The translations under genes and the position numbers were made by a program. A DNA stretch of 58,251 nucleotides, counting the filler, from Dugesia japonica (Eukaryota): assembly GCA_001938525.1 (NCBI GenBank). It is 6 parts of 6 records of this genome, joined end to end, with 100 filler letters (N's around TTAATTAATTAA, not from the genome) between each part and the next. Parts side by side here need not be neighbours in the genome. Positions count along the whole stretch, not along the records: positions 26,811 to 37,967 come from MQRL01638084.1; 5 more parts are not named here. The stretch is one strand, 5' to 3'. Below, one piece after another: positions 1 to 58,251 of this stretch (positions are counted from its first letter, which is position 1; each line of letters opens with the position of its first letter). Under the pieces are notes generated by a model. It was not told the DNA's origin, did no database searches, and was given only the letters and a program-made list of their open reading frames with translations.

Positions 1-3000
1 CCCCCCGTGGTGCCATGCTGACATGTCTCACTACTAATATCATAGTTAAAAATCACTGAAACTCCTCCCCGTAGAAATAAAATTACAATTCTAAACTTTT
101 AAACCAAACAATTACACACATCTTGTGCGTACACAATCAAAGGACTAATAACAGTTCTCTTAAATTTTCCAGGGACAATATTAAAATTAATAGTAGAAAC
201 TCTCGTGAGGAATGTTATCATCATTTACAAACCCATTGTATGCTAATAATTAAATTTGAATTATGAATAATAGTAAATAGCAAAGTGAATAACTGAATAA
301 CAGTTTATAACCAAATAATTACAATTATTTTTAAAAAATATTTATTTAGTAATAATTTTTCTGCTTTTCTGATTTTTCGTTTTCTTGTAAGATTACTAAA
401 TATAAATATTATTGTTAATGCTTTTTTTAATATAAATAATATTTACCAATATCAAATGAGTTTTTTTTTGAACTGGAATGAGTTGAATTGATTGTCTTCA
501 ATAATTTAAGAGAAAAATATGTGATTCAATTGATTAGTTTGATTAAGGAAGGAAATAGATTGTATTAAAAGTTGAAAATGTAATGTAAATGTAGGATAGA
601 TTTTATTAAATAAGTTGATACAAGGTATCGAGTGAGGGTGTTCAATAGGCCAAACTTTACGTCTTGAATTAGTTGAAATAATTGAGGGTATGTAACCATC
701 ATTGATAATCTGCATGACTTTTTGAGGGTATTGAATGAAGTACTAATATTTTATGGGATTGTATGACTGAGTTTGTGAACCGATTTAGCTAAGTGAGTGA
801 TCAGTGAAAAAATAAAATAAGATTAAAGTAATTCGTAACATAATTTGAATAATTAATATTCAAAGTATAGAAAAAACCGGAAACGAGAGACTACATTGAG
901 TTGCAGATTTTTTATCCATACAAAATGCAACGCGTTCTTAAAAACGCAGAAAAAACCATCGTTATTGATTATATGGGGAATAGATTAAGTTGAATTAAAT
1001 ATAGATTAATCAAGTTTGGTTGCATTAATTTGTTTGAAAGAATAATTGAATATATTTAGACTGATTAGATTGATGATTAAGTGACTAGTTTGAAATAAAT
1101 TAAGGTCATTAATTAGGTTAAGTGAGTGGGAAGAAATGTATGTCTTGAGAGAAGGTTTTAATCAAATGAATTAAAAGAATATAGTATGCGATTAATTAAA
1201 ATCTTTTCAATGATGAAAAGATTATTAGTATTTTAAGATAATTTGAGTAATTCACGTCCAAAATAAATAAGTCATTTTTTACCACAAATAGAAATGTTAA
1301 GGTATGGACTAGGTTTTTTTTACTGGAATCTAGAGATGAGGCATTCCCACCAATAATTTATCTGGGCATTCCAAAGTGGCTCTTCCCCGCAGCGTTGGTG
1401 ACCCTTATCTGAAAAGTGAAGGCGCGTACCGATTTAGTTAAGGTTCTTGTTGTTTAGCGATAGTACCACTAAAATAATGAAAATCAAACCTAATCATGTA
1501 TTTTGCTGTCTTTCAAAAGGAAGAGACAAAATAACGATATAAATACATTTACGGTGACACAGGATACATACAATAAGTTTCAGTTCTAGTGATGGGAACG
1601 TAATTTCATTATCTCTTTCTATCAAAGTGCATAAGGTGTTTTGTAGCTAAAACTTAACAACATTAACCTTGGACGGGACACCTTACTAATATCAGCTACC
1701 AACTTAACAGCTGTTAGGGCATTGGAAAAGAACTGATTTATTAATGATAAATCATTATATGCTTTTACAATTTTTTTAACATAATGACCAGATTTTTGAC
1801 TGATAATCCAAACTAAATAGTTTCACTATGTCTTTTGATGATAAAAATTAAGTAATTCAACTCATAAATCCACATTTAAAACGAAATACTCATCCTTATT
1901 TCTTTTTGCTTTTAATATTTAAAGGAAAATACACATAAATATACATAATTTTCATTTTATTTTCAATGGGCCTTCATCAAAAGAAAGTTTAATTGTGACG
2001 GGTAATTTGGTAATTTGATATTTCTTTCTCTTGAAGTGATTTCTTTATCGATTGTGTAAGAACTGTTTATCCCAAATTTACTGGCTAGTATTGATTACAT
2101 CGGATAACACTCACTACTCTCCCGGAACTTCCGGATTAAAAAACAATATTTCTTTTTCAATCCTAGATTAACTTATATTAGAATTACTGTATATCTGACC
2201 AAGTATTGTTTGATAATTGCATTAGTTTGACTGAGAAAAAGAAAGTGTAATTGTGTATATTGTTTCCAATTCTCCAAAAGAAGACCTTACCGACGAATGT
2301 TCTCTCTTTGCACAATTACTGAGCGTCTTTGATTGATAATTTTCTGTCGTTTTCAAACAATTGTTTTTTCTTTATCTATTTTTTACTGGTTTTTTAAATT
2401 ACTTTTTTTTCGCCAGTATTTATACGCTTTTTGAGTATCTTGTTTTAATTTATTGTGTAAATTTCATGACCAATTCCATTTTCTTTTATTTTAACAAGAA
2501 AACATAGTAGCTTATTCTTATTTTCTACGATTTCTTTTGGTAATAAAAGTTATTGGCCTTTGTTGTAAATAAATTTGTTGGGTTCTGTCCCAACAGACAT
2601 ACAAAATGATTTCTTTTAATTATAAAAAAAGTCATTCTTGTCCAACTATTTTATTTAAAATACACTTTCAATTCTGTTGCTTTGAATTGAATTTAATTTA
2701 TTTTTAATTCTGTTATTTTATCTAATTAAATATGATACAAATGTTCTTAGTATTGTCGCGATTACTATTAATAAAACTAAGCCATTCAGCAAACTTTGTA
2801 AGTCTTAGAAATAAACTATGTTTAATGTTCAACAAGATCTACAATGAGAAACTTAATTATTTTTTTATAAATATGCAAAACCTTATTAAATTTCAAACCA
2901 GAAAATGTAATATTTAAACAATATTGAAAAATAATCCAACTTATCCGGATTTTCAACAAAATGAAATCTCAATAAAATCAATGAAAATAATTCTTCAATT

Positions 3001-3132
3001 TGGATTAGATTGAAAAATATTGTTTTAAGAATTTGAAAACGATTCCATATCTTTTTTATTTAGATTTTAAACTTTGGAATTTCTGTGAATGCTTAATACT
3101 TTCATTAGTGATTTATTATTATTTATTCATTT

Positions 3133-3140
3133 ATTAATTA

Positions 3141-3202
<62 letters not shown>

Positions 3203-3365
3203 NNNNNNNNNNNNNNNNNNNNNNNNNNNNNNNNNNNNNNNNNNNNNNNNNNNNNNNNNNNNNNNNNNNNNNNNNNNNNNNNNNNNNNNNNNNNNNNNNN
3301 NNNNNNNNNNNNNNNNNNTTATTATTATTATATATTATTATTATTATTATTTTTATTATTATTAT
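3133..3365. repeat. (ATT)n microsatellite spanning an N gap
   Basis: Pure ATT run on both sides of the gap; it generates the spurious poly-I/poly-L ORFs in the track. Confidence 0.95.
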
Positions 3366-3559
3366 ATATTATTGGGTTGCGTAATAAGTCTTTTCGTATT
3401 TTTCTATTTAATCAAATAAGCAAAATATTGAAAGCCTGATTAATTAAAAATATCGGATATATATTTTTTAATTATCATACTTATGCATTCATTGTCAGTA
3501 CCTTATTTTAAAAGAAATTTAGCTGATTATTTGAAATTATAAATAAATAAAGAAGATAA

Positions 3560-3870
3560 GAATAAATATTTTCTTTAATTGGTGTTGTTTTATTTCCGTA
3601 ACGGAAAAAATGCAATACAAACGAAAATAAAAATTTGTGAGAAGAATTGAGAAAGTGAAATAAGTAAACGGATATATCAGAACTGGTTTCAACAATTTTG
3701 TACCGGTGAAACAGCGAGTAAAGATCGTAAAGCCTCAGGTCAATCATCAGTGATAGATGATGAATAAATCAAAGGTTTGATTCTATTAACTCGTATTACA
3801 CAACACAAAATGCTATTGTAAATCATTTACACAAGATAAGCTATGTGCCATATGTGCTTGGGTATTTTTT
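3560..3870 (+). mobile_element. Mariner transposase relic (N-terminal HTH region)
   Basis: Hand translation FYFRNGKNAIQTKIKICEKN*ESEISKRIYQNWFQQFCTGETASKDRKASGQSSVIDDE*IKGLI matches the mariner pattern G.NA....IC..YG...S.R..Q.WF..F..G.....D..RSGRP...D. Contains stops and a deletion. Confidence 0.75.
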
Positions 3871-3879
3871 AGTACCTTA

Positions 3880-4850
3880 ATAAAGTTATTAAATAGTGTT
3901 ATAATTCGTTTTATATGGTTCTATAGAGTTTTTATATGAGTTTTAGTGGTTTCATCGAATATTTCTGGGTTTTTGAGGTTTTGTCATGAATTTTAATGGA
4001 TTTATGGGGATTTTTAAAGAGGTTTTATATGGAGATTTCGTGAGTTTTATATGATGTTATAATGGGATTTATACAGTTTTATTTGAATTGTTTATGGTTT
4101 TCATGGTTTCTATAAGTATTTATAATGATTTTAATAACGTATTTATATGATTTTAATAACGTATTTATATGATTTTATAATTTGTTTGACATAGTTCTAT
4201 GGTGTTTTATATAAGTTTCAGAGGTTTTCTATGCTATCTTTTGTTGGTTTTAGTGGTTTATTAGGTTTTCATGAATTTTAATTTTTTTATATATGGCTTA
4301 TAAAAATTCTATACGGTTTTAATAAATTTATAAGAATTTTTATATATTGATGAATAGGGTTTTAAAGATTTTCTAGTATTTTTTAAGGCTTTGAGTGATT
4401 AAATTCTAAAGTTTTGTATGGTTTTATATGGGTTTTATTTGAATTTTTATGATTTTATATGGTTTTAATAAATTTATAGGATTTATATATGTGTGTGTGG
4501 ATTTATAGGGTCATATAAACTTTTTATATGGTTTTATATAGTTTTTATGCAGGGTTTAAAGGATTTTGATGAAATTTAATGATTTTCATGAACTTATTGG
4601 TGTTATATGGTAATATTAGGGTTAGAGTTAGGATTATGGCAAAACTTTAGTAGATGAAATATTAACTTAATATTGAGGTAGTTTCTCAAACATTTGCTAG
4701 AAATATAAATAAATTATCAAATATTTACTAGAAGTCTACAAAGGTTTTCATAAATTTACTAGGTGTCATAAAAATATAACACAAATTTACTAGAAGTCTA
4801 AAAAAATTTTATAAAATTACTAGACATCGATAAAGTTTTTAAATTCCTAT
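3880..4850. repeat. Degenerate low-complexity tandem repeats (GGTTTTATAT-like, then AAATTTACTAGAAGTC-like)
   Basis: Recurrent short units, including a direct duplication of TGATTTTAATAACGTATTTATA at about 4126-4175. Confidence 0.55.
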
Positions 4851-5411
4851 GTAAAACAATGGAAAAATATTAATTTCATATAAAATTTATACTATTTTGA
4901 TTAAAAGATAAATTGTATTAAATCTCATACAAATGTTTCAAGAATATGCAGAAAAAACTTTTTTAATAATTTTTATACTAATATCATAGACAAAATATAC
5001 ATTATGTTCGTTATTTCATACAATAGTTTCATTAAGTAGTATATAAAATTTAATAAGTATTCAATATGTTCAATAATTCAGACTAATTTCCATAAAACAT
5101 GTGCAAATTACATTTAGATAAATGTTAAATCTGTTAAGTCATTTGTAAATTACATAAAGTCAATAATATTAATTTCATATAATTAAATAAAAATAGACTA
5201 ATAGTATTAGTAATTATTATAATAAAAACAAAAATAATAAAAATAAGAAGAAGAATATTAAGAATATCTAGAATATTGACTTGGTTTTTTAGTTTCAATT
5301 CAATTAAATACCAGGTGTGTATTATTAATTTAGTTTATAAACAAAGTAAATATAGTGTTTCGTCATAATTTGAAAACGAATAAAGTAAGCGTATTTTTTT
5401 AGAACAATAAA

Positions 5412-7660
5412 ATGAATACAAATAATATGAATGAAAACCTAATGCAAGGAAAAATCAATGAAGTAATTTTAATTTATTAAATTATTTAATTAAATTAATT
5501 TTTTTAGAATAAAAAAGTTATGAATGAAAATATGAAAAGGAAGATTTCTACTAAAAATTATGGAAATAATAAGAGAAGATTAATTACAATGGTTAACAAT
5601 GATTATATTCAAAAATCAAATTTCAATGAATCATATGTTAGTCTTCAATTTGAGGTTAAGAATTTGGAATTGAAATTGGTCCAAATTCCAGAACACTGAG
5701 ACATCAGGTGCAAGAAGAGGTCATGAAATTTAAACATTGTAAGATGCAATTTGGATTCCATGCAAAATTTGAAAGGAAGAATGAAGATGAAGAAGAAATT
5801 AAATAATAGTCATGGTCGTACAAGGCTATGGAATACTCAGATGATTTTATAGATAAATTAATGGAAAAGACAAATGCTGAAATTTCAGTGTATTCCGAGC
5901 TCAGTAGTGAATGGAAAATTAAAAGAATATTAGAGCTACGATTTATTTTAACGAAATATATCCCAGTAATTTATCTATTCGGTCGATCATACATTCAGAG
6001 TCCTAAAGCATTAAATCAATCAAAGGCTATAGTTAATGTTCATAATACGGACAACAAATGCTTTATCTATAGCATCTTGGCGGTGTTTAAGTATGATTTA
6101 ATTGATGATCATCGATGGAGACCTAAAATTATAGCAGTTTTCTAAATGAATTAGTTTATGATAAACAGTAGATGCCGATGAAGCTTATCAAGATTCCAGA
6201 ATTTGAACGTCAAAATAATTTATCAATAATAGTGTTTAAATATCAAACTAATGATAAAGACGAAAATGAAATTTTAAATAAAAACCCATATGTCGATATC
6301 ATTATATCCAGACAGATAAGAATACCTCACTCCTTTACATTGATATTAATAACCTATATGGTTGGGCCTTAACACAAACATTACCATATAGAAATTTTGA
6401 ATTTATCTCAGAAGATCAGATAGAACAGTGATCGGCAAACATTTTAGCCAAAGAGCCAAATATGGACATTGCAACAATTTTAAAAAAATTGGGAGCCAAA
6501 TCTGATTGTTTAGTAAAGTTTTATTACATAAAATAAAATTACACTAAATAAAACTAAATTACACACTTAATAATATTTATTAATGCGAACAATGTGCTTG
6601 CAAACATACGAAAAAAGTCAGCCTGGTGCTTGTTAATTGTTTGTGTTTACGTTTTCGAAAAAACTAATAAAATTAAACTCGAAGTTCGTTACATATTTTT
6701 ACAACATTATAAAATTTTAATTACCTATCTATCTTTTAACTTAAACAAAAATTAATACATGTTCTCGATTTATAGAAGATTTTTAATTTATCAAATACAG
6801 ATGTAATTTTTTGCGTGTTTTTTTAAATGAAAAATTATTGCGCCTTCCGTGAATATTTGTTTCAGAGCAGCACTTAAGGATCCAAAGAGCCACATTCAGC
6901 TCTGGAGCCGCACTTTGCCGACCACTGAGATGGAAGAAATATACCAGACGATGTTGATGAATAACAATAATTAGATCGTGTACCTGCTTGAAATTGATCT
7001 TGAAATACCGAACGAACATCATGATACCTTTGACTTCAGAACACAAGTATCCACCTGGATTGAAAGTTAAAAGGTTGCTGCTGAACCAAAACGACATTAT
7101 TTCGTATATTGGCGATTGTTAGAATTATATATAAAACTCGGGGCTCGTGTAACTGCAGTACATAGAATAATCCAGTTCAAACAAACGGAAATATTTGCTA
7201 ATTATATTAATGAAAATTCAGTGAGAAGAGCAGAATCAAAGTCTAAATTTGAAAAGTATTTCTAGAAACTTTTAAATAATGCGTTATATGGTAAAACAGT
7301 GAAGAAGTTGAATAATCGCATGGATCTCCGGCTATGTAAGATTTAAAAAAACAATGTATATCGCAGAAGACCTCAAAGCTATATTGTTAGAGAACGATAC
7401 TATATGTCTAGATATACCGAGTTATATTGGTTAGGTGGTTCTAGATTTGAGTAAACTTCGAATGTACAGGTTCCAATATGAAGAGTTAGAAAAATATCGT
7501 CAACAATTTCAGTACAAAATTGATATTATTGCTGTAGATACGGATAGTTTTTTCTTATCGTGTACCGGAGTAGATAAAAACCAACTTTTCTCTCAAATGT
7601 GATCAGATGGTATCTTGAATACAAGCAATTACTCTAAAGATCATACACTCTATTCCAGAT
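5412..7660 (+). pseudogene. Decayed protein-primed family B DNA polymerase (Polinton/Maverick-type pPolB), internally deleted
   Basis: N-terminal block GRSYIQSPKALNQSKAIVNVHNTDNKCFIYSILA...PMKLIKIPEFERQNNLSI; motif A LYIDINNLYGWALTQTLP (about 6335-6390); motif B KLLNNALYGKT (about 7265-7298); motif C AVDTDSFF (about 7531-7554). Many stops and frameshifts; the exonuclease region is missing. Confidence 0.9.
6426..6927. mobile_element. Non-autonomous hAT (Charlie-like) MITE inserted in the pPolB relic
   Basis: TIRs CAGTGATCGGCAAAC and reverse complement CAGTGGTCGGCAAAG (13/15 match); 8-bp TSD AGATAGAA (6418-6425) / AGATGGAA (6928-6935). Polymerase homology resumes right after it. Confidence 0.9.
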
Positions 7661-8699
7661 TAATAATGATAATGATAATATGTATTACTTAACGTAGCAA
7701 TGTTGCATTGTAATGCTAAATTCCATGAATGTTATTATCTAATATTTCAAATACCATGCTAACTATGTGTGTAATTATTATGTAATAGAATAAATTTCAT
7801 AAGTGGGCCAGAGTGAATGCTTCCCTCTACTATAGTAATTTTTTTACTTACGAAACTATTGATTAAATGCTTCTTAATAATAATGAATTTAAATGATGGA
7901 AATGTTATTAAACACCCAGATAAATTTAATAAAATTTTAAAAAATAAGTTGTTTTAAACGTTCTTTACTCCTTTACACATTTTAAAATTAGTTTGCTAGT
8001 ATATTCAGTATTATAAAATAATAAATGTGTTCAGTAATAATTCTAAGACACCTTATGAATCGGTGTCTAATTTTTTAATAAAAATTTGTGTAATTTCTAA
8101 TGTTCTGTCATCTCTGTAAAATAATTTAGGAACACTCCAATTAGTCATTCATAGTAATATTTTAAAACATAATATTCTTAGTAAAGCAGTTATAAATAAT
8201 AAATATTTCAAGGTTTTGTGCAGACACCTTAAAAATTATTGGGATAAAATTGTATGCAAAACATTGATAATTATATCCGAAAATCAATGTTCAAATGGGT
8301 CGTTCTAAATCTTTATTGAATGTCTTTATATAATTTGAATTTCATTGAGAATGTTACATAATCGATTGCATAATGCGAATATTTAGTATATATACTTCAT
8401 TGGTAGTCTAAAACAGTTTCCCTGAAAATGACNNNNNNNNNNNNNNNNNNNNNNNNNNNNNNNNNNNNNNNNNNNNNNNNNNNNNNNNNNNNNNNNNNNN
8501 NNNNNTTTTAAAATTTTCATAAATTGTCAGTTTTATAATTTGTTTGACATCATATAAATTAATTTTTTTTATTCAGTAACATCTTTTCTATTTTCATCAT
8601 AAACATTTTGTTTTACATTTTTCTCAAACAATGAATAAGAGCGATAACGGAGTTCTCACTTAAAATAAGCATCATGCCCCTTAAACAGGGGTGGTAACA

Positions 8700-8799
8700 N
8701 NNNNNNNNNNNNNNNNNNNNNNNNNNNNNNNNNNNNNNNNNNNTTAATTAATTAANNNNNNNNNNNNNNNNNNNNNNNNNNNNNNNNNNNNNNNNNNNN
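8700..8799. other. Artificial assembly linker 44N-TTAATTAATTAA-44N
   Basis: Exactly 100 nt, stop codons in all six frames, identical at five positions in the window. Confidence 0.97.
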
Positions 8800-9015
8800 T
8801 TTGAAGTTAATGTCACAGGAGAAAATTATTTTCATATGTTAGAGACATTTTTAATGTCTATTTTGAAAGCAGTTAAAAGGAGCGAATATGTTGTTCATTC
8901 AACGATGGTGCATTATTACATTTTTCTTCAATCTTTCTAAATTCTTTGAACGTTTCATTTCCAAACAAGTGATGTATTGATCTTAGTATTTCACATTTAT
9001 TTTGGAATACTTACA
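8800..9015 (+). mobile_element. Tc1/mariner-superfamily transposase relic (catalytic region)
   Basis: EVNVTGENYFHMLETFLMSILK...NDGALLHFSSIFLNSLNVSFPNK resembles TVTG..YL.ML...L.P.L...QDGAPPH....LN..FP. Confidence 0.6.
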
Positions 9016-9599
9016 TATTTTTCTCAAAATTTATTTTTTCTTTTAAACAATTTATAAATCGAACTTTATATTTATTCCCTTTACCATCATGAAATTTAAT
9101 TAAACATTGAGTTTAAAACATGGATTTATTGTAATATCTTTTATTTATTATCGATTTTCTTTTAGTATAATTTGTTTATATTTTTTTGCAATTTTTTTAC
9201 CAGTTCAAATTTCGTGTTTTCTGAATATTATACTACAATTTTCTGAAGATTTTATTCCTTTTACTTTTTCAATTGTTATTTTCAGTGGGTTCCGTCCCAA
9301 TACTAAAAAGTATTTTAGCAACGCAACCATTGTTTTTTAAATTTCATCATCGTTAATTTGAATTTCTTTTTCACTAATTAACTTTTAATTTTGATACTTC
9401 AGTTAATTCAAATGCGTTCTCTAATTTATGATCATGTTCATCGATAGTTCTTCCATAAACTAAAATGTCATATAAGTAAGCAATTGTGATAATCACTATT
9501 ATTGATGCTCCCGAATCAAAGTAAGTGCTTATTTTCGGATAAATGGCTTTTTTTTATATTATTACATTAACACATCGATTAAACAAATCGAATAAACAA

Positions 9600-10254
9600 A
9601 CGGCGAGAGGAAAAGAGAGTACACCAATTACCAAACGAGAGGATATTGTAGTTTATTGTGGAGGAGAGATCACAGAGGATCACGATGAGTATCCAATAAA
9701 GAGATCAGGCATATGACCAGGTCATATGATGAATGTTTATGTTTTCGCAAGTGGAGAAAATGAGAGAAACCCGTATATATTAAAGTCAATTAGAGAGGAT
9801 TTATGTAGAAAAACAATACGATATTATGCCGATAATGTCAATCCAAAGTTGCCATGGGGATTGCAACTACATAATAAAGAAATTGAATTAGCAAATCGAG
9901 AAACGGTAGCAGTAATACAGCACAGACCGAGATTACATCGACAATACAAATCAAATCAAGAGTTGAGTCAGTCCCAAGAAATAGTAGCGGTAATGTCCGG
10001 TAAATCGAAAAAGTGTAGTGGAGATTCTGTCGATATGGTAGACCAGTTTATATCCAAAATTCAAGAGAAGAGTATAAACAAAACCAGTGTGGAGCATATA
10101 GCGGATCAATTATTGCAGAGCGATTTGTCAATTGGTCAATATGAAAGTATGTTTATATTAAATGTAAATTTAGTTATTTTAATTTGTTTCAGAAATAATG
10201 ATTACAAGCAAAGATAGAGATAAAATAAAAATTTGTAAATGGTTCATAGAATAA
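9600..10254 (+). pseudogene. Unidentified spliced gene or gene fragment, C-terminus possibly CARD/death-fold-like
   Basis: 163-aa ORF 9726-10217; the frame extends upstream through one TGA. Candidate 46-nt intron GTATGT...TTTCAG at 10147-10192 gives the C-terminus SVEHIADQLLQSDLSIGQYEKIMITSKDRDKIKICKWFIE*. Confidence 0.45.
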
Positions 10255-11126
10255 ATGAAAAATAATTAAAAAAATAACCGTGGTCCCAGAAAACTCACAT
10301 TGACTTCGTTAGTTTTAAGTTTATTATAAGTTAATTAATTTACTTATTTTACTTTTTTATTTTTTAATTGATTCTTAATTTTTTTAAATAAGTATTATTA
10401 AAGAAGCATAATTATTGTTTAATGAAATTCTTTTACTGATAACTCCACTTTTCGATTAATTCCATTTTATAAAACTTTTCGTTTATTGTTGATACTGGGA
10501 ATTTAGCACAATAATAAATAAATTATATTTAATTTGATTTATTATTTTAAATATGTCAATTAATTAACTAACTTAATTTTAAAATTTTTCTAAAATAAAA
10601 TCTAAATTTTATTTTAATCAAAAAGATTAATTGATAATCTTTTGATATATATTTTTTGCAAATTAATTAATTTTTTTATTTGAAAAAATATTATTACAAA
10701 TTAAAAAATTTGATTTTTTGGTATGAAAATAATTTGCCATCATCGATCTATAAATCCGATTTTTTTATGGTAAAATAAATTTCTTTCAATTTAGATTATT
10801 TTGGATGATAATCAAAGTCTCGACAAAATATAGAAAATAAATTTTTAGTCATTAAATTTAAATTCTAGGGTTTAACGATATAGAAATATAGACTAAATAA
10901 TTATTTATCATTAAGCAAATAATTTTAATCTCAGTAATTTTAGATAATAATACAGTATATGTCGATTTAATCATACCCCTAAATATCGTTTTAATCATCC
11001 ATCTATGTTTCTTTTATAATTACAAATATTGTGAGAATAATTGTTGGACTAATCCATTGATCGCATTTGAGATTTCATTAAAATAAAGAAAAAGCTTCGA
11101 TCAAAATAAAATGTATTTTTAAAGAA

Positions 11127-11160
11127 ATTCAAATTTTCGACACTTGTCTTCATCAGGAAT
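11127..11160 (-). ncRNA. Minimal type I hammerhead ribozyme motif
   Basis: Minus strand reads attc-CTGATGA-A-gac(aagt)gtc-GAAA-at-TT-gaat: conserved core, stem II, stem I attc/gaat, and palindromic AATT in place of stem III. Confidence 0.7.
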
Positions 11161-11523
11161 GATGACTTTCTGTTGGATTCAAAACGACAATAGATTTTTG
11201 CTACATAAATTCTTTATATTTTATCAAAGTTTTATTGGTCTATTTAAATAATTATTTTGTTACTTTAAAATTTTAAAATTAAATCTCTTAAAAAATCTTT
11301 TCTAATCAAATTGATTTGAAAATCTCCAAAATGTTTTTTTAAAACAAAACTAATATATTAAAATAATAAAATATTTAAAATATGTATTTTTATTTATTTA
11401 AATATTAAAATATTTCAATTATTTATTTTTAATTAAAATTTCCAATAAAAATTTAATAAAAATAAATTAATTCACAAATTATTATTATTATAACCATATA
11501 TCTTGAATAAATTTTAAAAAGTC

Positions 11524-11558
11524 AATTCCTGACGAAGACAAAGTCGAAATGTCGAATT
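11524..11558 (+). ncRNA. Minimal type I hammerhead ribozyme motif
   Basis: aattc-CTGACGA-A-gac(aaa)gtc-GAAA-tg-TC-gaatt: conserved core, 5-bp stem I, GUC cleavage triplet. Confidence 0.72.
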
Positions 11559-13567
11559 AATCTCAAAAAACCAAAAAAAAAACAAATTTGATCGAAGCTT
11601 TTATTTTAAATGAACTCTGAAAAATGATCAGTGGTTATGTCCAACAATTATTCTCACAATAATTGTAATTGTAAAATATTTATTTTTATATTAAATTATT
11701 TTATTTAAATATTATTTATTTTTAAATATTTAAAATATGTATTTTATTAATATTAAAATATTACAAAACTTTAAAACATTATAATATTAAAATACTAAAA
11801 TAAAATTATTTTCTTTTGCTTAATAATATTTCTAACCCCAAAAACGAAAAATAGAATGATTTTTAATGTCATATTAAATCTTTTGTTTTTTAATTTTAGT
11901 GTTATAAACATTTTTACGATTTTTTTAATTAAAGGAAAATACTATCTCAAATAGTATAACTGTTTGTTTTTATTTTGTAGTCACACTAATAAATAATGAG
12001 ACTAATCCAATAGTATGATTATATGCTTATATTAAAAAAACTTAATTACGTATGCAAATAACCTTCTGTTATTGTAAACCAATCTTACTTTTACGAGCTT
12101 TAATAGTTATATTGATTTAAAACTTTTAATCAATAGAAAACATTAACATGAAGAAATATTAATTAAAGAGGATAAACCCCAGATTAATGTGGTGTTCAAG
12201 AATAATAATAATTAAAAAAAATTTTGAAAAAATAAAAGGTTATATCAATATCTATAAATAATATCTTTAAAATAAATATTTTTATATAAAAAACTAAATA
12301 ATATGGATTAAATAAAAAAAATATTTAATATGAATTTTAAAGAAACTTTTAAAAAAAAATTAATTTTTAAGTCTTAAAAAATTAATTTTAATATAAAAAT
12401 ATTTCTTTTTTTAAATCATTTGAAAAAAATTTTGTTAAAAATATTGCCGTTTGAGTATAACATAAATAAAATACTAATTAAGTACTAATACTTAATAAGT
12501 ATTATTACTTATTACATAATAAGTACTAATACTTATTAGTACTAATACTAATACAGTAAATAATTTTAAAAAAAAACACAAAAAAACAAAATAAAAGTCA
12601 AAATTTCAAATTTATACACAAAAACAACAAAAAATTAAAAAATTTTAAATATTATATAATATAATAATTGTTAAAAAAANNNNNNNNNNNNNNNNNNNNN
12701 NNNNNNNNNNNNNNNNNNNNNNNTTTTAAAAAGTTAATTTAAAAATAAAAATTAAAATTCATAATTAAAAAAACCAATAAAATGTCGATAAAATCTAGAG
12801 AATTGAGTAACAAAGATCTATTGCATTGAAGAAGCCAAAATGTTCCTGAAGTCGAAAATTTGAACTTTTTTACAAATACATTTTATTTTGATCGAAGGTT
12901 TTTCTTTATTTTAAAGAAAACATTAAGTTCATTGTGAGAAAATGTAAAATGTTGATAAAGCTTCGAATAGTATGACTAATTAAATACTATAACCTATACA
13001 TTTTTTATACTATTTTTTTCATACTATTTAATAGTTGTAATTCTGCTTATTTTCTTATCATTTTCACGAGAAAAATATTTTTCATTGATTTTATTGGGTT
13101 AATTACATAACCACATATTGTAAATTACAAACTGTAGTCTTTTTACAATTAAAATTATTCCGAGAATAATAGTTAGGCGTAACCATTGATCGTTTTTGAG
13201 ATTTCATTAAAATAAAAGCTTAGATCAAAATTCGGAATGAAAACTATACTATCAAAAACAAAATAAATCTAATTGAAGCTTTAATTTTAATGAAATCTCA
13301 AATACGATAAATTAAGTAAAACAACTATTTTCGCAATAATTGTAATTATAAAACAAATTTAATAAATCAATAAATTCTATTCAATAAATAATTTCTAAAA
13401 ATATTTTTTAGAGTGAAAATAATTTACCAAATATGATAAGGGAATAAGAAAATTAATTAAAATTCTATGAACATTAGTTTGCCGAATAATATAATTGAAA
13501 ATTATCAGTTTTTGATTACAAAATTTAAATTTGAAAATTTTCTAGCTCATTACTTCAGTATTAAATA

Positions 13568-13632
<65 letters not shown>
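13568..13632. repeat. (ATT)n microsatellite running into an N gap
   Basis: Pure trinucleotide run. Confidence 0.95.
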
Positions 13633-15443
13633 NNNNNNNNNNNNNNNNNNNNNNNNNNNNNNNNNNNNNNNNNNNNNNNNNNNNNNNNNNNNNNNNNNNN
13701 NNNNNNNNNNNNNNNNNNNNNNNNNNNNNNNNNNNNNNNNNNNNNNNNNNNNNNNNNNNNNNNNNNNNNNNNNNNNNNNNNNNNNNNNNNNNNNNNNNNN
13801 NNNNNNNNNNNNNNNNNNNNNNNNNNNNNNNNNNNNNNNNNNNNNNNNNNNNNNNNNNNNNNNNNNNNNNNNNNNNNNNNNNNNNNNNNNNNNNNNNNNN
13901 NNNNNNNNNNNNNNNNNNNNNNNNNNNNATAAACATTTGAAAAATTGAATTTCAAATTATCAATAGAATTCTTATGGTGTTTTGTGGAATTTTATGTAAT
14001 TTAAATCATAATTAATTTAAAAAAACTGATTTTAAAATTTTAAAAAAGTAAAAAATGAAAAAAAAGAAAACTTTTTCTGTCTGAACCAAAAACCTCTGAT
14101 TTTTACAATGAACAGCGTTTTTCCACACTAGTGCTTTAGGCAATGTATAAGTAGGGGGATAATAGTAGTTTATAATTGTCTACTGAATGATATAAGTTTC
14201 AAAACGATATCTTTTAAAGTGGCGGCTGTAGACCGTTTTCAAATGTAAATCTCTAAGATATTTTTACTCACTTGTCCGATTGAAGATTTAACCACAGCAA
14301 ATTGGTCGTTTTTCATTACTCATCCAACAATAAGAAATTTGATACCATAAAATAAAATAAAAGAAAATTTTTAAAAAATTTAAAAATATAAATAAAATTT
14401 TATCAAAATTTAAAACAAGAAAAGATTTCAAAAAAAGAAATAAAAATATAAACAAAAGAATTGGCATCGACTAACTAATGGTGGTCATGGAAAAGACCTT
14501 GGCCTAAATTTGATTTGACCCTGACCTTTAAATTTCAAAACAGATTGAAAATTGCAAACAGTCAGAATCGAATTTACTAAAACACTTTGACTTTGATGTG
14601 CCAGTTAATTATTTAAATATAGAAATAATGAAGATCAGGTAATAAAAATTGAAATAACAGAATAGTAATTTAATAAAAATATAAATTAGCAGTTATCAGT
14701 TTAAAATTATATACTTGTATTATATTTACAATTATGTAAAATTATAAATAGCTGAACTGTCTGGCCCTCATCGATAAAANNNNNNNNNNNNNNNNNNNNN
14801 NNNNNNNNNNNNNNNNNNNNNNNNNNNNNNNNNNNNNNNNNNNNNNNNNNNNNNNNNNNNNNNNNNNNNNNNNNNNNNNNNNNNNNNNNNNNNNNNNNNN
14901 NNNNNNNNNNNNNNNNNNNNNNNNNNNNNNNNTTAAAATTGAATTTTTTTAATTGAAATTGGAATTTTCTTATAATTCAATTAATTATTTAATTATTTCG
15001 TAAAAAAGAAAGAGAAAATCCTATGTATATCCTAGAAATTTGATATGATTAAAACATTTCTGTTATTATTATATTATAATTGATTTTCTCAATACAGTGG
15101 AAATATTAAATTTTTTAAGTTGATAATTTATAGAAAATTAATATCACCTACAAATGAATTCCGATAGAAAATCATTTGTATTCTCTTTACTAAATCTTCA
15201 TTGCTTGAAATAAAATAAATTAATTAACAATTTTTATTTATAAAAATGAATTTTAAAAAATTTCGTCGTCTTTAAAATAAATTGATTTTTTGATTGATGT
15301 TTTACATTTTTTTAAATTTATATTTTTATATTTCATATATTTCATATAAATTTCTTCATATTAAAACTTTTATATAAAACGTTTTCTTATTTGTTTTAAT
15401 ATTAATACTTTTTNTGAAAAATAACAACTGTTAAATATGGTGC

Positions 15444-15905
15444 AAACTGATGTTTAATAATGGAATGTACCAATATTATTTAAATAGCAAAACAACCAGC
15501 ATCATGTATTGTATATGCTCCGAATCTTCCATTTGAAATGATCGATTAACAACTAATGTTGTGATAAACAACGAATCTGTAGGTATTTATAGAAGAGTTG
15601 AACATTCACATTTTGAGGAAGCTGATAGTATTGAAATAAGGGCAATAACAAAAAAAATAAATGAAATAGTTCTTGCCACACCTAATTTTGCTCCAGGTCT
15701 TCCAATTCAAGAAGAACTTAGTCAAGTTAGAAGTACAGAAGTAATGGCTGATATTACTGAAAACACTTCTTTATTAAGAATGTTAATTAGAATTGAAAAC
15801 AGTAAGAGATCTAAAATCCCTTNCTCCTTAGATACATGCGTTATTGACTTTCCATAAAATAAAAGACTTTTAGGAGGAATTTTTGCAGTATTATTCCGGA
15901 CTTCT
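15444..15905 (+). mobile_element. Mutator-like (MULE) transposase relic with FLYWCH zinc finger
   Basis: In-frame KLMFNNGMYQYYLNSKTTSIMYCICSESSI*NDRLTTNVVINNESVGIYRRVEHSH (decayed FLYWCH), followed by ...LLRMLIRIENSKRSKIPXSL...FLQYYSG, as in FLYWCH-MULE transposases. The DDE core is absent. Confidence 0.7.
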
Positions 15906-17106
15906 TATTAAGAAGAAATATACTATTAATAATGAAAAGATTGGTTTTATTGTAAGAACCTATTTAGTTTGCAAAATAGACAATCAAATTGATGAATATT
16001 TATTAAACATTGCAGTACTTCCAAAACATAACTATAACAATATATTCCATGGCAACAATTTACAATCATTGAAAAAGAATAAATAAAATTTTAGATTTTT
16101 TTATTAGTTTTTTATTAGTTTATTAGTATAATAATTTATTTATTATTGATTTTCTTCTTTTTATTAATTATTATTTTCTAACAGTAATTAACTATTTTTG
16201 ATTAATTTTATAACAATGAGGTTTCATTTGGAATATACAAAGTTTTTATGAAAATATTTATGTGAAATATCTAGGTACGTTTCAAACACGAACTTCAACT
16301 TCATCTTTCTGGCATAAATATTGATGAATCTAATCAATTTTTAAGGATCTGTTTGAAAGGTTTTGTATTTTGTTACTTACACAACTATATCATTTTATTC
16401 AAATAATCTTAATATTAAATATGATATTAACCGTACCTCATGCATGAGTATTATTACATATCATTTTGTGCTTGTGGAAAAAGTTTCGAATTAGTCGTTA
16501 GAAGACATAAAATCGATCGCTAAAACTAATTAGACAAAAATTATACTGACATCTCTTGACACGTAAAAAGGTATTTCATAGTAAGCACTCTAATAACCCG
16601 GACCTACCTTGTGGAGTTTTTAAAATGTGATTTAGCTTGCTTGATATATGCAGGGATATATAATAGTTAAATTATTTGTTGTATGCTTCCGTGTTGAAAG
16701 AAAAGAGCATTATAATCAATGTAATTCTGTGTTACTAATATTGAAAAATATATTTATTAAGTTAATTTGGTAAGAGAAAATCAATTCCGGTTTTAATATT
16801 TTCACGGGTAACGTTGATCTCCTCGAAGTAGAAGAATGACAAAACGATAATGTAAATTCAGAAAACATGGAAAATATTTCTAGATACGAAGACGAGGTAG
16901 AAAAAGAGTTATAACAAGAAAATTCAATAATCCAATTATATGGAATATTAAATCTCATGAAAACTTATCAAATATTATAAATAATTACAGAAAATGGAAA
17001 ATATTTGAAAAAGATGTTCAAAAATGGAGGTATACTACATAATTACAATGAAAACTATGGCAAAGTTTATTAAAAAATAAATAACGCCATTTAAAATAAA
17101 ACTTTA

Positions 17107-17147
17107 TTGTTATATATTTCGACGGATCAACCGTCATCATCACACAA
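17107..17147 (-). ncRNA. Degenerate minimal hammerhead ribozyme (Penelope-type end)
   Basis: Minus strand reads ttgt-GTGATGA-T-gacgg(ttgat)ccgtc-GAAA-tata-TA-acaa, followed by AATAAA. The first core C is mutated to G. Confidence 0.6.
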
Positions 17148-17607
17148 AAATGAAAACCATGCGTTTATTCAGTCTTTATTATTTAAACAAAAATTAATGG
17201 AATTATACTGAATATAAGACGGCTATAATTCTAAACGTTTAAAATTTTTTAATATTTTTTCTTTAAAAATGATTTATTCCCATAAAATTTTTTTCTATAA
17301 TAATATTTTATTAAAATTACTATTATCTATAAAATTAAAAACGTTTTTCAAAAATATTTAAAATTTTTAATTTTGAATTATATTAAAATATTTAAAAACC
17401 CATGAAATAATAAAAATATAAGTTTATTTTAAAAAATAAAATACAAAACCTTTAAAAACCTGTAAAAACATGAAAAATATGTTAAGATTTTAAAAATTAA
17501 AAAACATTTTTATATTTAAAAAATTCAAATAATTTTAATTAATTTAGTCGAATGAGCTGCATGTACATTAATGCTTGGATTATAAAATCTAATCATTAAC
17601 GTCTCAA

Positions 17608-17707
17608 NNNNNNNNNNNNNNNNNNNNNNNNNNNNNNNNNNNNNNNNNNNNTTAATTAATTAANNNNNNNNNNNNNNNNNNNNNNNNNNNNNNNNNNNNN
17701 NNNNNNN
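17608..17707. other. Artificial assembly linker 44N-TTAATTAATTAA-44N
   Basis: Same 100-nt spacer. Confidence 0.97.
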
Positions 17708-17742
<35 letters not shown>

Positions 17743-17750
17743 TTTATTAA

Positions 17751-17781
<31 letters not shown>

Positions 17782-18092
17782 TTTTTATTATTATTTTATT
17801 GTTTTATAAATATTAATTACTTTAAAATCTTTTTTTATTTAAAAAAAAATCTATAATTAAACGTTTAAATTGTTTGTATTGATCCAATAATTTTTAGTGG
17901 TTTAGATAGTTTTTCTAATAAACTTTGATTTAATTGTTTGTTATAAAAAATTGTTTTTATTAATTGCTTATATATTATACATTTACAATAATAACAATTT
18001 GAATATATAATGTTCACATAATCTTTTATGACAAATCTTTAATGTTCAATAAAAAACACAAATTTTTAGATTATTTTTAATTTGTTTTAAAC

Positions 18093-18133
<41 letters not shown>

Positions 18134-18190
18134 CAATTATTTTTTAAATCTACAATATTAGACAGTGAATTATAAATTAATTTTCTTTAG

Positions 18191-18313
18191 GTTCTCGCCA
18201 CAGACATGTCTAAACATATGACACTTCTTGCCGATCTCAAAACGATGGTAGAAACGAAAAAAGTTGCTGGATCTGGAATATTGACACTGGACACTTATAC
18301 TGACCGCATACAA
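18191..18313 (+). CDS. PDE4: Internal exon of cAMP-specific phosphodiesterase PDE4/dunce (catalytic domain)
   Basis: TTTTCTTTAG | 123 nt | GTAAAT, phase 0-0. Encodes [41 protein letters not shown], nearly identical to the corresponding PDE4/dunce segment. Confidence 0.96.
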
Positions 18314-19379
18314 GTAAATTTATTACTATTTTATGATATTTTTTTTATCATAAAACCCAAATTACTTTTTTCAAAATTTGTTTGACATTTTTCATAGAAG
18401 CTTCATTAAATTCATTTTATAATTACATTATTCTCTTAATTCCCAAAACTATCAGTTTGAACTGAAATAATTTCAAAATTAAATAATCATTTCATTTTGT
18501 TGTCTGTTTTAATTTTTTTTTAAATTTTTTTTTATTAAGTTTTTGACTAATATTTTAATTAGTTTATAAAATTAAAATAATTCTCTCTCATATTTAAAAA
18601 TTATTCGAAACCTTTTCATATTTTGAAATCGTTAAATACATTTAATTTGAATAAATATTAATTAATTTAATTAAATGAATTTTAAATTAAATACAAACAA
18701 ATCATTTAGCAAGCTTAATATTAAGAAAATGATTTATTTTCTTTATAGATCCTGCAATATTTTAATGTTTATATATAATTCCATTTAATAATATTTTCCT
18801 GAAATAATTATATCCTCTAATGGTTCTTCAAAATAATTTAGAATTACAATACTAATATGTTTAGCAACGTTGATTGTGTTGAGAAAAGCGTGTGTACTAG
18901 ATGAAATTTTATTTATAAATCTTAAGAGATTAAAAATTGTATAGCAATACTTTGAAATCAGTTGATCCTGATCAGTTTATTCTTCAACTCATTAGCGGAG
19001 CTTATATAATAAATCTGTTCGTTAAACCTAAAATTAGTAAAATAATTAAGTCTTCTGGAAAGGATATTCTTCTGTAATTTTTTCAATGTAGTTTCTGTAA
19101 AGCTAAAAGTTATAGTAAAATAATATATCCAGGAAATAAATGATTTTTTTTAAACGATTTTTATTATTATTATTTCGTTAAAATAATTTTTATTTGTTCA
19201 TTAGAATCACCTTAATTATCTAAACCTCTCTTTTTACTTTGAAAATATTGATGTTTTATGACATTAATAAAATATTTCAATAAATAAAATATGGTGAGAA
19301 TATTAAAAGATTTATCGAATCTTCAAATAAAATGAAATCACCCCTGACAAAACAAAACTGGATTAGGAAAGATTATCTT

Positions 19380-20900
19380 ACTTCAAAATGGTAAAACGGA
19401 CTTTTCAGTTTAATAATTCATCCTCTTTGGAAATATTTAATGCGATTAAAAAATCGAAACTTAATTCTGCTCCTAGTCCATATAGAATAAATTATGGTGT
19501 TTTACAAATGAATAAAACAAGAAAAATTCTCAACTATTTATTAAGAGTAATCATAAAAAATAATAATGCTCCTACATTATGAAAGACTTATAATACTACA
19601 CTATTTCCAAAACCCGGTAGAAATGATGACGAGTATAAAACTTTTAATAATTGGTAAGCTATTGCCTAGCTCAATACTTCATACAAACTTTTAATGACCT
19701 GTCTATGCAAGCAGATGATTGATTGGTTTACACAAGATAAGATTATATATCGAAAAAAGTGATTTGGAAAAATTGAAGAATATGTTTAACACAACTTGGC
19801 CATAGGTTTATTAATAGAAAAAGCAAAAAGAGAAGAGAAATGTTTTTATCTCGTCTTTCAAGAGTCTAGACATTGCAGATGCTTTTAAAAGTGTACAATT
19901 AAAACTAACTTTAACTAATATTTTGTAGAAACATTGCGTGGAAAGAAATTCCATTGAACTTATTAAAGCNTTTTAACAGTGCTGTAAAACGAATAATATC
20001 ATGAATAATGAGAACTTGGAAAACAAAAATATTGGACTGATACCGATTAGGTGGAAGTAAGACAACTATGCCTAATTTCAATGCTTTTCCTAAATATTAT
20101 TGTAAATGTAGTGCTATGGAAAAATGATAAAATAGATATGAATAATACATTCAACATGGTGGCATATGCAGATGACTGAACCTTTAAAAGTTATGATAAG
20201 AAGATATTACAATCAATAGTAAATAAAACTAATAAAATAATAACTTGGGCTGGAGTGAAAGTCAAATCAATTAAATGTACAAATTTCACAATCCCTTGGA
20301 AATATAAAGGATTTGTAGGAACTGATTGTTATCGGCGAAGAAGTTATCCGCAATATCGACTATGATGAAAACGATTCTTATAAGTATCTAAAAAATTATG
20401 ACAATGCATAAGGTTATCTGAATACCACACAAAATTTATTAAAAAAATGTGAAAATTCGATTCTAAATATTAAGAGAAGCTCTTTGTATCCATAGTAAAA
20501 GTCAGATGCGTCCAAGTCATTCGTTTGTTGCAAATCGGAATTTTTCTTCAAAATTTATAAAACTGTTATAAAACTCTCAAGCAAACTCTAAAAATGAAAG
20601 AGAAAACATTGTACATGATTATATTGTCAGACAGCACATGAGAACTTGGACAACATTGTCAGCTAATTGTACGAAGAATTACATTTATCCAATCTTAGAG
20701 TTAATTGGTCAATGATTGATTAAGTTAATGCAGTCAGTTAACTCCTTCGATAACTTGATGAATTTTAAGGATATCAATCTAAAAGATCTTGCAAGAGACG
20801 AATTATGCAAAGTTATTGGATGTCTATATTTTAATACTGCTCTAGAGAAAAAATCAATTTCAGTCTATTGGAATGAATTATAATAAGATATGCTCATAAC
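19380..20900 (+). mobile_element. Decayed non-LTR retrotransposon RT (RLE type, NeSL/Utopia-like)
   Basis: EIFNAIKKSKLNSAPSPYRINY; TTLFPKPG...NNW*AIA*LNTSYKLL; LDIADAFKSV; NMVAYADD (about 20153-20176); YKYL; SSLYP**KSDASKSF, which resembles the L.PWQK.DA..TF motif. Many stops. Confidence 0.85.
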
Positions 20901-21665
20901 TATATAATCTTGTAAAAGTTAATTATTAATAAATATAGAAACGAACTAATGGCTGAGATTATTGGAATTAATTCTAAACTAAATAAGATATTGAGAGGAG
21001 AAGAATTACTGACAAAAGAATTGTATTTGCTACAGTAGTTGAAAGCAAATAGTATACTTACAAGGGTGTTTCAGGAAGGATCAGAAATGTCTTTTCGATG
21101 GGTGAGAAAAAGAAACAGCTTAACATCTCTTATTTTGCAGTACTAAGAATTTGAAATTAGTTATCACAAGACAAGATTTTTAGAATTTCATGAAAAAAAG
21201 GATATGAAGATAATAATTCTAGTTTTTTATGATCATCGTATGAATCCAAACATTCAAATGATATTAGATTTAGTTAAGAAGAAATATTTTGTCGTTAATG
21301 TACAAAGTCCATTTAATGAAGTTGCGGACCTTTAGAATGAAACAATTAAGAGAACTAGAGATACCCATTGAAAATATTTTGTTTGAAAGGTTTGGAAGTA
21401 TAATTCAAAAACGGCACAATCCAAAATTAGATTATCTGATTAAATTTTCAAAATACCAAGATTTTATTGATAAAAAGCACTAAAGTCATTTTACTTGTAA
21501 TAGATTTAATAAAACGATTGTTAGTGATCCTAAATGTTATTGTTGCGTACATTTAACTATTTTTGTATAGTGTATAACAACAAAACGTCAATTATAGTTC
21601 AAATCCGTTGCTCAAATTTAAAACCCGAGTTTTGAAAAATCAATTTAAATACGAAAACCCTACTC

Positions 21666-22188
21666 TAGTGACGGCTTGTAGATGAATTTTGTGGGAGGGT
21701 TGAAAGAATTATAATAAAACATGACTACAAGTTGAAATAACCGCATTTTCATTGACATATATTTATTTTAATATATTTATTATCATAACATCATAAAAAT
21801 TTGTTAAGCATAATAAGACTTAAGTATAAACAAGCCTAAATACGCAGTACAAATTGCCATGTTTGCAGCCCACGATATACATATCACAAACACGTATATC
21901 ACGGGTAACTCCCACTTGCTTAATACACTGACTATGTGGTGTAACTTGGTCTGCACTGACTGCGGTCATGATAAGTACGCCATCGCACTGACGCATACAA
22001 TACACATTTACAGAGCGCCAATCAAGGTACTTAGTTTCTAAAATTAAAAAATGAATATACTACGAAAGCAAAAAATAGGCTTTTGTAAAATAATTGTAAA
22101 TTAATGCATACGCTACAATGATTTTAAAATATTTTCATTTTGGCTGAAGGGTTGCAGCTCTGCAGTCCTTATGGGCGAGCCACCACGG
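21666..22188. mobile_element. Possible old hAT-like MITE
   Basis: Ends TAGTGACGGCTTGT and reverse complement CCGTGGTGGCTCGC both approximate CAGTGGCGGCTCG; flanking 8-mers match only 5/8. Confidence 0.35.
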
Positions 22189-23188
22189 CCCCTGTCATGA
22201 CTTGACATGTTAATGTAATCCTTAAAAAATAAAGATGTAATAGCTTAAAATAATGTAAGATAAAAGTTCATCAAGTTTGCTTTTATATACAACTAAATTA
22301 TTAAATAGTTAAAAATGGCAAAATTGGAAATTTTTCAGTGAAACCAAATAAATCAAAGTTTTAACAACTTTTCACTTAGAAACCATATATTTTTTAGTTG
22401 ATCTTTTAAAATAATATTTTTTCTAGTTTTTGTAGGATAAAAATAGAATGAAGTCAACCGGAAATACTTTAAAAGTAGGTGTTGATTTAGCAAAAAAAAC
22501 GAAAACGAAAGAATTCATAAAATAATTTTTATAATTCATATTTTTAGTAGTCTGCATTAATTTCATGGAAATTGTATATAAAATTGGCCATATCATTACA
22601 CTAAAATGTCGATATCGTTTCAATAAAAAATCCAAATTTTATAAAATTAATTTATTGAAAATATCAAAACAAAATATGGCAATAATAGTATAAGAAGATA
22701 TTTAAATATTTTAATTAAGAAAACATCATTAATCAAATTTTTTCAATTTTTTTAAAAAATTTTCTCAGTATAATTACTTTTAAAATAATCATTATTTTTA
22801 ATTATTTAATAATTAATAATAAATTATTAATAAAATTCAAATGAATAAGTCAATTTATTTTCATTTCTAAAATCTATACAAAAACTGTACAATATTTATC
22901 TAAGTTATTTATTTTAATTGAAATATTTATACAAGATCAGTTGTAATGCCCAATAATTCTTGTTAGTTAATTCTAGTTAATGCATTGCAACACAAACAAA
23001 CAGACATAATTTGTTCATACAATACACTATGGTAGTTATATTTTATTATGATATCAATATATTTTTTAATGTTAATTTCGTGGGCAAAGTTCTTATTAAT
23101 CAATTTTCATGTAAATAAATCACTCAAAGATAAACCGGCGAATCGTCGACTGATTGGCTCAATGCTAAATTGATACTGGCAAATCTTT

Positions 23189-24747
23189 TCGGGTAGAAAT
23201 GCACATAACTTTGTAGTTAGGTTCCTTGAGTCATTAAAAGTAAAAAAATTCTTATAAACATAAGTCCGATTATCAACCATTTACAAGATATTAAGGATCA
23301 AATAATTAACTTTCATTAATAATTATATTTATTTAATATTTATTAAACGTTGTATTTATTTAATATTTATTAAACGTTATATTTATTTAATATTTATTAA
23401 TATTCAAACTATTAAGAGACAAGTGCTTGTTTTAATATTCCAAATAAAAAATTATTATTGTCGCACCATTTTAAAATTAGGTAAATTTTTATTAATAATT
23501 AAAATATTTGAATATTTTATTATCGTTTGGATATTATAGATTAGGCATAATGCCATTTCAATTTTCCAATCAAGAGTATGTTGATTTGATATTTTTGTAT
23601 GAATACTGCAACAGTAATTCTGCCGCAGCTCGAAAGAAGTATGGCGAATGATTTTCTAACCGCAGGTTACCTGATTGTGAAACATTTCGACGTGTCTTAG
23701 TGTCACTTATAGAAAAGGGATGCTTCCCTAAGGCATGCAGAGAAAAATTTATACAAAGAATAAACAGATCTGAGGTCATTGAAAAAAGTAAATAAAGATG
23801 CTAAATCAAGCGTAAGAAGAATCTCAGCATAAAACTTGACTCAAGCAAACAACCGTTTACCAGACGTTACGTTAGGAAAGTTTTATCCATATAATTTTAA
23901 ATACGTTCAACAGCTTCACCAAGGTTATTTAAAAAAAGTAGGATTTAGCAAATGGTTAAATCAGCACTGGCAATTGATTCCACCATTCTATTCTGCGATG
24001 AGGCTACATTCACAAGAGACGGAATCAACAATTCGTATAATGAACATGTGTGGGCAACAGAAAATCCACATGCGATAAGAGAAACTCATTTTCAAAATAG
24101 GTTCTCAAATTATACGTATGGGCAGGACTGATTGGACAATTTATAATCGGGCCTCACGTCTTTTGTGGTCATCTGAACATCAATATTTACCAACAATTTC
24201 TGCAATTGGAGCTTCCACTCTTACTCGAAAATTTTACACTTATTATAAGAAGGAAAATGTGGTTCATGCAAGATGGATTTTCATCCCACCGAGCTAAGGT
24301 GGTGAAAAATATTTTGGATGTGCACTTTCAAAGACGTCGGACTGGAATAAATGAACCTGTAGAGTGGCGCCAAGATCACCAGATCTTAATTTATTAGACT
24401 TCTTCATATGGGGCCACATTAAATCCAAAGCTTATGAAATTTGAAAACCAGAAAATAAAGAGGAATTGATTGAGAGGATTTTTGCCGCATTTGAAACATA
24501 GAAATCAACAATTGGCAAAAGGATCAGTTGAATCGTGTGGAACATTGTGAGAAAGTTGATGGAGATCACATTGAACAGTTGTAAATTCTTTTATGTTGTA
24601 AATACAATGTTTGTCTTTGTCTTTCTTTGATCTTCAATATCTTGTAAATGGTTGATAATCGGACCCATGTTTATAAGACATTGTTTGCTTATATTGACTC
24701 AAGAAAGCTAACTACCAAGTCCTGTGCATTTCTCCGCGAACACCCTG
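23189..24747 (+). mobile_element. Tc1/mariner-superfamily transposon, DD41D (rosa/Visitor-type), near full length and decayed
   Basis: About 115-bp imperfect TIRs (about 23189-23305 vs 24625-24747); the right end is CACCCTG|TA; encloses a transposase pseudogene. Confidence 0.9.
23550..24584 (+). pseudogene. DD41D transposase pseudogene
   Basis: MPFQFSNQEYVDLIFLY (DUF4817-like HTH); ILFCDEATFTRDG; WFMQDGFSSH; RSPDLNLLDFFIWGHIK; ends CEKVDGDHIEQL*. 41 residues separate the 2nd and 3rd Asp after repairing one frameshift. Confidence 0.9.
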
Positions 24748-26710
24748 TATATATATATATCGTGATTCTGGTATTATGGCATATAAAATATATTTTAAAA
24801 ATCTTGGGACCCTGAAGTTGTAATTTTTACAAAATATTTTAAAATATTTTTATAGACTAAACCCTTAGTATTTAATTATACCGATTTTTTAACTAATGGT
24901 ACCATACAAAGATAAAAGGTGTCTATTATGAAATAGTTTCATATTTTATTTTATTTTATTTGCATATTCTATAAATATTATAAACGTTGCTAGCATTTTA
25001 TGTCTCGAGAATCAATTTCATTCTAACAAAATGTGTAATGTAACAGGTGTACTGCTTCTGACAATATTTTTAATATCGTCGATTAATAAACTTTCGGACT
25101 AAAATTCTGAGAAAAATTATACATATTTAAACATNNNNNNNNNNNNNNNNNNNNNNNNNNNNNNNNNNNNNNNNNNNNNNNNNNNNNNNNNNNNNNNNNN
25201 NNNNNNNNNNNNNNNNNNNNNNNNNNNNNNNNNNNNTTTCGATTTCTCCAAATGGAAAACTTATGAAAATAAAGTTTCTCATTGTAACATATAAATTTTC
25301 TTTATAAAATGATTTTTATAATATATATAATTAGAAATTATTTTCTGGCTACATTTCACCAATTATCGTTATTGCAAAAATATTCTAAACATTTCCTTAT
25401 GTAACAATGTGCACATTACATATTTTATACTTTGTAAATTATTTTTAGTCGAAAAATATTTTATTGATATATTATTGCTGATAAATACAAATCGATTTGT
25501 CAGATATAGAGAAATCAATAAATAAACATTTTAGATAAATTAAATTTATTTTATAAAACAAGCAATACTTATTAATACAGATAATAGTTCTACAGATAAT
25601 AATAAAATTGAAAATATTCCAATAATTAGTTTAGAAAATTCCAAAATATAAATAAATAATCAATAAATATCTCGAATTCAATTTATTGGATATTCGTCTT
25701 TATCAGAAACACTAATTACGTGACGATAATATAAATACAGAGATTATTCTTAATTGTCTTGATAATTATTTAAATGCTATTAACTAGATATAATTCTGAT
25801 TGATAGAATAAATGGAAGGCAATTTTAGATTGTTGATAAATTATTTTACTTATTAAAACAATATCGTTTAATATTCTNNNNNNNNNNNNNNNNNNNNNNN
25901 NNNNNNNNNNNNNNNNNNNNNNNNNNNNNNNNNNNNNNNNNNNNNNNNNNNNNNNNNNNNNNNNNNNNNNNNNNNNNNNNNNNNNNNNNNNNNNNNNNNN
26001 NNNNNNNNNNNNNNNNNNNNNNNNNNNNNNNNNNNNNNNNNNNNNNNCGATTTTTCTCTTTAATTCGTCTTCTTACTTTATGTTATGTTTTATTCACTTG
26101 ATAATTATTTACCTTTATTGTGTTTTCTTCTTAATATATTTAAAAAATCTGATTTTGTTCATACCTAAATAAAATATTTGTAATGTTTATCAAGATTTCC
26201 CAATATTGGACGGAAAAAATATTTTAGAAATATTATTTCCTGTAGAACATTTATCAAATAATATTAATACTTTGAAATTAAAGAAATAGTAAATTATTCC
26301 AAAGAATTTCGAAAACAACGTAACGTGTTTATCACACCTTTTTTGTAAAATTGATTTATAAATTCTTTAACTATACATGTACTTTTTATTTAATTCCGAA
26401 ATACCTTGTATGGTGATTCTATGATTAGTGTGATTTAAAATGTAACAAATAATTACTCAAATAAACATGTAAAATGAGTTAATATAACCATAAGGTTATT
26501 TTTATTTGGAAGTTATAAGAAACGCGAAAAGATATATATGCAACCGACCGAAATTATCGAATTAGTTGAAGAAACATCAAATAATATTATAAAAGTTGAT
26601 CACAATATCGAGGGATTTACTGCTACAAAGAAATAAATAAGAAGAAAAAAAAGATAAGCATTAAAAAAATTTGAGATGAATTATTTTTGTATAGCTTTTT
26701 AAAATGGTTT

Positions 26711-26810
26711 NNNNNNNNNNNNNNNNNNNNNNNNNNNNNNNNNNNNNNNNNNNNTTAATTAATTAANNNNNNNNNNNNNNNNNNNNNNNNNNNNNNNNNN
26801 NNNNNNNNNN
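26711..26810. other. Artificial assembly linker 44N-TTAATTAATTAA-44N
   Basis: Same 100-nt spacer. Confidence 0.97.
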
Positions 26811-27202
26811 ATACATATATAAATATAAATACATATATTATTTAAATTAATTAGTTAATTAATTATATCCCTAATAATCATGATAATCCTTATTACTTTT
26901 ATGAATATTCTATAACTCTTAGGATTACGATTAAAATTAACTTTAATTTACAATGGTTATTATTATGGTTAGCATTTGTCAAAAATAAATAAGTGTCTCA
27001 TTTCTCTAAATTTTCTGGTGAATCGGATTTCTGGTGATAATAATTTAAATTGGGCTTTAGTAACCTTTTGTATGTAACACTATGTGTAATGAGATTGGTC
27101 TTATAAATTTCATTTTATAATACTGGTGCAAAGTTACCCAACTGTTATAATATTAATAACATTGAGTAAAAGGTAACACCTTAAACCCTGTTTATATTTC
27201 AG

Positions 27203-27561
27203 TGCATTCGTCTTTAAATAGGTCCTAGGCCCCTACTAAAAAAGTATGGGAAGATAATGATGACAAAGAGATAACGTGGGATCTTTATAGGTTAGCTAAA
27301 AGGCGATGGGAAGCGGAGGTTGCCGCGGCGGACGCTAAAGTAAAGCGATACAAGCGCAAATGTTTAGCCTTCAAAGTAGAAAGGGACGCCACCCAGAATC
27401 AAGAGAGAGTGTGGATGTCCCAGGTTGAAACTTTTACCAATGTTATTCATTCGTATCAGGAACGGGAGAATAGCTTGATGGAAAACGTGTTGAAGTTGAG
27501 AGCTGCTACTCCTCTGGCCCCTCTCTTAATAGATAAGGGCACCCAAACCAATCGCTCCTGA
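27203..27561 (+). CDS. LTR-embedded accessory exon A (coiled-coil-like, about 118 codons, one early stop)
   Basis: Acceptor TTTATATTTCAG|TG; TAG at 27226-27228; then 110 open codons APTKKVWEDNDDKEITWDLYRLAKRRWEAEVAAADAKVKRYKRKCLAFKVERDATQNQERVWMSQVETFTNVIHSYQERENSLMENVLKLRAA...; AATAAA at 27590. Confidence 0.55.
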
Positions 27562-27671
27562 GCATCGTATTCACTATTGTAGTGACTTTAATAAATTAAT
27601 TATACCTTTACTAATTGTTTTCTCTAATTGTGAATTTGAGTTTCGTCGGTTAAATTGTATTTTTCATTCAG

Positions 27672-28047
27672 TGCCACGAATTAACTTTCCAAATAGCATC
27701 CGAATGTGTCATAGAATTATACGCCGCCTACTGGTCGAACGACACCTCAAGCGTAAGACCAATAGGGCACTTATGAGACACCTGGACCAACGGGATCAGC
27801 TAATTAAAAAATTAGATCTCATCATAAAAAAGCAGAATGACCTTGCGGTCCAAACAAAGGTCTTAGAAGCCGAGAATTGTTGTTAAGAAAAATCGAGTTC
27901 TTAAAGCAATATATTGCTGACCTGTCCCATCGAATAGGTCACCCATCTGTAACACAATGGGATGATAATGACGACGTAGCCGCCTTCAACTTCGCGGTAA
28001 CGGAATCCGATCAGTGGTTAGATCCGGGGGCCCTGGATCTGCTTTAA
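27672..28047 (+). CDS. LTR-embedded accessory exon B (basic region plus leucine-zipper-like coiled coil, acidic tail; one frameshift)
   Basis: Acceptor TTTTTCATTCAG|TG; PRINFPNSIRMCHRIIRRLLVERHLKRKTNRALMRHLDQRDQLIKKLDLIIKKQNDLAVQTKVLEAEN / LLRKIEFLKQYIADLSHRIGHPSVTQWDDNDDVAAFNFAVTESDQWLDPGALDLL*; AATAAA at about 28059. Confidence 0.55.
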
Positions 28048-28297
28048 ATATTTTTATAAAATAAAATTTCTGTGTTCAAATTTATAATTTCTTATGTTAA
28101 CGATAAGGAAAAAATCATTGAACCCGAAAATAAAGGTTATCAGTGTGTACCTTCCATTAAGAGTAAGGTCAACCGCCATAACTGAAAACCTACCCCGGGA
28201 CGGTAGGGTAAATTCTTGAAAGGGTTCCCTGAGGGCTGTTTTTTCCCCAGCCATCTTCGGGTGACACCCAACTCAAGTGGGACCCCAACAAGAATTT

Positions 28298-28317
28298 TGG
28301 GGGCTCAGCCGGGATTT
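28298..28317 (+). promoter_or_regulatory. Primer-binding site complementary to tRNA-Pro 3' end
   Basis: TGGGGGCTCAGCCGGGATTT compared with the canonical PBS-Pro TGGGGGCTCGTCCGGGATTT (2 differences). Confidence 0.9.
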
Positions 28318-28604
28318 ATTAAATTTTTTCAAGAAACAAAAACCTTGTGGGAATGAGGGATAAAAGCATGAAGATTATTATTATATATAATATTATTGAT
28401 GAAAACTATTTAATAATAAATAAATAAACAATTGAAATTATAAAATGGCAAAATTATTTTTGAAAATAGTAGATGGTAAATTAAGAAGTCAACGAATGAT
28501 ATAAAAATAAGACAATGCTAAGGAATTAATAAATAGGAAGTAATAAGAAAACCGGGTAAAATAAGGAAATAAAATCAATAAAATTGGGTATTTTATATTT
28601 TCAG

Positions 28605-28625
28605 AGATCATGTCGAGACACCCAC
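28605..28625 (+). CDS. Candidate leader mini-exon providing ATG (MSRHP + 1 nt), phase-1 donor
   Basis: TTTTATATTTTCAG|AGATC ATG TCG AGA CAC CCA C|GTAAGT: strong acceptor, consensus donor, ATG at 28610. Confidence 0.55.
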
Positions 28626-28649
28626 GTAAGTCATCACAAAACCGTCAAC

Positions 28650-29580
28650 AAGGAAGATAAATACAGGAAGATACTTTAAAGGAAGATAAATAAAAGGAAG
28701 ATAATCAGGAAGAAATTTTAAGGAAGATAATCAGGAAGAAATCAGGAAGCTAATCAGGAAGAAAATTTGAGGAAGATATTAGGAAGAATATCCAGTCATA
28801 TTTATTACGGACACAGTTATGGAAAATAGGGAGCCCCAATTGGTAAGCTACAATCAGAAGATTGATCACCTTTGTAGAAAGTAGCTGCAACAGTTGTCTA
28901 ATGACCGTAGCTGGAGAAGTAACCGAGTATTATTGGATATGTTAAAGGAAGACCACGTGAAGGCCTAATGGCAGACCACGTCGGGAAAAGGAAGCATAAT
29001 TTAGGAAGCCTGCGTATGGGAGGGAAAACCTCGTAAGAAATTTAAGGAAGCCTACGCAAGAAAGGAAGAACACATGAAAGCCTAAGCACGTTAACCAGTA
29101 CGTTAAAGGTAGACCATGTCGGGAAATAAAGGAAGCCTGCGCAAGGAAGGAAAATACGTGAAGTCCTAAACACATTAACCAGTATGTTAAAGGAAGGCCA
29201 CGTAGTTAAGCACACTAAAGGAAGCCTGATTAGAGGAAGATTTAAAGGAAGTCGGAAGCGTTCGCCTGCACGAAAAGGGTACTCCAAACGGAGCAACCGA
29301 TCCCTCAGAAAACTTTCGGTACTCCCCCAGGAAGAATTATTAAGAGTGTGCACTGTTACCCTGGCATATTAAAAGGAAGAAAAGGAAGAAAGCCAGAAGA
29401 GTTCACCTATACTACAGAAAAATGGGTACTCCCACANNNNNNNNNNNNNNNNNNNNNNNNNNNNNNNNNNNNNNNNNNNNNNNNNNNNNNNNNNNNNNNN
29501 NNNNNNNNNNNNNNNGAAGACTTAATTAGGGAAAATTAAAAGGAAGATTAAATGAAGATGTAAGTAAATAAAAAGGAAGA
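28650..29580 (+). repeat. AGGAAG-rich tandem array and about 85-bp repeats in the Gypsy 5' leader
   Basis: About 11 AGGAAG units at roughly 10-15-nt spacing in 28650-28790, and many more downstream. TTAACCAGTAYGTTAAAGG is repeated at about 29091 and 29175. Confidence 0.8.
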
Positions 29581-29869
29581 TGGTTGGGGGGACTATGGTG
29601 ACCAGTGTGGAGCAGCATGATATTAAAGTGAGACAATTAGAAGTAAATTTTATTCTAGTAAATTAAGATACAAGAGTTCCAGAGCCAAAACCGACATACC
29701 ATAGACAATCAACAAGCCAGACTCTGACAAAATAGATTCCGACTCAGAAAATAGGAAACCACTTACAAGGTCCAACACCTCTGGGATATTCAATTCAAGT
29801 ACAGTTTTAAAAGAAAACCAACCCACTCGACGAGGATCAACCAGGAAACCAAAAAACTCATCTATTTAT

Positions 29870-31130
29870 TTGGATCCCGAAGAGAATATTTGTTCATCCA
29901 GGAAATTAGAACTTGACAAGACAAAACCCAAACCTAAAACATTAGAACCCATCAGCTCAAACAGTAGTCCGAGTGATAAAGAAAATACAGCTAATCCAAA
30001 AACCACATCCAGTAAAACTCCAGTAGATAGTAATCGATCAAGTGGGGTAAGTTATACATCAGACGAAACAGAAATCATAGAGGTGTCAGATAGTAATCAA
30101 GTAAATATCGACGCATTAGTAATACGACCAAGCAATTTAGAGACCGAGATACCCTCATTAGTAAACCAAAACCCGAAAATAGAAACTGATCTCGCAAAAG
30201 ATAAAAATATGGCCACTAAAACTGAGAACCATCAACCAAAGTGGAAAATAAAATTCGACGGCGAATATTTTAGTGGAATACCAGAGAAATTAGACAAATT
30301 TATCCAAAATTACGAAATGTTCGCCAAAACCTGTGGTTGGGACGAGGAAGCAAAAAGGAAAAGATTACCAGCCTACTTAACCGAAGCAGCCAAAACAGTG
30401 TTTTGGGATCATACTAAGGGCATGGAAGCTATTCCCGACAAATGGGAAGAAGTGGTGAAAATACTAACAGATAATTTCCAAAACTTAAAATTGACAGGCC
30501 AGGATTTCGAACAATTTAAAAATCGGAAACAACAAAGAAAAGAAACTCCCCAAGCTTATATGATGGAACTTAGGAGGCGTGGCAAATTAGCCTTAGGGGA
30601 CAAGCTGGAAGATAGTCAGGTACTCACTATCTTTTTAAATGGATTGCGAGATGAGAACGCCAAACTAATGGTAAAACTGAGCAAGCCAGTAACGCTACAG
30701 GATGCGCTGGCTACGTTACGAATTGTAGCAGATAGGACATCCGAACGAATATTCAAAGTAGAAGGACAGACAGAGGAAACCACACCACGAATATCGGATT
30801 TCATACCCAACACACAATTAATGATGAAAACCCTGACCCCAGAGGAGGAACGGAATAACCGGAATGATAGCTCTAATTATCCTAAAGGAAATAGTGGAGG
30901 ATTTATCGCGGAATAATTGGCAAAATAATCGAGATATACAATGCAATACCTGTGGAAGAAGAGGACACATAGCTCGCGACTGTAGAAGTAGGGGAAATAA
31001 TGGTAACAACAATCGATTTTGTACCTATTGTATGAAGACCAACCACAACATAGAAACATGTTTTTTGAAGAACCCAACCGTATGTTATAAATGTAATAGA
31101 AGATGACATATGGCAAAAGAATGTCAAGCC
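29870..31130 (+). pseudogene. Gypsy Gag (capsid plus three CCHC zinc knuckles), frameshift at about 30900 and one stop
   Basis: FSGIPEKLDKFIQNYE...WDEEAKRKRLPAYLTEAAKTVF...RKQQRKETPQAYMMEL; knuckles CNTCGRRGHIARDC, CTYCMKTNHNIETC, CYKCNRR*HMAKEC. Confidence 0.92.
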
Positions 31131-33775
31131 GGAAATCAAACAAATTATAATCGAAATCCGAATACAAGTTTGGATAATCTAATGCAGGAAAATGAGAGAT
31201 TAAGGCAACGAGTAAATCAAAACAAGGGACAAGTTAATTTAGTGCATCAAAGTACTTTTGACAATGAGTACCACAAGGTGCAACAGGAAAATGACAGTCT
31301 CAAGTGGCAAAACCAAGATTTACAGGTACAGCAGGAGAGACTAGCTAAAAGAAAACTATTAAACGAACCACACAAGAATCAGTGTAACATGATCCGGACT
31401 CACAGGCAAGTCTATAACCAGCATGACGAAACAACAGAAGTCACCGAAATGGAAGATACTCGCAAACGAATATTGATTACGTCACCAGAATTTGACTGGA
31501 CGGAAGAGATCATAAAACAATAAAACCGTCAGTAACAACCACCGGAAGAAGACGGGTGATGAACCAGTTGCTCCGATTATATCAGCACCCGCAGGTACAC
31601 GCCAAGGTAAGGGTTAATTGGCAGAAAACGATATCGGACTATATCAAGAAACCAAACTAGAGGACCATGAGTTCAAAATTCAATATGTATGGCATAACAA
31701 CCCAGAGGTAGTTCCAAAGCGACTAAAGCTCGCATTAAAAGGAATGACGGTGCGACACTTAAAGGAAGCAACCAACGAAATAAAATGGGGAGAGGTGAAC
31801 GGCAACAAGGGTATGGCAGTAAACCCAATCTTCGAAGCACCACCATTTAATGATCAACAACAATGGAATGCGAAATGGAATAGACATAGAATACAAATCG
31901 GCAATATCGGAATTAATATTATTCCAAACGATAAGAACTTAATTTATTACGGGGCAAGACCTCATGAGATAACCATAATCAAGTTAATCAACTGAGGATT
32001 AGTGTTCAGACCCCAAATAGTAATTCAAGAAATAGAAACAAGCGAGTTATATCATAATCTCGAAGAAACATTCTTGAAAGAAATTGTTCCCCTCCAGTCA
32101 CAAACCTATATGCGGAAGAGATTGGGGACAGTAAGGCTAATGGACCATCTAGAACTGGGGCAAATCGAAGCATCAAGATTATCATTAGCTCGAATAGATG
32201 AGATACTAGTAGCCGCCAAGAAACTCCATGATACCATCAGGAAGGACGTATATTTAAAATTGACAAATCGATTGGTGGTGCTATTGGAAGTTATAAAATT
32301 GATAACTACTGAAGAAAGTGATTGGACAGAATGGTTACCGGTACATTACGATTGGGTTATATCCAAAATGGGCTTATTGGATTACCAAGTATGGTTATAT
32401 AACCCGGAAGGTAATATGAAATTGACACTCATGGGATTAATGGTAGAAGACCTAGAAGCGGCACTCAATCAAGCAGGTTATCCATGTGTGATGGGTAAAT
32501 ACGTATGCACTCCAAGTGCAATAGTGGATTTTAATGCCAGAAAAAGACATATCTACGATTTCGGAATAAAACCAGGAGAAGAAATCAAACTGGTAATATT
32601 GGACAAACACCGATGAATCGATTATGACGTATGGGTAACGAAAACCGGTAGATCAGCTTTTGAAATCATGGGAGAAATGGAATACCTATATAAACAAGGA
32701 GTAGAGCCAATTAAAATTAAGATACTTTCCACGGTACTCGGAAAGAAAGATAAACTGACAAAGGAAGAAAGGAAAAAGTTGTTAATGACGCGTAATGACT
32801 TCCTTAGACAACGATTGGAGAGAAGAGAAGGTAAATGCAACATGATAAGAATGCGACAGATGCCGTCAAGAGAGGTAGTNNNNNNNNNNNNNNNNNNNNN
32901 NNNNNNNNNNNNNNNNNNNNNNNNNNNNNNNNNNNNNNNNNNNNNNNNNNNNNNNNNNNNNNNNNNNNNNNNNNNNNNNNNNNNNNNNNNNNNNNNNNNN
33001 NCGGAGGAAATCGAGAATCAATGGCTCTTGATGAGGCAGAAGTATGCCGAGGAAATATTGGCAACCACCAAAATTCGGGATTATCAGTTATATTTGAATA
33101 TAGGTAAAATGAACAGGAATTGACTAAATACAGCCGATTAAAACCACAAAGAATAACCATGATGGACTTAATGGATGCCATCACCGATAAGTGGCGAGAG
33201 CAAAGATTAAATATAGTGCCTCTGTTCATAAATGGAAAATTGGTAGAAACGGATGATGAGGACAAACACATATTCCAATGCCATGCGAAGCCTGGAGAGA
33301 TATGTGAGCTAGATGTNNNNNNNNNNNNNNNNNNNNNNNNNNNNNNNNNNNNNNNNNNNNNNNNNNGAATCCCGAACAGTTCCACCACCAGACCTTGAAG
33401 AAAGGATGGAAGAGATAACAGAAATATACGTAACCGAAGTATTGTCAGACATAAAGAAACAAGTAAAAGAAAATCAGAAAATACAGAATATTGATAACTT
33501 ACCAATAACCCCCACAAAGTCAGTTGTATTCCCAGAAGGGTCACCAACAATACGCGACGGATGAACAATACGGATGAACTATACCAAACCGATAACGGAG
33601 GAATCTGCCACGTTTCACGCTATCAATGATTTAATGAGAGTAACACGCGAAACGCGCCCGGTAGTAAATATCAAAGTATATTGGAAAATGATGAATAATC
33701 TACGGGATTTAGCCCCCTATGGACAACTTAGCTTGTGGGCCCGTGCACAATGGTGGAAAAAGAAAAATCTTTACG
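31131..33775 (+). pseudogene. Unknown coding insert between Gag and RNase H
   Basis: ORFs at 31618, 32002, 32668, 33313 and 33574 share the RNase H frame and are mostly separated by single TGA stops. No D[ST]G protease or YxDD RT motif was seen. Confidence 0.65.
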
Positions 33776-35654
33776 AAGAAGAGGAACAACAACAAGCATT
33801 CGAAACTTTACTGGATAAGCTATTAACCGAACCAATTCTAGTACATCCAGACTTCAAAAAGCCATTTATATTAGCCACTGACGCTAGTGGATACGCGATG
33901 GGCGCCGTATTAAGTCAACTAGATGAACAAGGGAGAGAAAGAGTGATTGCATATTTTAGCAAGAAATTCCAAGGAGCAGAGTTGAATTATAGCACGAAGG
34001 AACGGGAGATAATGGCTACTGTGAAAGCCACCAAACATTTTCGATCACTTATACATGGTCACGAAGTAGTAATCTATACGGATCATTTACCAATCACTTT
34101 TATGGCACAAATACCACTACGATGGAATAGAATGGCCAAGTGGCAACTAGCAATGCCAGATTATTGTCCTCTATTAAAATTTAAAATGGGCAAAGCCAAC
34201 TCAAATGTGGCTTGTCTGTCAAGGATTGGTGGACCAGAAGCCACGGAGAATGCACCAGAGGATACAGAAACATTTACATTAAGGGAATTATTGGAGAAAA
34301 AGATAAGAATAGTATACTTTATACTAACGGAAGATAGAAATTTCGATGTGTTAAAGCAAGCACAAACCGACGATGACGAGATCAAGATCATTACGAAATA
34401 CATGGAAAATTATAATTTGGAAGAATTAGAATGTGAATCTAAGATGAAAGAGCACCTAAAAAAGAATGGGGGGCGATTTGCACTCACCAAAGGATGGTTG
34501 ACAGCTCAGGATGGAGACAATACCATGTTAGTTATTCCCAAAGCAAGACAAGATAAGTTACTTGAACAGTATCTCAATGGTGTACTTGGCGGACACATGT
34601 CTCATAAGAAGACTGAATCCAAATTAAGACAAAAATATTAATGGCCAAACATGACACAATGCCAGATATGCGCTGCCAGACGAGGAACAGGAAAAAGAGT
34701 AAAAACGTTATTAAGACCCATTGCCGTACCAGCGGCACCAATGGAAATCATCGCTATGGATGTAGTTGGACCATTGCCACCGACCTTAAGCGGAAATATT
34801 TACATACTTACCATCATGGATTATTTGTCTAAATTCCCGGAGGCATTTCCAATGAAAAATCAAAAAGCAACCACAATAGCAGACATATTGGTACGAAAAT
34901 TCTTCAGTAGATATGGTACACCAAAGAAAATATTGACGGATCAGGGAAGAACTTTATGAGCAACATATTAGCAGAAATATCGAACTTCCTAAAAATTCAC
35001 CAATTACGAACCTCACCTTATCACCCCCAAACGGATGGGTTAACAGAAAGATTTAATAAAACCTTGATCAATATGCTGTCCAGTTATGCTCAAAAGGAAC
35101 AAAATCACTGGGATAAACATATTCAACTTTGCCTATTTGCATATCGGATGAGTGTGCACCCAGCAACTAAATACACCCCATTCGGCCTGATGTATGGCAG
35201 AGAGTGCAACATGCCTATTGACTCGGAATTCCAACCACCAATAACGCAATACCAAGACGAAACAGATTTCGCTGCAAATTTCAAAGAAACCATGCAGAAA
35301 ATATGGAAACAAGCCAAAGAAAATGTAGGTTTCTACCAGGAAAGCTACAAGGATCTACATGATAAATCAGCAGTGCAGCATTCCTTTAAAAAAGGCGATA
35401 TGGTATTAATCAATTTACCAGACATTTGTGTCGGCACAACATCAAAACTAAAACGACCATGGCAAGGACCGTATGAGGTAATCAAAGTAACAGAAACTAA
35501 CCTCAAGGTTCGGAAAAAAGGGAACCTACTGGAGAAGCCTAATATATATCACGCCAACTTGTGTAAAAAGGCGGCGATGACAGAAAAAGTCGCACCAGCC
35601 ATAAGCATCGAGCCCACTACGATGGACCGTAAAGGGCCAGGTCGGTCACGTTAG
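33776..35654 (+). pseudogene. Gypsy Pol C-terminal half: RT connection, RNase H, integrase
   Basis: QQAFETLLDKLLTEPILVHPDFKKPFILATDASGYAMGAVLSQ; NYSTKEREIMA; YTDHLP; GGHMSHKKT..CQIC; AMDVVGPLP; ILTDQG; SPYHPQTDGLTERFNKTL; WQGPYEV. Stop at 34639, frameshift at about 34955. Confidence 0.95.
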
Positions 35655-35766
35655 TCAGAAAAAATAGAATTAAATATATCACACAGCTATCCATTACGGT
35701 CACAACAAGCCATGACGGTACTTAGTAAACCACTAATAAATCCTTCACCAGTAATAAAAAGAAACA

Positions 35767-37554
35767 GTGATAAAGAAAAACAGTCTCAGCGAGGATGCTG
35801 AGTTTGAAGAAAACGGGGAAGGATTATTAACGGGAAAGGAGAAAAAAGTAAAACAAGAAACGAGTCTACCTGCTGCAAAAACGGAAACAGAATTACAAAA
35901 GAAAACTAAGGTATTAAAGATGAATGTTTTTAGACACGTCATCAACCAAGGAAAAACTATGGAGGGTAGTACAATCACAAATACCTCACCAAGTATTTCG
36001 GTGATAGAACAAACAAGTAAATTATGCAAAATCAAACATACATTAAATAATATCCAACCCCAGCAAACACGGCAAAGAGCGTCGTTAATTAATAATGAAG
36101 AAATGGTTACGAAACAAACGGTTAAAACGTTATCTTTCAATTCAGGTAATCAAATGCGACGACCACTTATGATATAGGTAATGAGCGCCACTACAATCTA
36201 TCCAATCACATATCAAGGAATACAAACACCTAAAACAGAGGAGAATTGTGCTCATATCGTAAAGATAACATGTCCACTTTCAGTAATGCAGTTAGAAGGA
36301 AACTGTTCACAATGTATAAAGAAGACGCAAATCATACTAAAAACCACGTGGAAGGCGATTTATGATCAGAAGACATGGTTATTAAGACAAGAAAATTGGT
36401 TCAAAAAAGATTGTGAAGGGTCACGAATCGAACTACCAATTGAAGCACCTATCCGGCAATCTACCTTAAAAAAGTTATGTTTATCCTGTACCGAAATATC
36501 CAGTGAAGAATTGTTAACATCTATTCACTTATTCCACCATACACCAGTACGATGGAACTGGATTAAGGTATACGAACCATTGAAAATCCAATTGCCAGGA
36601 AGTATGACCACACCAGCTATCCAAAGCAGATCAGCTTGGAAGAAGTCGAAACCAATAAAAATTGTAAACTTTCTTGAAGAACTTAAAACGCAAGGGAAGT
36701 CGACTCAGAGTCAAGGTGACGAAGAGGCGAGAGAAGCATGTCAGAATCAAGATAAAGAAATGAAGGAAAAAGAAAAACAACTAGCCAGAATAACGTCGAG
36801 AAGGGAGAATAAAATAGAAGCGACACTAATACCAAGGAAAGGGGATCAAACAGAATTTAAAAAATCAAAAAATGAGTTAAAACAAGAAAGCAAGAATGAG
36901 ATTACAATGAAATTAATAGTTAAATTATCCCTGCTATTATGGGCAGTAATAAACACAAGTTGGGATCATGGCCTTTTAGTGTGGTCAACCGCAAAACTTA
37001 TTAAAAATACGGGGAAAGGACACCCCATATCGAGTATCTTATATGAAATCACAGGGATAATTCTACTCTGGTTAACGTCACCAGCACTGGCAACACAACA
37101 AGCACAAAAACTCAGCCAAAATCAAATTTCTAATGTCCAAAGTATATTGATTATCTTATTAACAGCCGTAAAGGAAATACAAAGTCAGGAATGCTGGGTA
37201 AATGAACCAGTATTGACAGAACATAGGATAGCCACGGGAAAAGATGTATCCAAGGTGACGACCATTAGTCGTTCTGGATTATTAAAAAAGCGGAAAACAC
37301 AACCAATGTATCATACCGGGAAAATAACGCTTGTACCAGTAATAGAAAGTCAAAAGAGGACAATGGTAAGAATAGATGAAACAAAAGGGAAAATAAAAGT
37401 ACACCTCTTAAGCCAATTGCCGATAGAAGGTCGATTGATACAATTTGGCCTAGATAAATGGGTAATAAATTCCGTGGTGGATATAAAATGTGAAAACCCA
37501 GACAATCCATTATTGTATGAAATGAAAGCAGAATTTGCAATAGTGGTCGAGTAG
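35767..37554 (+). pseudogene. Extra 3' ORF in env position (membrane-protein-like, unidentified)
   Basis: ORFs 35767-36177 and 36181-37554 are in one frame. Cys-rich block followed by three hydrophobic segments (LIVKLSLLLWAVI, ILYEITGIILLWLTSPALA, VQSILIILLTAV). Confidence 0.55.
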
Positions 37555-37967
37555 CAACATCCTGATATACTATGTAGAAGACAACCTTCGAACTAAGGAT
37601 TGGGAAACGCGAAAGACCCAGAACCAAGAAATAAAAATATGTGCAAGAAACGAATTTAACTATCATACCATTATTTGGCAGTTCCGGCGCTATCAGGTAA
37701 GAAAATTTGGAGAGGAGATAGAAAGGGAAAGGCAAACAAGTATAACCTTCAATCAAGGTTGTAAGTAGTTTCCTCAGAATTTTCTATTTTGTTATTTGGT
37801 TCCATAAAAATTAACACTTGAGTTGTAAAAATTTATTTTAAACTATTATTCTTTTATTGATTTGCCACAAAAAATTCCCCGAATCAACCTGTGTATTTAA
37901 TTTACCTCACATCCCCCTCTTTTAAGATTTTTTTTAGCTTCTCGACGTTTCTTTCTACGACTTTGCC

Positions 37968-38067
37968 NNNNNNNNNNNNNNNNNNNNNNNNNNNNNNNNN
38001 NNNNNNNNNNNTTAATTAATTAANNNNNNNNNNNNNNNNNNNNNNNNNNNNNNNNNNNNNNNNNNNN
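37968..38067. other. Artificial assembly linker 44N-TTAATTAATTAA-44N
   Basis: Same 100-nt spacer. Confidence 0.97.
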
Positions 38068-38792
38068 ATAATATGAAAATTTAAAATTTTTTAAATGAAA
38101 TTTATATGGGAATTTGAATGAACAGTCTAAATGTTTGAAAAACTATGTTCTATATATCAGATTTTGTAGATTTTTATACCAAACTGCTGAGAACTTTACT
38201 GCGATCATTTCTCACAAATAAAATATTTCCACAGTGTGAGTATCGATTCATGAATTTCGGATGTCTGAGATTTTTTCATTTTTATATTTTATATTAAGAT
38301 TATTTTTTTTGAAATTTTTAAAATATAAAATTTTAAAAATTATAAGGTTGAAAAATAAATAAATGTATAAGTAAAACAAAGATATTTTAAATTAAAATTA
38401 AAATTTTACATGGTGTTAAATTATAAAATTATTTTGTAAAATGAGGTTTAAAAATAATTATTTTGGAATTCAAAAAACCAATATTTTTGAAAAATATTTT
38501 ATTAAAATTTCTCAGATTATTTGTTTGAAATTTGTGAATTGTTATTTTATATTTTTATTTTTTAAGATAAGACTTCTAATAATCAATAATAATCAACAAT
38601 TTATGGAGACTTTTGAGACTTTAAATTTAACTAATACAAAGAATTTTCCTTCTCAAATAAGTTGAGAAAGTATCCATTAGATGGAGAAATTTTCGCTGAT
38701 TTCAAATATGTTAACTTAAAATTGCCAAAATTAATACTTAATGAAATAAATGAGGTTTTATAATGAAAAAATCTCACATTTAGAATTTTTAT
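38068..38792. repeat. Left arm of a long inverted repeat (partner 44455-44774)
   Basis: 38068-38230 is nearly the exact reverse complement of 44612-44774; 38638-38792 is a more diverged reverse complement of 44455-44610. Confidence 0.85.
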
Positions 38793-40559
38793 AGTCAATT
38801 TTTTCTGCGTACATAATTCGTATGGTTTCAAATTTAGTATTATTGTACTCCGGAAGAAAAAGAGACTGTGCAAAGTTAAAATATCGTTTCGGTAAAAATG
38901 CTTCCTAACGATTATTTACAGCCGTCCACCCGGATTTGGTAACTTTTTTCGAAAATATTAAAATTATCTTAAATTTAATTATAAATTAGTCTATTCAATT
39001 GAGAATTTTTAACTGATTTCAAATATATAAACCTAAAATCGTCAAACATTATAGATAAAAAGTTTTATTGAAAAACAAGAACTTAATTTGGGAGTCCCTG
39101 AAGAACATAAAAATAACATGATAATTTATTCAGTGAGGTCAATTTTGAGGTGTATTTTAGATCAAATTTTACTCCTCACCAATCCTCAGACAATCCTCTG
39201 CACTCTGTACACTAGTGCTCAGAGATTCAAACTCTGCTAGATGTTCGTTGATTTTTTAGTCATCAATGGTTTTCTCACTTTTTGCAGGTTTTTTACTAAT
39301 AGTAAATGTACTGTTTAATTAATATTTAATTATTTAACCTGTTCTAAATTTTCACTTGTAATTTTGATTAATTTAATTAATGTTTAATTTACAATAGGAA
39401 TATTTTATTAAGTATTGGTAATTTTTAAAAAATTTGTAATTATTTATGGAATATATCTCCTATAATTGATTGAATAAATTAAGTATGATGAATTGATTAA
39501 TTTTCAATGTGTAATTTGATTAAAAATATACTTTTGTAAGTAAATGTTTAGTCGTGTTTTGAAAATAAATTAGATTTCAATTATATTTTTATAATTAAAT
39601 TTAAAATTTTTAACAGAAAATGTTTATTAATTATTGATGAAATTTTGAAATATTTTAAAATCAAATTAAATTTCACATTTATTTTTTAATTGATGTTTAA
39701 TTTATAATAGAAAATTTTTATTGATCATTGATTCATTAAATTAATTTCTAAACAATTATTGGAAATATTTCATAATTGATAAAATTGATTAAGTATAATG
39801 GATTTAATAATTTTAAAATAATTATCAGTAAAAGTACATACAACTTGAATTTATGTAAAAACACATTAATTTTAGAAATATTTTTCAAATAAATAGTTAA
39901 AATTATGCTTTTTTAAATTAGAGTAGAGTATTAATAAAAAATAAAAACTTAAATCAAATTTAAACATCAAAGTAATTATTAGATAGAAAATTTAATGCTA
40001 AGCAAGAATAACATGGTTAAAAATCGTCAATCTTTAACCTTAATGAAAATAGTTGATTTCAAACTTTAATTGTAATAATTGAAATTTTTATTAAGCATTA
40101 GATAATTTGAAATAATTCGAAATATTTATTGAAAGTGACTTAAATAATTGATTGAATAAATCATTTTCAAATAATTATGAGAAAAATATCTAAAACATTA
40201 ATTTTACGTGTAAAATACAGCCACTTTAGACTTTTTAAAATAATAAGTGAAATTTAAGCTTTTACAATTATAAAGATGAAAACATCTTTACAATTTTTTT
40301 TATTTTCAATTAAGATATTAAAATAAATAAGAATGATTTTAAAATTACTCAAATAGTTATTGATTTGATTATAATTTTACTTTGAATAAAATTTCTTTGA
40401 AGATTTAACTAACTGATTTAAAAAAAATTTAAATGAATTAATTAATTAATTTCAAAGCTAAATATTAGGTTCATGAATAATTCGTTAGAATTTCAATGAA
40501 TGAAAGAATAAATTTGGTGACCAATAAGCAAAAATACTAAGAAGTTAAAACGGTTCTCA

Positions 40560-40925
40560 TTTGCACTTTTTTAAAATCATGTAGAATTCATTTTCTTTCT
40601 TTTTGAATCTTTCAATCCTCAACCAAATAATTACAAAGTGTTGCAGTACATACATTTAATTTGGCATAGTTACTGAGATTCAGAGCAGAATCCACATCTA
40701 ATAATGCATCCAAAACGGCATTGTTAAACTTTCTGGGTAGATCTGGTTAATCAGAAGCATTGTGATCGTTACTTATGAACCGCTGAAACCATTCTCTGCA
40801 CATATTTTCTAATAGAGTAGAAGAGTGGAATGGAGTGCAGAATATCATATCGATAAAACTGGTTTCAGCGCTTTATGTTTTTCAAATCTAATCTTTGGTT
40901 AAAGCTCATTTTTGTTTTGATTTGC
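40560..40925 (-). mobile_element. Mariner transposase relic (N-terminal HTH)
   Basis: Minus strand reads TLLENMCREWFQRFISNDHNASD*PDLPRKFNNAVLDALLDVDS, a Mos1-like CREWFQRF motif. Confidence 0.75.
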
Positions 40926-42019
40926 ATTAAATTATGATAAATGTATAACTTACTTCACGTTTATTTTTTCAAATATATATTGCTTTGTAAATACCACTCT
41001 TTCCTATTAACGGCAGAAATTATTACATTTATTGTTATTAATGTAATTTTTAAATTAATTAAAACACCAATTATAATTTCACATTATAACTTTTTAATAA
41101 ATACCATTTATTTTACAAATCCATTTCATATAATTAGTTTTTAAAATATGTTTAATAATTTTAATTAGTAACATTTGAATAAAACACACAATCTGTAACT
41201 ATTAATTTTATATAGTAATACACATTGATGTATTATTGTTAACATTCACATTACAAATTAAGATAATCATTTAATACTTAACAGTTTTACCATAAAGAAT
41301 ATACATTTTAAATAAAATTTCACTATTATTAAGAAAATGAAATAGAAAAATAATTTATTTTAATTTAACTCATTTTCACTAAATTATGATTGTTGGCATG
41401 CTTTTTAAATTATTTATCATGTAATATATCATTTTTGTTGTTAAAGTTAGAAAATAAGCATGTTGTAGAAAATGAAAAGTAAATATTTCATTGCAAATAC
41501 CAAATTAAATTTATTTAATATTTATAAATAGAAAAGAAAGCTCATGGTTTCAAAAAAAGTATATTAATGAAATCATATAGTAATTATATTTTGTTAGTAC
41601 AAATAAATTTTTTACTATTAAATAAAAGCAGATTTTTAAACAAAAATATCGCTTTTCTTCTGAAACAATCTATTTCTACCATTTTTATTAGACGGAAGGA
41701 AATAATATAATATTATAGTAAAATAATCTGAAAAGAAATATTTTTCCGTGGAACATCGCTAAAAGTACTAATATGTGACGTCATGGGTCTTGATTAATGT
41801 ATTTGAAGTATTTTACAAGTAGATGATTAATTGGTTAATGAAGCACATTTGAAGATCCATTGTAAAAGAAACTTTGTATATTAAGATGAAAATATTTGAA
41901 TAATCAACCGGTTATTAATTGTAAACTATATATTCAGTGTGAAATACAGGGTTGACTGTAAGATATAAATGATGAACAGATTAACCCATTGACTGAATAA
42001 TCAATAGGTAAATGATGAT

Positions 42020-42330
42020 AGAGAATATTGTGTATGTTAATACTTGATGATAATGAGAGTTGTATATGTTAATAGCAGTTTATAGCAAGTATTGTGTATG
42101 TTAATACTTACTGATAGTGAGTATTGTATATGTTAACACTTGATTATAGTGAGAATTGTATATGTTAAGCGCTATTGATAGCAGGTATTATGTATTAAGA
42201 CTTGATGAAAGCGAATATTGTACTGTTTGTATGTTAAGACCTGTTGATAACGAGTACTATGTATGTTAAAACTTGGTGATAGCGAGAGTTGTGTACTATG
42301 ATTTAAGTGTTGTGGTAACGAATATTATAC
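42020..42330. repeat. About 32-bp minisatellite (GAGTATTGTATATGTTAATACTTGATGATAGC-like), about 9 degenerate copies
   Basis: Recurrent TTGTRTATGTTAA core at about 32-nt spacing. Confidence 0.8.
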
Positions 42331-42508
42331 TAAGTATAATTAATAGGTGAATAATGTTTTGCCCGATTTCCTTATATTTTGCCAGATTTCCTTATATTTT
42401 GCTCTGTTTTTCCCACCATTTATCCTATTTCTTCATATTTTATTCACATTTATAGAATAAGCTTGGAGTATCAATAATGAGGCTAGGTTTAATTTATTGG
42501 ATGATTAC

Positions 42509-43934
42509 GTAACAAGATAAGCCTCTATTAATAAGTTATGGTTTATTCTATTGGATAAAAGATTAAGTCCATTACAATTTGAGATAAATATGATTTCAAC
42601 ATGAAAATAATAGGTTTATCTTGTGACAAATAAGTATTTCTTCACTTTTTTCCTTCATCCTTGCTTGCTTCCTGTTTCCTTGCGTGCTCCTTGTTCCTTG
42701 CGTGCATTTTGGCAAACCTGCGTGCACTTTGGTTTTCGTGGGTTTATTTATCTTTTAAATGCTTAATTATCAGTCAGTAAAATCAACATTTTAACTATAA
42801 TTTGTACCTTATTACACGGTTTCGTTATTGAAAATATGAGTTTCACTATTGAAAAATAATGGACTTATCATAGAAAACTGTGGGATAATTATAGAAAATA
42901 CAAGTTTTACCATTAGAAAATATTATTTTGGACATATAAAATATTTAATAGAGTAAATCTAGTCACTAATTATACTGCATTTATTATATACTGCATTTAA
43001 TATGCTTAATGAGTCTATTTTTGTTCCTTTTTGCCTATTTTCCCATCATTTCCCCCTACTTTAGTCATTTACCCTATATTTTCCTGATTTACCCATATTT
43101 AGCTACATTTAGCTATATTTTCATTATTTTCCACAATGTTTCATCATTTACATTATTTAGCTATATTTATTCTCTAATTTCTATTGAATCTTAATCTTTA
43201 AAGAGTAACATTTAGAGATAAAAGGAGATAATAAGACTGAGTGATAGTGAGTAAGAGTTGATATGACATGCTTCTTATTTAAAATAACTATTTCATTATA
43301 TTTTAATCGTCTGATTATCCTTCTACTTCTTTGCTTACTCCTTGATTCTCTGCGTGTACCTTGGCAACCCTGCTTGCAATTTGGTTTCCATGGGTTTATT
43401 TTTAGATGTTAGAAAATATGAGTTCAACATTAAAAATTTGGGTCTTATTATTAGAAATACTTGATTCAAAATTAAAAATATAGGTTTAATAGAAAACAAG
43501 AATTTTATCATTAAAATACTGGTTTTAACAAGAAAGTATGGGTTTTAATATGAGAAATATAGGTTTTTATAATTAAATATAAGACCATTAAATCATATTT
43601 ATTCAATAAAGCAATTGTTGTAAGTGGTCTCCACTATATTATAATTATTTATTTAGAAGAACATATTGACAAACAAGTAATACTTATTCAATTATTTATT
43701 ATTCAAATCAGGTTTTACTTCATGCTTAGTATGTTTCATTGTATTAATTTAGAAAAATGAACAAGAGTGGGAGGAAGCTAATGTTAATGATGACAAGACA
43801 GAGTGAAAAAGTATCATCAAATTTACTTGAAGTCAAATAATTTTATCCAAAATTTACATAAACTTTTAAAACATGATTAAAAATTTACTAGAACGTTTTT
43901 CTAATCGTTGAAAAATTACACAAACTTTAAAACA
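42509..43934. repeat. 1426-bp direct duplication, copy 1
   Basis: Appears identical to 45027-46452 (offset 2518; identical ORFs at 43009 and 45527). Confidence 0.93.
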
Positions 43935-44235
43935 TTGTTGAAAATTTACTAGAACTTTTTTAAAACTAGTCAAAATTCACATGAACTTTTCTAAAGCTAG
44001 TCAACATTTGCAGAAACCTTTCTAAAATCCTAAAATCCAGTGTAAAAGAGCGGGAAAATAATTATAAAATTTAATAGAAATTTTTCAAAATTATTGACAT
44101 TTTACATGAACTTTTTTAAAACTAGTCAGAATTTCCACAAACTTTTCTAAAACTGGTTAAAATTTACAGGAACTTTTTAATCATGATTGAAAATTTCAAT
44201 AAATTATTTTAAAGTTAGTTAAAATTTACATAAAT
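43850..44235. repeat. About 30-bp degenerate tandem repeat (AAAATTTACATGAACTTTTCTAAAACTAGTC-like)
   Basis: Recurrent AAAATTTAC...AACTTTT units. Confidence 0.65.
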
Positions 44236-44454
44236 ATTTCTGTTATATTGACTCTAATGCTGACAAGTGACTATATACAACATACTGATTGTTCAATCAA
44301 TCAATTGTACTTTGATTGTACTATCAATCAAACCAAATAATTCAGTCAATCATTCACATATTTTCCACCTAAATATAATAAAATCTTTTAAAAATATAGG
44401 TTCATTCCAACTAATGTACATTATTCACCTATTAATCATACCTATTAATCATAA

Positions 44455-44774
44455 TAAAAATTCAAAATGTGAGATTTTATCATTATAAAACCTCATTTTT
44501 ATTTCATCGAGTGTTAATTTTGGCGATTTTAAGTTAACATATTACGAATCAGCGAACATTTCTCTATCTAATAGATACTTTCTTAACTCATTTGTGAAAG
44601 AAAATTCTTTTGAAATATTTTTATTTGTGAGAAATGATCGCCGTAAAGTTCTCAGCAGTTTGGTATAAAAATCTACAAAATCTGATATATAGAACATATA
44701 TTTTCAAACATTTAGCCTGTTCATTCAAATTCCCATATAAATTTCATTTAAAAAATTTTAAATTTTCATATTAT
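44455..44774. repeat. Right arm of the long inverted repeat (partner 38068-38792)
   Basis: Reverse-complement match to 38068-38230 and 38638-38792. Confidence 0.85.
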
Positions 44775-45026
44775 TTAAACAACATCGGCTTGCGCGCATT
44801 CCCATAAAAAATGTTTAAAAAACTTGAAAAATTTAAACAAATTTAACTTATCACATGAATTTCCTTAAAATTCAACCCAAACTGACTAGCCCAGTAAATT
44901 ATCATTAAAATTCTCCTAAAACTTAGCCTTGTGAGGAAACAAATTGACCAAATCGTCCAAAACTGACTAAAATTGACCATTCCCGAAAAAATAATTGACC
45001 GAATCATCTATAATTTACCAAAATTG

Positions 45027-46452
45027 GTAACAAGATAAGCCTCTATTAATAAGTTATGGTTTATTCTATTGGATAAAAGATTAAGTCCATTACAATTTGA
45101 GATAAATATGATTTCAACATGAAAATAATAGGTTTATCTTGTGACAAATAAGTATTTCTTCACTTTTTTCCTTCATCCTTGCTTGCTTCCTGTTTCCTTG
45201 CGTGCTCCTTGTTCCTTGCGTGCATTTTGGCAAACCTGCGTGCACTTTGGTTTTCGTGGGTTTATTTATCTTTTAAATGCTTAATTATCAGTCAGTAAAA
45301 TCAACATTTTAACTATAATTTGTACCTTATTACACGGTTTCGTTATTGAAAATATGAGTTTCACTATTGAAAAATAATGGACTTATCATAGAAAACTGTG
45401 GGATAATTATAGAAAATACAAGTTTTACCATTAGAAAATATTATTTTGGACATATAAAATATTTAATAGAGTAAATCTAGTCACTAATTATACTGCATTT
45501 ATTATATACTGCATTTAATATGCTTAATGAGTCTATTTTTGTTCCTTTTTGCCTATTTTCCCATCATTTCCCCCTACTTTAGTCATTTACCCTATATTTT
45601 CCTGATTTACCCATATTTAGCTACATTTAGCTATATTTTCATTATTTTCCACAATGTTTCATCATTTACATTATTTAGCTATATTTATTCTCTAATTTCT
45701 ATTGAATCTTAATCTTTAAAGAGTAACATTTAGAGATAAAAGGAGATAATAAGACTGAGTGATAGTGAGTAAGAGTTGATATGACATGCTTCTTATTTAA
45801 AATAACTATTTCATTATATTTTAATCGTCTGATTATCCTTCTACTTCTTTGCTTACTCCTTGATTCTCTGCGTGTACCTTGGCAACCCTGCTTGCAATTT
45901 GGTTTCCATGGGTTTATTTTTAGATGTTAGAAAATATGAGTTCAACATTAAAAATTTGGGTCTTATTATTAGAAATACTTGATTCAAAATTAAAAATATA
46001 GGTTTAATAGAAAACAAGAATTTTATCATTAAAATACTGGTTTTAACAAGAAAGTATGGGTTTTAATATGAGAAATATAGGTTTTTATAATTAAATATAA
46101 GACCATTAAATCATATTTATTCAATAAAGCAATTGTTGTAAGTGGTCTCCACTATATTATAATTATTTATTTAGAAGAACATATTGACAAACAAGTAATA
46201 CTTATTCAATTATTTATTATTCAAATCAGGTTTTACTTCATGCTTAGTATGTTTCATTGTATTAATTTAGAAAAATGAACAAGAGTGGGAGGAAGCTAAT
46301 GTTAATGATGACAAGACAGAGTGAAAAAGTATCATCAAATTTACTTGAAGTCAAATAATTTTATCCAAAATTTACATAAACTTTTAAAACATGATTAAAA
46401 ATTTACTAGAACGTTTTTCTAATCGTTGAAAAATTACACAAACTTTAAAACA
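45027..46452. repeat. 1426-bp direct duplication, copy 2 (ends at the linker)
   Basis: Appears identical to 42509-43934. Confidence 0.93.
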
Positions 46453-46552
46453 NNNNNNNNNNNNNNNNNNNNNNNNNNNNNNNNNNNNNNNNNNNNTTAA
46501 TTAATTAANNNNNNNNNNNNNNNNNNNNNNNNNNNNNNNNNNNNNNNNNNNN
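46453..46552. other. Artificial assembly linker 44N-TTAATTAATTAA-44N
   Basis: Same 100-nt spacer; it supplies the false stop of track ORF 46497-47321. Confidence 0.97.
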
Positions 46553-48245
46553 TAGAATAATTAAGTTTTATAAAAATTTCAAAAGCATCTTTTTCAAAAA
46601 ATCCTGTAAATATAAAATAAAATGGAGGAATAATATATCCAGGTAACATAAGTATAAAAGGTTCTATAAGATAAAAATATAAAATTTCATTTTTAATTTC
46701 ACATTTTCCTTTTCTATGAAATTTAAATTTAAATACATTACCACCAGGTGGGTTGGAAAATGAAAACCCTGGAAGTTTATTATTTAATTTTTGAAAAACA
46801 CTAATAATAAAAATTACAGTTTTTTGGTATTTTATGGGTAATAAAAATTTCATATCAAAAAATGGTAAATAATTATTAATCATAAAGTTTAATTTTGAAT
46901 AAATATAAAAATCATATTTTTCACTATATTCTTTCAATAAATCATTAATGGGTTTAATATAACCTTTATAAAGAAGTGGTTTTATTTTTTCAATTTCTAA
47001 TAATAATTTATCTTTATCACTTATTCCACTTTTAATAATTAATTCTTCAAAAGAATAATTTGTTGGTAAAATCTTTTTAATAGTATTTGGAGAAGTAGAT
47101 GATTTTATTGTTTCAAAAAAAATAAATTTTAAATCAAAATCATAATATTTTAGTTTCTTCTTAACACCATCAATTTCTATAATAAATTCAAGAGATTTGA
47201 TTATTGGAAAATTATAACCTTTAATCTCAATATTAAAAATCTCAGGAAAAGTCCTAAATAAAATAATTTCTAAAGGTTCTTTAGTAACCCATGATGTGGT
47301 GGAAAAATTGTTTAGGAACATAATTTCTCCTTTTCTTTTAAATTCATAATTAGTTATAGATTTATCAAAATAAGAAAGTGGGAGTGTATTCTTAGGTCTT
47401 TATATTAAACAAAATATTATCCCAGTTATATCAGGGATTATTATAAGTAGATTTTTTTTTCAAGCGTTGGAAAATAATTATAAATTATTTGTTTTAATTT
47501 ATATAAAACATGTTCAGATTTATTTTTTCTAAATTATTGAATTAAAGTATTAATTTTCTTAATATTACTTTCATTAAACTGACTTTTTATTTTTTCAAAT
47601 TCTTTAATTAAGGGATCAATTTTCATTTCATAAGATTTTATTTTATTTTTAACATGCTCAATATATAATAAAAATTTATCAAAAGTTTTCTTATCTAAAT
47701 CATCATCTAAAACATTAATTTTATCAAATCATTCCATAACTGGTTTCCTCAATATTATGTGTGAATTTAATTCTTGAAATTCAACTGTTTTTCTTAATAA
47801 ATCCCTTCTTTTAAATGGTAAAACTTCTAATTTTATTCTTTTAATTTCAGAATTTATTTTTTTAAATTCGTCTGGATTACAATTTTTTGATAAATTATTA
47901 ATTTTATCATTTATAGTTTTANTATCAANATTTTNATTTTTTTAATTCATCAACTTTAGTTTGTAAATAAATTTTATCACCTTTATATTTTTCTATGTTT
48001 AAAATTTTACTAAAAATTATTTCATGTCTTTCAATTTTATCTTCTTATTGTTTTACATATTTGAAATTAACTGCATCATTTAAATCTAAAGGATCTTCTA
48101 TTATTTTTAAACATGTAATCATGTCACCAGTTTCATTAACAAATTTATTTTCATTTTCTGCATTTGAAATCCGGATTTTAGCATCAACATGTTTAATTAA
48201 TTGTGAATTATTTACAGTGAATAAACTTTCTCCAAACTTATTCAT
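46553..48245 (-). pseudogene. Polinton fibre-like protein with repeated C-terminal domain (fragmented, truncated by linker)
   Basis: N-terminus MNKFG...FVNETGDMITCLKIIEDPLDLNDAVNFKYVKQ resembles the GD.M...DP...DA.NK.YV fibre repeat; a coiled coil follows; ORF 46553-47321 extends upstream in frame and contains an internal repeat. Confidence 0.5.
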
Positions 48246-48251
48246 TATTCG

Positions 48252-48679
48252 CTATTTCTTTATATAAATTTTTCATCTCTAAAATTATATCATCAATACT
48301 TTTATATTGAAGAGAATATAAAAAATAAATACATAAAATTCCACAAATTTTAGAACCAAAATGTTGAACTTGAATTTCATTATATTTAGTTACAAATTTT
48401 TCTAATTGTTCTAAAGGTTTTTAACCAAAAGAGTCAAAATAATAACCTTTAGTGAATGCAACCCAATGAGTTCCTTTTTGATTTGTATTTTGATAATTTA
48501 AAATAATATTGGGAATGTTTACATTCCCAAATTTTGATTCCAATATTTTTAGGTATTTCATTTTTCATATAAATTTCTAAATCCATATTTAAAAAATCTG
48601 CAATTGAATATAAATCAATATTTGTTATTGTAGAGATTCCAAATGTTTTTAAAAAATCTATAATTAAAAATGATGACAT
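48252..48679 (-). pseudogene. Adenain/Ulp1-like cysteine maturation protease
   Basis: After a frameshift at about 48500: NQKGTHWVAFTKGYYFDSFG*KPLEQLEKFVTKYNEIQVQHFGSKICGILCIYFL, containing the catalytic H, D, Q and C. Confidence 0.92.
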
Positions 48680-48697
48680 TTTCTAAAGAATAAATGT

Positions 48698-48798
48698 GTC
48701 GTCCCAGGACGACTGTTTTAAAAATATGTCGTATAGGAATGTTAAAGATTTTAAGATTTTAAAGTGACATTAAATAGAGCCACGTTGTGGCTCATTTA
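48698..48798 (-). promoter_or_regulatory. Intergenic cassette 1: hairpin, conserved 31-32-nt motif, hairpin
   Basis: GAGCCAC-gtt-GTGGCTC (48777-48793), motif 48723-48754, GTCGTC-ccag-GACGAC (48698-48713); lies between the penton stop and the protease ATG. Confidence 0.65.
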
Positions 48799-48801
48799 TT
48801 T

Positions 48802-49471
48802 TTAAAGTCTATATTTACGTAAATGAACTAAAATTGAAATTGTCTCTTGGTTAAAATCTATTGTATTAAAATTTTCATCTGCAATGTTAAATCTTAAACT
48901 ATCAATGTATTTTGTATTAATTTTAGAATAAATTGTTACAGATTGGTCTTTCAATAATTTTAAATCCAAAAGGTACTGTATTTATAGGAAATGAATATAA
49001 TAAATTTATTTGTTCAGTATTACCTTTTGGAGATTTTACATAATTACCTTTAACAATATTGCAAGTAATATTTATCATGTTAATATTTGAAATATCAATT
49101 TTATTATCTGAATAATAATTTCCTGGTGGATAAGGTTTTACAGTAAATCCTAAAATTTTATGAAAGAAAGAATTCTCATCAAAAGTTAATAAGTTTTTAG
49201 TTTTCATGTTACATTTTGTTGTTGATGTATCTGCTGAAACTTCTATTCCATATTTTTCTAATCTATTTGATATTTCTTTTATTTCATATGCACCAGGTTC
49301 TATNNNNNNNNNNNNNNNAAATTTATTATTTAAATTTGTAATGTTAAAAATAATATTATAACATGTAAAACAAATTAATCCAAGTTCATATTCTGAATCT
49401 AATTCTAAAGGAAATTTTAAATCTAATTTTAAATCTTGTTCTTTACCAACTATTAGGAATTGATGTGACAT
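48802..49471 (-). pseudogene. Minor capsid protein (penton, single jelly roll), frameshift at about 48935
   Basis: FPLELDSEYELGLICF..NIIFNITNLNNKF..IEPGAYEIKEI..NMINITCNIVKG..LYSFPINTVPFGFKIIERP / INTKYIDSLRFNIADENFNTIDFNQETISILVHLRK: typical Polinton minor capsid motifs. Confidence 0.88.
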
Positions 49472-49489
49472 TTCTTATAATAATAATAT

Positions 49490-49582
49490 AGGAAGCAAAG
49501 CTTCCTTTGTTAAGTTATAAAATTAATATGTCGTAATGGAATGAAAAGATTTTAATAATAAAACACGCTAGCAAGCTAGCGT
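49490..49582 (-). promoter_or_regulatory. Intergenic cassette 2: hairpin, conserved motif, hairpin
   Basis: ACGCTAGC-aa-GCTAGCGT (49565-49582), motif 49525-49555, AGGAAGC-aaa-GCTTCCT (49490-49506); lies between the upstream gene's stop and the penton ATG. Confidence 0.65.
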
Positions 49583-49585
49583 TTA

Positions 49586-50411
49586 TTATGAGAAATATTT
49601 CTCGTTATATTTATCATAAATTAAATTAGAAATTAATCCCATCATTTTTAATTTTTTACATACTTTTTTAATTTCTTCAGAGAGATTATCATGTCCAGAT
49701 NNTGCTGCTGAAATTAATAATGTTAACTTTTCAAATAAATCTACTGGTCCTAGGGCTTTTCTTTTTTCCACTTTACTTGTTGGTCTACCTCTTTGTTTAG
49801 GTTTTATTTTTTCTCTTAAAAATTCACAGTAATCATCATCCAAAAACTTCTTATTCCAATATCCATTAAAATTTCAAGATAAGCATAACTTTTTCCTTCC
49901 AGTGTAAAATATTTTACATTTCCTCTTTTATAAAAAAATAATTCTTCATCATCAAGAAATTTTATTGTTATGAATTTTTTTTCAGGTTNTCCTTTTAAAC
50001 CAACATTTGTTAAATATATTTTTGGTGTTGTTGATTTTGATAATACACCTTCATTAATTTTTAAATCCTCAATAGTAAATGGAAGTATATCTTCTTTTCT
50101 TAATGTTTCTATTAATTCATTATCTTCATCTACTATTTCTTTATCTATTATTTCTTCATCTTAAATTTTATCTTCTATTAATGAATCTTGTGTTGATTTA
50201 TCATTTAAAATTATTTTTTCTATTATTGGTTCTATCTTTTGAGTTTTACTTTTTTCTATTGCTGTAATTGTTGGTTTTTGTAATATTGATAATTCACTTT
50301 GTAATTCTCTTGACTCAATAAAATTCCCCATAAAAAGTTATTATATTTTTCTTGACCTTTAATTAAAGCTTTTAATTCTCTAATTCTTTCTTCAACTTCT
50401 TTTGTATTCAT
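49586..50411 (-). pseudogene. Conserved Polinton helical protein of unknown function (frameshifted)
   Basis: Starts at a TAATG stop/start overlap (MNTKEVEERIRELKALIK). C-terminus PVDLFEKLTLLISAAXSGHDNLSEEIKKVCKKLKMMGLI resembles the P.EL..RL.LL.AS..AGN....EI..I..EL...G.I motif of invertebrate Mavericks. Confidence 0.65.
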
Positions 50412-50926
50412 TACTGGCTATTTTTATAAGGATTAAAATAAAGTCCATCACCCTTATAAGGATTAAAATAAAGTCCATCGCCTTCAATTTCAATTTTAAC
50501 TCCATCTTTAAATTTTCTAGTTAAATATTTAAGGTTATCATCTTCAATAATATTTTTTAAATATTTATGAATTGCTGAACCTTGATATGGATTTAAAAAA
50601 ATACCTTTTCCTTCTGTTTTAGTTTCACTAGTAGATGTAGATGTTTTAGCTTTTTCTAACATATCGATCTCTTTCTGTTTTTTAATAGCATCTTTTGAAC
50701 TAGCAACGGTACTTGCAATTCCAGATGCAATTCCAGCTGTACCTGCTAACGCTCCAATTATTGCTGGTATTGCAGCAAGAAATGCAAATCCCCCATCAAT
50801 TTCTTTTTTCTTTTTAAGTTCATCTTTTACTTTTTTAGAGATATAATAATTTTTACCATTAATTTTTACAGATTTACATTTTTTTGAATTTACTATTTTT
50901 TCTAATTCTTCTTCTGTTACACTCAT
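50411..50926 (-). CDS. Polinton virion core / membrane-active precursor protein
   Basis: Intact 171-aa ORF. IDGG|F adenain-type site followed by hydrophobic FAFLAAIPAIIGALAGTAGIASGIAS; repeated GKGIFLNPY, GDGLYFNPY, GDGLYFNPY. Confidence 0.75.
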   Translation of the reverse strand: MSVTEEELEKIVNSKKCKSVKINGKNYYISKKVKDELKKKKEIDGGFAFLAAIPAIIGALAGTAGIASGIASTVASSKDAIKKQKEIDMLEKAKTSTSTSETKTEGKGIFLNPYQGSAIHKYLKNIIEDDNLKYLTRKFKDGVKIEIEGDGLYFNPYKGDGLYFNPYKNSQ

Positions 50927-51008
50927 TTCTTAATTATAAAATTTCGAGTAGTAGGCCGCATGGTAAATTATTTCTAGGTATTAAAATTTTTTTTATTTTA
51001 TTTATCAT

Positions 51009-54000
51009 CTAATGATAATAATTACAATTTTCACAATAATATTTATTACCATGTTGCCATGTTGTTGTTCCATTATCTTCTATAATTCTCTTATCATCAT
51101 ATGCCATTAATGCTATTTTATTTTGTTTCACAATTTCAATTTCATGACAATCAGATTTTAATGTATAGTTTGTTCCATAAATTATTTTACTTGGATCATT
51201 TATAACATCATCAAAATCTTTCATTAATAATTTATTATTTTTTTTAACTCCTTTATTTCTTGAATCAAACTTTATACCTTTGTGGTCTTGATAACTATAA
51301 CCATAACTTTTTGCTTTAATAAAGTTGCCTTGAATTTTTTCAGAATCAGGCTTTTCATCCTTTATCTGAAATAAATTATCTCCCAATAAACTTTCTAATT
51401 TTTCTAAATTATCTCTATTTTTTATCTCAACAAAGATACAGTCCGTATCTGTATAATGAATTTTATAATTATCATTTCCAATTAATGGATCCATTTGATT
51501 ATATACAAAATCATACATTACTTTTTTTGCGTGTTCTAAAATAGTAAATCCTATATATGGAAATTTGTTATATTTTAAATTACCTTTTATCATGTTCATT
51601 GCTGCGACATGAGCTTCATTTGAATCATTAATTGTGAAGATTTTACTGGATTTAAAATTTATTTTACTTGCGAACTTTTGATAGTCTTTGTCGCTATCTA
51701 AAATTTCTATTACACCTATTTCTGATATTTTCTAGTGTTTTTCCATAAAATGCATTCAACATTAATTTATAAATGTAATCACCAAAAACATCTTTAATTC
51801 TTTTAGCCTCTTTCTTTAAAGCTACTAATTTATGAACATGATTTTTAAATCATGGAGATGTATTCATTTTAATTTTTTTATGTATTGTTTTTAATTTCAT
51901 CCCTAGTTTTAAATAGAGATCTAATGTACTTCCTAGTGTTATATAATTTTTTTTATCGAATTGATTTAATGTTAATTTAATGCTATCCTTTGACATTTTC
52001 TTGTTAAAACCTTTTTGATAAGGACCTAAAAACTCTTCTGTTATATTTATCCTTTCTGGTGCTAAAGGAAAATATTTTGTTCTATCGTGAATTTGTGGAG
52101 GATAATCAAGATCAACTTCATAAATGTAATTAATTTCATCTGTTGCTGTTTCATATGTTAACTCGTTACACTCGGTCATTTCTCCGGTTGGTAAAGATCT
52201 AGTCATGCAAGAGAATTTTCATCAATATATTTTATAAATACATCATTAAAATAATCATCTGGAATTTCTTCTCCAGAATTCATTATTTTTATTAAATCAT
52301 CAAACTGTGCTTTATTTAATTGTTTGGTATATGGATTTTTATTATTATTCTGACTAAATACTTGACGTTCACCTAACACACTAGAATATCCACCTCTAAT
52401 TCCTTCTTCAATTAATAAGAATGTGTCATAGGTTTCAGATTTTGCATATTTCAATTTTACATTTGCATTTAACATTCCTGTTTCCCATGAATAAATATCC
52501 TGGTGCAGAATATGAATAGCATGGATCCAATTTTAAAATATTATTTATACATGATTCACGAAAGTTTTCTAAAAAGTCTGTTAATATTAAAACATCTAAC
52601 TTCATGTAGTGCATCATGTATTCCCACATATTTTCATAATGATAAAAGTCTTCTAAAAATATTTTATATTCTTCATCAGATATTTCCTGTTGTGAAAGTG
52701 TATTGAAGAAATCTTGTTTTACTGGTATTTTATTTGATTTTAATAATTCTTCAACTTCTTGAATGTTATTACCTTTCACATATTCATATGGAAAGATTGC
52801 TTTTTTTATATTGATAATTATTATTAGATTGTTTTAATAATTTACCGATTACTTCAACAGATGTAAATGGTAATAATCTTGCTGAATCTAAAAGTTTAAT
52901 ATCTCCAAATTGAAAAGAAATGTAATTGTCTGTTGAGTGAGGTATTATCTTTTTAACTTTTCCTGGAAACTTTGTTAATAGTTCCCTGAAAAATAAATGA
53001 TTGTCATAACCTGAAGCGTTATGAAGGTAGAAAGGTATGAATAAATTTTTAATGGAAAGATCATTTATATTACAACGATTACATGACCATCCTCTAAATT
53101 TTCCATTGAAATGATTATGATCTTTTACTGGAGTGCCACATATACTTTTTTCACAATAATAACATTTTGTGTTTGGTGTATATTCTGGAATTTGATTTTG
53201 GGATAAATCTAAGTGATTGTCTATGGCATTCTCTTTTATATCTTCTAATTTATCATATATTCTAAAAAATTAAAGAAATCTCTATAAATATTTTCTCCTT
53301 AAAAATGATAATATTTACTTTTTAATAAATTTTGATAATCCCTTTTGAGATAAATTCCTAATGATAAGGCTTTTTGTTTTTTAGTGATTGTATCTGTGTA
53401 AGCTTCAAAATCTCTAATTAACACAAATGGAATTTTATTTTTCTGGTAAAATTTATTAAAATAATAATAATCATTTTGTTCAAAAATAATATTATTTGGT
53501 TTATGTCTAATACAAGCTTCTTGATGATTTTTTAATAATTGTTCACTTGGATAACAATTCAAACATCGTATACATGGGTGATTTCCATTTGCATTTGTTG
53601 TGAAAAATACAGTTAGATCTCTACATAAAATATAGTGATCTTTATACACTAATAAATTACATTTATTTTCTTCAGGATTTGGTTTTGATATATGATGAGA
53701 ATTGTAAAATGGTTCAAGTGTTTTTCCAGAATTTACTCCAAATACATTTATTTGAAAATTATTTAATTTCTCAAATATATTTTCAAGGAAACTTAAATCC
53801 TTGAAAATTTAATTCTGATAAATGTGGAATGTAATTACTTACCCTTGTTGGATGATCAACTGGATATTTATGTGCTAATATTGAATACAAGAAACATTTA
53901 TTATCTTTATTTTCTATGTTGATTACACCTGGTTTTTTAAAAGATAATTTACAATATGTTGCTCCACTTAATGATTGATATTTAGAAAGATCTAATTTAT

Positions 54001-54730
54001 AATCAATAATGTGTGACATTGTCCATCCAGATCCTTCTCTATCTTCATCTTCAATATATCTTTGTAATTCATTAAATATTTCATTAACACCATTTTCAAT
54101 TTCANNNNNNNNNNNNNNNNNNNNNNNNNNNNNNNNNNNNNNNNNNTCTCTTTCAACATTTACATTATTTATTTCTTTTGTATATCTACATTTAACTATC
54201 ATACTTATAAGAATCTTTTTTCCATATTTAAAATACTTTCTAATAATTTCTTCTACTTCATCTTGAAATAAATTAACTTCTCTAATAGGTTCATATATTT
54301 CATCCACATTTAATTTCATTACTACTTTGCTTTTTTTGAAATATTCAATTTCATATTCTTTATACATTCTTAATAAATCTCTAATTTCTGGTTCGTAATC
54401 AATTGCTTCTTCACCAGGTAATTCTTCAAATAAAACTTTGTTTAACATTTCTTTATGTTTAGGAGAATTATAATGCGCTCTTGCATGATTTTGTTTTTGA
54501 AATCTTTTATTACAAATTAAACAATATAATGGAACAATATTTGGGTTGCCGCATTTTGTTGCATTTAAATGTTCTTGTAAACCATTTTCTGTTCTAAATG
54601 TTCGATGACATTTTACACATTGAACTGGTGTATCATTTGTAAAATAAGTTCTAGATTTAATGTGTCCCATTAGCCAAGCTAAGTTTTTAAATAGCTTTCT
54701 ACAATTAGGACATTTGTGTATACCACTCAT
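51009..54730 (-). pseudogene. Protein-primed DNA polymerase B with N-terminal C2H2-like zinc fingers, OTU-like block and endonuclease VII-like insert
   Basis: EGSGW; NIENKDNKCFLYSILA; exo I DFEA; CYYC..VKDHNHFNGKFRG..CNRCN; exo II HNASGYD; YMKLDVLIL; GIRGG; motif A IDENSL; motif B YKLMLNAFYGKT; motif C YTDTDC; DDKR. Several frameshifts. Confidence 0.95.
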
Positions 54731-54914
54731 CTTTTTTCTATAGTATTAATTTAATCATAGCCATAATAAAAGGGGGTAATCATTTTTTCATCATATTTTT
54801 ATTTTTGTAATTTCATTTTTTCATTATTTTTATACATCTGAAATTTACCTCAAAAGAAAATGTCTTCCTTTAAAAAAAATAATCCCGAAAATAAAATTAG
54901 TATTTTTTTCTCAT

Positions 54915-55100
54915 TTTTATATTTTACATTTTTATCTGACATTTTTATCTGACATCTTACATTTTACATTTTACATTTTTATCTGAAATCTTACATTTAA
55001 CATTTTACATTTTTATCTGACATCTCACCTTTTACATTTTTATCTGACATCTCACATTTTACATTTTTATCTGACATCTGACATCTTAGATTTTACATCT
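54915..55100. repeat. Short tandem repeats (TTTTACA / TTTTTATCTGACATCT) upstream of pPolB, probably subterminal
   Basis: At least 5 ATCTGACAT-containing units interleaved with TTTTACA runs. Confidence 0.8.
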
Positions 55101-55685
55101 TAATAATGGGATTATACATTTCGGGCTTATAGTATTATATTTTTCGGGCTAATATAGGGTACCCCCATGGCTGTAAATCGTATTTTTCATATTACTTATA
55201 TATGTGTGTGTGTGTGTATTTATAAAAATATTTAATATTGATGTAAAAATTATATGGTGATTCTAAATGAATTTAAAATATCATGAAAAACTAATTTAAA
55301 ATTAATTAATAATTAAATAATAATCAAGCTGCCAATATAAAAAATAATCATTTTTGTCTACTCATTTTATAAAGTAATTAAAATATTCTTTAATAAGCAA
55401 AACAATATTTCTCTTAAAAGATAAATTTAGACATTAAATTTTAATCACTAGTCGTTAGTATTTTTCGATTTAATTCAATTTAATTAATTTAATTTATTCA
55501 ATACATAAAATTGATTAATTTTTTTTAACATAATTTTTGAAATTCAATTAATGCTAAAAATTTAATTGAAAAAATCTGATTGTTTTTCAATCATCACATT
55601 TCGATTTACATAAATTTGTTTATAAAATACAATTAAATTAATATATGTTGAAAAAAACTNATTTGTGTAAATATTGTGTAATTAA

Positions 55686-56605
55686 CCCTTTATTGCATTT
55701 GTATAGTGAATTTGCTACACCCGGTATTGTACGTTTAGATCACTTAAATTTAATAAGATTTAACCATTTCATGGTGTTGCCAGTGAGCTACAAGGCTGGC
55801 CAATGGATTTATTTCATAAAATTACCACTAGGTACGCCATATGCGTTAATACATTAACCTAAAACTCATTCGTAGCGGTGCTGTCACTTGGGCGTGTCAG
55901 GACCTGTTGTAATTAGATTTTTCATAGGTTTTCGACAGATTTTGGCCCGAGATAAAATTATTTTGTGATTTATAAATGAGTATTTTTTTACATTTACTTA
56001 ATTAAATGAATAGTGATTGATTTCGTCAATAGAATTGTTTATTTTATATTCGTAGTCAATTTGCTACATCATGTGGGGAGGGCTAAAATATTAAAATTTG
56101 GAGCATTATTTTTAATACATACAAGAAAATACTTCTTTATATTTTCTTTTCCATTTTAGAATGTCATATAAAAAGAAAGTCAGTCATGAGTCCCTAACCG
56201 AAAAGAAGATAAACAAGATAGTGGCGACATTTGGTGATAGTAAGAAGGAGCTGGATGATTCAGATATTGATATTAAGATAGATCGCTTTATTTGGAAACC
56301 TGAAGAATTAGTGAATAACACTGTAGATATAGATTCGAAGAACACCGAAGATCAAAAAGAGCAGCCAATTAGTATCCAATCTATCAAGATGGGATAGATT
56401 AATATTACTTCCAAGAAAGTTGTTCACAGGAATATTTTATGGTCAAAAGGAAATATATTTATCGATGAATGTGATCTAAATTGAAAAGGATCATGAAATC
56501 TGCCTTCATCTATTTTATCGCTGGATACACCATACAACTTTTTTCAATATTTTTTGGACGATGAGTTTCTGCAAATTATTTGTGAGGAAACCAATTGATA
56601 TTGGA
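55686..56605 (+). mobile_element. piggyBac left end and 5' part of transposase (decayed, truncated)
   Basis: TTAA|CCCTTTATTGCAT terminus at 55682-55698; acidic N-terminal ORF 56161-56397; downstream LPSSILSLDTPYNFFQYFLDDEFLQIICEETN*Y matches the PGBD pattern TP..F..F....IV.ETN.Y. Confidence 0.82.
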
Positions 56606-57059
56606 CTCATCTAACAAGTGTCACTTAAAATAGCATACATTTGTATTTTGTGTCATTATTTTCGAATTTTATCAATTTTAATGTATTTTCATTAATCATT
56701 ACATATTTTTCTTGATGCTCCTTTAAAGAAATTTTTTTAGAATAATTATTGTTTAAAAATTATTTTTCATAATTTAATTTTGATTGTGTAAATTTGGTTC
56801 CAGAAGAAGGAATAGCTGAAATACTGAACAAACTATGAAAATGGAAGGCCATCATTTTGATCTTTGTTTTCCAAAATATTCAGTTATTATGGTTAAAATA
56901 ATTTTTTTNNNNNNNNNNNNNNNNNNATATATTTAATCAATCAAATATGCACCATTATGTTCGACTACCTATATCTGAAGAAGCTTCATGAAGCCATACT
57001 CCCAGACATTTTTATCTTTTTAGTCTACATGACTCTGTGGTATTACAATTTTCTCACTT

Positions 57060-57560
57060 AGAGAAATTTACAGATATCTAAATTAATGAAAACCGGAAGG
57101 CGATATGTCGTGGAAATATGGCGGGTGACTTATTCAACAAAACTCAAACATTTTCTAGTGAGTAATCATTATCCTCGTGGAAAGGAATATTCCTTTGATT
57201 TATCAATACAGGTCTCTGCTCGATGATGTCAACTTTTAATAGATAAATTTTGGATTAAAATTTTGTGGAATTCAGAGTATGACGCTGTGAGCAACATATT
57301 ACTTTCTTGGGATATAATCCGACTTTTAAAGTGAAATGTCGAGGCAAATTTATTTTTGCCAAGACGTTTTATGTTAAATACACTCGATATCATAGCTAGC
57401 ATGTCAATAAGTTCGATGGAGTATTGTAAAGCAATATCTAATTCCACGGTACGGGGCGATATCTTTTTAGTATACTTTTGAGAACTGTATATTTTTGGTA
57501 GATGTAAAACATTTGAAACACGCATGCTTAACTTTGAATAAATCAAAACTTCATGGGTGA
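57060..57560 (-). mobile_element. Mariner transposase relic (catalytic region)
   Basis: Minus-strand fragments KVGLYPKKVI (cf. KPGLHPKKVM), IEQRPVLINQRNIPFHEDN (cf. HDNARPH) and PPYFHDISPSGFH (cf. PPYSPDLAPSDYH). Confidence 0.72.
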
Positions 57561-58251
57561 ACTAAATGTTGAAATAATTGTAACCGAATTTAAATTTTTA
57601 TCATCATATTTATATAAATCCGATAACAATGCTTTTTCAAAGATTGAAAATGACACCCGCTCTATATTACAAAATTATTAAGAAAATATATTGCCACATT
57701 TAATGATTATTGAGTTCAAAGGAATAAATTCAGAAAATTACTTGGATTATTTTAGACTTATTGTCCGTAAAATAACCAATTGAAATTCGAAATTGCTCTA
57801 TGTATTTATTGTATAACAATTAATATTATTTTTAAGTCATGTCCATTGTCTGTTGATAAACTTTGTTATCAAACAAAGAATAGAATACCAGAAAATGTTT
57901 TCAAAAATAAACCACACTTGGTGACTCATCATTCATAAATATTTTAAATTTTATTTTAGCTACTTATAATTTATAATTAGTTAATAAGCGACCAATAATT
58001 CGCCATGATTTAGTGCGCCTCTATCTACTTATATTATTTACTATGTATTGTTGATTATTAAATAAAAACTTCTTTAAAGTTTATATCAATGTAGAAATTA
58101 TACTTTATTTCGTTTTGTAACATTTATTGAATTGAATCTACTTTTCTATTTCATTAACAAAAGTGCAATTAAAAAATTTAACAAGTTTTATATATTTTGA
58201 GAAAAATTGGCCTGCGAGTATTTCCATTTTAAAAATCACTGTTCAAATACA

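Follow-up and report, generated by a model that had tools for sequence, protein, structure and literature searches.

Accessory genes that overlap the U3 region of the long terminal repeat (LTR) include HIV nef, MMTV sag and foamy virus bel, and retroviral accessory messages share one poly(A) signal. The C. elegans element Cer1 is related to Gypsy/Ty3, and older work on C. elegans Cer elements reportedly described retrovirus-like extra ORFs. According to the accessible text on Cer1, its accessory protein CERV (517 aa) is the one product of a five-exon spliced mRNA with three exons in the gag frame, is nuclear, has a potential leucine zipper and is required for export of the genomic RNA (PMC10309623). 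In the MDG1 group of Drosophila, as described in the available part of the source, two small ORFs, called sORF1 and sORF2 (about 110 and 70 aa), lie upstream of gag, are unspliced and flank an alternative poly(A) site; the product of sORF1 is nuclear and that of sORF2 is a membrane fusogen (PMC11952523). Accessory genes of invertebrate Gypsy elements hold key functions, namely RNA export (CERV) and cell-to-cell spread (sORF2). Extra ORFs are also described, in the portions available, for the internal region of rotifer, planarian (Burro) and plant LTR elements, some of them coiled-coil and some typically expressed from spliced messages (PMC5408684, PMC6431247, PMC7264820). The tunicate Oikopleura Tor elements have extra ORFs too, and an internal promoter for env, as far as the accessible text goes (PMC4402516).

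Here we analyse a window of 58,251 nucleotides of assembled Dugesia japonica DNA (GCA_001938525.1), in which two exon-like frames, A and B, lie upstream of the primer binding site (PBS) of a Gypsy element and a short exon with a start codon lies downstream of it. The original prediction regarded such an arrangement as unknown in invertebrate Gypsy elements. That claim was too wide, since spliced or small accessory genes have been published for Cer1 (CERV, PMC10309623), the MDG1 group (sORF1/2, PMC11952523) and rotifers (ORF3s, PMC5408684); its narrower part stands, in that a U3 site with alternative last exons is unreported in the literature searched. This search, thin in subscription papers, found no ORFs within an LTR and no alternative terminal exons in U3, and the available parts of PMC13524379 and PMC13486581 contain nothing on LTR-encoded exons.

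Results

A decayed Ty3/Gypsy element in the window

Identical N44-TTAATTAATTAA-N44 linkers at 8700-8799, 17608-17707, 26711-26810, 37968-38067 and 46453-46552 indicate that the window consists of joined contigs, and pieces that stand side by side may not be genomic neighbours. The flanks of the whole window are AT-rich (about 24% GC), and the piece at 26811-37967 has 34-40% GC per kb from 27001 on. By its domain order and its PBS, this piece contains a decayed Ty3/Gypsy element (Table 1). Pfam detected a gag CCHC knuckle (zf-CCHC, 5e-6), RNase H (RT_RNaseH, 1e-33) and then integrase (rve, 2e-10), and the closest matches of the element's proteins were generic Gypsy-type polyproteins at 36-45% identity (the best 120 of 135 matches). 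The gag-pol region comprises 13 frame pieces over 7.85 kb and so has 12 breaks, some of which are possibly natural or gap artefacts. Neither a Pfam match nor a catalytic motif was found for protease or reverse transcriptase (RT) in this copy, and both were either deleted from it or hidden by the two N gaps within 31107-33564. The coding-like frames between gag and RNase H suggest a large polyprotein with extra domains. The peptide CNMIR is repeated within these frames near 31385 and 32838 and may mark protease cleavage sites. The three hydrophobic stretches of the post-integrase frames are signal-peptide-like; these frames had no family match in Pfam, their fold prediction was unusable (pLDDT 36), and they are candidates only for an env-like role.

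Table 1. Features of the Gypsy element and of the predicted exons, with positions counted along the whole window.
Feature	Position	Strand	Basis
Acceptor A, branch-point-like TTAAA at -22 to -18	27181-27202	+	Sequence scan
Predicted exon A, 118 codons in phase 1, in-frame stop 27226-27228, predicted single long helix	27203-27561	+	
TQT motif (LC8/dynein-light-chain-binding type) in the unstructured tail of A	27529-27549	+	Regular expression
AATAAA of exon A	27590-27595	+	
Acceptor B, TTAAA at -22 to -18	27650-27671	+	Sequence scan
Predicted exon B, about 124 codons, frame change near 27880, basic N-terminal half, zipper-like middle, acidic/aromatic tail	27672-28047	+	
AATAAA of exon B, overlapping TATAAAA at 28055	28060-28065	+	
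Candidate U3/R border: AATAAA (28129), then initiator-like TCAGT (28140)	28129-28144	+	
Candidate first donor GTAAGG upstream of the PBS, putative partner of acceptor 28604	28163-28168	+	
Primer binding site	28298-28316	+	Pattern scan of viral contigs
ATG mini-exon, 21 nt, TTTTCAG acceptor, phase-1 GTAAGT donor	28605-28625	+	Sequence, shuffles
gag, broken	29705-31106	+	Pfam: zf-CCHC above cut-off, Retrotrans_gag below
Broken frames, no recognised domain, about 2.4 kb, two N gaps inside	31107-33564	+	Frame map, Pfam
RNase H and integrase, Ty3/Gypsy order, broken	33565-35654	+	Pfam, protein relatives
Post-integrase long frames, three hydrophobic stretches	35758-37554	+	Frame map, Pfam
Nested antisense element end: PPT 37912-37923 and 152-bp TG...CA LTR-like segment 37911-37760	37760-37967	-	

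Identity with the planarian element Burro was considered and is unsupported, as Pfam found none of Burro's extra domains in the element. The order of integrase before RT, given for Gmr1 in the accessible text of PMC3601003, was not seen in this copy, whose RT core is absent. Three scans of viral contigs for relatives of the element returned 0, 1 and 0 loci, and metagenomes returned 45, with full-length matches at 32-43%. In these 46 loci there was no match to A, B, gag or the extra frames and no copy of the element's PBS, and no close relative was found among the viral contigs and metagenomes searched. Scans with Rfam and for tRNA genes returned no matches.

The window holds remains of further mobile elements. 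A second LTR element ends antisense within the Gypsy element; its 152-bp TG...CA segment contains two AATAAA, and a frame at 37760-37967 (minus strand), which had no Pfam match, is presumably integrase-tail-like. A strong acceptor at 37937 was examined as a third exon and rejected, since the site is the antisense strand of this nested end. A decayed Polinton/adintovirus-like element was recognised by eye at 46500-54745 (minus strand), where Pfam found C2H2 fingers and endonuclease VII and no match for the polymerase-like frames. Broken frames at 23833-24397 (plus strand) look like a Tc1/mariner transposase by eye, and the one piece tested had no Pfam match. An identical direct repeat at 42509-42808 and 45027-45326 (2518 nt apart) may have been duplicated in assembly or be a pair of small LTRs.

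Phase-compatible splice signals on both sides of the PBS

Two coding-like exons of about 120 codons, each opening with TG directly after a TTCAG acceptor, had been described upstream of the PBS. Both acceptors are present, ending at 27202 and 27671, and each is T-rich and opens a long phase-1 frame, but both frames are broken, which the original prediction did not mention. Exon A has a TAG at codon 8 in the phase-1 register and its first in-frame Met at codon 71. Exon B, with an in-frame Met at codon 11, is open in phase 1 for 70 codons, stops at 27884-27886 and can be read further only in a different frame (27841-28047). In this copy of the element, both exons are defunct. The AATAAA reported 3' of each exon were found at 27590 and 28060, the second having been placed at about 28059.

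The mini-exon was likewise recovered as described, 290 nt past the PBS, with its ATG at 28610 and a phase-1 donor that fits both A and B. Its acceptor and those of A and B rank within the top six of 306 YAG sites on the plus strand of the element for T-richness (T counts 12, 12 and 10), and a nine-letter tract ahead of CAG, TTTATATTT, noticed post hoc, is common to acceptor A and the mini-exon acceptor. Two sites inside the element, at 29330 and 37165, are also possible phase-1 acceptors for it, so the mini-exon donor need not use A or B. The leader at 28640-29390 is GGAAG-rich (28 copies) and contains an 85-nt-spaced duplication at 29044-29228.

Position of the exons relative to the LTR

The PBS that the original prediction placed upstream of the mini-exon was confirmed. 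It agrees at 17 of the first 19 letters with the PBS carried by 11/11 viral contigs that a pattern scan returned, and Pfam found retroviral gag or pol in all three of these contigs that were submitted to it. We take it to be of the tRNA-Pro type. In insect elements, an AATAAA stands ahead of the initiator at the U3/R border and R is short. The candidate border in Table 1 shows this order, and a DPE-like GGTCA lies two bases off the usual spacing. The initiator consensus is TCAKTY in the available part of PMC3601003.

BLASTN found no second LTR copy within the window: the contig ends inside the nested antisense element before any 3' LTR, and the 3' end of the Gypsy element is thereby cut off. 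Twelve TG-start candidates for the LTR occur in 26811-28200. The best end pairing found is between TGTT at 28095 and AACA just before the PBS, which gives a 196-bp LTR excluding both exons. Composition bears on the same point. The exons have 44-45% GC vs 23-26% in the spacers, and a positive AT skew; with the element at 38% GC (skew +0.30) and the host flanks at 24% GC (skew about 0), the exon values fall closer to those of the element. Adenine at third codon positions amounts to 24-31% in the exons vs 44% in gag-pol, which counts against a long LTR. No purine run of at least 11 occurs between 26811 and 28300, so there is no polypurine tract (PPT) for a tandem junction. Weighing this with the composition and with the tract common to acceptor A and the mini-exon acceptor, we consider that exons A and B likely lie in the U3 part of a long LTR, a prediction made from sequence features and a weak step in the argument.

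If the LTR is instead short, for example from 28095 to about 28290, A and B would be coding remnants of flanking DNA, either of another mobile element or of a host gene that uses alternative last exons, and gag or the post-integrase frame would be served by the mini-exon. The end pairing and the third-position A agree with this reading, as do the phase-1 acceptors inside the element and the presence of a nested insertion at the contig's other end. However, the GC and skew of the exons are unlike those of the flanks and of the neighbouring Polinton-like frames (23% GC), 26811-27202 has no hallmark of another element or of the host, and remnants of foreign origin would have to match the phase of the mini-exon donor and, by the post hoc observation above, share a tract with its acceptor. 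We regard a short LTR as unlikely.

The exons could also belong to the element, in U3 or in the 3' internal region of a tandem upstream copy, and be expressed otherwise: from a different donor, from an internal promoter or, for B, from its own early Met. Further GT[AG]AG donors exist in the element (14 among those listed), a TATA-like motif is found at 27102 and two Inr-like ones at 26998 and 27110, and internal promoters are documented for Tor elements such as that of Oikopleura env in the accessible text of PMC4402516. Against these stand the lack of an early Met in A, the lack of a PPT for a tandem junction and the mini-exon phase that suits both exons, and we think such a route decidedly improbable.

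Predicted products of exons A and B

The original prediction called both products coiled-coil and proposed structure prediction as a check. AlphaFold without an alignment modelled product A as a single helix over residues 10-93 (84 residues, mean pLDDT 85). Heptad periodicity was non-significant in 5/5 segments (p 0.12-0.55; p 0.12-0.24 in exon B), so a coiled coil is plausible, no more. A homodimer prediction for A scored 0.28, below the mark of 0.32, and is left out of the evidence.

Outside the helix, at pLDDT 61-67, product A contains a TQT motif. This motif, one chosen after the fact, occurs in 0.4% of shuffles of A, and the six-frame translation of the window, 116,498 residues in all, contains it three times. 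LC8 binds TQT anchors and dimerises its clients, among them Panoramix in piRNA-guided silencing, according to the available portion of PMC7919418. Predicted product A has the features of such clients, a TQT anchor in a disordered stretch beside a helical region, and is a candidate LC8 client.

The first part of B is basic (17 K/R in 70 residues), followed by acidic and aromatic sequence. The zipper-like segment reported for B is present in its middle but is spread over two frames, because B stops and resumes in another frame. Basic regions of bZIP proteins carry the signature N-x7-R/K. This signature was not seen by eye in B, no bZIP family was among the Pfam matches of either piece, no Pfam family reached the cut-off and the heptads were non-significant. 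The label of transactivator for B reflects composition only.

Searches for homologues of A returned none in a set of 5.8 billion sequences, among 1.84 billion representatives, in the PDB or among 238 metagenome candidate stretches. No homologue was found for the first 70 residues of B (best PDB match, E 0.18), and its second piece had no match in Pfam or the 46 related loci. A paralogous relationship between A and B was considered and is undetectable beyond one 11-residue match (E 0.5-2). No transmembrane stretch was seen by eye in either product.

Coding remnants or chance

A cassette was taken, with thresholds set post hoc, to be an acceptor containing 10 or more T whose next 70 codons include no more than one stop. 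Exactly two occur in 26811-28297, both in phase 1 like the mini-exon donor. Dinucleotide shuffling, run 2000 times under each of three schemes, gave two cassettes of the same phase at a frequency of 0.25% (whole), 0.2% (200-nt) and 0.4% (100-nt), and two phase-1 cassettes at 0-0.25%; the mini-exon pattern came up in 1.2% of 5000 shuffles. A single cassette is a common occurrence, with 23 in about 94 kb of sequence elsewhere in the window, counting both strands. The predicted frame of exon A has one stop where 7.6 are expected (P=0.002). A codon-usage score, trained on gag-pol with stops excluded, was significant for the second half of B (p=0.001) and for A at p=0.049, but 0.15 as the best of three frames, and gave no signal for the first half of B (p=0.74); among controls, 0/5 non-coding and 3/3 coding sequences (first frame) fell below p<0.05. 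The two exon breaks in 0.73 kb come at about the rate of gag-pol, so they fit decay of once-coding DNA and are no argument against coding.

Chance, by which GC-rich enhancer blocks of a long U3 would contain accidental frames beside common AT-rich motifs, is very unlikely, since the broken frames, the absence of homologues in the searches above, the missing codon signal in the first half of B and the frequency of TTCAG and AATAAA in AT-rich DNA (10 AATAAA in 26801-29000) are set against a joint shuffle frequency of 0.002-0.004, the depletion of stops in the predicted frames, the confident helix of A and its TQT motif. Collectively, the exons are arranged in a self-consistent, non-random way, and A and B are probably remnants of real coding DNA.

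Discussion

The explanation that we favour, and to which we give about an even chance, is that the broken exons upstream of the Gypsy PBS likely belong to U3 of a long LTR and that, in the 3' LTR of intact copies, they would each provide a last exon, used alternatively and spliced to the ATG mini-exon. Transcription would start near 28142, and splicing of the donor at 28163 to the acceptor at 28604 would remove the PBS together with seven upstream ATGs. All seven ATGs between 28142 and the mini-exon lie inside this putative first intron, so once it is removed the mini-exon ATG would be the first one. The mini-exon's phase-1 donor (28626) would then skip gag-pol and join acceptor A or B of the 3' LTR. 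Each spliced message would end at its own AATAAA, and the genomic RNA would continue to the AATAAA at 28129. LC8, bound at the TQT tail, would dimerise product A, a long helical protein. Product B would be small and nuclear, with basic, zipper and acidic parts, and would most likely regulate transcription of the element itself or export of its RNA. Several observations count against this explanation: the genomic RNA must bypass two poly(A) signals, the best end pairing excludes the exons, phase-1 acceptors exist inside the element, the spacing of GGTCA is off, and codon signal in the first half of B, significant heptads and homologues of A or of the first half of B were not found.

On the same reading of the sequence, the element may work like the accessory system of complex retroviruses. 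The full architecture, a U3 array of alternative last exons with their own poly(A) sites and one shared start-codon exon, is put forward tentatively, at somewhat less than an even chance; it would make an LC8-binding helical protein and a Tat/Rev-like nuclear regulator. That product A acts as a decoy for the LC8-dependent piRNA silencing complex is the most speculative of these ideas and hardly probable. The TQT motif after the predicted helix of A, the candidate Inr and the candidate upstream donor are new in this analysis. Annotation pipelines treat LTRs as non-coding and seek ORFs that start with ATG, so start-less U3 exons would be missed systematically. If confirmed, the arrangement would open a new place to seek regulators or anti-silencing factors encoded by transposons, and would be a natural example in which the choice of poly(A) site decides between accessory messages and genomic RNA.

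Compared by description with the available account of Cer1 CERV (PMC10309623), the present element is likewise an invertebrate LTR retrotransposon with an accessory protein from a spliced mRNA, here predicted. Unlike CERV, it would make two products of about 120 aa that have only a five-codon start exon in common, from exons upstream of the PBS. Two small accessory ORFs in a Gypsy-family element with a poly(A) site between them recall the MDG1 group as described in the accessible part of PMC11952523, but inspection by eye showed no transmembrane stretch in A or B, and both are situated across the PBS from the position of those ORFs. The rotifer, Burro and plant elements are, in the portions available, also Gypsy-type with additional ORFs (PMC5408684, PMC6431247, PMC7264820); theirs are internal, whereas here the site is a candidate LTR. 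If the U3 array described above is real, complex-retrovirus organisation would have evolved independently outside Retroviridae. As in complex retroviruses, for which foamy virus splicing is described in the available text of PMC7828637, short leader exons would be joined by splicing to ORFs at the 3' end that extend into the 3' LTR; unlike in those viruses, the element is of Gypsy type, its two exons have separate poly(A) signals and its env-like frames are candidates only.
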